A stretch of 64,000 nucleotides of DNA from Spironucleus salmonicida (lineage: Eukaryota), in the NCBI RefSeq assembly GCF_000497125.1, contig NC_090599.1:372001-436000 (forward strand), in the 5' to 3' direction. Position numbers and translations under genes: made by a program. Numbering within the stretch: position 1 is the first letter of the stretch; every line of letters begins with the position of its first letter. Positions 1-64,000 of the stretch are shown here, in pieces. The notes under the pieces are model-generated. The model was not told the origin of the DNA. It did not search any database and saw only the letters and a program-made list of their open reading frames with translations.

Positions 1-1
1 C

Positions 2-3000
2 TACTTCGCGCACCAGTCGATGCACCAGCTCATGTCGGCGAAGGTGCAGGAGCCGATTTACTCGCTCAACTACTCGCAGGAGACCGACTGCTTCATTGTG
101 TGCCTCAAGGACAACCTGGTGCAGCTGGTTAACCGGTAGGGAAACGTCGTCCACAAGATCAAGACTACGAGCATGCCGGTCGCCGCTGCGACGTTCAGGC
201 CCCATATTGATGATTACAACAGTTATGGGTTCGATTTGCGGCCTTCTTAAAGCGGTTGGAACCTGATCGTTTCGGGGACTGACCGGAAGCTGTCAATTTA
301 CAATAACAACCAGCTCATTAACGCAATTCCCACGGAGAACGTGCACACCGTAATTAAAACGAATAATATAATTTACTTCAGGAGGCAGCGCGTCCAGCCT
401 GCGATTTTCACTGGAGATGACAAGGGGTAGGTTCATTTTTGGCGGCTTAACGGCTAGGATTTGACTTTAGAAGAGGAAATTCCCGAACATAAATTAAAAG
501 TATTTGTGGAAGAAGATGAAATTGAGGATGACGAGGAGGGGACAAATGAGGACGATGACCCTTAGATTCTAGTGGAAGTTAATGCGACAGATTCAGAGAA
601 CATTGCAAAAAAGAAATTTGAAGAATATAAAAAGTATCAGGAACTAGCGCTGAAGATGCAAATTGCCGCGTAATCATAATAGTTATCACCAACACCGATT
701 TGGTCTATTCAAGCTCACAAAAACTGGGTGAATACAATTATTTTAGAATTTATGGAAAATTCTGGACAATTTCTTTTAGCCTCTGGATCATCAGATGGAT
801 CAATATGTACTTTTGATGTAAATTAAGGTATTAAGGCAGCCAGTTTGTTAAAGCATTCTAATGTGTCGTCTTTAGCGTGGCTTCACCAGAGAGGACTGTT
901 AGTTTCAGTAGGTTCAGATCGCCAATTGAATATTTGGGTACCGTCATCTACACAAAATCACGTAACTTCACCTTAAGCCCCAATAGCATCGTTACCATAT
1001 TCTAATCATCCTTATATATCAGTTTTTGCATCTAAAACTAAGCCTGAGTTTCTTACAGTTGATGTAGTAGGAAATATATAATAGTGGGATATACGAAAAC
1101 TTGAACCCGTTTTTACGATTGTTGGAAATGCTTCAAGAAATGGAAAAGCAGTTTCTGCTGCATATAATGATCGTTCCGGACATATTTGCACTGCCACAAA
1201 TATGCTAGCTATTGCATATCCTTAAAATGCAAATTAATAAATTTAAATCACCCAATCTACTATTGAAAATGTTGCGATTTCGAGCTTAAATCCAGGTATT
1301 GTTATAGCTTCAGATCAAATTCTTTATATATGGGATTTAAGAAGTGGTAAATGTGTCGGTTAGATAGAAAATTTCATTTTTTCTGGTAAAACGGTAATGG
1401 AAGGAAAAGAAAGTGCAATCGGAACCATAATTGGAAAGGTAGATAATTCTGACACTGTAGGTTTAAATGTACTTTAGAATATGAATGGGGTTTTTAGCTC
1501 AGATCGAACGGGTGCTATAAATTTAATTTCTGGCATATAAACCTCTGAAAAAGAAACTCAACTAGAAATAAATTAAGGGACTGTGGAGGTGAAAAAGCAG
1601 GTTACTGCATTAAGTTTATCTCTTAATGGGTAGTATCTTGCTATAGCAACTGATGACGAAAGAATTGTTTTTTATCAAACATAAAATGGGTAAATGCTAT
1701 TGGAATTTCAAAGGAGTAAAGATGCAAAACCGGAATAAAGTGGTATGTTTGTAGAATAATATCAAAAAATGAATAAGGCAAAATCTATGTATTAGAAAGT
1801 TAAAGCAACAATGTAATTTTAAAACGATAAATTAGATAATTAGGAGTAAAATGTGGAAAATATTAAAAACTTTGGAGTTTGTACTGACATATTCTTTAGT
1901 GAAAGTAATTGTATGGAATTTTGGGTTTGCTTTAAGGAAAAAAAGATGATTATGACATATAAGTTTACTAGTAAAGAAAATTATTAATTAAATGCTAAAT
2001 TTAGATATAAGCAATAATGGAAGTCTTGTATGTTCAATGCATAGAGAGGGTAGTTGGTGTTATTAGTTGAAAATGATATTTCTATAATTTAATTTGATGG
2101 TTCACCATTAGTAAAAACTAGTATCTCTGTCGAAATTAAATTTATTGATATTTCGGATGATATGATTATGATAATATTAGATAATGATTTAGTTTAGTTT
2201 ATTGATTATGAGAGTATGAATATATTTGCTTATGTAAAGATTCCAGAGATTTCTAACTCTTTGACAGTTAAATTTAGTTAGCAAAATTAAACTTTATTGT
2301 AAGTTAATGATTGCAGCTCGGTCATAACATATAATATCAATTTTAATACTGCATTCTAAAATTACAAAACCTATAAGAAATAGAGCAAATCATTAGATAT
2401 CCATATTCCTTTAACTGTTACACAGTCAATATAGGATTTTACGTACTAAGCAAGTTTTACATCCCGTCGAATAACTTTTAATGTATTAGAAATTTCAGAA
2501 GCCAAGGAAGCTGGATTTGATGTTCCTTAAAATAAAGATTTTTGTTAAGAAATCTAGTTTGAAATCTTGAATTCATTATCTTATATAGATGAAACTAAAT
2601 TCACGGATATTTGCCTAAACGAAGTGTATTATCATTAGTTGGCTAATTTATTTGTAATTTCAACAGCACTAGGATATGTTTTATGCTTTTCAGCTATTTC
2701 AGGTTAGTTTGTATAGTTTTTGACCCTTACAGGATGGGAATATGAAGCAAAAGCATAAGCTAGCTATCTTCATAAGAGAGTTGTTCCAAGTACTTATCTT
2801 AATAGAGTTATTTAAGAGAATGATGAAAGACTATAAAAAGCCCAAGAATTTTAACATCATATAGGAGATAAATTAAATGGTAAAGAGCCTATTTTAGATT
2901 ATATTGAGAATATAACAGATAGATAAAGGATGAAATCCAGTATTAATGCTATAAGTGAAGTTTTCTGGAAAGATGTTGAAAATTATAATTAAAAGAAGAT

Positions 3001-3364
3001 AAAAATGCAGTAAACCGATAAAAATATAAGTTAATAACTCAAGTCAGGAACTTAAAGAATCATGTAATCATAATTAGAATCTAAAGAGTTATTTAGAGCT
3101 AAATCTTAGTTAAACTCACCTATTAGGAAATAACTACCTACTATACCAAAATCGTAAGGAAGAATGGTGTTAGCACGAGCTATATCATAAGCGTCTACTA
3201 TAGCATAAGAAACAAACTATAGATATTAAAAGGAAGTTAAAACTGTCAAATTTGATATTAATAATATAGAAAAGCGTATTACTGAAAATGCTAAGAAAGT
3301 AGAACTACCCACTCTCTTAAATATGACGAAAAGAGATCTAGCATAAAAATATAAAAAAGAGTGA
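2..3364 (+). CDS. WD40-repeat protein, 5'-truncated by the window edge (>1120 aa)
   Basis: Open in frame 2 with TAA/TAG=Gln, ending GAG-TGA. WD-type segments: IVSGTDRKLSIY, FTGDDKGQVHFW, LASGSSDGSICTFD, VSVGSDRQLNIW, LTVDVVGNIQQWD. Confidence 0.8.
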
Positions 3365-3464
3365 TCACATTTTTATATACCACAGCTGCATATGAAAAAA
3401 CTCAAGAATTTTCTCTCCACATAAATTTTAGATAGAATTTAAATAAAAATATATAATAATTATA

Positions 3465-3491
3465 TTCACCCCCTCCCTCTTTCTAAAATTT
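3465..3491 (+). promoter_or_regulatory. C-rich promoter-proximal element (example of the recurring TCC motif)
   Basis: TTCACCCCTCCCTCTTTCTAAAATTT lies directly before ATG 3492 and downstream of a TATA-rich tract; similar motifs precede many ATGs here. Confidence 0.55.
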
Positions 3492-4130
3492 ATGATGAGA
3501 GATTCTGAGAAAGATTAAAAAGTGTTTGCCGCTTTGAAGTATACACTGATTCATTATTTTGGTTTTGCAGAAAATATTATTTCGACTCCATCAGATTTAG
3601 TGTCTGTTTACGAACTTAATAAACGTCTGGTTAGCAAATAAAAAGGTGTTATGGAGTATACATCAACAGTGTTATAAGACTGCTTTAATTTGCCAATGTC
3701 AGCCAAATAACTATCCCATTATTACGCAAAAACTTTCTCTAAGCATGGGAAACTCCTTACGGTCTCAAAATCTGGTAAAGTAGACAAGCTTAGAGAAATC
3801 ATTAGGTTAGGGTTCCCAGGGCGCCGTAAATGCGAATTAGTTACTGACTGTATGACTGAGCTAGAAAACTAATATGCTAAGTCTGCAGTTGAAGGTTTCG
3901 TCTATAGAGAATGGAAGTCTCTTGAAGACTGCAAAGGAAATTATATACAATAACCATTAATTTCTCAAAAATCAGACAGACTCTTTAAAGATGAAGTTTA
4001 CTTACGAGAAGATACTTTTACACCCCTCTGCTCATAAATTTTAGATAAATCTTCTAGTGAAAAATACTCTCCATCCACCCGATCTTTTGCGCTAGATCTG
4101 TTGGTAACATGCGTTAGAGGATTTGAGTGA
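3492..4130 (+). CDS. hypothetical protein (212 aa)
   Basis: ATG follows a C-rich tract (CCCCTCCCTC); frame runs to GAG-TGA. No recognised domain. Confidence 0.65.
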
Positions 4131-4140
4131 AAAAAATTCT

Positions 4141-4779
4141 TCATTTTTGGTCCATATAACCGTTACAATTGTCACATCCACAGTAACAAATTGCCCTTTT
4201 CATACCTGACACGTACCTCATATTATAATTATAAGTAATTTCTTCCCCAATTAAAATATCCCGCACTGCTAGTAAATAAACATGACCATTTTGTTATTTT
4301 GATAATGCATTAGGAGAACAAGAGTGATTTGCAAATCGTGCGCTATTACCTGTAAAAGTAGCGTCAATGACTGACGTTTTCTAACCAATTCTAAACATAT
4401 AAGTCGAATCAAAACCGTATTCCATAAGCTTTTTCTCAGCTAAATCGGCTAGCGCTAATGAGTTATACATGATACCTTAGTACTCACAAATTGGTGTCCC
4501 TTTCTGTAGTATACGGTTAGCGAATAGGCCGTATCCATGGATAGAAGACCGCTTAACAATAATTTTTGGAGGTTATTAAAATTTTTACACAATGCATGTT
4601 TAGTGACGATATCCAGACGATGGTTTTGTTAGTGATGAGCAGAATTTTTATTACTCGAAGTATAGCTTTCTCTACGTCGAAAGATCTAATGGATGTATAG
4701 TGAGACATTTAGGTGGCAACTTGTTAATTTGTAGCTAAGATACTTCAAAACCAATTTAACCGATGTCAAGCAATTTCAT
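4141..4779 (-). CDS. SET-domain histone-lysine methyltransferase, SET1/H3K4-like, minimal (212 aa)
   Basis: KRSSIHGYGLFA, ICEYQG, YMFRI..VIDATFTGNSARFANHSCSPN, GEEITYNY and post-SET CYCGCDNC. Confidence 0.92.
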
Positions 4780-4869
4780 TTTTACAAAAATTAACTATTA
4801 TACTATATTAATAATAGCAGTCTTATGAATATTAAATTATAATATATAGAATAAGCAATTATTTTTAAA

Positions 4870-6546
4870 ATGTCACTAAAACCGCTTCCAGAAGAAATAA
4901 CAGATAAAACCTGTTCATTTTGTGGGGTTTCATATCTCATTATGCACGAAATTGAAGAGTTAAAAAATTAAATTGATGACTTAACACGCCGTCTAGCATA
5001 AGAAACAAGGAAAAATAGCAGTTCTAGGTAACAAGAAAACAACTCAAATAAATCTATATAAAGTCTAGCAGAACTTAATACATAGCTTAATAAAAGCTTA
5101 GAATAAAGTCAGGAGCAACTCGCAAAATACCGCAAAGACTTAGAGTTACAAAAAGACTTAATCGATGAATTTGAAAAAGAAAATATTATTTTAAAAAGAG
5201 GAGTTTAACATTTAAAAGTTGAACTCTCAGACTTTAAGAAATAATTAAAAATTTAAATTTAAGGCTATTAAACTGACAATAGCATTTAAATTATTTGTTC
5301 GGTAGAAAAAATAATAGAGATTAAAAATAGTGAAATCATTGAAACAAAATACGAAGTTAACAAACTTGAACAATAAAATATAATATTATAAACAGAGATT
5401 AAAAGTATTACTGAAATATTAGAGAGTACTCAGCAAAATTCATAGAAAGTCTTACAAGAAAATTCAGATTTACGGTTAATTTTATAAAATAGAGATATGG
5501 AAATTCAAAAACTTAACAATTTAATAGATAAGTTAAATCTAGATAAAACAGAGTAAGATTAAATAATTGCTAATCTCAACTAGTAAATACAGATTCTTGA
5601 AAACCAAAATAAAAAAATTTTAGCGTCGTAAACTACAGATTAAGACTTAACAAATCAGTTATAAATAAGATTAAATTAGCTTCAAGCTGATTATGATTAA
5701 TCATGTAAGCTTCTAAGTTCTGTAACGAATCAACTGAGAGATAGTAACTTACAATATATTGAATTGTAAACTGAATCAAAATAAATGCTCGAAAATACGA
5801 TTTCTGCAAAGGATGAGTTTATTCTTAATCTTAATAACCAGCTGAAGTAGCTCAAACAATAACTACTTGACACAAATTCTTCGTCGACTTATCAAACGCA
5901 ACAACTAGAAGACTTATTGCAAAAAATTCAGTCTTATAAAGAACATGAAAGCCTGTCCAGCACGTAAATTTTAGAGTTAAAAAGCAAATTACATTCTGCC
6001 AATATGACTATTGAACAACAAAAAGACTAAATTTAGTCCAAAACTGATACTATTGAAACACTCACACATCAAACCACCGATCTAACTGCTAAAAATAATC
6101 AGATTAAAACTGAAATAAGTGATTTATAACTACAGTTGTAAGACATTTCAATTAAGCAAAATTAAGCGTCTAAGAATTATCTTAGTCAAATTGATTAGCT
6201 GTAAACTGATATAAAGCAGAAACTCGAGCTGGTACAGTAGAAGTCAAATGAAATATTCGACTTAGAAAATTAGCTTAAAAATTTGGGTAAAATGATTGAA
6301 AATATGGAAAACTTAATCGAAAATAACAAAAACCAGCAAAATAATGACTAGTTAGAGCAGGAAAATACGAATTTGAAGGCGAAGCTGAAAGCGTTGCAGC
6401 AGACAGTTTTACACGAGTGCAAAGAGCGGAATGAATTGATGCGGACTCTCAGTTAATACAGGACGCAACTGTCGGAATTAGGAGTAATGAAGACACCGAA
6501 TTAATTGCCTTAAATTAGGTAAAATTCAAATAGGAAAGTGGAATGA
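4870..6546 (+). CDS. LEKR1-like coiled-coil protein (558 aa)
   Basis: N-terminal PLPEEI..CSFCGVSYLIMHE and C-terminal LQQTVLHECKERNEL resemble the conserved ends of LEKR1; heptad-rich middle. Confidence 0.75.
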
Positions 6547-6586
6547 TATATTTGTACTATTATATTAAATAAAATGTTACCAATTA

Positions 6587-8371
6587 ATGATACCATAGTT
6601 TGATATTAAGGAACATGATCCGTGTAATAATCAGAAGCAGAATTTCAGTAGCTTAAAACCATCATTATTTGCCTAACAAGCTTAAAATGGGCCACCAAAA
6701 ATATTTAAATGCAATATACAATAAAAGCCAATTATTAAGTAAAAAGAAATAGTAGAAGCAGTTACGATATAAGATATTCACGCTCATTTCAGTACCTCTC
6801 TTTAAGAAGCCGAGTATATACTCTAAGCGACGTCCTCTAAATCTTCATCAGTAAGAGGTAATGCATTCGTAGCACTTTCTGGTCTTCTCAAATAGGCTGA
6901 TTTGCCACTTTTAAGATGGTTCTACCATTCTGAAACCAGCCCAGTTACCCAAGCTTTTACCTTAATAGAAAAATACCCAAAAGATGCCTAATATCCACTT
7001 TAGCTTATTTCTGAAATGGCCGTTGGGGACGAAAACTATATAAACGAACTGGCTCTACCTTTCATCTAATAGTTTCCCAAATTCATAGTGCGAAAATAGC
7101 TTGGAGTCTTTCATGACAACATTGAATTTGGCTTGGAAGTTCTATCCAACGTTATAAACAACGTAGGTGACGAGTCGCGAAATTTGATATTTTTGATATT
7201 TGAGAGATTTTACACTAACTAAAAGTATATTACAGACCTCTTTGAGGGTGAGGTTACGCTCCAGCTGGAGCAGATAAAACGAAACGGTAACTTTCTCAAC
7301 ATGGCAGGCAGAATAGCGCTGCGCAACATCAAGCGCCCAGGATTAGATTTTAGCGTAATTGAGCTCCTCATGGCAAACTACGACGACTCGATTTAAGGGT
7401 ACGAAATTCTCTAAGTACTAGTCATGATTTGTGCGTACGTACTAAACGAGGAGCGGGAAGACGAAATTACGCTATTCAAGAAGTTCGTATCCTAGTAAAA
7501 AATCAACAGCTAAACACAGAAAAACAATATTGAGCAGCTATCGAAGGTAGCCTATATCCTAAAAGTTCAGATAGATGTCGATGATACATTTCTGGATGAG
7601 ACTTAGCTAAATTTAGAGCAAATTTTAACAAATTATCCATTTTTCATCAAAAACTGTGAAGAATATTTACGAAAAACAGATGACTGCTTGTTTGATAAGG
7701 CTATCAGTGCCGTTTTTGATACTTTTAATCATACTTAATTGAATAATTTATCACGCGAAAAATCTTTGTTTTTAGAAATTCAAGCTCCCTAAATAAGAAT
7801 TAGCGATCATTTACTGAATAAAATTAGTTTCTTGCACTTATTTAATAAATAATAAGTTGATAGTTCACTTCCAAAGTCGTTTTATTACCTAACTAATGCA
7901 TTCTCGTCGGATATTGACTATTTAAGTCAGTAATATGATTATAAATTTACAGATGAAAGGGTTCTTAATTCGTATGAAGCAGGTTATATAGGAGTTTTTA
8001 TGTTATAGGAATTTAAATTTCAAAAATTCAGTTCTCTTATTAAAAAGCTAGGTAAAAATGCATAAGATTTGTCGTTTATTCTAAATCTAGTAAATACCCT
8101 AGACGATACTAACTAGTAGATACCCACATCTTTATTTGATCTTTTTGATAATAGCAAACTATCATTGTTTAGTTAAACTGAGGTTTTCACGAAAGGAAAA
8201 ATATATAAAAAATTTTATAGTGTTTATTTTGAATTTATGCTTAGTTTAATACAATAATAAATTTTTATGGACTATAAATAAGTTGAAAAATTAATTTTCT
8301 TTGCTGATATATCTGATATTGAACTTCAAAGAGTTATGATTGACGTAAAGAAATTTTATAATATTTAGTGA
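6587..8371 (+). CDS. hypothetical protein (594 aa), probably alpha-helical
   Basis: Long open frame ending TAG-TGA. The upstream ATG at 6574 hits TGA after 9 codons, so 6587 was chosen. Confidence 0.65.
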
Positions 8372-8388
8372 AAGAATTAATTTATCAC

Positions 8389-11300
8389 TCAGAACAGATC
8401 ATTTTAATCATTAACATTATTACCAGCGTTCTAAGAGCTAGCAGAGTTGCTTAGTGAATTTGCTCCACTTCTGCTACTTCCCATACTTCTGCTCCTTTAA
8501 CTGATAATAGAATTATGACTAGCAGAACTTCTACTAGAATGGGAATTGTCGAGTGAATTAACAGCAGCTCTAGCATATTCATCATTTTCATAATGAATTA
8601 CTGCAGATGCACTATTACTTCTTCTAGAAAGTTAGTTAGACAGCTAAGAAACATGAGAACCAGAGTTAAAATGAGATCCAATTCTTGAACCATTGTTGGA
8701 TAAAAATGAATTACTTCTCATAGATCTTTACGAACCAGCGGAAATGGATCCTATAAATCCAGCCGATAAAGCACCCATAGCAGAAAATTAGGCAGAATAA
8801 ACATTGTTATTAACTGACATTTCAGCATGAGAAACGTTATCATTTTTAGCTTATTATGATTATTACATAGACAATAAAGCAGACTGAGGATGCGCAGTTT
8901 CTGGTGGCTACGGAAGTACAGACGTATCTAAAAGTAAATCAAAGGCACCAGTTCCATGCCTCATTTCAGCTCCCATTAATACAGCTGAAGAAATGGCCTG
9001 GCAATTGTCTTTAAGTGCAAAAGCTCCAGCATCTAAAAGAACATCGCCTGGCTATTCGAAAGAAGCTTGAGTAAGAACACCAGTATCTGTAATATGCATA
9101 CCATGGCGATTAATCGATACCATTTTACCATCTTAGGGATGGGACATCATGATATCTGCAAGCATAGAAAAGTGACGACCATTTAATCCGTCAGAAGGCA
9201 GAGTAACACGCATTTCTTTAACTAATAAAGAACGACACGCCTCAGTACCTAATACAGTATAAATTTCTGGAAGATCATTGCAATATGTACGGTATGAATC
9301 TACACCTTCCATGTTCAAAACGGATAGCAAATCTGACCCCTCTGTTCTGATAAAAAGCTCTTTAATAACATCATTCGATACATCTCCATCAGTATATTTC
9401 AAATTTTTGAAATAAATACCACCATATCTATCGATATAATTTGTATCTTCAGAATCTGCTTATTTTGAAGGAGAGCAATCATCTAGACCATACCCAATAA
9501 CTGGAGTATAGTTATCTCTAAATACCTTTTTAATACTTTCTAATCCGCCAATATGTATTTTTTAAATGATATCATTCATTTCAATAGCCTCCTTAATATC
9601 TACTGTTAAAATTTCAGGATCCAATAGTGGCCTAACTCTAATAACTATTTGACCAATACCATTATAATAACTTACAAGTGGGCCACCAGTTTCATCTGTA
9701 ACATAAAAATATGCACTAATAATATCAGAAATATGTTGAACTGTAAATCCAGCATCTTCCTTCTCAATTAATTTCTTGAGAGATATTTCATATCTGATAA
9801 CAAACGGAGAAGTTTCTTCGACACATTAGCAGAACCCAAACTATTCCTTAAGACTGAGCCAATGCTTATCTTATGGAATTAATGAATCTGAATCTAGTGG
9901 ATCAAACTCAATTGCCCATGAATCAATTAAGTCGGAAAAATAAGTATTTTCTAATCTAGCAGCCAACTCCATTAATTTTTAACCTTATAGTGATTGTCTT
10001 TCCTTATCCTGGTCTTATGTTTCAGCAAAGATATCTTTCTTATCTAAATCTAAATAAATAGACATAATAGGAATAGGAGTATTTCTAAAATCAATTAATT
10101 CTTTAAGGCGTGGCAAACCTAATGAACCTAGCGCAGAGGTACCAGCAGTATGGAAAGTATTAAGTGTCAATTAGGTTGCAGGTTCAGAAATAGAGTGCGA
10201 AGCTAGCGGGCCAACAGGTTCGCCAGGCTAACAAGCAGACTTTAAAAATTTATATTATAATTCCTCTATAATTTAATCAAACTAAGATCTTTTTAACCGA
10301 AGATTAAAAACAATATTTTTGCTGCATAATTACTAACGCAATATTACTCTAAATAACTTAGACTCATTGTGCTTTCTCTATTTCATAAATGAAATAAGTT
10401 TATTTACCTCCTATACAACATAAATAGGAGATAAGTCAGTTTATCTACTCTCATTTATATTAAGATCTAATTTATTCTTAACTATCTACTTGTTAATAAC
10501 ACGTTTAATATCACAAATTGTTGTCTTGGTACCTATATCGTTACTAGATAAAGTGTTATTTACTTTAAGAGAGTAAACTTCAATATTATGCATCCAAAAT
10601 CTTTCTATTAGTAGAGATAAATACTCTAGTTTTAATAAAGTAATGTTTTGTTCGCCAGAAAGAACTTAAGTATCCTCGATAACAGAGTTAACATCTACTT
10701 TAGTATTGTTCAAATAAGTTTTAACGTGAAATTAAAGATATGTCTATAACGAGTTTATGCTGAATAAATCTAAGTCTACATTAATACTAAATTAATTAAA
10801 TATTTGATCTTAGAACTAAAAATCTGCTATACCAATTTCATTTACATTTTATAATCTATCAATTAATTCTATGAATGAAGGAATATTAAATTCTTTTTGT
10901 TTTTGCATACCAAAAACTTCTGCTGTTAAATTTTTACAAGATTCTTCATAGTTGATAAAGAATTCTTTCGAAAATTGCTTATCTGAAAATCCAATAGATT
11001 TATAAGATTACGTTTCACACATATGTGGATCTAAACTATCATCCCCATATCTAAACTAAACTATATGGTTAACATCATTTCTAACTGAATTATCATAAGC
11101 TAATCCTAAGGATTCCATATTCTTCATCATTTTTCTTTCAACATAACCACTATCTGCAGTTTTAATAGCAGTATCACATACACCTTCTCTACCTCCAATC
11201 ATATGGAAGAAAAATTCACAAGGATCAAGTCCAAACATATAACTGTGTGCAACATATCCTCTAGAAGCCATATCAAAATTATACGGCAAGAAATGAGGTA

Positions 11301-13752
11301 ATGATCTATATGTCGCAAATTTAAAATTCATACGCTAACCATGAAGATACTATTAACCTAAGCAGGTTGAAATCTACATAATATTAAAAACTTTACCTTT
11401 AGAACCAGAGTTAACCATGCAAATCAAAGCATTTCTTTTAGATAAATCTGCTTTAACTACTTTTTCTAACTATTCTTATGACTACTAAAGCTATCTATTA
11501 AATGTGCCTTCAAAACCATTCTCTTTAGTTTATCCTGGAGCAAGTTAAATTTTATTGTTTATACTATCATAAATTGTATTTTAACAAGCAATAGAAAGAT
11601 TTTCTTAAATTACATTTGCTTGATCTTTTGCTTTTTAAGAAATGATCATATCTCCAAAACCGATACTGAACGAATGTTCAATCATAAAATTCGTCACAGT
11701 TCTTTAACAATTATCTAAGAAGGATCTACAATATTCTGGACTGAAATCCTTCCAAAGAACATGAATTAACCCTCCTTAAGCTTGACCAATAACCTTATTT
11801 GAAGCAACACCAGTTAATAATTCGCCTTATAAGATAATCTAACAAGTATCCGAATTAATATTATCAGCATTTCTCCCGCCAATATCTAAGTTAATTTACG
11901 TAGGTAATGACATTGAAAATAACTATTTGCCTGTCCAAAGAGTTTAAGGATAAAGTACAGCAGGTTATGGTGTATTTATAGCCAAAAATGGGTTATCAAT
12001 ATTGTTAGTACCAGCATAAAAACTACTTTATGCTTATTAAACACTAGATTCTTAACTTGAGGAATTATCAAAGGAATATGCATCATTTGATTCACCAGCA
12101 AGCAAACTTCTGTTTATAACACTTCCATAATCTTATCTGTAGTTAGCATCTGGATAACTTAAGAACATCATGAATTTTTAAAATGAATCCTAGGTCATAA
12201 ATTTGTCTTTTTATGTCATAATATAACTGCCTACTAAAGAATCTTAAACAATTGATATTAGTGGAGCGTTATGTTTACAACTGACTATCTACTTACTTAC
12301 GAGCATAATCTCAGCCATTTCAGAAATAGATTAAAGTGCTTATGGTTCATGCATATTCATCTCATCTCCATCAAAATCAGCATTATACGGTTTTGCAGCA
12401 CACAAATTTAGCCTAAATGTAGAGTATGGTAATACTTTTACACGATGACTCATAAAAGACATTTTATGAAGAGATGGTTAACGATTAAACATAACATAGT
12501 CACCTTCCAACAAATGTCTATGAACAATATCACCTATTTTAATATTGACTGGCTCCGTGGCCTAATCCAACCTCTTTAAACTAGAACCAATTTATACTAA
12601 ATTTGCACCGGGATATTAAGTTCCTTTGTGAACTAATTTTTACAAAAATTCTTTATTTCTAGCATTAACTGTCTCAGGGAAGCTTAACCTGGCAGCAACA
12701 GATCTAGGAACCCCTAATTAATCAATAGAAATAGTTGGATCTCCAGAAATAACACTACGCGAACAAAAGTTAACACGCTTACCCATACAATTATTTCTTA
12801 AAATACCATACTTACCTCTTAATCTATCAGTGATACCTTTAACTTATTTGACTGCTGTATTTTCCACCTTGGCTGTTTTAACAACAGATGCAAAGGCAGT
12901 TGCTATATTCCGTTAACATTCTAATCTGGCATCAGTACTTTCTCCTGCTGTTAATTTACTTCCTTATACAATCTAAACTAACTTTTAGTAAACATCAGTT
13001 AATTAATCCCTATTAGTCTACCCCATCATAAGAATTGTCGGTCTACAGCATTTAGGAAGAACAGGGATATGGCGTAAAACTAAATTAACAGGATTGTTAT
13101 TTTCTAATCCAAGTAGGAACAAATCAGAAGCTTAATATCGCGAAATAATTTAAATAGCTACTGCGCAGCTAATCGATTCTTCTTTACGAACCTCACCTTT
13201 ATTACCTTTAAATTACTCCTCAAAACGAATAATTTCATTAGTATCTGGTCTGTCCTTAAATAATATACGCGAGTCGCAACACTTTTCGTCTCTAGTTAAT
13301 TTATATAAAGCAGTGATAAAGTTTAATTTAGGCTAAGATGACCTAAATTATTGTATTCTCTCGTCTTATTTATCTCTTTCAGTTTCATATTATTCTAAAA
13401 TAACCCTATACTTTAATTTAGCACAGGTGGGGCAAAAACATGACATAATTTGAGCTAACTATTTGATTAATAAAGGATGGAATATTTAAACTGAGTCTAG
13501 ACTAATTGTACCAAAATGCCCAGGACATGGCTATTATCCAACTGCATCGCCACAAGTGCCATTACATTACTAGCATTAACCATCTTCAGGATAAACAACA
13601 CCTAAATGATTTGATTCTAAAGGATCAATGTTAGTATTATGTTCTTTATTGAGCAGTTTAAATGATGCCATGTGTTTATCACTAAAAATACTAAAATTAA
13701 CACCAGTAATCCTCCCAACAGGAATATCAATTTAGGTATCCTGAATGGGCAT
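8389..13752 (-). CDS. RPB1: DNA-directed RNA polymerase II largest subunit (1787 aa)
   Basis: CPGHFG, FNRQPSLHKMS, catalytic [11 protein letters not shown], bridge helix [25 protein letters not shown], trigger loop TLNTFH and [10 protein letters not shown]. Contiguous only with TAA/TAG=Gln. Confidence 0.95.
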
Positions 13753-13805
13753 TTAATGGAATGGAATTAAAACTAATAATATAATATATAACTAATATAT
13801 AATAA

Positions 13806-14288
13806 TCATAATTCATGTAGGCGAATTAAGCTAATACTTTCATTATCTTTCATGATGCCTTTCCATTTAACACCATCTTTATCGATAAATATACCTTCAC
13901 CATTCATTTTACATTTATCCCATGGACCATCCCAAATTTCTCCATCTTTAAAGAAATATTAGCCTGCTAAGTAATTGCCATCCTAATCAACTTTACCTAC
14001 AAATTTAGAGCCATCTGGATAAGATATAGTACCTTCTTAAAACAGATCATTATTCCAAATACCATCAAATATTTACGCGATTTCTGGAATAATTTCTAGT
14101 GGATCAAATCCTGGACACTCGAATTTTTCTAAAGTTATCAGAGATTCAGTAAAAATGCCTGTTCCTTAACGAATATTAATATCACCAATTATCACATATT
14201 CACCATCATATTTAGAACCATTTTTAAACAGAAATTTACCGTTCTAAGTTTCAGACGGTGCACCTTTTGCATTAGGTTTTGGGGGCAT
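13806..14288 (-). CDS. MORN-repeat protein (MORN2-like, 160 aa)
   Basis: FKNGSKYDGEY, YPDGSKFVG, DGEIWDGPWDKCKMNGEGIFIDKDGVKWKG. Confidence 0.85.
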
Positions 14289-14326
14289 TTATGCGGAACT
14301 AATTTATAAGTAATAATATATAATAT

Positions 14327-15250
14327 TCACTTAATTTTACATTTTATACATTTTATTTATGATTATATATAATCTAGCTTTTCTTAATTTGTTGATTGTA
14401 TTGTTAATATTTTTTATTAGTTTTCTACAATTTATTTAAGTAAATTTATAACTTCTTATTTATTAGATTATGTGGGCATAATTAACTCATCATGTTCATC
14501 TTTTGTTATATGAAATGAATGTGATTCTGTTTCAGATATTAAAGTACCAATCTTATCAACTATCTAGAGGTCAGAATGTAATGGATTTTTAGAACAGTTG
14601 ACCATTTTTTATTCATTCCATAATAAATCAAAGTAAGACTTATGTTTTTCCATAGTATTTTATTTAAAAGATTAATTATCTTTTTACAGTAATTTCTTCC
14701 CTAGTTTGAAAGTATCACACTGGCTTAGCAGCTCAGTTACCGGAAATTTTGTCTTCATCAATTTTACTATTTAATTTATTATAACAATGCAATTATCAAC
14801 ATGTTCAACCTCTATAAATGTAATGGTTTAATCAAGAGAGGAAATAAATACATTTTTCAAATTTTTACACTATAACAATATAGAAAAATCATTTATATTT
14901 TCGCAGTTTATTGATTGAAAACTTGATATCTTACTACAATAACAAATAGAATGAAAACACTCTTGCGTTATAGTGCAATTAATAAGACTCAAAGATTATA
15001 AATTTAAGAAGTTATGAAATGGTAGTGATACCTAATTAATAAGCTGTAATTGTAATATTTATGCTTATATCTATTCTTTTTGCTAGATTTGATCCTTATT
15101 TATTTGATTTTCAAAAATATCAGGTACAAATTTTTGTTTTTCTAATGATTTTGTAGAATAGAGAATCTGGTTAAATTCATGATATAAGAACTACACGAAA
15201 TCTATTCTCTTCGAGACTAGCTAAAAAACCCCAAATAAAAAATTATTCAT
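14327..15250 (-). CDS. hypothetical protein with degenerate leucine-rich-repeat-like segment (~307 aa)
   Basis: Open frame to AAG-TGA with LNLQSLSLINC and LLQCKNLKNVFI. Start codon uncertain. Confidence 0.55.
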
Positions 15251-15480
15251 CTATAAAATGAATAATAGTAGTAAGTATATATTAATAAATTATTGAATTT
15301 GGTTATAAAAAAAGATTGATTATTGCAAGTTATTATTACAGATATTTTATAGTAAAAGAAAATAATCAATCAATTTTAAGGTAGATGCAAAAATATTACA
15401 CTAACTTTGGTTAGATAATTAGGGTTTAATTATTTTTAGTTATAAAATAAGCTAAATATATAATAGTAGATTGTAAACAA

Positions 15481-15906
15481 TCATTTGCTCCTTTTAATGA
15501 AAGCTTCTTGTATTTTCCTTACATGCTCAGGTTTTAAATGACTGCACATCACAACTTTAACCTCCTAAAGTTCTAATGTGTTAACAATAACCCTACATAT
15601 ATCTTTGACACATGAAGGGGCAAAATCATTTCTAGATAAGTCTATAAGTTCAATTCCACGAGATTCAAGGGAAAGCAAAATGGATCTAACACCGGAGTTC
15701 ATAAGTCCGTTCAAAGGGGCAATAAATTTAGTGACACGCATTTATTTTAAGGCTGTTGATAAGGCAATCGCTTATTTATCACCTATATATATTCCAGTCA
15801 AATTTAATTCTGTGACATGACTCTGTAGAAGTTTCTATAGATATGGTAGAGGTGGAATAAGTAAATTTTAGCATTCTTAAAGATAGGCGTCAACTGGAGT
15901 GGCCAT
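15481..15906 (-). CDS. small leucine-rich-repeat (RNI-like) protein (141 aa)
   Basis: ELNLTGIYIGDKQAIALSTAL, NGLMNSGVRSIL, IDLSRNDF. Confidence 0.75.
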
Positions 15907-15972
15907 ATTTTGAGTTATCAAATTTAACTATATTAGTATATATAATTATAATCATATGCTTCTTAATCCGCA

Positions 15973-16902
15973 ATGGATATAAATAAACTAAAGCATTCGA
16001 TTATATAGAAGTAGGAAGAAATAAAATCACTAGAGGGAAAAATTAAGGCATAAGAATAAGAAATTATAGATTTATAGAACGAACTTAATGATAACGAGCA
16101 GCAACATAAAGTAGCAATGGAATAACTGTAAGAAAAATTAACAACTTTCGAAACAGATCCTTCTCAGCTTCCACCTGAAATTAGAGACTTAAAAACTTAA
16201 ATATTTGCTAAGATAGAAGAAATAGAGAAGAATACTGAGGATAATATTTAAGTTGCAATCATGGAAGCGAAAAGCCATACTAGACCATAATACTAAACTA
16301 TATCTGAAAAATTAATGCAACGAGAATAACAGTAAAGAAATATACACAGGAAGAATTACATTTAGCAATTATAGTTAGAAAAAGATCAACTTTAAAATGA
16401 GTTAGTCTAATAACGTTAAAAAAATGTTGATCTTCAAACTCATATAAAGTAAACTGAAGAGAATATTAGGAAATTAAGACATGAATTACGCTATGTAATG
16501 ACAGAATCTTTAGAGAAAAAGCAATAAATAGGTAACGCTCTGGAATAAGTTAAACCGTCATAAAAACCATAGAAAACTCAGGTAATCAATCTGGCCCAAT
16601 AAAGCCAATTACAACCTCAAAAACCAGCTGACCGCACGGACTCGCTGAAACAGAAAATAGATGTTCTCTAAAAACAAATCTCGGACGCCCAGAACGACAT
16701 TCGCCTGGTGACGAATCTAGCAAAAACAGAACTAGAAGACTTGAACCTCTTGGATAAAATGCGCTCTACACAACCCCTAACCCCCGACGAGAAGCGCCAA
16801 ATTTGTGATCAGTTGTCCAAAAACGATGAAATCACGCAGGCCCTTCTGAGACTGGCATAAATCAAGGAGCAGCAGTCGTTCAAGCTTCCGCAGCTCAAGT
16901 GA
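15973..16902 (+). CDS. coiled-coil protein (309 aa)
   Basis: E/K/Q-rich heptads; ends AAG-TGA. Confidence 0.7.
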
Positions 16903-16925
16903 ACCATTTGCCATCACTCGACTTC

Positions 16926-17384
16926 TCACACCTCAAATCTGCAGAAAACAAGCGCGAAATCCTTAAACGAGATTTCACCTCCAAACTCATTACATAGGTC
17001 CTCAAGCTCCTGGCGCTCAGCCGGAATCCCGAGTTGTTGAAGGACAAACTACAGTTCCGATGCATTCACCATTCCGTCGCCGTTTCGGTCAAAACACAAG
17101 AAAACATCGCGAATGGTCGCCTCCTGGTCGTAGTTTCTAGACGAGTTTACGAGCAGTTTGGTGAAGTTAATAAACGAAATTTCCTGCGACTAGCAAAAAG
17201 TTTCCAGTATGTCCGCAATTTCACCCCTCGTTGGCTGTTGATTCAGAATGTGCATTATGCGGTCAATTTCATCGGGCTAGATCTTACCTGATTTGGAGAT
17301 ATTAAAGGCGTTAAAGGCCTCGCGGTACTCGTCCAAAAATTCGACTATTACGTCAGTTGGGATATCGTCCATATGTAGTTGCAT
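16926..17384 (-). CDS. calmodulin/centrin-like EF-hand protein, divergent (152 aa)
   Basis: EYREAFNAFNISKSGKIQPDE and VFLCFDRNGDGMVNASEL. Only one canonical-looking EF loop. Confidence 0.85.
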
Positions 17385-17611
17385 GGATTATTAGTAATGC
17401 CATATAATAATTGTAAATATTTAAGTATCAAATCATAATATTATTATATTGAATACTACATATTCTATATAATTATAAGGAATTTGGAATAATTTTCAGT
17501 AACTTATATAATACTTAGTTTAAGCCAAATGGAATACAAAAATTAAACTTCTGCATTTTCAATATAATGTATAATACATTTCATTTAGATTCCGCCTTTT
17601 ACAAAAATAAA

Positions 17612-19204
17612 ATGTCTATAGAGAAATACAGTTTAGAGCACCCCACAAAAATAAACTCACCAAGGTCTTTTATTGCTATGGACCGTTTAGGTATCACTGA
17701 ACAGATGATTTAGCCTCCAACACAGCTTTCCTACAAGCTTACTGTTGGTGACGATGATATAGCCGAAAAAGGCTACTACATGAAACTAGCAGAAGTGTAA
17801 GAGTATGTTTCTGATCTAAAATAGGAGTTTATTAACATTAAACAGAACGGTATCCTCTTTGAGGAGTACTTGATCCAGAAGGAGAATCCATTGCTCCAAG
17901 ACCTTGTACGCGCGGATTCTGTCGATTACTCGCTTAAGCAGTCAGATTTCAAGATAATTTCCAACGAAGAGGCCCAGCGAAGACGGTGCGAGTAAGAGAA
18001 GGCTTTCAAAGACGAAATGGAAAAAGCCCAGCAGGAACGTCTACGCAAGAACCATGAAATCGAAATAAAGCGTGCAGAACGCATATAGCAGCTTGCAGTA
18101 GAGCGTGAGGCTCACGCAATCTAGGAACGTGAAAAATAAGCTAAAATTCTTGCAGATAAACAAGCGTTCGCTAAATCGCAGCTGGAGCGAAACTTCCAGC
18201 TCCAGAAATCGATGCGAGACAAGGACGAGCATCTACGTCAGCAGAAGCTAGAGTAACACCGCCAAATCTAGTCCCAGGCAGCGCACGAGCGCCGCCTTCA
18301 GGAGGAGCGCAAAAAAGAGCTCGAAATTCAGTAGCAGAAGGAGCAGAAACGTAAATTCCAGGAGTTCCGTGAGCAGACATTACGGGCTGAGCAGCAGGAG
18401 AAAGAGCGCCAGAAGCGGCTCATCGAGGAGCAGCGTTTGAAGGAGCAGGCGAACCGGATGAAGCAGTTGGAGGCGGTTAAGAAACAGGAGGAAATACGGC
18501 AACTTTTTAAGTAGAAGCAGCGCGAGAACGAACTAGCGTTCAAGGAGAAGATGAAGGTCGCAGACGCGAATATCCAGAGCAAGAACTACCAGATTTTCGA
18601 GAAGGCGAGCCAGCTGAAGCTAAAGTACGACGTAAAGACCGAGAACGCCAAAATCCTTATCGACCAGGCGGAGCGTTAGAGGCATGCACAGCTACAGAGC
18701 TCGCTGGACGATACCTACGAGAAGATGCGCAAAGCGGACGAGATCAAGCGCCAAAGGGAGAAGGAGCTGTTGATGAGCGCTGTAGAGAAGCAGTTCCAGT
18801 TCGAGCATAAAACGAACAACTCGGAGCAGTACAAGCGTAAAAAGGAGTATCAGGCGAAGCTGAAGGGCGTCAAGACGCAGCACAAGTTGAACGTAGTGGA
18901 CCAGATGCAGCAGGAGCGCGACTTCGTGCGGAACCAGAACGTCTAGCTAAGCGTGAAGCTGGACTCCCTAAAGACGCTGCCAGAACATGAAAGGCAGCAG
19001 CGCGAGGCTGAAATAATGCGCAATATGGCCAGCACAACCGGGAAGGCCTCGCAGGCTGCGTCGTCTTAGAAGGTCAGGCCGGCTAGCGCTAGCCGCAAGG
19101 TTATCGATATTAGCTCGCCGCAAAATCCGGTGTCGCAGGAAAATCCCAAATAAACCGATTTGTTGAAGGAAGACGTATTGAAAATTGAGGAGTTGAAAGA
19201 GTGA
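17612..19204 (+). CDS. trichohyalin-like E/K/R/Q-rich coiled-coil protein with CCDC177-like N-terminal motif (530 aa)
   Basis: INSPRSFIAMDRLGI resembles the SPRSLEAC..LG motif of CCDC177-type proteins; long charged helix; ends GAG-TGA. Confidence 0.7.
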
Positions 19205-19248
19205 TTTTTATATGATTATATATACCTGTATTGTATCAAAAATTAAAA

Positions 19249-20259
19249 ATGAGCCAGCTCCCGCTTTCTGATTAGGGCACATCTCGCCACTATCCGACGA
19301 TGAAAGCGATCAGTAACTCGTTATTTGACCTAATGCAAGCTATTAGTAACTCAAATCTGAATAAAAAAGGTATATACAAGCATCTGCTAAAAGCGGCAGA
19401 TTTCGTATCTTTTCTGTTAACATCTGAGGCCATTTACAGCCTGGCCAGAAAATTGGACGAAAATTCAGAGATTCTTATGGATAAAACCCTGACAGATACG
19501 ATGAAAAGGCACCAGTTTCTCAAAAAGAATCAAATCTCACGTGCATGTCTGAATGTTATCAGAAGCAAATTCCGTCCGAACTCTGAATAGTTTCTGATAC
19601 AAATTTTGACACAAGAATTTGAGAAGACGTCCTTAAAACGTACTTTCTTCCGAACAAAACAGCATCCCTTACACGTTGTTCTGTTTGACTTTTAGCTAGA
19701 TGTGACACTCACTTTTTCCCTCCTCTGCTTCTACTTGTTCACTCAAGATGTTGTATTTGAGGCCTTTGATGAGTATCAAAATGTCGAGATTTAGACTTTT
19801 CAGTTCAAAGAGTTCGTTTTCAACATACAATCAGCTCCACGGTTTGTCGACTTTTGGTTTCCAGCGTTCAGTAAAGATGAAAAAGTAATATTTCAGGCCA
19901 GATATATTGAAAACGACATAAACTACGATATAGCAGGTGATGACGAAGATTTTAAAGAAAATATGATGTTCTAAAATGACATTTAGTTCAAAGACAGCAT
20001 AATAAGAGAAAACGTCAAAAACGACCCAATAGCCGAAAAAGTTAACTACCGTGAGTTGGTATAAGAAGAAGTCAGCCGATAAATTGAGCCACTAAAGCAG
20101 TAGATGAATAGCTTGGACAAGAAACTCAAAAATCTAACCGACCAGAACAGCATCCTGAGTGCGAGCCAGCAGAAGATTTTACTCGATTTCGACAAGATGT
20201 TCAACGTTGTCAGGGAGCTCAACGACAGCATAATCAGGCTAGCTGGTAGGAAGAAGTGA
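19249..20259 (+). CDS. hypothetical protein with C-terminal coiled coil (336 aa)
   Basis: Extends track ORF 19300..19590 through TAG/TAA codons to AAG-TGA. Confidence 0.7.
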
Positions 20260-20270
20260 AAATTATCGAG

Positions 20271-21056
20271 TCATAAAACGAATTTCGCATTTCCCAGCGC
20301 CAATACCGCGTTCACATAACGATTATCGTCATGCACGGCCTTGCCCTGTGCCCACTGTATGACCGCCATCTATACACATTCTTCCGCTTGCCCGGCATAG
20401 AACTCGATAAAAAGCGCCAAATTCATGATCTTTTCGCTCTTTCCGAAGCGGATTTGACCCTGCAGTGCGAGGATTTCTTTCAGGTCCTGCACAAGCGCAG
20501 CAGCACGCAGCGCGTCATAGTTTGCCTTCACAAGGTACTGGTCTGTAAGGCCCTGCACAGAGTAGTCAAATCGGACGGCGCGCATCTAGGACCGGAACTT
20601 TATGTAGTCGCCGCAGAAGTAGTCGCGTTGAGGCTACAGGTGGTCTTTTAGAGCGTCGAACTGGGCGTGGTAGATCAGAACAGCCTTATGCAGCGTGTTA
20701 GGTGTCCTAATTTCGCACGGGTCTGGCTTTTGTGTGGATCTGGCGTACATTTTCTCGACTTTAGTGCAAAGTGGCGTGAAAACGTCCTGGTGGGGAGATT
20801 TTGGTTTGCTCTTCGGAATAAGTTACTCTTTAATGGTAAACTGGAGATTTAGCGCGTAGTCTATAACTTTTTGAGGGATTTTTAGGTCTTTTGCTTATCC
20901 TTTGATGAAATTTAGAAACGCTTCATCGTTTTGGATAATTTTGGGTGATGGGATAGCTACCCCGTAGCTGCATAGGTTTTCCCAGATCAAATAGAGCTGT
21001 TGAACTCGTTTGATGTCATTTAACCCTACCCCTTTGAAAAACATTTATTTAGACAT
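20271..21056 (-). CDS. SAC3/GANP/THP3-family (LENG8-like) protein, truncated (261 aa)
   Basis: CTKVEKMYARSTQKPDPCEIRTPNTLHKA and FRSQMRAVRFDYSVQGL match the LEKxYxR...PDP..VR / Q.KSIRQDLTVQ pattern. Confidence 0.7.
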
Positions 21057-21070
21057 TTTCGAAATGGAAA

Positions 21071-22147
21071 TCACTTTATAATCCAATCGTAAGAATATGG
21101 TGTAATAACCTCAACACCATGCTCAGTAACCCTTATATCATCTTCAATTCGCACTCCACCGACTTTGTGATAATAAAGGCCAGGCTCTATAGTGAAAACC
21201 TGATTAATTATACAAACCTTATCTTCAGCTACTCTGGTGTTCACACTTGGAGCTTCATGCAAATCTAACCCAACTCCATGACCTAAGCCGTGAATCATTC
21301 CGCACCATTAGTCGTCAATTAGCTCCTTTTTATATCCATCCTTAGCAAAAGCATCTTCCACATATTTAGCGATATCGAGTATCCTCATACCAGGTTTAAC
21401 CATTTATATAGCATGTTATTATACTTCCAAAACCTTCTCATACTGCTTTTTAAGTACATTTGATGGTTTTCCTTTTACAAACGTTCTTGTCATATCTGCA
21501 TAATACAATGTGTCAGCTCTTGGGAAAATATCACACACAATAGCTTGATTAGGAATAATATTCCCAGTTCCTATACAATGAGGATCACATCCTTATACAC
21601 CACATGCTATTATTGGTTCATAATCACTTATCCCACCATTTTCAAGAATAACTTTTTTAACTTCTATGCGAAGAGTTTCACTGGTAAGCTTAGTATTATT
21701 ATAAATGATAAACTCACCTTATATTGTACTTTCACTTAAAATATTTTTAATTTTATCAAAACACTTCATTGAAATTTTATTCGCATTAATTAAGTGTTAT
21801 ACTTCTTATTCTGTTTTAATCTCTCTTTCTTGTATACATGACTCTATAACATCAATTTATCTCTACTCTTGAATTTTTTTAAACAATCCCGCCGGAAAAT
21901 TATAATTTACCTTTAAGTCAGTTATATCTTCAGTAATTTTTAAAGCATATTCATGGTCTTTGAATCCCTTTTCTCTCAGGAAAACTTCGCAACAAGATTC
22001 TTTTTAGGCTCTTCCAAACTCTAATTCTGAAACATAAATCTTAGGTTATTACGGAGAATTAACGAGTAAAAATACTGGATCGTGAACAATAAATTTTGAT
22101 GCATATAGAAAATCTGCGTTATCTGATGTAGTGAAATATAATGTCAT
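21071..22147 (-). CDS. Xaa-Pro peptidase, M24B family, prokaryote-type (358 aa)
   Basis: DPHCIG, CDIFPR, YYADMTRT, HGLGHGVGLDLHEAP, TIEPGLY and GGVRIEDD metal-ligand motifs. Confidence 0.93.
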
Positions 22148-22274
22148 TTATTACACTGATTTGATAAAATAAATAATTTTTATATATAATAACCAAATTA
22201 TATATTCTCTTTGGAAATTAAATATACAACAGTTCTATATGATAATGTTATAGTTTAAAATACAAATTTCAATA

Positions 22275-22793
22275 ATGCGTGCCACTTTTGACTTCGTCTC
22301 CCTATTTTAATCTACACCAACTACAGTTGATCCTATATCAAAATCATTTTAATCACTATTTCCATATCCTCAATTTTTTGATTAGTTATGCAAGCTTCAT
22401 GAAGATTTAATTACAATTAAAGCTAACTTTCCAGCTTCTATCCACATTAGAAAATCATTTATATAGTAGGAGAATATATAGTTAGAGAAATTAAAATAAA
22501 ATCTATGCTAAATCAACGATAATGCTCAATTTTTTGAAGATGATCATTCCCTTTTATCAGAGAACACACTTCTTGCCAGGCTCAATTAAAAAAACTTCGT
22601 AAACGCTCTAGCAGCTATATCAAAAAGTTAAAGTGTTCTAAATAAACTTAACTATGAGATCAGAGAATATGTTATTTCTCAGCGTGAAAATTAAGATTTA
22701 GAAAAGAAATTAGAAGAGGGATTAGAAATTTGCGAATATAATTTAAAGATTATTTAGGATGAAGCAACTGTATTGGGAGTTGATTATGAGTGA
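22275..22793 (+). CDS. hypothetical helical protein (172 aa)
   Basis: ATG to GAG-TGA open frame between AT-rich spacers. Confidence 0.6.
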
Positions 22794-22926
22794 ATAAGCT
22801 GGTATCATAATACGTTTCAAATAGCTTATGTTCGGATAAATGAAAATTTGTCGAAAAGGCTAAAATTTAAAACATTATTTTTATATAAATATATAACTAT
22901 TTTTAATTTATTCCCAATTGCAAAAT

Positions 22927-24354
22927 ATGAATAGTGAGGGTGAAGAAGATTGGTCAATCCCAATTCCATAAGCTCTAAGAGAATATCTTATTAATATCTC
23001 AAGTAAACTACACTAATTACAAAAGACAACTACTATCATTGAGTCCACTATTTTAGCAGCCCCAAGCAAGCCAGAAATTATATAGTTTTTAGATTCAAAA
23101 ATTGATATAAATTTTGCAAATGAAGTTGAAATTGATGTTCAGAATCAAATTAAAGCAATAAGAGACTCTCAACAAGATATGCGTACATAGTTTTCAGACT
23201 AACTTTCAGTGTTAAATGATGACTTGTAAGTATTATAAAGGTAAAATAAACAAATTTCTGACTTTAAACAAGATTATGAATAATTTAGAAGAGAAATTAT
23301 TCAACTTAAAAGGTAGACAGAAGAAATTGAGTCAAAATCTTAAGCAAATTTAGCAGAGTATAGAAAAGAACAAGATCTTATTCATAGTACTTTCACTTAA
23401 TTAACAGTTGATGTTAATAATATGGTAGGTGGTGTCGACTCTCTAAACCAACTACAGCTAAAGGTAGATGATAGTGTAGGAGCTTTAAAAAAGGAATTAG
23501 TTAGTAAGTATGACACAATTTTAACATAATCAACGGACTCTAAGGGACTATTATAGTCATTAGTACAAAATGTACCAGATATTTTATCTAAGGCTCGAAC
23601 TTAAATCGAAGGTGATATGAAAGGTTTAATTACATAAGAAAGATAACGTAGAGCTGTTGAATAAAATTATTTTAAAACTGTAGTCAAAGAAATTTAAGAG
23701 AAACTTATTGTTACTGAAAACTAAAACAAGTCATTGAAAGAAGACTTTGACAAAGCTGGTAAAGATTTACTTGTTTATTTAGATATTAAATTAGAAGATA
23801 TGAAAATCGACTTTTAAGAATAAATTAACTAACTTATTGGTAAAAACTAATAGGTTAAATCATCAGTAGATGAAGCAGTTCGTGATTAACAAGAGTAAGT
23901 CACAAAACTTAAATACTTTGAACAAACATTTAGAAATGCAGATAAGCAGTGGAAGTAATCTGTTGCGGATGTCTAACTAAATACCTCAAAGTATGTTGGA
24001 TAATTAGAGGATAGAATTTAAGAAGGTGTTGATTAAGTACGGTCAATGCTTATTAATGCAACTGAAGCATCCAATGAGGCAGCTGAAAAATCAGAGCAGA
24101 TTAAATAAATATGGGAAGGTGAGTGGAAGAAAAGAGAGAACCTAGTAGACGACTAGTTAATCAGTTTAACCAAATTGGCTGAGGAAGTTCGTGGAGCGGT
24201 AGACGGCGAAACTAACGTTAGAATAACTGATATTTCAGAAATCGAGAATAGAATCATAGATATACACGGCAAGATTGACAAAGAGTTAGGCAAGAAAGCA
24301 AGTAAAATCGAAATTGATAAAGCCCTGTACCTGAAAGTCGACAGGCCCTAGTGA
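22927..24354 (+). CDS. long coiled-coil protein, possibly cytoskeletal (475 aa)
   Basis: Continuous heptad pattern; ends TAG-TGA. Confidence 0.72.
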
Positions 24355-24396
24355 GCCAATTTGTTATTATTATATAGTATCCGGAAACAACAAAAA

Positions 24397-25104
24397 ATGA
24401 CGATCGTGTTTTTTGACTTGGACGGCGTTCTGGTGAAGGAATGTGGTGTCGCAGAATATGGTTACGCATACCTGCTGAATCTCTTAGCCGACCCGGTGTT
24501 CGATCTTTCGCAAGCTCCTGACCCCAAATACTTCAAAATAGCGTCCGAGCTGCGCCCAAAAATCAAAGGCCGTCACCCCATTGCGAAGGTGGAGATCATC
24601 TACAAATTACTATAAATTTCAGCTGCACAAATAGCGCGATTTCCTCCTGTCATGTCTGTCGAGCTCTGGTACGCCGCCCAGAGAACCTTTATCGTCAAAA
24701 ACCACCCAGTAGCCAGCTACATCGTCCCTGGTGCCAAGGAGCTGATATAACGTATGAAGAGTGCGAACATCACGCTCGCCACGCTGACTGCCAACGAGGC
24801 AGGCCAGGCAAAATGGCTATTGGAGTACTGCTGCGTGGAGTTCGACCATATATTCGGTTACGACCTTGAACGGCCTGATTTGGTGCTGAAGTAGGACCTC
24901 CCCAGATAGTTTCTGCGAGAAAATCACTTCGAGCGTGTTTTCGTGATCGGCGACGGCGTCCCGGACGTGTTGGCGGGAAACATTTTGGGGGTAAGCATTG
25001 GGATCGCCTGGGGCGACGATAACTACTAAAAACTGCAGGAAAACGGGGCAAGCCTGGTTTGCCGCGGTGTCGAGGTCGAAAAAATAATGACTTTTGTGGA
25101 GTGA
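24397..25104 (+). CDS. HAD-superfamily hydrolase (235 aa)
   Basis: Motif I VFFDLDGVL, PGAKEL, motif II LATLTAN and motif IV VIGDGVPDV. Confidence 0.88.
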
Positions 25105-25157
25105 TTAAATTATGAATATTTATATATAATATTATAATATATCGATTGTTTTAAAAT

Positions 25158-25625
25158 ATGCCCAGCCAGCTAGAGCGTTTTCAGCTTCAACAGCTTAGGC
25201 AAAAGAAGACAGCTGATAAAAATAGGATTTTAGAAGCAGTAGTATTTGAGTAGAATAACTTTCAGCAGAAGCCCTACTAGCTTTAAGAGCTGGCGAGACC
25301 TGAAAAAAACCGTCTGGTCAGAAGCAACTAGTAATAAATCAGGGAAAACTAGCCATACTTATAATCTGGTATATATTTTTCGTTTTAATCTTCGTAAATG
25401 ACATAATCGCAGCCATTGTTTAGAAGATAGAGTATCAACTTAACAGATTAAATTGGAGTCACTACAAAAAGCAAACAAAAACCTGTTAATTATTCTTATA
25501 CTTAAATATCTGTTGCATAATTCAAATAAGAATTCGATAAAATAGCACGGTAAGAGGCATTAATGGCAAAAAGCAATTATTTTCAAACCGTGCTACATTA
25601 ATCACGTTCTATGAGTAGAAAATGA
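25158..25625 (+). CDS. hypothetical Gln-rich protein (155 aa)
   Basis: ATG to AAA-TGA open frame after a TATA-rich spacer. Confidence 0.55.
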
Positions 25626-25628
25626 CAA

Positions 25629-26285
25629 TCACTCCAATAAAGTTATTATCTTTTATGAATCCGCATAATTTAGCTGTTAAACTATGTCTTATTTTATGGT
25701 ACTCATTTTATTTTCTTATACGGCAAATTTCTCTCTAAGCATTATATTCTCTTTCTAATAAAAACTCAGCTTGTCCAAAAGTCGTTCTTAGTCGAACGTT
25801 TATTTTACTGCTTCTGGTGACTACTAGTTATTAAACTGCTTAAGTTTCTCCTCTAAATCTTACATTTTTTAGACCAATAGCAAATTCTAGGATCTTAAAT
25901 TTTAATTTAATACCAATAAATCATTATCTTTTTATGATTGTTAATAAGTTGTAGACATATTAGATAATATTAAGTTAGGTCCCTCGGTTGAATCTACAGA
26001 GATATCATTTAAAATATTAATTGGTATTGGAAGGTTGTTTGAGATCTAGTTTGAATATATAGTGAATGAATCCCTTTGGTTTTTGTTTGCAGATTGGAAG
26101 TCAAAATTATAATTCTTAATAGGCTCATATTTTGATTGAGTAAGTTTATTTGTCGATAAATATTCATCTTTTGGGGCTATAGGTAATCTATTCTTACTAA
26201 ATGAACCATATTTATCTTTATCTAACGTTTGACTTGATTTTTTGCAGGCAAGGTTATGGTTTTACATTATATTTGAAGACATCAT
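25629..26285 (-). CDS. hypothetical protein with C-terminal coiled coil (218 aa)
   Basis: Open frame to GAG-TGA; converges on its neighbour with a 3-nt gap. Confidence 0.6.
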
Positions 26286-26400
26286 TTATGAATTACATGA
26301 ATTATATATTTATTATACATAAATCAATATTATTTTTAAAATAAAGTTAGACGCTATATTATATGATATAATATAACAAATAATTTATGAAAAAAATTAA

Positions 26401-26850
26401 TCAAAGCAAATCCTAGAAAAAGTCGTGAAACTCTTAAAATTAGATCTTTCCATCAGCATTAAAATCGATAACTTCAAACATATCATCAATGTCTTACTCT
26501 GTTAAGCTCATATGGCCAATATTAACTAATAATTACTACAACTCTTTTCTATCAATTTCTCCTGAGTCATCCTTATCAACAAGTCTAAATATATTTTTCA
26601 ATTCGGTTTCTTTGTCTTGTGGCTTCAGAATTGTCATAAATTTACAAAATTCATCGAAATCCATGTAACCATTGCCATCTTCATCTACCTTTCCTACATT
26701 CTTAACAATAGATTCACGGGTGTACTTTATATGAAGCTACTTTAACATGGTTTCTATTTCTGCAATATCAATAAAACCGTTACCATCTAAATCAAAAGCT
26801 TTAAATGTTTCATAAAGTTCAGCTTTTAGCTCAGCCGTAACTGTATTCAT
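26401..26850 (-). CDS. calmodulin-like protein, four EF-hands, tandem copy A (149 aa)
   Basis: Loops DLDGNGFIDIAE, DEDGNGYMDFDE, DKDDSGEIDRKE, DFNADGKIQFQE. Confidence 0.92.
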
Positions 26851-26967
26851 TTAAAAATATATATGGAATGGAAATATATGAGTAATAATATGTACGAACT
26901 TCATAAATTTACTGATAAGTAATATGAATATATTAAGAATAATTATTATATGTTAAATTTTTATCAA

Positions 26968-27417
26968 TCACAGACAATCTTAGAAAAAGTCATGGAACTC
27001 TTAGAAACTAATTAACCCAGATTTAGAAATATTCAATATCTCAAAGCAGTCATCAATTTCCTAATCTGATAATTTCATATGTCCAATATTGACTAGCAAC
27101 TCCTGGAGCTCGGTACGATCAATCTCACCTGAATCATCAGTATCAACTAATTTAAAAATATTTTTAAGTTCTACCTCTTTGTCTTTTGGCTTAATTAAAA
27201 CCATAAACTTACAAAATTCTTCAAAGTCCATGTAACCATTACCATCATCGTCAATTTTATTCATATTTTTCACAATCGTATCAACATTATATTTGATATG
27301 TAACGATTTTAACATAGTTTCTATCTCATTCAAATCAACAAAACCATTACCATCAATATCAAATGCTTTAAAAGTCTCGTATAATTCAGTTCTAAGCTGT
27401 TATGAAATTTCAATCAT
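26968..27417 (-). CDS. calmodulin-like protein, tandem copy B (149 aa)
   Basis: Loops DIDGNGFVDLNE, DDDGNGYMDFEE, DTDDSGEIDRTE and degenerate NISKSGLISFQE. Colinear with copy A. Confidence 0.92.
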
Positions 27418-27574
27418 TTAACTCTAAATCTAAATAACTAATAATATTTAAATAAGATTAATTATTTAGTTTTTGTCAATAGATTATAAATATTTATTGC
27501 ATATAATATACTGATAGAAACATAATAATTTTCTAACTAACATTATTATATCCTAATATATACTTAACCTGAAA

Positions 27575-28102
27575 ATGTTCGCCATTCCCAATTATCCAAT
27601 TCTGATAATCTACGCCACCCAAACTGGCACAACCAAGCAGATAGCTAAAGACCTCCACTCTAACCTCCAAAACTAAGGCTTTTAAGCAATTTTAAAGCAA
27701 ATAAACGGCCTTAAACCTAGCGATTTAACTGGCGTTTCTGCATTCATTTTTGCAACGTCCACGTACGGCGCGGGCGAGTTCCCGCAAATGGCAATTCGGC
27801 CCCTCGCGGAATTCAAAACGCCAGCTTTTGCGCAGCATTTCAAGGGGCTGAAATACGGAATTTTCGGCGTCGGATCCACCGAATTTGCGAGTTTCTGCAG
27901 CGCCGCCGACGCTGCGGAGCGGCTTTTCGAGGGCCTCGGCTGCAGGAAAATCATCGAAATTGGGCGCCTGGACCGGGCGCGGAAGCTGGGCGATCAGCAG
28001 GCCGGGGGCGTCCTGGGCTGGTGCGACGAGTTCGCGCGCTTCGTCCAGCCGGTCGACGGGATGACGATTTGCAGAGAAATCGAGACCATTTTCGAGGAGT
28101 GA
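27575..28102 (+). CDS. stand-alone flavodoxin (MioC / P450-reductase FMN-domain type, 175 aa)
   Basis: FMN motifs IIYATQTGTTKQIA, TSTYGAGEFP and YGIFGVGSTEFASFC. Confidence 0.9.
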
Positions 28103-28221
28103 CGGAGTGTTTTCCTGGAGGAATTGGCACTATCGTGCGGGTTTGGGAATGAGTCTAAAAATAGCATCAAATTAAAAATTTTGATATAATAAAAATAAAA
28201 CTTTTTAAAATCGACGGAATC

Positions 28222-28788
28222 TCACATCTTGGCGTACCAGTCGAGGCCTCTAGGCTCAAATGGCTTGTCGGCCATGCACACGGGGCACTTCATAGGGGCC
28301 TTGGCGCCGACGTGGACGTAGCCGCAGATCATGCAGATCCAGGTCGTGTCGTCCTTCTGGGCGAAGACGCTCTCGGTCTCCACGAGCTTGACCAGGTTGG
28401 CGAACCGCTGGGCGTGGTCGGCCTCGATCTTGGCGAGGTTGCGGAACAGGGCTGCGATGGCGGGGAAGCCCTCGTCGGCGGCCACCTTGGAGAAGGCGGG
28501 GTAGGCGTGCTCGGCCTCCTCGGTCTCGCCGGCGACGGCCAGCTTCAGGTTCTCGAGCGTGGTGCCGAGCTTGCCGGCGGGGTAGCAGGCGTTGATCTCG
28601 AGGTCGCCGCCCTCCAGGAAGGAGAAGAGGCGGAAGGCGTGCTGCTTCTCCATCTCGGCGTTGTTGGCGAAGATGTGCTGGATGTAGGGGAAGCCCTCGT
28701 CCTTGGCCTTGTTGGCGAACTGCATGTAGCGGTTGAACGCCTGCGACTCGCCCGCGAAGGCCTTGAGCACGTTCTTTTCGGTTTCGGA
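28222..28788. repeat. left arm of a 567-bp inverted repeat (rubrerythrin core), partner 38441..39007
   Basis: Reverse complement matches 38441..39007. One difference was seen by eye (Pro CCT vs CCC). Confidence 0.92.
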
Positions 28789-28809
28789 ACCCTTGATTGA
28801 CTTAACCAT
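28222..28809 (-). CDS. rbr: rubrerythrin, canonical short form (195 aa)
   Basis: AFAGESQA..RY, diiron ligands EKQH, GETEE, EADH, and rubredoxin domain WICMICGY...CPVC. Confidence 0.96.
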   Translation of the reverse strand: MVKSIKGSETEKNVLKAFAGESQAFNRYMQFANKAKDEGFPYIQHIFANNAEMEKQHAFRLFSFLEGGDLEINACYPAGKLGTTLENLKLAVAGETEEAEHAYPAFSKVAADEGFPAIAALFRNLAKIEADHAQRFANLVKLVETESVFAQKDDTTWICMICGYVHVGAKAPMKCPVCMADKPFEPRGLDWYAKM

Positions 28810-29062
28810 TTTGTGAAGGAACGGAAAGATTTGGAAACAAGACTAAAATTAAAATTACAACATATAATCACTATTTAATAGTTTCTACAATATTTATTTT
28901 TTCGATAATACTATTTACAATGTAATATACTACTACTATCCGCACGAAAGTATACATTTTTTATTATATGTCTTATTTTATATACTATTCATATTTTTAC
29001 GAGTATACAACAAAAACTTCGAAGGTACTCAATCTTCACTTTCAGCCAAAATATAAATGTCA

Positions 29063-32000
29063 TCACTTATAATTGTTCTACACCAGTATTTCTTCGAATT
29101 TCTACCGTTATTGCCGCATGTTGTGCCGCAATTCGCCCAATCCGAAATGATCGTAAATGCTCTCAATGGCGTTATCCAAATTGTCAACCCCGTCGCTCTA
29201 GACGATGTAGAAGCTGCTGTTCAGTAGTAGAATGTCACGGCTCTCCTGGACGCGCCCAATGCCCTCCTTGAAAATGCAGCTCAGAGCGATCCCCTGAGGG
29301 CACATTTCCACTCCTTCTTTCAAAATCGAATCGCACAAAAAGCCCGTCCGGAAGCCGATTTCTGCCGTTGGGACGCCCAGCGACACCGCGACGAGCCCCG
29401 GGACGACGAAATTCGTCAGATTCGCGCCGCTGACGGAGCAGCCCAAAACGGCCTGCACGACGTCCAGGAACTTCAGGGCCTGGAACTGCTGCATTCCGGC
29501 GTTCCCGGAGCGCGCGCCAGTTGCCAAAAATAGCGAAATTTCGTGCAAAATGACAAAAAATTCGGCCGAAAATGCAAAATTGTTGAGGCTGTTTAAGTCG
29601 AAAACTTGATCGTCTGGAGTGGTACTCAGCTCCTCCGGTTGGTTCAGTTGCGTGATAATTTGCGCTAAAATTTCGAGGAAAAACGCAGTCGTGTAGGGTG
29701 ATATTTTCGTGTTTGGGGCGCCTCTCGCTGCGAATTTGAACTCGCTGTTGGCGGTCAAATTTGGATAATTTGGGGTCTGTTGGATCACAGGCTCGAAAAT
29801 ATTATTAGCGGTTAAATTCAGCTTTTCGTAGTAAATTTTTTGAGTAGGTGATATAATAGAGGAAAGGAAAGAAACTAATGCTAAAAGTTATTATAGTACA
29901 TAATCTGACCATAATTTCGGTGAAAATTAAGAAAGGATTTTTAAGTATTTTTACTCGAAAATGGCAATTTCTGGTGATTGCGGAACCACGGTTTTGAAGA
30001 ACTGGCCATCTAGTTAATTGTAAGGTTTCGTTGCGAATGCACGCGTGTCGAACGTCTGGAATTGGTTCAGTTGCATGATAATTCGCTTCGTCATTTCGAA
30101 GCAAAAAAGTACAGAATTCGAAAATCCCGACTGGTTTTGCTGAATAGAAAATAATTTCTAATGCCTTGAAACGACGATTTACAAAATCTGTGAACTCGAA
30201 AAAATAATTCCCGCAAAGTCGAAAATTGAGCGGAAAATCGTAATTAAAGTGACATTCAAAATATTCGTAACTACCGAGTCCATAGCTGCCGATAACGGCT
30301 TGATTTGCTGAAGAATGTCAGGCTGCTCCAGATTTAGCTGATTTTAAACAAAAAATTATACTGAATTATTTGTTATTATATTTTATATAATAAGCATATT
30401 AATTGCAAGAATTAAAAAATTTTCTACGGAAAGTCTGTACTTGAAAATCTGCTATATTAAAAGCTTTGAATAAGAATTCAAATTTTCGCTCTAAAACCCG
30501 TAATAATCGTCAGATGACGTGTCCGAAGAGACGTCATCGGGGTCGAATTCGTTGTTTTTTCCGATGAAATCTCTGAAAACATGCTCGAAATCTAGGCAGT
30601 TTTTGATCAGAAACTGTAAGAAAACAGGTACGTGGGACTCATTTTTACGTGAAATGACGTGCAAAATGATGAACGCCTCAACAGAATTCGTACACGAAAG
30701 GGCGTTCAAGTTGATCAGAACCTGCACAGGATTAACTAGAAAAAGCGACAAAACTATAACGTTCAGCTTCTTCACAATCTGCAAATCTGCATTATTTTGA
30801 TTTGACTAAACAGCCAAATTGCAAATTGAATTTGAAAAAAGGAGGTCAAAATTGCTTTTATTTGTGCACAACGCGATGAAATATGCCGTTAAAACGCGTT
30901 TTATCTCGAAATTCGAGTCGTCATGACCATTTTGCTGATCTTTCAGCTGTCTGTTGAAGCTTTACGTCGTCACAAAATCCTTATTCAAAAGTTGAATTTC
31001 TGGAGTAATTTTTTCGTCTTTTTGAGCATTTTCCACTTTAAATTCTAGAGCAAAATTCATTAAATCTTAAACTTGAATGTACCCGCAAATAATATTTACG
31101 AATTCTTGCGAATCCGAGTCGTTTTGGAGCTAAACGTTCTTCAAAAGCCAGGATAGTGCGTGCTTCAAGCAAAAAAGAAGCTCCGCTGCAAATTAATTCT
31201 ACTGTTAAAATCCGAATGGATCCTTAAACTATATTAAACTCTAATGTGTTTCGATCAAATCCTGTAGAATCTCGTTAATTAAAGGAGTAGGAATAAATGA
31301 TTATTATGTGTTTAATATCGGATTTAATAAAATTGTCGCTGAAGCGGAAAGGAGCGGGTGAAACCTGAAAACGAGCAAAAGCGAAACCGGTACGATCATA
31401 TTCGCCTGATTCCGTGACTGGAAGTGCATCGACTATGGTTACTAATATGCACAGTACGATGACGCCTGTACATAGTTCTCGTTGTTGTATAAACATGCTT
31501 TTAGCAAGCTTTTTGACAGCGCAAGCCCCGTCTACTGGTTCCGTAGAAACTGGACCAATTCGCTGCTCTGGCACGTCCCAATCGCCGAATTGCGCAGGAT
31601 AGAGTCCAGCTCGCTCTCCGAGTACGGTGACTGATCGTTAATGCGCAGAATCGGGTTAAGGAAGTTCTGATCGTAGATCGAGTTCGGATTTAGCAGTTGG
31701 AAGAGTTGTTTCAGTGTCAAAATCGACACGTGCTGCACCTTTTCATCCTGAATTTTCGTGTGAATTTTGAACACCGATTGCAGGATCAACGTGTAGTACT
31801 CCTTCACCGCGCAGAGCTGGAAATTACACTACCAGACCTGCTGGTTCCGCAGTGTTTGCTTGGTGTCTTGCAAAAAGTCGCAAAACGCCGAAAGCAGCAC
31901 GCAGTAGAACTGCACAAATGCCAGCTGATGCTGGTTCTGCTCCTTCACGAGTGTGAACGACGTCTGGTACTTGCAAACGTCCTGAAAAATTCGCACAAAC

Positions 32001-35000
32001 GTTTTTATGATCAAAATCGCGTAGTCCGTGAGGCTACTTTTGGCCTAAAATGACTTACTGAGACGCTCGATTTTGGTCTGGCAATAGAACGTGACGGAAT
32101 GTTGCAAAATCTGGTTCTCAAACGAGCTGTAGTCAATCGGGTAGCGTTTAACCTCCACGTCGTATTCCGAGAGTTTGTTGTAATTGTCCAGGTACATCAA
32201 AACATCGTCGTTGGGCTCTTCGATAGTGTCGAATTAGTTGCTAGCGACTAGAGTGTGGAGCGACAGCAGGACGTCGATGGAGTACGTCGAAATCTGCAGG
32301 TAGAGATCCGAGGACTGAATTTGCTTGTAGAACTCGGGAATATGCTGCACAGTCGAGCTGGTGATTATTGAGGCTGGGAGGTCGTATTTTTGCGAGTTGA
32401 AATCGCTTATCAGGCTTGTGAAGAAGCTCGTGAGCAGAATTGTCTTGTTGGCGGTATAAAAAACTTGTTTTTACTGGAAGAGGAAATCGGTGGGAAATAC
32501 GTTTTCGAAAATTTATTTCAGGCTACCTTTGTTGTACTTGATTAGTAGGTTGATTTCTGACGTTATCGCGTCCATTTCGAAGTATTTCAGCAACTTGAAA
32601 ATCGCTAGTTTTACTGTAGTAAAGTTTTCAATAATCTTTAGGTTCGGCTACAGGTGGTTGTAATTTTGTTGTTTCAAGTCCTAGATAGTGTAGTTAAGGT
32701 GCTTAAGTAGAATTGATTATTGTGGTAGAATTTATTTTATGTCTAAAAGGTACATTGTTATATAAGTCGCGTTAAATAATGTTTTGATGAAGTCGTGTTG
32801 GTCGGTTTCGGATGAAATGGTCTTGGTGAGATTTTCAATGGTTATTTATAAAGTTGATACAATTTCGCATAAATAAGTTATTATGTCAGTTTATTGCAAG
32901 TCTTGAACAATTAAAAAGTAAAACGGTCTTTTTTGGTTCATTTCTGTGTTTTGATTAGCGAAAAATGGTTAGATAATATTTTTGTTGTGATACAGGATTT
33001 CTTATAACGGGTTTGACTGATTTAGCGAATAATCTCCAGAAAATAATCTTTAGAACTAGCTAACCGTAAAAGGTTCTTATAAAAAGTCATCTGGTTGCAT
33101 CTTTTCATCATCTTATTCAATTTAGAACACCTCCGCCATAACTAAAGATTGTCCACAAGGAGATCCGAGGGCCCATGACCCAATAATATCAAATAAAACT
33201 AACTGTGCTTAAACTGAATTTTAGACTAAAATTCTTAGCAAGCTTCCGTTAGCACCCTAAATTCGTATTATTGTATTAATTAAACAACATAGGGAGATAT
33301 GGGAAATTTTTTTCTGTGTAAATAAATTGGTGTTAATCATACACAATAGCAGGCCTTCAACTATATTTAATGCATTATCTGATGACTGTAATGCCAAAGA
33401 GCAAATTTAATCTAGTTTAGTAAAAAATAAATTATCATCATCAATAAACTAATAAAATAAGTTAACTGTATTCTCTTTTGATAATTTATCTTTTTAAAGT
33501 TTTATCGATAACTATTCGGTTGTCCTTTATATTCCAATAATTTCGTCTAGAAATTTCATTGAACAAGGCTCAAATACCAAATCTAGTGTATCGTCGATTT
33601 TCTTATGAAACAATATGTTACTAAAATATGTATTTCTTTGAACAAAAAATTATTAATGCAGATAATTTTAAAGGTTTGTCTAGCCTACTAAATTAAAGAA
33701 CACAGAACGTTCGGTGTATTATTAAGTAAGTGCTATGTGAAAAAATTTAAATAAGGCAATATAAATAAAGCATGTCAACTAATTAGGAATATTACTTTAT
33801 TTAGAGTTAACCGTAGTAACTATATTAAATAGATCATTTAATTAAATATTTTTATTTTAAATTAAATTTAACAAAGCTTCCGATATATCAAATACAGCAT
33901 CATCATTATTAATATAAAGAGCCAGTTCTTCAACTGGTATATAAATTTTATCTGAAAAGTATAGTAATATAAATTCTGGCTAACTAGCAACTTAAATTTT
34001 ATCTTAGCTAGTTTAACAGGTACAAAATTTGAATAAATTATGATAATAAAGTTTACCTCCTCTATTAAGGTTTGTAAGATTTTCTAAAATACAAACATTT
34101 CCTTACTGATAAGCATATTGAAGAGCTTTACTAAAATGTCCACATCCTTAATAAATTTATTCATATTCATTGTTATCTTCAAGTAATTTACAAATTTGTA
34201 CTAGAGGTAGACAACTACATACTACAAAATAATGTAGTGCTTCAGCTTTTAAAATTTCTTATTAATTTTCTAAACTAATTGGAGTGGATGAGAAATCGTC
34301 AAGTTAATAAATCTCTGCAATTTATTCTGATGTATCGTCATCTGCATCTAAGCCATTCTAAAAATGAAAAACTACATTTATAATTAAATCCGCAATTTAT
34401 TTAATCATATCTAGCTATAATTTGGTACAGTTTTATTTTTATGATACTAAATATGCATATGAAAAAGAATAACATGAAGATAAACCTTAAATAATTCCAG
34501 CACAAATTATGACTTAATATTAATACTTCAAACGCAAATCTACAAATGGTAGTTACTACAATTAATTTCTTTCGGGTAGATATTTAATTTCTTAATCCAT
34601 CAAAACTTATAATTCTTTAAGATTATTAAACAAAAACTTTTAAATTTTTGCAATAATTATTTAGTCTCGAAGCTATGATATTAAATCTATTGTAATATTA
34701 AAAACTTAACTAAAATGATTTTACATAACTGAATTAGTAGAAAATGGGCATTGTTGCAAGATTGAAGTCAACTATTACTCCTAAGTTGAACTCGTAATAT
34801 TCGATAAATGCTCATTCCCATACAAAGAGATATTCGTAATTAAATCTCCTGTAATATTGGCCGTTGATTCACCATATGCTTTAATTGCTGAAAGTACTTA
34901 TATGATAGTAGTAACTATAAAATGATTTGTAGTAATAGAAAGCGCTTTGGTTTCAGGTTCTATTATTTCATAAAATTTTTATAGTTCCTGCCTGTACTGT

Positions 35001-35317
35001 ACTTGAACGATATCCAGAAACTCTTTAGAAGTAAAACAATTTGGAAATTTCTTTAAAATGCCTAACATTAGTAACATAAAAATATAAGCCTTTTTACAGT
35101 AATTTTTTGAATTGAACTACACTAGCTAATATGAAATAGTAGGTTCGAACGCTGGTGCAATCTATGTAAGAATTTTTGGTAATTTCATGAAAATGTTATT
35201 AATATTCAGTAACTTGTTTATATATTATGATAATATAAAATGTTACTACTCAGAGAAGAAAACCTCTTAACTAGAACAAGATAATACAAATTCGTCAAAA
35301 AATTATATACTCTCCAT
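29063..35317 (-). CDS. very large hypothetical protein, probably HEAT/ARM-like alpha-solenoid (~2084 aa)
   Basis: Track ORFs 29198, 30491, 31532 and 31829 share one frame, which extends from ATG 35317 to AAG-TGA. L/I/F/Q-rich helical composition. Frame spot-checked only. Confidence 0.68.
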
Positions 35318-35358
35318 TTCAAAGGAAATGGTACTATATTCTTATAAAAATATAATAA

Positions 35359-36129
35359 TCATTTTATCAATGCGAGAACTCGAAAAAACTCTGGGCAAAC
35401 AGACTCGATCTCAGCACATACCAAATCTGAAAATCCAACGATCTTTTTGATATCATCTTCCTTTTCCATCTGATGAGAATAATACTATCGTATTAGATTT
35501 ACTAATGCCCTAAATTATATTTTATCACCTGAAATACCAATTTTCTAGCAAATACTATTACTTTCAACTACTTAAATATCCTAAATTAATTTTGTACCAT
35601 TTTCATGTACAAAACGTATCTTCTATAATGCTTTTTCACTTGTCAGTGTCCATTCTAATTATAAAGTGCTTTTCTTTTAGTTTGTTATCCTAGCGATTAG
35701 TAACTCGCCATTCACCATATGAAATGTCACAGGTTTACAGCTAAACTCAGAGCATATTGTATTATACTTTAGTTTTTATAGCCAGGTTAATGATGATAGT
35801 TATAAATGACAAAATAAAACATATTTAACAATGTAAAAATCATCATATATTTTTGTCTAAACTGGTTATCTAAAACAAGTTGACCTGATTATTTTCTAAC
35901 TTCCCATCTAATAAAAAGCTACATTGTACAAAAACTGTCTTTTAAGGTCAACAGTAGTATATTCATCATCGAATAGCTATACAATGAATACTAACCCATC
36001 AAAAATACAAACCTACTAAAAATTGATTTAATTTACGTCGAAATTAAGTTTTTTACAGATAAAACATACTTTTTAACTAGTTTCTTCGTCTATCTTATGG
36101 GACAAAAGTTTAAATGGCAGACTGAACAT
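35359..36129 (-). CDS. hypothetical protein (256 aa)
   Basis: Fully translated, open from ATG to AAA-TGA; no recognised domain. Confidence 0.6.
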
Positions 36130-36171
36130 TTAAATACATATCTTATTATTGTATAATAATGATTAAATCTT

Positions 36172-37083
36172 TCACATTCCAAATAGCTAATTGATAACAA
36201 TTTCTACATTTCCTCCAGCAATTTCCAATAACTACAAAATCTCATCATCCGGCTGCGTTAATCCCATCTATCTAATCATCTCTAGCTGTGATGCGTACTT
36301 TGTCTTCAATTCGTCAAAATTAAGCTAGAGAGGCTGCACGTCAGGAATTTCAGGAAGCTCTCCAAATTCGTCGTTTAGTTCTCCCATCTCGCGTAAGCGG
36401 TCTAGCTAGGCCTATTCAAACTTATCTGCCTCATCTTCTTCAAAGCTTTCCCTGTTCTTCTTTACGGCGTCCAGAGACTGCTAAATAAGCTTTTTAAGCT
36501 CCTCTTTGTTACTGAAATCGAACTCCCTAGATCCAAAAAATGCCTTCAGATTATCCTTTGTCTTAGGGTCGCTGATGACCTTTTCTAGAAAAGCTTCGTC
36601 AGCTAGCAATTTTTCAGCGAATTTTTCACTTTTTAGGTTCGTGTCAGCCGATAAGATCGCCTCTGGGCTAAACATGTTGGAATCGGCGACAGTCTCGAAG
36701 GGGTTTTAGACGATTTGTTCTGGTGCAATAACATCAAGATAACTACGTGGGAACCATTCCTTGCTTTCTATTTATGGTTTAGACTCGGATTTCTTTGGGG
36801 AGCTCACTGCTGCAACTTTTGGCATTTCTACTTTCGAAGTCTCTACAACTTTTGCCGTTTACGAAACGTTAACAATGATAGTTGAGCCGTCTGCGACTTT
36901 TTAGTCAGGAAGGGACTTGTTGGCGTTTAAAATTGAGGATCCGTGGACCAATTTAATATTTGCGGTAGGATCAAACTCAAAATTTTAAATAGCTAGTTAT
37001 TTTATGGTATCAACAGTAGCTGTATCTGCTATTTCTATCTCAACCACTTTGTGTGTTTTCAAATGCTTGAGATTAATCTTCAT
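36172..37083 (-). CDS. UBL-UBA proteasome shuttle factor (Dsk2/ubiquilin-like, 303 aa)
   Basis: N-terminal ubiquitin-like MKINLK...IKLVHGSSIL...DGSTIIV; C-terminal UBA KYASQLEMIQQMGL...LEIAGGNVEIVINQLF. Confidence 0.88.
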
Positions 37084-38353
37084 TTGGTATAGTGGAGTGG
37101 CATAATCAAATGCTATATTATGTGTTTAAATTTAAATTTGGGATTTATTTAATAGATTTACGAATTGAACATTATATATGACTATTGATATTATGAAATA
37201 TTACTATAGTTGTTGATATATGATTAACGCTACTGCCTATTTTCTGTGGATCAGTTAAATACCTTATTTTATTAACTATAAAAACGAAAAAAACAGTATA
37301 TATGGTATATATTTTAATCAGAACTAAGCTGTAAAAACGTATTTATTTACAGTACTAAAGTACTATACGTTAAATCAGAAAAATTCATCTAATAATAACA
37401 GCACTAATGTTAATAAATTAGAAAAAATCTAGTTAAGTAATACAACTAAATAACTAATTTCTTAATTATCGATTTCAATCACCAAGGCTTATCGAAAGAA
37501 TAAAAGTTAGGATTCTATCACTCTCATTCAAGATTTTTATCATTTTATGCTGCTGTAGTTGGTAAGCAGAAGAAGAAACTTAAATTTAATTTAATGGAAA
37601 TACATTGATCATATTACAATATTATTGAAGTATAAATCAATCTTAATTGATATCCTATTAACTTTCTATCATTATTGATACATAAATACCAAAAAATATT
37701 TTCAATAAAGACACAATTAAAATTTATATTAAAAAACTAGAATATTTTATGAAAAATAATTAAGAATAATTACTGAATGACAAAATAATGATAAGTTAAG
37801 TTGTTATTAACATTTGAAATATTTGCATATAAAAATAAAGAAGCTCTTATGTTTATTGATTAAAATATTATAGCTTAATCCTGATTTCTATATATAAATG
37901 TTCATAAATAATATACTATTTATATATTATTTTTTTAAACTACATATCTTATATCTGTATTTAATACATAAGTATCTAGCCTGGTGAACTACAAGATTTG
38001 GCGACAATCTTTTCCCAGTCCACATTTCATCCTAATATTAATTATTATATTATGACCACTATGTATAATATAAAAGTATACTATAATCAAATCTTGTATG
38101 CACATATATTGTAAATAAGTTACTAATGATGAATGTAATATTTTAATTAAAAAAATTATTACATATAATTTTAAATAATGTAGCCATTAAAAGCAGAACT
38201 AGAACAAAACTTCTGAAAAAAAGTATACAAGAATTCATAATATCTAATTTAATAATAATAGTACATATTTTAAATAATTGTATACATAGTAATTTACATA
38301 TTACAATATAATCCAATAATTTATTTTTAAGTTACATATGCACTCCATCAAAA

Positions 38354-39007
38354 ATGGGATGCGCTAATACAGCTGAGATCGTCAAAGAGTATCATGATTA
38401 AAAAGGATCCTTTTAACGGGAAAAGGGCCTTCTTAAAGGCTCCGAAACCGAAAAGAACGTGCTCAAGGCCTTCGCGGGCGAGTCGCAGGCGTTCAACCGC
38501 TACATGCAGTTCGCCAACAAGGCCAAGGACGAGGGCTTCCCCTACATCCAGCACATCTTCGCCAACAACGCCGAGATGGAGAAGCAGCACGCCTTCCGCC
38601 TCTTCTCCTTCCTGGAGGGCGGCGACCTCGAGATCAACGCCTGCTACCCCGCCGGCAAGCTCGGCACCACGCTCGAGAACCTGAAGCTGGCCGTCGCCGG
38701 CGAGACCGAGGAGGCCGAGCACGCCTACCCCGCCTTCTCCAAGGTGGCCGCCGACGAGGGCTTCCCCGCCATCGCAGCCCTGTTCCGCAACCTCGCCAAG
38801 ATCGAGGCCGACCACGCCCAGCGGTTCGCCAACCTGGTCAAGCTCGTGGAGACCGAGAGCGTCTTCGCCCAGAAGGACGACACGACCTGGATCTGCATGA
38901 TCTGCGGCTACGTCCACGTCGGCGCCAAGGCCCCCATGAAGTGCCCCGTGTGCATGGCCGACAAGCCATTTGAGCCTAGAGGCCTCGACTGGTACGCCAA
39001 GATGTGA
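38354..39007 (+). CDS. rbr: rubrerythrin with N-terminal extension carrying an MGCxxT dual-acylation-type motif (217 aa)
   Basis: ATG 38354 reads MGCANTAEIVKEYHDQKGSFQREKGLLKGSETEKNVLKAFAGESQ through two TAA=Gln codons into a core identical in protein to 28222..28809. Confidence 0.9.
38441..39007. repeat. right arm of the 567-bp inverted repeat
   Basis: Identity starts at TCCGAAACC and ends at the TGA stop. Confidence 0.92.
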
Positions 39008-39116
39008 TATGCTTCATTTATTTAATTAACCATTTATTGAGATTAATTTACATTTATTCACACAAAATATCATCAACAATTAATATTATATTATTATTAA
39101 TATTTAGTCTGGTAAA

Positions 39117-39911
39117 ATGTCACTTGAAGCTGACTAAGTTGAAAAAGTTAAAGCCACCATCACAGAATATTCAGAACAGAATAAAATATCTTATTTACAT
39201 AAATATAGTGATATAAATGTTTCAGTGGCTTCTAGAATTGCTAAAGATTTATAACTATAAAAATATATATTACTCAATCCTATAATATCAGAGTTAACAT
39301 GCACGCTTTTAGATGATTTATAATTAGATATTGATGCTATTAAGATAGCATAAAAATGCATAGAATTGCATCCTATGAATAATAATGAATAAAACACACT
39401 AATTGCTATTTAAGAAAAAGTATCACGTTTGCTTTCAATAGATTTACACCCACAGTAAGTTGATTTAGACCTACATTGGATTCAGAAGTTCGCTCCTAAT
39501 ATTAACTTAAAAATACTGTTACCTAAAACACTAAATGATGCCATATCTCTGTTATCATCAGATTCAAATTTATATAAAGTTTTAGGTGTATACCAGTTAC
39601 CATAACTATACAGTCATGCTCCTAATGCACTTAAATACAAAGAGACAATAAATTTACATAGGCTTGTATCAAATGTTCCTTGCTCATTTCTTTTAGGCCC
39701 AAGATAATCACATAATTTAAAAAGTTCATTTGCGCGAGAAATAATTAGTTTTCAGCCTGAAATTTTCATAAAAATCTGCAAATTTTCTCATTGGGAATTA
39801 GCCAGTATTGTGTAAACGATAGAGGTTTTGGATGATCAGACATAGTAATTATTTTTGAGTTATCCAGAAGTCTAATGTATTTTTGAAACTAAGGCATTAA
39901 ATATGCAATGA
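39117..39911 (+). CDS. hypothetical protein (264 aa)
   Basis: Fully translated from MSLEADQVEKVK to CAA-TGA. Confidence 0.62.
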
Positions 39912-39952
39912 TTGGCTATATTTAAAAATGAATAATTTTTATACTCATATAT

Positions 39953-42900
39953 TCATACAACCGTTCTCTTTGCGATCTGATACACAACATTTTAACGAAA
40001 TACATCATCATCTTCTTGTATGTTAACTACAAGTTAACAGTCTTCAATCTAAGTAAAATCACCACTAACCACTGTATACGAATTTGTTAAACTGAAAATC
40101 CAATTAACTGCAAAATTAGGTAAAAGCTACAAATATTTATCTATGCGAATTTTGTCATAGTTATTTTTGTATTGGACAACAGTTTTCCACCTCATTGAAC
40201 TAATTCCAACTATCCAATTTAATTAGATTAATTCCGATTGATGAAGTCCATATTCCTATGCAACTTTTATTATATCACTAAACTTTCCAATTGGTTATCC
40301 AAAAGCTTAATAAAGATATTTAATGAACGTGAATTCGTTCAAGTCGTCATCAATAATCATTAAATGATAAAATACTCCCGGAAAACGTTTTGTTGACGGG
40401 AAAACAATAAAATTTGATAAAAAAGGTTTAATGAGCTTAATAAAATGTCGAGTTTCCATCGAAAATAAATCAACAAATTAGTCTAATACATAATTTTTTA
40501 ACGGTTTTGGCTCACCTTCATGATAAATACAAATTAAACTGTTAGCTGGAATTTTTTTCTTGCGAATATCCCGTGCTGTCTCCAAAATTTCTTCAAATTT
40601 ATAGCATACTTAAACTTTTCGTTCAGAAAACATATTGTAATTAAATATTTTTTCATCATCAAAAATTATCATTTTAGTTTCCTCTATCTCCTCATAAATC
40701 TATAGTGAATACTAGGCAGAAATTCGTATCTATGGATTTCCATTTTTGATAAAAATCATATCTGGTAAGCAGGATGGAATTTTCATTCCTAACCCATGTA
40801 GAACATAAACTTGAGATAAAATTTCATGAAAAAGTTAGGTTTTCTGCTCTTATGTTAGGGTTGTCACGATTTATTTTAATGACTTTTCTTGTTCAAAGTA
40901 GAATTCAGCGAATGTGTTGCTTATAATAGTTTTCTCGGGAATTTGAACGTTCATAGAATGAAAAATTTGACTATATTTTTGCAATATATCCGTTTAATAT
41001 AATGTCGCAATTATTAATTATAGGTCTTTTTAATTGCTTAATTTAGACTTCGATTTAAGCTTCTCCGTTGCACCCGAAACACCACTGTTAAAGGAACTTG
41101 CGGAGTCATTTGAGAGAGTGGAAAGATTTATGGTTGTGTTAAAGTGATTTTAATTATTATTTTTGTTCGATAATTTTGTGGATGGGTTAAAAGTACTTTT
41201 AGAAAGTGTGCTCTTATTAGTAAATACACTTTTTGATAGCGTATTATTATTGATGTAATATTATGATTGGACATCGAGTGCCGATTTTGATAAGTCATTA
41301 CTATTTATATCTTTTTATGCTTCTTTTGCATGCACAAACTTGTCTAAAATTTTCTAGAAGTCGAATTTAGCACGTGTGGAGACGATAAACCGGTTACTCA
41401 ATAAATAATTTTAATAACAGCCAGAGTAAGTAAGTTTTGGTGTTGCTTTATAGAACTTGTGTTTGTGAATATCAAGAATATTTATGTGTTCAGGAGACTC
41501 TAGACCAATTCCCAGAGATCCAGATAGGATGAAGCAATAATTTTTATGTTGTATAATTGTATGACCATATCTGCCTGAAGGCTAGTTTATCATCAGTATT
41601 TCATCAACAGATAATAATTTGGACTAATTGTATTTAATTCGGTAAATTGAATCATTTACCGTTAACTAGGCATCTATAGAACCCCAGATAATGTAAATAG
41701 ATGATTTAGTAATCACTAGTTAATGTGAATGAATTTTAGGAAGTAGAATTTCTTATTAGATCCATTTGTTTGTAGAAATAGTGTAGATCCATGCATCATT
41801 TAAAATATTTATTTTTATTTTTTAAGTTTATGAGATTCCAAATCCGTAATCAATTTAAATACCCCCAATAAGCACTAGTCTATCACTATCAATTTTTTTC
41901 AAGCATGAAAACAACCGTCCAGATGGACTTTATGGAGTAATAATCAACTATAAACCAGATGAAGAAAATTTGTAAAAATTTCCAGTTTATGTAAAGACGT
42001 AAACTGTATTTTCGATTTACTCAAATGCGGGAGCATATCGAAAATTATATTCAAAATCTAGGTTTCTTATTACTATTTTATCTTTTTCGAGTTAATAATA
42101 GGATTGACAGTTTCCGATTTCTGTAAAACATGGATGAGCATTTCTTAAAAAACATATTGTACCAGTCGACTAAAATCCAAATTAATGATCTAATAATGAA
42201 TACTCAAGAGAATTACGTAGCTAAGGAAATGTTCTAAGCGCAGTTTTAGTTACACCTTAAAATAAAATGGATGAAAGAATAAAGTATCCATATATTAAAT
42301 ATGATGTCGTGGCTAAATACTCTTGAACTAAGATATATTTATCATCCGGCAGAAACAGCTATGATTGGTGTAGCTAATTTGTTCTTACATTAAAAACTGC
42401 TACATCATGTCCTATCAGAAAAATATAATTTTGGAAATAAATAATTGAATGATAATTTTCTTTTATTTGACAAATTTCTTTTAATTTTTTAGATTTAAAT
42501 TCATATAAACTTTATCCTAACAAATATCCAACAGACCCAAAATTTTTATTTGTTGTAGTTTAAGTTTTAAACTAGAAAGTTGCTGGTATTTAATTTTAAG
42601 AAGTTGTATTTACGAACTATTAATGAATATTTTTAACATATAATCCGTCTTAAACAAGGATTGAGTAATCACCATTTGGTACAAATTCTAATTCCGTTTA
42701 TATTAACTAGTGTTCATAAAATTATAAAACCACATTATTCACAACCATAAATGCAGATTCATCATTAAATGTTATAGTCTATCTTGAAAAAGGAATAGGA
42801 AGTTAATATGATAAGTTTGTAATTTTTTAAGTTGATAATTCTATCTTAAATATATCTATTGAATTCTCATTTATAAAGAAAATATTATTATTTAAAGCAA

Positions 42901-42958
42901 ATATGATCTGGTTTGTTTCATTATTTTTGTTATAAATACAAATCTATAAATCATTCAT
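39953..42958 (-). CDS. Kelch/beta-propeller protein with unassigned C-terminal domain (~1001 aa)
   Basis: Kelch segments PSGRLFSCL..LVLIGG, NDAWIY, YIIWG and PSGRYGHTII. Start is the first in-frame ATG after an upstream TGA. Confidence 0.72.
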
Positions 42959-43519
42959 AATTCCCAAAATATTATTAATTACTAATTCATATATAAATTA
43001 ATATTAATCACTATTTTATATATTTCAAATAATTTTAATTTTGACATGAAGATTAAAAATTCAAAAATATTCAACATTAACTCAGTTCATAGCTTCTACT
43101 AAGAAGCGTCAATTAGTGTTAGTGTTACATATTGGTAATGTTAATTAAATGTATAATTGCATGATATTAACAGAGGTAAATTACAAAGTATTAAAATAAA
43201 ACTTTTAAATATGAGTTTATAGCATTATTGTTTTTAACTTAAATTTTATTGTATACTGTTCTGTAATTCTTCTGCTCTAAAATTTTTATTTTTATATTTC
43301 AATTAATTTAAATCTTATAAAAAAATGGGTATATTATAGAATCGGTAAATAAACATTTTTATAGAATATTAATATATGTCAACTATAGGCTTAAAGATGT
43401 TTAACATTTTAATTAGGTGATTACCTGCAGTGTAATATAACCTTAATAATTTTAAATTTTTATATTATTAATATATGAATATTGCAAAAATTTTTAGGTC
43501 CTTCCATTTTCTAAAATTT

Positions 43520-45952
43520 ATGTTTACACAGTCGTCGCAAATCTCTCAATCAAGACACGATGTCGATAGTCTGACACATGAAAATTTATCACTAAAGATG
43601 AAGTTATTACAACTAGAGTCTCATATCAATGAGGATGTATCTTCTATTCACGAATAAAGTTTTGCTGAAGAAATTTATCTCTAGATGAAACAAAAAGACT
43701 CCGTTTTGGAAAAAGCAAAGTAGTCTATTCTTTCAATTTAAACAGAAAACTAGTCTTTGTAACGTTAACATATAGAGCAGCAAGAAGCATTATTTCAATT
43801 AAAATAAGATAGGGATAATTTAGCCGAGAAGATAAAAGGATTAGAAGATAAAAATTAAAATTAGTTCTAAGAAATCGTCGGATATAAAAATTAAATTTAA
43901 GCTTTAACAAATAATGAGGATAAACTTACTTTGGATTTGAAGTAGAAAGAATTTTTGATTGCTGATTTGTAAAAAAGATTTTGTAATATGGAGTAATCTG
44001 AGAAAAACTTTGAAGGATAATTCAAGTCTCATTTATAAGCAGTAGATTTAGGTTACTAAGAATAAATTACGAAACTGAGATAATCTTTTTCTGAGTAGTT
44101 AGATAAAGTTTATGATGATAAACAACAAGAATTATAAAAGATGAGGCAAAAGATTTTGCTAACAGAGGACTCAGAAAGATAAGCTAGAATTGATCTTTAA
44201 AACTAATAATAGGAGATTACCTCTTTTAAATAGAGAGAAACATAATTTAATGCTCAGGTAGGATCTTTGAAGATTTAAATGAACGAAAAAGTGCTTCTTT
44301 AATAAAATTTTGACAAATTATAATAAGAAAATGAAGGAATTAAGGTAAAATGTACTAATATCGAAGAGTTTAATTCAAACTTAAAAGTATAGGTTTTAGA
44401 ATTAGGTAAATAAACTTAGGACAAAACTGATCTTATTATGAGATCGAAAGAAAAGCATGAAAAGTTAGTTTTGGTAATTAAATAACTATAATCTGAATCT
44501 GAAAAATCTTAGTAGGATGCTAATGCATATAAAACATAACTGGACACAAAAACACAATAAATAGACTCGAATATAAAGTAAATTTCATAACTGGAACGTG
44601 AAAATAAAGAGATATCGTAATCATATAATACAATAATAGCTAAAAATGAGGTTTTGGACCGTTCTATACTTCAAATAAACTCTGAATTTAAAATTTTAGA
44701 GCAAAATCATAATGAACTGCAAGGTTACTACAGGAATATTAAAGATGAATACGAAGCTGTGATTTCAACATTATAAATAGCACAGAAAGAAGTTGATTAA
44801 TTATAAAAAATGAACTATGACTTTAAGTAGCATAACCAACAACTATAACAAGAAAAGGAAGATGATTCAGATGAAGTATTAAGCTTATAAACAAGACTTA
44901 ATAAATATAAAGGGTAGTTAGATGAATAGATTAATAATGCGAGTAATTTAGCATTATAACATTCGTAAATAGCTCAAGAGTTAACTAATTAAAAGTTAGA
45001 AAAAGAAACGTATCAAAAATAATTTGAAAATTCGGAGCAAAACTTTGAAAAATTATATAATGAACACAACTAAATAAAATAGTAGTTTGAATAGCTAAAT
45101 GGTGAACACGGGCAACTACAGATTTAATTCTAACTTATAAAACAAGAGTTGGAGAGGGCACAACACTAATTGGATAACATTCTTAATGAAAAGTAGTAAA
45201 CAGAATAGTTTATAGAAAACTAATAAAAAGAAAAGTACTAAGTAGTATAATCTTTAGAATAGTAATACTCAGAAGCTGTTGCTTTTGCTAAATAGTTATA
45301 GAAATTACTTACAGAATTCTATAATGAATTTAATTCCAAATACACAGGGTACTAGCCTGATTTCTCAATGCAAGCATCACTATTTTCAGTTACCTCTAAT
45401 TTAGGCCCAAATAAAACATAAGATGTGTATAGAACTATTGGAGATCTGAAGAATAAGTGCTTTGATTGTCTTAAGCGGTTAGAAGATGAAAAATCTTAAA
45501 ATTAATCTAATTTATAAAAGTCATAGGCTTTATAATTAGAGTTAGATGGCGCAAACTCGTAGCTATAGTATTTACAAAAATAATTATTTGATAACTAACA
45601 GAATGGATAGTCATAATAATAGGAGCACATAGAACTGTAAACAGAAACAATGCAATTAAGAAATAAAGTAGTAGAAATTGAATCTACTTTAAAATAAGCA
45701 ATGGACTAAAGGTAACAGCTTAAATAGTAAAAACAAGATTAGTTAAATAAAATTGATGATATCAATCGTAAAAATAGAGAATTGAAATAATCTAACGAAA
45801 ACTTATAACAAAAATTGGGACAAGAGGTTAGAACAATTTAAGAATAGTTTTAAGGATAAGTTAAGGGTCTATATAACAGATGTATCATGATAGGATAAGT
45901 AGAAGCTTTGAAAAAAGAGATCAACGATTTTTATATGAAACTTGCAATGTGA
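43520..45952 (+). CDS. long coiled-coil protein with possible centrosomin-motif-1 (CM1)-like N-terminus (810 aa)
   Basis: HDVDSLTHENLSLKMKLLQLESHI followed by Q/E/K-rich heptads. An alternative in-frame ATG exists at 43475. Confidence 0.72.
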
Positions 45953-46005
45953 GTTGTGCGAATTACTATATATTATAATATAAAAAGTATTTTTCTTTCC
46001 TATAT

Positions 46006-46455
46006 ATGCCTCCTAAACATTTTGTGCATCCACGTTCTCGTGAAGCAGAGTATACATTCGCACGCAAAAATAGAGATATTCGAGTAAGAGATTAATCATT
46101 AGCACATAGATCTAACAAAAGATAGCCGATAATAGGTCTCTATAAATTTTTGTAGGACAAATGTCTTTTAAATAAAGATAAGCATGAATATCATGAGTAA
46201 GATATAGTCAAAATGACAACTGAATATATTCTTAGCTCATATACTAATTTGTAATAGTTAAAGTCAAATATTGCTAATCAGTCAAAATAATTGGCTTTTA
46301 GTTCAGCAGTTTAAATGTTCAACTAAGGCTAGTTTGACGTGCCAGATATTACTGATAAGTATGTCACAGTGAAACTTTTGTTATGGGATGGCTAGTCATC
46401 TTCTGCTAGTGGTCTTAAAACAATAAAAATTAAAGGAAACATTAAGATTGAATGA
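46006..46455 (+). CDS. TMA16: translation machinery-associated protein 16-like (149 aa)
   Basis: HPRSREA near the N-terminus and GQFDVPDI...LLWDG near the C-terminus. Confidence 0.78.
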
Positions 46456-46495
46456 TTTACTATTCTATATTATATAATAATAGTTTTAAATTAAA

Positions 46496-47074
46496 ATGGA
46501 AATTAAGCCTGAGGAAGAACTAGTAACAAGAAGCTTTTTTAAACAAACTTTATACTATTCAGTAGCTAATTAAATATATTATTACAAGTTATAGCTTAAT
46601 CCTTTCAATTTTAAATAGATAAGTGGCTTAATTTCTGTAGAGTTTGAAAACTAAATTGAGAACTAACAGTCCATCTCGTATTATCTTCCAATAAATCATT
46701 TTCTATTCACTGTGGAATTTTTGAAAAGCCTTACATAATATTAAGATATTTTTGATGCTCTAATTAATGTTCAAGGTGATATAAAAGAAGTTGATTTTTC
46801 GAAATGTCCTTTTTTAGACTAGAAAAATGAGCTTTATAGGTTTAATAAAGATAAATATGTTGAATTTTGCAAAGAAAAATATAATATTCTAATTTAGGAA
46901 AATGCACAATTCTTAGCACCTATATTTTTCTAATAATTTTACGATGACATAGTCCCAAAGCAGTTATTTTCACAAATAGAGAATTCTTATAATAGGCCTA
47001 AAGTTTCTCAAAGGACAGCTAAAAAGGTTTAGCCAAAAATTGGAAGTATTGATAGATTTGTTACGAAAAAATGA
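46496..47074 (+). CDS. RNase H2 subunit B-like protein (192 aa)
   Basis: LYRFNKDKYVEF segment and C-terminal PIP-box-like KIGSIDRFVTKK. Family call is tentative. Confidence 0.55.
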
Positions 47075-47118
47075 GATATTATACATGTTATAAGGTAATA
47101 TATTTTTAAAAATTTTAA

Positions 47119-48945
47119 ATGACCTCCTAATTGAATTAGAGAGCGTTAGATATGCTGCGTTAAACGGAAAGTGAACTACAAAATGTCAAAAATTAGTATA
47201 ATGAATTACTTCAGGCATTTAACCATAATTTGGACCTTATTAAAGAGCGGGACCAGGAACTCTAACTACAAGATCAGGAAATATCGAAATTGAAGGAGAA
47301 TTTTAAACACACAAAATCGGTAGAACTATTATAAGACAAGCTTTTACAGTAAGAAAGCATAGCTTAACAGCACCGCGAGGAGTCAAAATCTCTACGAGCT
47401 CAACTGCAAAATGCACTTCTTAATACATCAGAAAATATATAATAATAAGAATCTGCAAAATCTTAACTAGATGTGGAGCTCCAAAAATCGAAATAATTTC
47501 AATTTCTGCTCTAAAAATCGTAAGAAACAACAAAAAATCTTTCACTGAAACTAGCTGATTTAGAGGCTCAAAATTCTAATTTAATGGCTAATTCCACTTA
47601 AACAAAAATCTAAATCGAAGTTCAGGCCCAAAAAATGGACCAAATGCAGTTCAGAATCGATGATTTATAGAGTATTCAAGGCTCTTTAACGAAGCAAAAG
47701 CAGGGATTTGAAGAGTAAATTTTCGAACTAAAAAGCGATAATTAGCGCCTAAGTATTGAGTATGTTAAAGCTAAAGAAGAATTAGTTAAAACGACACGCT
47801 AAATAACTGCAGACAAGGCCTCGATGGAGCTTATTTATAACCAGCAAAAGGACAAAATAAAAACCCTGAAAAGCGAAAATAAGCATTTATAATCACTAAA
47901 CTAAAAACTTAGCCAAAATACACACAAAATTAATTGTGAATCGGCGCAAAATGTGCAAATTTTAGCCCAAAAATCGGAAAATTACGAGGTCATTCTGGCG
48001 CAAAATGAAGCCCAAATAGCTGCTCTTAACGGTCAAATTCGTGAAAAAGATAACTTAATCCGCAATTTAGATCTTAAATACGTCGAATAAATCAACTCAA
48101 AATAGGCAGATTTGAACTACAAATCAACATAATAACAAAGAAACTAAATCGAATCTGACGAGAAAATCCGCAAATTGACTAGTGAATTGCAGCAGGAAAA
48201 AGCTAAAAACAGCTAGTTATTTAGTCAAATTAAAGACATTTAAGCGCGTGAAATTGAGGACAAATAGTCTTCGAATTACTCGCTTATCGTTAAGCAAATG
48301 CGTTAAGATATGGAAAACGCAGCAGAGAAAATTCGCGATTTAGAAGATTAACTTTTAAGGAGTGGAAAATCAAAATCAAATTCAAATCTTGAAAAATCAA
48401 ATTTAGAAACTTAAATTTTATCGTTGAAAACCGAAATTAACAGATTAAAGCAAGAAAATTTGGATTTAACACATCAAATTCGAATGGAAACGCAGAAGAA
48501 TTTAATAAATTATGCGGAAAAAGCGAGTACACAGGAATTGGATTTGGTAGAAAAGCTCAAAAATAAGCTTAAAGAAGCAGTTGATACTTTGCGAAATTTG
48601 AGTTAGCAGAACGAGAATTTAGAGAAAGAAGTCGTAATTTACAAGCAAAAATATACTAGCTTAATGGACATATATAATTAGTAATAAAGCGACAAAATGA
48701 GGAACACGGTATAGCATAATTCAGGATATAATAATGTGGGTGGCTAGCAAATTGAAAACATGATTGGCGAGTATTCGCCAATTAACACTTTATAACAATT
48801 AGCACCAGTTGTAAGCTTGAATAATAAGGTTATGGAATCGGATCATCGCTATACTACTATTGATGATTTTCCATCTCGGATAACATTCGATGATTCTCTT
48901 AGAGAAGGTATTTCAGACATATTGAAAAATGCTGGTATTAAGTGA
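47119..48945 (+). CDS. CCDC57-like coiled-coil protein (608 aa)
   Basis: LLQAFNHNLDLIKERDQEL resembles the CCDC57 motif DFxYNLxxLxERDxEL; long heptads; ends AAG-TGA. Confidence 0.68.
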
Positions 48946-48996
48946 TTATTTAAATATAATAGTAATATATTTTCATTTCTTTTTTCACTTCGAAGT

Positions 48997-51003
48997 ATGA
49001 CCAGCGATATAGATTTTCGTTAACTTGCAATTGAGCAGCTAGCTGCTGAGAAACAGTTCCCTCCTATTAAATAAGATTATAGTTAGTCTATAGTGATTAT
49101 TGAGAATCTTCCAGTGGTAGCCGCTGAGAAAATAAAGCTTTTACGGAATAAAATCGTGCAGACTATGGTTAAGGAAGTGACTGAAAAGTTCTCTAAGAAC
49201 TAGATTATTTTACACCCTGAAGGAGGATCGTGTATTCTTTCTTTCAATTTAATTAAGGAGGCAAAGGAATTTTTAAATAAATTTGATAAGTCATGCAGTA
49301 TTTTTGGTCCTAAATATGAGCTATCAGTGAAGTTGTGGTCTAACATAATTAATGACATTGAACTTAATCCTCCTTAACTTAGAGAACCAAGATAGGTCAA
49401 CATGGAAAAGGTATTTAACCATCTTATGGAAGATCAAGTTGTGTCAAGATTAGTGCTTGAATTTAATAACGGTAATAGCTAGTACTGTAGATTTAATAAT
49501 TGTTTAGGTTTAATAAGAGATAATAAATGTCTTATAAATAACTTATTATTTACACCAAAAGGTAATTTTTAAATTAGTTATGGTGGGAACGCTATTGAAG
49601 TTTATAATGAAGATGATAAATTTACATTCCCTATCGTTTTAAATGAATTTGAGACTATAAATTATTTTGTTAGTAAATGTGAAAGGTTCTTGTGCGTTAT
49701 TCTTAGCAAAAAACTTTATGATAAAACATTCTTTAAATATTAAATTTATAGTATTTTTGAAGAGTATTAAATATTCGAATCATTAGTTTTAACAGCTTTT
49801 AATACCATTGAAATTAAAAATCATGTTAACTTCTCTTATACTGGTAATCATATGTATGTGTTAAATGGGGCTGATGAGTAAATTATTCTTTACGAAACAC
49901 AACCTGAAGGTAGTTAAATATATAATTTAACAAAAATTAATCAATTTACTGTTTCTTCTCTTACTTAAATAGAATTTTCTCCAGTTTCTGATTTACTAGG
50001 AGTTTTCTGTTTGAAGAAAAATCTACCTTCTTCATTCTTTTTAGTTAATCCTAATAAACCCGAGTTATAATAAAAGGTTTTAACTAGAAATTTAAATATC
50101 TCAAATGCATATTTCTTATTTTCATTATCTGGAGATACAGTATCTATTATATCTGATAATACCACTAAAAAAGTAACATAGAATATGATATAATAAATAA
50201 AAATTACTACACATTTCCCTGTTGTAACTTTTAAACTTCCTATTAATCAAAAGGCTATGGCGTTAGTTATTTATAATTAAGATGTCATATTTTGTGATAA
50301 AGAAAAAGTTTACATGCTAAATGAAAAAGGAGAAGCAGATGTGATATTAGAGCTTCCATGCACACGGTTAGAGTATTGCGAAGTAACAAGAACGCTTTTA
50401 TGTATACATGAAGGTATTCCCGATAAATTAAACTTTGTAAAGACTCGAATTGTTTTTATTGATATAGAAACACGTATGACTTTGTTGTCATTTGAACAGC
50501 CTTTAGTAAACTTTTCGTTTGATCCTTATAGAAGATATGTATTCTTAGTTTAGAAAAATAAACTGACTGTTTATTCTACTGCAGGGAACTAAATTTTTGA
50601 TTAAGCACTTCCTGAAATAAAATCATTGATATTTAGACCAGAAGATCCTAAAGAAACTTCTCCTAGTAAAGAGCTGCGTGATAAAGCAGTAGAAGAATTT
50701 GACCTATATTTTAATAATTATGTAATAATGGAAAAAAATGCGATTATAAAAAGGTCTAACGAGAATGCTGAATTGAGACTTAAAACTAAAGAGGCATGGG
50801 CCAAGACGTTTTATTCAGAGAAAGAGCTTAAAGCTTAGTCACTAGCAAGAGAAATTCGTCTTACATAGATTAGAAAGGTATACCCAGAATATCTTTAAGA
50901 TGATTTGTAAGTATTTTAAATCGAATTTAAACTTAAAATTTCTGAAGAAAAGATCACTATTGCTAGAAACGAATTTGAGTCTATTTTGTTAAGTTAGGAG
51001 TGA
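48997..51003 (+). CDS. eIF3b: eukaryotic translation initiation factor 3 subunit B, divergent (668 aa)
   Basis: RRM start IVIIENLPVVAAEKIKLL, propeller region, FSFDPYRRYV, LIFRP and C-terminal charged helix. Confidence 0.78.
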
Positions 51004-51015
51004 AATTCTTTCAAC

Positions 51016-51846
51016 TCACTATTTTAATTGCTTACTTTATTTAAGAAGTCTTACAAATTGCTCAGAAGTATCAGCCAAATTATTTATACCGATTTCATTT
51101 TTTAGAATGTTATCTATTTAAACCTAGATTAACTTAAAATCAAAATTATTACAACTAATTATATTTAATTTTATAATAGATTACATATCCTTAAAATAAT
51201 CTTCATTTTGCTTTACTTATTAATTCTAAAGTATTGCAAACATATCATTTTGTGTAAAATTAACGGTATTATTATAGGTCTTTAAATCATTGATAAGTAG
51301 GTCAAGTCTGTTGTTTATTATTAGTTCAGATGGTAAAAATTAATATTGGTCGGATTATTATTATTTCAAAATTTTATTCATTTCTATTACGTCTAAATCA
51401 TGTAAGTTTAGTTATGGGATTTAAGAGATTTTTTCTAAAATTACTTATTATTATTTAAGTGCGAAATCTAATGTTTATTATTTTTACCTCTCTAAATTAC
51501 ACAATTATTTGATTTGTTTTTCGTAATTTTCAATTAAATTCCTATTTTTAAATTTTAAAGCATGGCTATTTTCAAGAAATTATTTAGCAAAAACCGTAGT
51601 ATAAGAATATGTCTAAACAGGCGAATGTAATTAATTGGATAGAGTTGTATATTGTTGTATAGTATTTTCATAATATTCGAATGTTCCTGCTAAATTCTCA
51701 AATTATTCAAGTTTGTATTTAGATAATCCAACATTCTTATTTTATGTCAATTTTATTTTTTCTAACTATAATATTTCAATTTCTACTAATTCCAACTTTT
51801 TTTATACCTCTAAAAACTCAATGTTTAGAGCTTAAATGCCATCCAT
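51016..51846 (-). CDS. hypothetical helical protein (276 aa)
   Basis: ATG and TAG-TGA in the same frame; N-terminal coiled coil. Confidence 0.6.
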
Positions 51847-51966
51847 TTTACATTATATGGATTATATATTAATTAATTTAATAAAGTGTACGAAATAGTA
51901 ATAATTAATTTTTTAGATTTATACGTATTAATATATATTATTTTATAGACGTTCTATTTCGTCAAA

Positions 51967-52956
51967 ATGAGTTAATACAGTAATTAAAACCATTACACCA
52001 ATTCTTTTTCAGATTCAGGTTTACCTTTAGAAAATATGTCAATTTTATCTAATTAGACTAATCATGTTGTTCCATTTAATTAGCAAAATTCATCTACAAT
52101 TTTTTTTGATTAACAAGGTGCAGTGGATCATGATTTAGTTCAGGAAGATAAAGGATAGTCTCTTAAATTTGTGTAATTCATAAATATGCTCCATAGATAA
52201 CATGGTCGTGAAACTAGACGATTACCTAGGGTTGGTAGAAAGGAATTAGACCTTTATTAGTTATATATGACAGTGTAAAAAAGAGGTGGCTATAATGCTA
52301 TATTATAATGGAAAGAACTTGGTGTAGATTTAGGATTACCAAACACTGTTACAAATGCAGGTTATATACTGCGAACAAAATACGAGTAATTTATTCTACC
52401 TTTTGAAAGATCAATAATGTTAAAGTATCCACCAATCCGAACCCCACATAGTAATGATTTGATAGGAGATGATGAAAATTGGATTAGACCTTATGAAAAA
52501 AATAATCCTAAATCTTAATATTATGACAGTTAGACTGTACATATGCCTAAATAAATGGTTCCATAGCAACCTTTTTAGTCGAAATTATAAAAATTATTTA
52601 TTAAAGATTTTCCCTTTACAGATGAGACTTTTGAACGAATTATAACATCAAATAGGAATATAACAGATTTAGAGATAGGCTCTTTGGAAAAGCTTACTAA
52701 GATGCCCAGGGTAACTGTATTTCCATAACATCTTACTCGTCTAGTACTTTATAATGTACCACCAATTTTAGCCGATTAATTCTTAGTTGGTGTATCTAAT
52801 TTATAGTTAACAGAGTTTAATATCACAGTTAGTTCTTTGGCATAATAATAATAATAATAGCCATCATAAAATTAATAAAAGATAGAGAACCGAGTAGAGA
52901 AATATCGCTAAGATGCATAAAGCATACAAAGCACTTTTCCATCTAGTCTTGATTGA
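51967..52956 (+). CDS. ARID/BRIGHT DNA-binding protein (329 aa)
   Basis: PRVGRKELDLYQLYMTVQKRGGY...WKELGVDLGLP...AGYILRTKYEQFILPFE. Confidence 0.92.
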
Positions 52957-53011
52957 TAAATCATAAATAAACATTTATATATAATTATATTATATATTTA
53001 TTTCTATCAAA

Positions 53012-53272
53012 ATGTCTAATCTCCCCATATCGAAAGTGAAGAAAATATCTAAACTAACGAATCCCAATCATTAAATAACAGTATAGGCAGCATAAAGTAT
53101 AACATTTTGTACAGAATATATCACAAAGTTTTTAATGGAGTAATCATAAAAAGTAGTCATTTCTAACTAGAAAAAGACCATAATGTATGATGATGTCAGA
53201 AAAGTAGTAGAAGAGACAGTTGGTTTATAATTTTTAGATGATACAGTACCAATTAGATGGGTTACCAAGTGA
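53012..53272 (+). CDS. H2A-like histone-fold protein (NF-YC / DPB3-POLE4 / CHRAC type, 86 aa)
   Basis: LPISKVKKISK, CTEYITKFL, KKTIMYDDV, LQFLDDTVP. Confidence 0.85.
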
Positions 53273-53321
53273 CCTAACTCATGATTACGATTATTATATC
53301 ATATATTATCAACATTTATAA

Positions 53322-55133
53322 ATGGATGATTTTTATTCTGTCAGAGATGTTCCAACTGAGCCTCTATAAACGAACTCAAAACTTATTACAACATCACCTT
53401 TTTTCAACTAAGAAGATTACATACTATTTATTGTTGCTGGAAAAATGTTGAAAGCTTTTAACCTTATTGAGAAAATTTCTGAACTTGAACTCCCAGAATA
53501 GGCTTTATAAATCATGCCATACTTATTTAATAGATGTAACGCTCTTCTTATAGCATATTCTACTTTTGTAGCAGTTTATATTCCGAGTGGATAAAATATC
53601 ATGGAGGCTTCTCGCTATAACTGTCAACTACCTAAAGTGAACACAAAGGAGCAAGAAATTTTCAATTAGTTCAAGAATTGTGAAGCTACAGCATAAGATA
53701 CTGCGCAAATGCTTGAAGTTATATCACAGGAGCAAAAACTGTCATCTTTGGCACAACGATTTTTAAGCCTTCCAAACCCACCAGAAGACTAACCATAACA
53801 TCCCTAGGATGGTGAAACAAATCTTGGAATCAATCGCGCTCGTCTTTTAGATGGTGTGCAGCAGTTTAAGGACAAAATCACCGCTCTTGCAGTGATTGAT
53901 TGCTCCGATAATACACTCAACACACTTACAGGTAGGTGTATAGTCATAGGTACTGAAAATAGCGTTTTTTAGATCCTTAAATCCGACCTATCCGAGCCAC
54001 AAGTTACTCTCATTCTCGATGAATACCAATCGCCTATTTCGATCTAAATGGAAGGAGTTATCGGCGAATCGAAGTCCAAAAACGATGAAATCAGCATAAA
54101 TACAAATGTTTAAACTATAAACACCACGTCAAACCAATCATGGCGCGCAACAATTTTGACCTAGTAAGGCAGCATTCTCTCTATAAGGAATAACCAAATT
54201 TCGGCCAACAAAATAGAAACGGACTCAATTCCCCGTGCCACTTTCCGTATAGGAAAGTCTATTTTTATGGTCACAAACTCGCCATTCCCGGCGCAGCTTC
54301 AGAGGGTCTCCGTACGTGGTCGAATCGACATGCAGTATGCACTTCCATCACCGTTTATATCACAAATTCCTGTCAATATTGAGCTCGGGAAGCCGTTCAT
54401 AGGATTTATGCTTATTTTGGCACAGAACAAAGTCGTTTTCTGCGCCGAAAATGGCCCTACGAAGTTTTTGCAAATCGATTCAAAATCGCAGCTAAATTCA
54501 TGCTTTATTGGCCGTTTTGGTATTAACGACACCGTTTTCGTTCACCATTTCGAGTCTGGGAGGGTCCAGTACAAACTTTTGAAGAAATCGGCTAATTTGA
54601 CTGTCGAAAGCTAGTAGAAATAGCAGATGAAAGCACCAGTTTTGGACGTTGAGAGCATTGACCGGAACGACAGTCGATTTTAACCCCTTCCTATAGCCGA
54701 GCAAGTTAGCATTTTTAGATAGTTTCTGCCTTCTAGAGCCGCGGCTCGTAATGCGGTTCTGGGTGAGATTTTGTCAAAAACATCGAGTGGTGTTCAGTAG
54801 AAAATCCTGCAAATGGACTTTATCGTACAATGTTCAATTGAGGGGCAAGGGCCGATGTTTTCAGTCGTAGTAGAAATCAAAAATGTGTCAAAGAACATTA
54901 TTGCACCTTCAATCTGCAGTATTGTTAGTTAAGTTTTAGTAGCTGATAAGGCAGCTATCATGATTCCAACGCTGTGTGTGAATGGTAAATCAACTTCTGT
55001 GTTTCTTTTGAAGATGACTGGTGGACCACAGGGGGCTGAAATAGAGGGACATGAGATATAGGTTGAGGTTGGTGATGATGGTTAAAGAGCATTGTGGACA
55101 GGTGTTATTTCTGTTCCTGGGTTTATTTATTGA
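53322..55133 (+). CDS. BBS1: Bardet-Biedl syndrome 1 protein, BBSome subunit (603 aa)
   Basis: CIVIGTEN, GRFGINDTVF...YKLLKKSANL and IEGQGPMFSVVVEIKN match BBS1 motifs (LVLGTEN, GRFGRED, VQGLGP.F). Confidence 0.85.
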
Positions 55134-55250
55134 CCAAATTTGATTTCACTATAATATTAGTTTTCAAGTTTATTATGCTTTTTCTTAAAAGTGTAGCAGA
55201 TATCAACAAGAAAAAGTAATATATAAGGGCTAAAGTACAAATATCACTAA

Positions 55251-56180
55251 TCAATCAATCTGTATCTGCATAACACGGCCATCCATCTTTCCCAATAGTA
55301 CCACATTGTCTTTCCATATAACTTTGCTGGAACTGAGGTTCATGTAACGAATTGCGCAAATCTCTAACTTATCTATACTAATAAGTCTGAACTGTTATCC
55401 TGCAGAATAAAAGATGTACTTACCTTAAGGCTGGATTGAGATACATTTAATGGGGTCTGTAAGATTTTTATAAGAACGAGTTGGCTAAATAGATTTTGTG
55501 TCGAAGTTCAAGTTATTTATTTAATACAAGTCAACCATTCCGGATTTAGTACCAATAACAAGGATATCCCCCATAGTTTCAATATATGTTACAATAGAAG
55601 TGGTAGTAAATGAGAATTTTTACTGGGTTTTAAGGTTAATAAGATGTATATCCATGTTATTTGCTGATATAACATAAGATGATGAAGAGGCTGAGTGAGA
55701 GGGAGAAAATCTTAACTTATAATCAGTTATCGATCTTAATTAATGAATGTCAATTATTGAGACATTGTTACCATTTATTATGATTGCGTTTTCTTCTACT
55801 TTTTTGGCATATGTAACTCGACCAAACGTATTCTTTAGGGTCTTCTAGATCCCTGAGATTATGTTTATTTATATTATTATAGTAGAAAAGAAGAAGTAAA
55901 TATTTTCGTTAAAAAGGAACTAAGATGCTGGTGGTTTCGGTACAATAAATTAACGAATAAACTTTGAATTATTAAAAACTCTAACAGTTAAATCAGATGT
56001 ATAGATACAAACTACATTATTAATGGAATAAATACTTTAAACACTTCCAATCCCATACATTTCTTTATTATAATCTTCAATTACAGATATTTGTGGAATA
56101 AGAGGATTTTTTGATGTCTTAATAATCGCTTGCTACTCTAGAGGTGTATCTGAAGCCCATGATGGTTCTTCGTCGGACAT
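55251..56180 (-). CDS. UTP18-like WD40 SSU-processome protein, reduced (309 aa)
   Basis: EPSWASD at the N-terminus; LVIGTKSGMVDLY...PTRSYKNLTDPIKCI...FRLISI resembles UTP18 (SGVVNIY...NLxT.I...RLV). Confidence 0.65.
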
Positions 56181-56237
56181 TGAAGCGGAAAAAGAAATGA
56201 TTACAATATAAATCAATATAATATTTTGGATAGTGGG

Positions 56238-59200
56238 TCATTCAATTTCCTTATAAAAAGTATGCTCAAATTATGATCCTTTCTTTTAATAAGTCATATA
56301 ATTTGTTGAATAAAAGTCTATAATAAAATCTTAGAGGAATCTCTTGGCTGGAATGAATTTGTCTCTGAATATAAATCCATCAGTGCTTATATAAACATAC
56401 TCAAGAACTGGAGATCTACTAGAACTTAATTTCATAAGATTAAGTCTATTTTATCTGCAGTCTGAGAGATACACTGCCCAATCTGACTTTTTGATACCTA
56501 TTACATCCTACTTTTAAGTATACTTAATAAATTTAGAAGATTATCTAATATTTTCGTACTACTTATAGATTGCTTAAACAAAATTAGATGCAATATCATC
56601 TAAACTTGTAAATGTAAGTCTCTTTTGTTCAATATTTGGAAAATTTTCAAATACATTAATGTATAATCTTTAACTAAGCATCTCCTATCGGATTTATCCA
56701 TTTTCTTGAGGTTTATAATTTGGATCCTCATATATTGTATACATTGAAAATTTATAGTCAAATTAATCTTTTGCAGGTGTTTGAATGCAGACTTAAATCT
56801 TATCATAGCTACCTAGAATAGGAATAAATACACATTTTCTATCTAAATATTTCTCAAAATAAACACCAGCTTCCTTTAATTTTAATTGCTTGAAACTTGA
56901 ATGTTGTATATCTCTTTTAAATTAAATAGCCTAAAAACTTGCTTGCATAAAGTTTTTGTATTAATTAACATAACTAGGCATTTGGATAAATTTCATATGT
57001 TTGCAAAATACTTCACTTGAAAGGTTAGATCCCTTCAAAGTAAAATAGAAGTTATAAAATAATTTAATAATCATTTAAATTTCTTCATAGTTCTAAGGTT
57101 AATCTACGTCAATGATATTAATTTATGAATTGAAGGTTGCTGCTTAATCAATAAAATTCTTCTTGAAAGCTGTTGTTGCGATATTATTCTTAGAGAATAT
57201 ATCTGCCTAATTATATTGATGTTCATTGTCTATAAAGAATTTCTGAGCTTATGACAGAATTGCTGAGACACATTCTAGGTTTGACCTGATATTAATAAAC
57301 TATTAGGAATTCTAGACAAAATAATGAATACCAATAGAATTTAATGATGCTGATTTAAAATAAGTATCAACAAAAAGATCAGTTTCTTAGTTAACTAAAA
57401 GCTAATAAAAGTCAGATAGCTAATATGATAATAAAAGTTTTGTTGTAAATATTTTATATAAATCTTTCTGAAGCAAAGGTTTTGATTAAAATTATAATAG
57501 ATCGTGCTTTTTAAGATATTATGGGTTGAGATTCTACTGTTAAAAAGTAGAAAACCTATTAAATTATTTTGGATTAAACTAAGAAGCACCCAAGGAAGTT
57601 GGTAATAAGTTAAGAGTATTATCTGATATTATTGCTTTGTTGGGCTTAATTGAAGCTTCAGTAGATATTATTTATTCTAATAAAGACGCCCTCCAGATAT
57701 TTTCATGAATATTTGATATAAAGTTTGAAACTTTTAATTTAATATCACCACCATTATCATCTTTTATCATAAAATATGTAATAAGGAAAACTTACGCTTG
57801 TCCAAAATCTACACCGTCTAAATAACAAGTAAAAGAACCATAAAGATCAACATCTTCCTCATTTCCACCATTAGGAATTGAACCTTTAAGCCCTGGAATA
57901 GATAAACACTCAATATCAATAGATGTAGGTCCTTACTAATTTCTATACATATCTCTTTTCATCATTGGTACTTCCACTTTAAATTCTTAAAACCTTGTAA
58001 ATTGTTTTGGATTGAGCATCTTAGATTGAATTAAAAATATTAATTTATCATCTGTTTTAAATGTATCTTAAATATCAAAACTAATATAATTAATAATCAT
58101 ATTGCCATTATGCTTGGAATAATCATCAATATATCTTGATGTCTTAAAAATACAATCTGGATTTACTCTTGATGATTTTGAGAGAATATCTACTTACTTA
58201 AATACTCCATAAATAGTAGTATCAAATTCTGACAAATTTTCTATAATTATTTAAATTTCTTTTCTGAACGTATCCTTCTTAAATACTTCTGCGACAATAC
58301 CAGATTAGATAGCTGATTCTATCTATTATTTAAGGTGAGGATCATGAATATTGAATATACTGGTATTAATATACTTTGAATATTCCTAAATAAAATCATA
58401 CAGGTTGTACATTTCCTCATCATCATCAAGATTTGTGAATTCTTATTTAAAATGTAAATCTTATTAATGTACAATATCACCCGTAGATTTATTGAATAAA
58501 CCTTTAAGTATTGCTGATAACTGATCATAAGAAAAGTTAATTTTTTATTTAAGTTAGAATAATAGTTTAATCTATTCTTTAGAACTCAAAAATACACCAC
58601 ACGTATTCAACTCTTAATTATAAAGATAAAACAAATCAGTTAAATCTTTAACTATTATAGAGTTCGACCCAAAAATTAAATATAATATATCGTATTTTGC
58701 AAATAAGATGCGCTAAGTAAGCTATAGTATTTCGTCTTAAAATAAACTAAACTTGTTATAAAAGATTATTAAATTATTTAACTCTTATAATTCAGTGTAT
58801 TTAGATTCTAACTATTCAAATAAATCTGATTTACAGTATTTCTGTGCGAATAGAATAGCAAAGTAAATAGTTGCAGTTTCTTTTTCTGAAATTTAAACTC
58901 TATCATACAATGATAAGGCATCCAAAATATTATCCTGTATGAATAAACAGCAATAATTTTTATATTTTTTGCCGATCGTAGTTTCTTCATCCACATCTAA
59001 AATACCAAACAATTAATTATCTGTTCCATATTTATTTAATACAGAGCCTATGATAATTTTCCTTGATTCTGGTCCTCCAGATTTTTAAATCTTCGAGTTA
59101 GAAATATTTTTACTGTATTCATAGATATCAATCGAAAATCTTCCTTTAAGAAATTCATTTAATGTATACAAAATTTGTACTGCAGCTGGCTCTGGAAATT

Positions 59201-62200
59201 CTTCATGATATCCAACATTGATAGGAGAAGAATATGGGGATCCTGGGATTGATAAAAATACATCTGGCTAAACAGTTATTGATTTCAATAGGTGTTCATA
59301 ATTTTCCATTGCTTTAGCAATTAGACAATAGTCCTCTTCCTTAAATAGGTCAACAACTAATTCCCCAACAGTACGTTTTTAAAGCTGAGATTAAGCAGAA
59401 TTAAAGATTTCCTATGATAAAATTTGCATTTTCATATAATTATCAAAAGTTGTATGTTTTTCATAGCCAAATTTTTCTTTTAGTTAGTATTAATTGAAAA
59501 TAGAATATTATTTTATTTTTTAGGAGAAATCAATCGACTAATCGCAGATTTACTTATAGGTTAGATTAGATAGACCTTTTTCTTATATTTCTTATTAATC
59601 AAGTAATTAAATCAAATGTTCAGAAGCTAACAATTCTACTAGAATTGATTAAAGTTCTAATTTATTTTATATAAATGATCCATACTTTAATTTATTACGC
59701 TTTTACTCCACATAATCACCAAAAATATTTTTGTTTGTCTGAGACTCAATCTTTGATAAGATATTATTCATTTCTTGTTCTAAAAGTAGAGATGAATCAT
59801 GTATCGATTTTTCTAAAAATTAATCACCATACTATTGCACTGGGAATTACTCATTAATACAAAGTTATATCTCCTATTTCTTATTGAATAGATATAATAA
59901 TCTTTAAATATCCTAAATTTTTAAGAGTTTATCATTTATACATTCAGCAGTCGACATTCTTTAATAAATCTATTGAACTTTTCTAGCCGTTAAACCTGGA
60001 ATAAGTGTAAAAGCATAAATATAATGTGGACTTGCTAAAGGTAAATTAAAATCGTAACTTTTTTTAGAAACAGATAATTGTTATATGAACTAAACCAATG
60101 CGCGCATTTTATACTTAACAGACGAATAAAATTTTTCCTGGTTAGCTAAAATTGGTAAGTAGACTTCTTAATTATCTAATCCTTTGAACGGCATGAACTA
60201 TGGTAAAAATCCAGCGAGGTTCATATTACACAAATTTTCAGGCTAGGCTTCACCTTAAGTTAGCAAGCAAAATATTGCTAGTGGGTCTAATAAATATCTA
60301 CCTGCTTGTATTGCAAGTTAAATGGCAGAGTTATGTTTATTTGTAGTATCTTTGATTTCTGCAGTTTTAAGACCGGTAAATTACAGTTAAGAATATAATA
60401 CTTCATCTGTACTTCTCGTTTTTTAAATTGGAGGTTCTGTTGAAGAATCATAATTCAATAACTATAATTTAAATTTATTTACCATTTATAATCTTTTATC
60501 AGACCATAACTAGTTAAACTGACCAAATTCTTGTTAAATTTCTACACTATCATTGGATATAATAATATTTTTAAGAATATTTTAAATATAATCTTTTGAA
60601 GATTTAACATATGATTCAGCATGCTCTTTGTATGACGAATATAAATCAGTATCTTCAAAAGTTAAATCAAAGTCTACTAAATTTCTAACTTAAAATGGAA
60701 TATCTGATGCTATATCAACTAAAATAATTTTTTGTAGAAATTATGACAATTTTATACGTTTATATATGAAGTCATTCAAAAATAATAGATTTTAACCAAC
60801 AATAAGCTCTTTACCTTTTTTAGGACATGATACATAATTTAAAAATAGATCTTATTAATCAGCAGAAACTAAACCTTCGTCATTATAATATTCTGGAATT
60901 GGTAAGTTCATGTATTTTAATGTATTTTCAAGATTTTTCTTTAACCTCCCAGTATTAAAATCTTTTTAATATACACCTACTGCACAAATTGCATTTTTAG
61001 CCAAGAAGTCCATAAGTGATGCTTCATCAATAATTCTTTATAACTATTTAGTGTTTAGTTCTATAAAAAATGAAGTTACCAAATCGTTAAGTTTCTTTCT
61101 ATCTACTTAACAATCACCACAATCTTATCTATCAACACCAGAGGCTTCTAAAAGCCTAGAAAATGACTCAGTTAGGTATCCATTATCAGCTTTATAAGTT
61201 TATGGGTTAGGTAAACCATTTTCATAGCTTTTTAGAATCAATGAATCAATATATCGTCCATGGGAATCGATAACAACAAATGTAGTCATATTCTATTAAT
61301 TTATCCCATCTACTGCTTCAGTGATTACACTTTATGGCAGAGCTACACAAATACGGAACCCTTTTTATGCTGCTACAAACTCTCTAATTGCATTGGTTGG
61401 TACACTCGTTTCAGGCAAGAATGGTGATGTTAACGTAAGGGATGATGGATCTGTATCCGCTGATTTTTAAAGTTTAAGAGGGTTAAAGCCAGGCTGCTAT
61501 ATTCTAGAATATAAATAATAGAATGCTTATGGATAAGTTGCTACAATCGCATGTTCACATAAAATAGTTGAAAAATATTTAATTGTTTAGTCTTTTATTT
61601 GTTAATTAATTGTTTCGATAAACGTATTACTAAAAACAGAAAATATTTCATTATTAGGAATAAACTAGTTGACAGTCAGAAAGTTCTAATAACTTATGGT
61701 AATTTATTTTGTAGACATAGCAGATTATTATTTTAAAATTTCATTGACAAATAAGAACTACTACTTATTAATACCCCTAGCAAATTATTTATGAAAGAGA
61801 ATAATTGGCTTCTTTGATATAAAAGGAATTACAGAAAATGGATCATGAGGGGAATATGTCTTCTTAACTCTTTAATTCGAATAAAGAAATGATGATTCTG
61901 TGTCAATTGGTTATGTTTCATTGTTAATTTAATCAAATAAAACTTTAACATCGGTAATATCTTCTACACTTTCTATTCTATCATCTGTGACAGTTAATAT
62001 AGTTTATTCTAAACTATAATTAACAGATACGATTGAAAATATAGGATGATATAGTATGATTTTTGACAACTGTTATTATAGCTCTTAATTATTGTTATTA
62101 TGATCAAAGCGTTATGTAAGATTATTATTACGTAAAGTATTACAAATAAAACCTTCTTCCTTAAATTTACGGAAAGACTCTTTCAAACTCAAATCTTCAT

Positions 62201-63866
62201 CTAAACTGTCAACAAGATCAGGGCTCTAGCTAATAAAATGATACATTATATCAACACCCTACTTAAAACTTTCAACAAACAAATAGATCTCTTTTAGTTT
62301 GATATAATCTTTTAATTTAACTAAAAAAGCTTCATACGCTTAACTATCAGTAATAAACTATATATTACCACTCTCCAAATCCTTAAAACTCACAACATTC
62401 TCAATATTTTCACATAAAACAACCAAAAATAATCTCTCAATATTATACTATAACGCTTTTAGCAAGTTTACAATTTATGATTTGAAAATATCATAATTGT
62501 TAATAACATCTAAATCGTCTAAAATCAATTTATCAAGAGAACTATCCAAATAATTCAGCAAAAAGTCATAATTCAGAGTCTCCTTTGAAAAAGCGTAATT
62601 ATCTAAAATTTGAACAAAACTATTTTCAATATCGAGTGAGACTTCTGTAATTTCATAGTTTCTTAAAATTTCTAATATTTTACGCCCAATTACTTATAAA
62701 TCTATCTCTACTTTCTTAATAATAACTTCATCATTTTTGGCTTACACCTCAAGTATTTTAACACGCTTATCAACTTACTAACCAATCAAAAAAGGTAAAA
62801 TATCGATGAAATTTATTTCAGTAATTTCTCCTTTCTAATTTTCGTTAAAGATCGATAAGTTATCTTAATCTGCACTAGTGAAGTAATTTTTAAATTCTAA
62901 ATAAGAAAACTCTGCAGCTTCCCGTCCTTATAATTAACCGGAAACCTAAAGTGCAATTTTTTTCTTTAGTTGGTTACAAAGTATATATAAATTACAGCTT
63001 TGTCCTAAGTGTGTCTTCAAGTTTTTATATTTTTAAGTAAGGTTATCCGCTTCGTCTGAGGTTATATTGTATTTAGAGAATGCTAATTAAATTTCCTGAT
63101 CAAATTCCAGACTACTGGCGTAGAATTTGTAAGTTGAAATAAATATTTTTATCTTTTCAACGTGAATGTTCTCTATAAGAATTTTTCCAACAAAGATAAG
63201 AACATTAAAATATGGTTCTTAATAAATATTCAGCATAATTTATCCTAATAAAGTTACAAATTGATCTTAGAGCAAACGATGCTTAAGTTGAGCTTCAGTT
63301 TATTCATATTAACCTATTACTTACTAAATATTTTAATGTAGATTAGTTGCTTCATTTCTAAGATCATCAGAATCACAAAGAATAAGGTTATTTAAACCAT
63401 CTCTAAGCCTTTAACCAGCCTTAATGATTGATCGGATATAACTACCAATATCATCAATTAGGTTATTAGTAATCGTGATTTACTAAAAATTAAGCTATTT
63501 TTAACACCAATATTGATCTGAACTTATTAGTTACTAGTTCAAAAAGATATTAACAATATCGTTCTTCAATTTTTATTCTTAAATATCAGTCAGGTTTGCG
63601 GAGATACCTCTAGAACTAAAGAATGAGCTTTTCGTATCTACAAATGACTTAACTGATATTTCATGTTAAAAATCAATACCTTTATCAACTTTCTTGACTA
63701 GCTTCTTTTACATAAGCATTTCCTCCACAATATTTAAATATTATGCAGAATTAAATATCTTATCTAAAGTTTAAGTTCTAAATGCTTACTCAATTGGATC
63801 TTAATAATTTCCATCATTTTCATAATTATCTTCATTTTCAGAATGGATTCCAGAAGAATCGGACAT
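56238..63866 (-). CDS. SPT6: transcription elongation factor / histone chaperone SPT6, enlarged (~2542 aa)
   Basis: Acidic N-terminus; YqgF-like KGFRICVAL...FVVIDSHGRYID; LAIQAGRYLLDPL; HhH-like IPGLTARK; SH2-like IQHSSFKQLKLKEA...CVFIP. All are in one frame (spot-checked). Confidence 0.8.
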
Positions 63867-63920
63867 TAAAAGGAATGGTAAAACAAATATTATTTTATAT
63901 TTATAACCATATAATAGATA

Positions 63921-64000
63921 TCATTCAAGCCTTTTTTTCAATGTTTTACTTATATTTTTGCTAATGATAACAGCAAAGTGCTTGTTGCCCTTAACCTACT
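63921..64000 (-). CDS. 3' end of a gene continuing beyond the window
   Basis: ...QVKGNKHFAVIISKNISKTLKKRLE then TGA in a GAATGA context. Confidence 0.45.

What the first reader, a model, noticed from the sequence alone, without database searches (positions are those of the whole stretch)
38354..38440. Rubrerythrin paralog with a lipid-anchor-type N-terminus: candidate membrane-tethered peroxide reductase
Seen: the second rubrerythrin appears to lack an ATG in the standard code. With TAA=Gln it starts at 38354 and replaces MVKSI with MGCANTAEIVKEYHDQKGSFQREKGLL (+22 aa). The extension is AT-richer and uses TAA, while the core uses CAG for Gln. Established: M-G-x-x-x-S/T is the N-myristoyltransferase consensus, Cys3 is the usual second palmitoylation site, and such dual acylation targets protist proteins to plasma or flagellar membranes. 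Rubrerythrins are typically soluble prokaryote-derived diiron peroxidases. Inference: a eukaryotic acylation signal has been grafted onto a laterally acquired antioxidant enzyme, giving one soluble and one membrane-anchored isoform with the same catalytic core. I do not know of a description of this arrangement.
Basis: partly seen in the sequence, partly recalled or inferred. Interest (0 to 1): 0.9.

Follow-up and report, generated by a model that had tools for sequence, protein, structure and literature searches.

The report
Rubrerythrin copy with lipid-anchor-type start
A fish-parasite protist carries an extra copy of a bacterial-type peroxide-removing enzyme whose start has moved upstream, adding a short head that looks like a signal for fatty-acid anchoring to membranes; the gene model is already public, but the anchoring idea is new and untested.

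Summary
The window matches Spironucleus salmonicida, which reads TAA and TAG as Gln. It holds two rubrerythrin-1 CDSs, 28809..28222 (-) and 38354..39007 (+). They are identical from 38441 to the stop except for one synonymous base.

Copy 2 has no ATG at the usual place. Its only usable ATG is 38354, which gives MGCANT... and a protein 22 residues longer. This exact 217-aa protein is already in public databases, so the gene model is not new.

Evidence for 38354 as the start:
- GC content rises from 12-23% to about 40% at that point.
- It has a C-rich patch plus an A-run before the ATG. Only 2 of 419 comparable ATGs in the window have this, and the other is copy 1's start.
- Contigs of 4 runs (RNA is only a guess) join the leader to the core.

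Caveat: those contigs begin at 38362, 8 nt inside the CDS.

The leader fits the myristoylation and Cys3-palmitoylation pattern. The chance estimate is 6e-5. No other of 273 session rubrerythrins starts MGC. Acylation, the acylating enzymes and localisation are all untested.

Verdict: a plausible (~0.45) lipid-anchored variant of a known enzyme. Moderate interest.

The parts
38340..38353 (+). Promoter-proximal signature: a C-rich patch (5 C within -16..-4) followed by four A directly before the ATG
   Evidence: of 419 ATGs with AT-rich upstream DNA, only 38354 and copy 1's 28809 have AAA plus at least 5 C. Xu 2014 (PMC3916229, section 10 read) describes a C-rich motif about 10 bp upstream and an A-run before the ATG as promoter/initiator elements of this organism.
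38354..38356 (+). Proposed and publicly annotated start codon of rubrerythrin copy 2
   Evidence: The exact 217-aa product is in NCBI/UniRef/eukprot. It is the only in-frame ATG between 38129 and 38504.
38357..38371 (+). Codons 2-6 (Gly-Cys-Ala-Asn-Thr): candidate N-myristoylation site (Gly2) with a candidate palmitoylation site (Cys3)
   Evidence: pattern match; the pattern is recalled. Chance estimate 5.8e-5. Acylation itself was not tested.
38354..38434 (+). Leader, 27 codons. Residues 1-26 have no counterpart in other rubrerythrins. Two TAA=Gln codons at 38399-38401 and 38414-38416.
   Evidence: GC 0.407, GC3 0.37; the PDB match starts at residue 27; 149 of 150 best representatives match from residue 19 or later.
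38435..39004 (+). Rubrerythrin core: diiron four-helix bundle plus a C-terminal rubredoxin-like Cys4 domain
   Evidence: PF02915 7.8e-28; PF21349 2.4e-11; invariant E43, E76, H79, E117, E120, E151, H154, C181, C184, C197, C200. E 3e-52 to 1b71/1ryt.
39005..39007 (+). TGA stop, the only stop codon in this organism. Identity with copy 1 ends here.
   Evidence: Xu 2014 and Andersson 2007 passages: the poly(A) signal overlaps TGA and the tail starts about 13 nt downstream.
38435..39010 (.). One arm of a 576-nt, 99% inverted repeat with 28219-28794. Bases are identical from 38441 to 39007 except 38935 (C here, T in copy 1). Read as a gene-conversion tract confined to the CDS.
   Evidence: Codons 28 and 29 differ synonymously (AAA/AAG, GGC/GGT) and the flanks are unrelated.
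38362..39007 (+). Stretch covered by contigs of four public runs (kind guessed as RNA). The contigs bridge the leader/core junction. Adapter-like letters directly precede 38362 in 3 of 4 runs.
   Evidence: tables 7 and 8: records 38362-38469, 38362-38615, 38362-38978 and 38370-38514. Three have 0 other letters. The 38362-38978 record has 1 (T for C at 38935).
28222..28809 (-). Rubrerythrin 1 copy 1, 195 aa, canonical MVKSIKGS start. Paralog and presumed conversion partner; the presumed soluble form.
   Evidence: 100% to P0122 over residues 1-195.
27575..28102 (+). Short-chain flavodoxin gene, tail to tail with copy 1 and 119 nt away. Candidate electron donor.
   Evidence: PF00258 2.1e-23. Stairs 2019 proposes flavodoxin as the electron carrier to rubrerythrin (passages).

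Best explanation
Copy 2 is a live, oxygen-responsive paralog of rubrerythrin 1 of Spironucleus salmonicida. Its catalytic core is kept identical to the canonical copy by gene conversion. Its 5' end lies outside the converted tract and has lost the canonical Met. Translation instead starts at ATG 38354, 66 nt further upstream in coding terms, behind its own C-rich/A-run promoter element. This puts a 26-residue hydrophilic leader in front of an intact diiron peroxidase. After removal of Met1, the leader presents Gly2-Cys3-x-x-Thr6, which would be N-myristoylated co-translationally and then palmitoylated on Cys3. That would hold the enzyme on the inner face of the plasma or flagellar membrane, while the 195-aa copies stay soluble. 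Shown: the sequence, the gene model, the intact catalytic residues, the promoter-like signature, the conversion tract, and the leader/core junction in independent reads. Inferred: that the mRNA includes AUG 38354, that acylation occurs, and that the protein is on a membrane.
For: Identity and intactness: Pfam Rubrerythrin plus rubredoxin-like domain. All 7 iron ligands and 4 Cys are invariant in a 28-sequence alignment. E 3e-52 to D. vulgaris rubrerythrin from residue 27. Start codon: 38354 is the only in-frame ATG that keeps Glu43. The 60-nt GC profile steps from 0.12-0.23 to 0.42 at 38330-38389. Leader GC is 0.407 against 0.185 for the 27 codons upstream. AAA plus at least 5 C at -16..-4 occurs at 2 of 419 ATGs with AT-rich upstream DNA, namely this one and copy 1's start. 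That matches the published promoter architecture (Xu 2014, section 10). The exact 217-aa product is in NCBI/UniRef/eukprot. The 2022 re-annotation adjusted starts using orthologs and A-rich motifs (PMC9509377 passages). Junction: contigs of 4 of 4 runs (one study, kind guessed as RNA) bridge leader and core. Three of these records have 0 other letters and one has 1 (T for C at 38935). Their word depth is 1317-13067. Expression: gene order FLD - rbr - 3 genes - rbr in the window fits the published numbering FLD SS50377_11261 ... RBR1 SS50377_11266. RBR1 SS50377_11266 is reported up-regulated by oxygen, LFC 2.6 and 3.1 (Stairs 2019 tables). The assignment is my inference. Motif: the leader fits the recalled N-myristoylation pattern with Cys3. 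Chance is 5.8e-5. The leader is hydrophilic, with 4 acidic and 4 basic residues and no hydrophobic core, as a tether would be. Precedent in this organism: annexins 3 and 12 carry a predicted myristoyl+palmitoyl signal and localise to the flagellum (Einarsson 2016 passages). Giardia mRNAs have 1-14 nt leaders and its ribosomes do not scan (Franzen 2013 passage). So an AUG 4 nt after an A-run initiator fits diplomonad rules.
Against: In 3 of 4 laid runs a contig has adapter-like letters immediately before 38362, and in the fourth the contig starts at 38370. If these are cDNA, the dominant fragment end lies 8 nt downstream of the A of ATG 38354. Taken at face value that leaves the AUG out of the mRNA. 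The leader is unique to this one gene. Only P0001 of 273 session rubrerythrins starts MGC (1 of the 123, 0 of the 150), so nothing shows conservation. No relative of the leader was found. Core integrity does not prove selection on copy 2, because conversion from copy 1 would preserve it anyway. The presence of N-myristoyltransferase and palmitoyltransferases in this genome was not tested, since no genome is held. No paper in the held library links rubrerythrin with myristoylation or palmitoylation. The motif is six residues long.
Confidence: 0.45

Rival explanations
1. Translated from 38354, but the leader is a neutral by-product. When the canonical ATG was lost, the nearest upstream in-frame ATG took over. 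The MGC start is a coincidence, the protein is not lipidated or only marginally so, and it behaves like the soluble copies.
For: The leader is poorly codon-adapted (GC3 0.37 against 0.958 in the core, with both Gln as TAA), as expected for young, weakly selected sequence. It is unique: only P0001 of 273 session rubrerythrins starts MGC. With only TGA as a stop, upstream frames stay open easily (the frame is open back to 38126). The permissive myristoylation pattern alone is met by about 0.6% of random N-termini.
Against: The stricter Gly2+Cys3+Ser/Thr6 combination is expected at 5.8e-5. Sequences of this form are usually good N-myristoyltransferase substrates (general knowledge, recalled). Other proteins of this organism are predicted to carry the signal.
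Confidence: 0.25
2. Transcribed but non-productive duplicate. The mRNA really begins at 38362 and lacks AUG 38354. Its first AUG (38394-38396) is out of frame and opens a 96-codon overlapping frame. The next in-frame AUG (38504) would delete the first iron ligand. The CDS looks intact only because gene conversion from copy 1 keeps overwriting it.
For: Adapter-like letters abut 38362 in 3 of 4 runs, and the fourth contig starts at 38370. The out-of-frame ORF 38394..38684 is listed. The conversion tract covers 38441-39007 with one difference.
Against: The C-rich patch plus A-run sits exactly before 38354, as it does at copy 1's functional start (2 of 419). GC rises at about 38340, not at 38362. 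An mRNA starting at 38362 would have no AUG within the 1-14 nt typical of diplomonad leaders (Franzen 2013 passage). Standard second-strand cDNA synthesis is known to lose roughly ten 5' nucleotides (recalled, not checked here), which would turn a start at about 38350 into an observed end at 38362. Curators kept the 217-aa model.
Confidence: 0.2
3. The leader is functional but not as a lipid anchor. It could be an organelle (hydrogenosome) import signal, a docking segment for a redox partner, or a regulatory or degradation tag.
For: Rubrerythrins of other anaerobic protists are organellar. The title of Putz et al. 2005, on hydrogenosomal rubrerythrin of Trichomonas, was seen in the reference list. 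The leader is expressed together with the core in the laid contigs.
Against: The leader has 4 acidic residues in 26 and mean hydropathy -0.95, with no hydrophobic stretch. That is unlike presequences or signal peptides. It shows no similarity to any domain: no candidate, and the best local match, to a glutaredoxin-rubrerythrin linker (P0136), was reached by 83 of 2000 shuffles.
Confidence: 0.07
4. Assembly or annotation artefact: the leader/core junction does not exist in the organism.
For: Near-identical repeats can be mis-joined in assemblies.
Against: Contigs from four separate runs cross the junction (38362-38469, 38362-38615, 38362-38978, 38370-38514). Three have 0 other letters and one has 1, at 38935. 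The same protein is recorded in several public sources.
Confidence: 0.01

Closest known systems
Rubrerythrin 1 of Spironucleus salmonicida, 195-aa copies (P0122 in the window at 28809..28222; P0002 elsewhere on the same contig)
   Same: Same catalytic core. Copy 1 is DNA-identical from 38441 to the stop except for one synonymous base, and P0002 is 99% identical as protein. Same promoter-proximal signature (copy 1). Same published oxygen-induced family.
   Different: Residues 1-4 (MVKS) are replaced by a 26-residue leader starting Met-Gly-Cys. The leader has low codon adaptation and uses TAA for Gln.
Desulfovibrio vulgaris rubrerythrin (PDB 1ryt, 1b71, 1lkm and others)
   Same: Residues 27-213 align to chain residues 3/4-190/191 at E 3e-52. 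All diiron ligands and the Cys4 site are conserved.
   Different: The bacterial protein is cytoplasmic and has no leader. The electron donor in the protist is unknown, and flavodoxin has been proposed.
Dual-acylation (myristoyl-Gly2 + palmitoyl-Cys3) flagellar targeting in diplomonads: alpha-19 giardin of Giardia; annexins 3 and 12 of S. salmonicida
   Same: The same type of N-terminal signal in the same lineage. Those proteins localise to flagella (Einarsson 2016 passages). Saric 2009 is not held and is known to me only through that citation.
   Different: Those are cytoskeleton- or membrane-binding annexins, not redox enzymes. For S. salmonicida even their acylation is only predicted. I could not compare the sequences.
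Organelle-targeted rubrerythrins of other anaerobic protists (Trichomonas hydrogenosome, Entamoeba)
   Same: A laterally acquired rubrerythrin given a eukaryotic localisation by an N-terminal addition (titles and passages; details recalled).
   Different: That is import into an organelle by a presequence, not lipid anchoring.
Prokaryotic rubrerythrins with N-terminal export-signal-like or transmembrane-like extensions (P0170, P0163, P0148, P0229, P0197 among the 150 best representatives)
   Same: They suggest that the rubrerythrin fold tolerates N-terminal additions and may be placed at or beyond a membrane (read by eye from the sequences).
   Different: The mechanism differs (twin-arginine-like or Sec-like signals, or a helix anchor) and so does the side of the membrane. 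None starts Met-Gly-Cys (0 of 150).

Membership tests
Rubrerythrin (Pfam PF02915 + PF21349) | Four-helix-bundle diiron domain with the Glu and Glu-x-x-His ligand sets | tested here: met
   PF02915 E 7.8e-28, residues 35-161. E43, E76, H79, E117, E120, E151, H154 invariant in 28 sequences; these align to residues 20, 53, 56, 94, 97, 128, 131 of 1b71 (their role as ligands is recalled).
Rubrerythrin (Pfam PF02915 + PF21349) | C-terminal rubredoxin-like Cys-x-x-Cys ... Cys-x-x-Cys iron site | tested here: met
   PF21349 E 2.4e-11, residues 179-204. C181, C184, C197, C200 invariant.
Rubrerythrin (Pfam PF02915 + PF21349) | Peroxide reductase activity with a reduced electron carrier | not testable with these tools
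   Needs an enzyme assay. The donor is unknown in this organism (Stairs 2019 passage).
N-myristoyltransferase substrates | Gly directly after the initiator Met | tested here: met
   conditional on initiation at 38354.
N-myristoyltransferase substrates | Permitted residue at position 3, small residue (Ser/Thr preferred) at position 6, no Pro at position 7 | tested here: met
   Cys3, Thr6, Ala7 fit the PROSITE-type pattern, which I recalled rather than retrieved. No dedicated predictor was available.
N-myristoyltransferase substrates | The mRNA contains the AUG that exposes Gly2 | tested here: inconclusive
   contigs start at 38362 (3 runs, adapter-like letters before it) or 38370 (1 run), 8 nt or more inside the CDS. 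The promoter signature points to a start just upstream of 38354.
N-myristoyltransferase substrates | N-myristoyltransferase encoded by the organism | not tested
The enzyme is near-universal in eukaryotes (recalled).
N-myristoyltransferase substrates | Covalently attached myristate | not testable with these tools
   Needs metabolic labelling or mass spectrometry.
Dually acylated Met-Gly-Cys proteins | Cys next to the myristoylated Gly | tested here: met
   Cys3.
Dually acylated Met-Gly-Cys proteins | Palmitoyltransferase present, and membrane or flagellar localisation that depends on Gly2 and Cys3 | not testable with these tools
   Giardia DHHC proteins are known only from a reference title seen. 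Localisation needs tagging experiments.
S. salmonicida genes with the C-rich promoter motif (Xu 2014) | 11-nt C-rich motif about 10 bp upstream of the ATG, with an A-run directly before the ATG | tested here: inconclusive
   A C-rich patch (5 C in -16..-4) and four A are present. The published logo is in a figure that is not held, so the exact motif could not be scored.
Hydrogenosomal presequence or secretory signal peptide (considered) | Basic or hydroxylated N-terminus without acidic residues, or a hydrophobic core of about 7 or more residues | tested here: not met
   4 acidic residues in 26. The most hydrophobic 7-mer averages 0.66 and the mean hydropathy is -0.95.

The most novel reading that the evidence does not exclude
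A bacterial-type diiron peroxidase acquired by lateral transfer has been re-localised within one species by a start-codon shift that created a dual-acylation signal from scratch. It would be the first lipid-anchored rubrerythrin known to me, placed under the plasma or flagellar membrane of a blood-invading anaerobe as a first line against host peroxide. Gene conversion would keep its catalytic core identical to the soluble copies. The result would be two destinations sharing one continually homogenised enzyme.
Probability: 0.35. Interest if true: 0.65.

Novelty: new variant of a known kind. Interest (0 to 1): 0.45.

Why it matters
If the leader is acylated, it would show how a laterally acquired prokaryotic enzyme gains a eukaryotic address in one small step: loss of one ATG and use of another 66 nt further upstream in the coding frame. 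It would also show that gene conversion can keep the catalytic part of differently targeted paralogs identical. For the biology of this salmon parasite it would place peroxide removal at the membrane that first meets oxygenated host tissue. That bears on how an anaerobe survives in blood, the question raised by Stairs 2019. It is directly testable, because transfection and tagging are established in this organism. If the leader is not acylated, the locus is still a clear case of a start-codon shift next to a conversion tract, but an ordinary one.

Tried and rejected
- Whole genome of the window: none is held. So N-myristoyltransferase, palmitoyltransferases, the third rbr1 copy and other Met-Gly-Cys proteins could not be searched.
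- Sequencing runs: no RNA holder listed. The four holders are only guessed to be RNA.
- Laid contigs left 37900-38361 and 39028-39300 without cover. A hole proves nothing, and I do not use it as evidence.
I could not lay the same runs on copy 1 or other genes to calibrate how far inside a CDS these libraries' 5' ends fall.
- Origin of the leader: a search with residues 1-40 found no candidate sharing three words, which is uninformative. A metagenome scan matched 126 pattern stretches, but none encodes a relative of the query by tblastn. An apparent alignment of leader residues 4-17 to the linker of a glutaredoxin-rubrerythrin fusion (P0136) was rejected, because 83 of 2000 shuffles reach its score and it was the best of 30 comparisons.
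- A simple insertion after ATGG, or a retrocopy of copy 1, was rejected. There is no shared 3' UTR or poly(A) remnant, and the codons before 38435 do not align.
- Bacterial-type promoter and terminator scan: not applicable to this eukaryote.
- tRNA and Rfam scans of the window: nothing found.
So there is no model of the leader.
- One literature search was badly framed and useless.
- Saric 2009 is not held. Supplementary files, which may list gene lengths, expression values or annexin N-termini, were not seen.
Full report
WHAT THE WINDOW IS. The window is AT-rich (mostly 22-35% GC per kb). It has very long frames only if TAA and TAG are read as Gln, for example 2542 aa with 181 such codons. The rubrerythrin in question finds 'Rubrerythrin 1 [Spironucleus salmonicida]' at 99% identity and 'Rubrerythrin 2' of the same species at 79%. 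An exact look-up places the window's proteins on a public contig of 1,696,856 bases. So this is the diplomonad S. salmonicida, for which table 6 is the normal code. Neighbouring genes are ordinary eukaryotic ones: ubiquitin-like, Kelch, EF-hand, HAD hydrolase and M24 peptidase.

THE OBSERVATION. There are two rubrerythrin CDSs in the window and no third (tblastn).
- Copy 1 is 28809..28222 on the minus strand, 195 aa, and starts MVKSIKGSETEK.
- Copy 2 ends at 39007 on the plus strand. Under table 11 its frame is open only from 38417. The first ATG inside that frame is 38504, after the first iron ligand.
- Under table 6 the frame is open back to 38126, with in-frame ATGs at 38126, 38129 and 38354 only.
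- From 38354 the product is 217 aa and starts MGCANTAEIVKEYHDQKGSFQREKGLLKGSETEK. TAA is read as Gln at codons 16 and 21.
The leader has GC 0.407 and GC3 0.37, with two TAA Gln codons. The core has GC 0.644 and GC3 0.958, with six CAG.

THE GENE MODEL IS NOT NEW. The exact 217-aa sequence is already in NCBI, UniRef, nr and eukprot. It sits in one 90% cluster with the two 195-aa forms P0122 (copy 1) and P0002, a third copy with one amino-acid difference that lies outside the window. Several points are already in print:
- Multiple rbr genes, their prokaryotic origin and their induction by oxygen: Andersson 2007 PMC1805757, Stairs 2019 PMC6397501 and Jimenez-Gonzalez 2019 PMC6934886 (passages read).
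- The GC-rich core is not a sign of recent transfer. Andersson 2007 reports strikingly different codon usage in highly expressed genes. Other genes in the window, such as the flavodoxin and the HAD hydrolase, are also GC3-rich.

HOW THE TWO COPIES RELATE. The copies form a 576-nt, 99% inverted repeat 9640 nt apart. Bases are identical from 38441 to the stop codon, except 38935 (C in copy 2, T in copy 1). The two codons before that, Lys28 and Gly29, differ synonymously. Everything further out on both sides is unrelated.

A recent duplication would also have copied the flanks. A retrocopy would carry the roughly 13-nt 3' UTR and a poly(A) remnant (UTR length), and it does not. The simplest reading is that these are old paralogs whose CDSs are homogenised by gene conversion. 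The tract ends where homology ends. The leader therefore lies just outside the converted tract and can be older than the 99.8% identity suggests. It also follows that the intact core does not by itself prove selection on copy 2.

IS 38354 A REAL START? Evidence for:
1. It is the only ATG that gives a complete enzyme. All seven iron ligands and the four Cys are present. Residues 27-213 align to D. vulgaris rubrerythrin residues 3/4-190/191 at E 3e-52.
2. GC in 60-nt windows is 0.12-0.23 up to 38359 and 0.42 from 38330-38389 onward. The 27 codons upstream have GC 0.185, against 0.407 for the leader.
3. Xu 2014 (PMC3916229, section 10 read) describes S. salmonicida promoters. They have a C-rich 11-mer about 10 bp before the ATG in 16.7% of genes, mostly highly expressed ones. 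At least three A stand directly before the ATG in 33% of genes. Copy 2 has 5 C within -16..-4 and four A before 38354, and copy 1 has 6 C and three A. The window holds 419 ATGs, on both strands, whose -120..-21 region is below 25% GC. Of these, 34 have AAA before them, and only 2 also have at least 5 C at -16..-4. Those two are exactly the two rubrerythrin starts.
4. The 2022 re-annotation adjusted 976 start codons using orthologs and A-rich motifs, with RNA-seq as a guide (PMC9509377 passages). It kept the long model.
5. Contigs of four public runs bridge the leader and the core (38362-38469, 38362-38615, 38362-38978, 38370-38514). Three have 0 other letters and one has 1 (T for C at 38935). 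The runs come from one study, and their kind is only guessed to be RNA. Word depths are 1317-13067. So the junction is real in independent data. All 3 junctions before 38362 carry one kind of adapter-like letters, and all 3 junctions behind inserts (38469, 38653, 38650) carry the other kind. That is what a strand-specific cDNA library of a plus-strand transcript would give. This is my reading of recalled adapter sequences, not a tool result.
6. The gene order in the window is flavodoxin, copy 1, three ORFs (2099, 256 and 303 aa), copy 2. This fits the published numbering FLD SS50377_11261 ... RBR1 SS50377_11266 (Stairs 2019 tables). If so, copy 2 is the rbr1 gene reported as up-regulated by oxygen (LFC 2.6) and by antioxidant depletion (LFC 3.1). 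This is an inference from numbering. The tool hides public names for the window's own proteins.

Evidence against. In three runs the contig starts exactly at 38362 with adapter-like letters before it, and in the fourth it starts at 38370. Many sequenced fragments therefore end 8 nt downstream of the A of the ATG. At face value the AUG is not in the mRNA. The first AUG would then be 38394, which is out of frame and opens a 96-codon frame.

Two considerations weaken this reading.
- Giardia mRNAs have leaders of 1-14 nt and its ribosomes do not scan (Franzen 2013 passage). An mRNA starting at 38362 would then be untranslatable, which is odd for an abundant transcript.
- Standard second-strand cDNA synthesis is known to lose about ten 5' nucleotides (recalled, not verified here). 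That would turn a start in the A-run (about 38350) into an observed end at 38362.

I put the probability that AUG 38354 is used at about 0.7-0.75.

IS THE LEADER A LIPID-ANCHOR SIGNAL? After Met removal the N-terminus is Gly-Cys-Ala-Asn-Thr-Ala. That fits the recalled N-myristoylation pattern: Gly, then a permitted residue, two free positions, a small residue at position 6, and no Pro next. Cys3 is in the classic palmitoylation position.

From amino-acid frequencies of 12,881 residues of window genes, Gly2+Cys3+Ser/Thr6 is expected at 5.8e-5 per random N-terminus. The permissive pattern alone is expected at 0.6%.

The rest of the leader is hydrophilic. It has 4 acidic and 4 basic residues, mean hydropathy -0.95 and no hydrophobic core. 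That suits a flexible tether and does not suit a presequence or a signal peptide.

In the same organism, annexins 3 and 12 are predicted to carry a myristoyl+palmitoyl signal like alpha-19 giardin, and they localise to the flagellum (Einarsson 2016 PMC4863580, passages). So the route is plausible here.

Several things were not tested:
- whether the genome encodes the transferases (no genome is held);
- any acylation;
- any localisation;

IS THERE ANYTHING LIKE IT?
- Among the 123 rubrerythrins held after the first search, 112 have 15-18 residues before the Ala-Gly-Glu-Ser motif. Ten have 20 or more residues before it. Eight of those ten contain a canonical internal Met, so they look like over-long ORF calls. 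Only P0001 and one metagenome protein (P0090) truly lack it. Five of the 123 start Met-Gly, and only P0001 starts Met-Gly-Cys.
- In the search of 1.84 billion representatives, 5983 proteins matched at E up to 0.001. Of the best 150, 4 start Met-Gly and none starts Met-Gly-Cys. In 149 of the 150 the match to the query starts at residue 19 or later. The one earlier start, P0136, a glutaredoxin-rubrerythrin fusion, is not significant.
- Some prokaryotic members have N-termini that look like twin-arginine or Sec signals, or a transmembrane helix (read by eye). So rubrerythrins at or beyond a membrane are not unheard of, but they get there by other means.
- In the held library, papers containing both 'rubrerythrin' and 'myristoyl' (4) or 'palmitoyl' (7) are unrelated by title. 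The diplomonad papers do not mention either modification.

VERDICT. The most likely account, at about 0.45, has four parts:
- it is an expressed paralog whose start moved upstream;
- its core is kept identical to the soluble copies by gene conversion;
- its new N-terminus is a working dual-acylation signal;
- that signal ties a peroxide reductase to the plasma or flagellar membrane.

Rivals:
- translated but not lipidated (0.25);
- transcribed without the AUG, so non-productive (0.2);
- another role for the leader (0.07);
- artefact (0.01).

It is a new variant of known kinds: a known enzyme combined with a known targeting signal in a combination not described before. Interest is moderate, because everything beyond the sequence remains to be shown. 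The decisive experiments are easy in this organism.

Noticed in passing
27575-28102 (+) and 28222-28809 (-): A short-chain flavodoxin gene lies tail to tail with rubrerythrin copy 1, 119 nt apart. In the published gene lists, flavodoxin genes SS50377_11261 and _11235 sit a few numbers from RBR1 genes _11266 and _11237. So a flavodoxin-rubrerythrin pair may have been duplicated as a module. This fits the published proposal that flavodoxin feeds electrons to rubrerythrin.
   Followed up: partly
28219-28794 and 38435-39010: The two rubrerythrin CDSs form a 576-nt, 99% inverted repeat 9640 nt apart. Its identity stops at the stop codon and at codon 29/30. This looks like concerted evolution by gene conversion confined to the CDS. 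Such a repeat could also invert the 9.6 kb between the arms.
   Followed up: partly
37084-38353: A 1270-nt spacer of about 18% GC lies between the divergently placed ubiquitin-like gene (start at 37083, minus strand) and copy 2. That is about three times the published mean intergenic distance of 421 bp. It has no tRNA and no Rfam match.
   Followed up: partly
26401-26904 (-), the C-terminal part of ORF 26968-27954 (-), and 16926-17384 (-): Two adjacent, clearly related EF-hand (calmodulin-like) genes lie in tandem, with a third EF-hand gene 10 kb away. The long ORF 26968-27954 runs antisense through the flavodoxin gene, so its real start is probably internal.
   Followed up: no
window-wide, e.g. 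24397-25104, 27575-28102, 28222-28809, 38435-39004: Single genes stand out as GC-rich islands (GC3 0.63-0.96) in a 22-30% GC background, while long genes have GC3 of 0.21-0.41 and mostly TAA/TAG for Gln. This agrees with the published codon bias of highly expressed genes.
   Followed up: partly
P0124, P0125 and others (representative library, not the window): There are very large proteins made of repeated rubrerythrin units. P0124 has 1957 aa, 8 matched stretches and a signal-peptide-like N-terminus. There is also a glutaredoxin-rubrerythrin fusion (P0136). Their origin is unnamed.
   Followed up: no
38935: The single base that distinguishes the two CDSs (C in copy 2, T in copy 1) appears as T in a contig that starts in copy 2's leader in run X3, and as C only in run X4. 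This is probably contig simplification, but it could reflect ongoing conversion or allelic variation.
   Followed up: no
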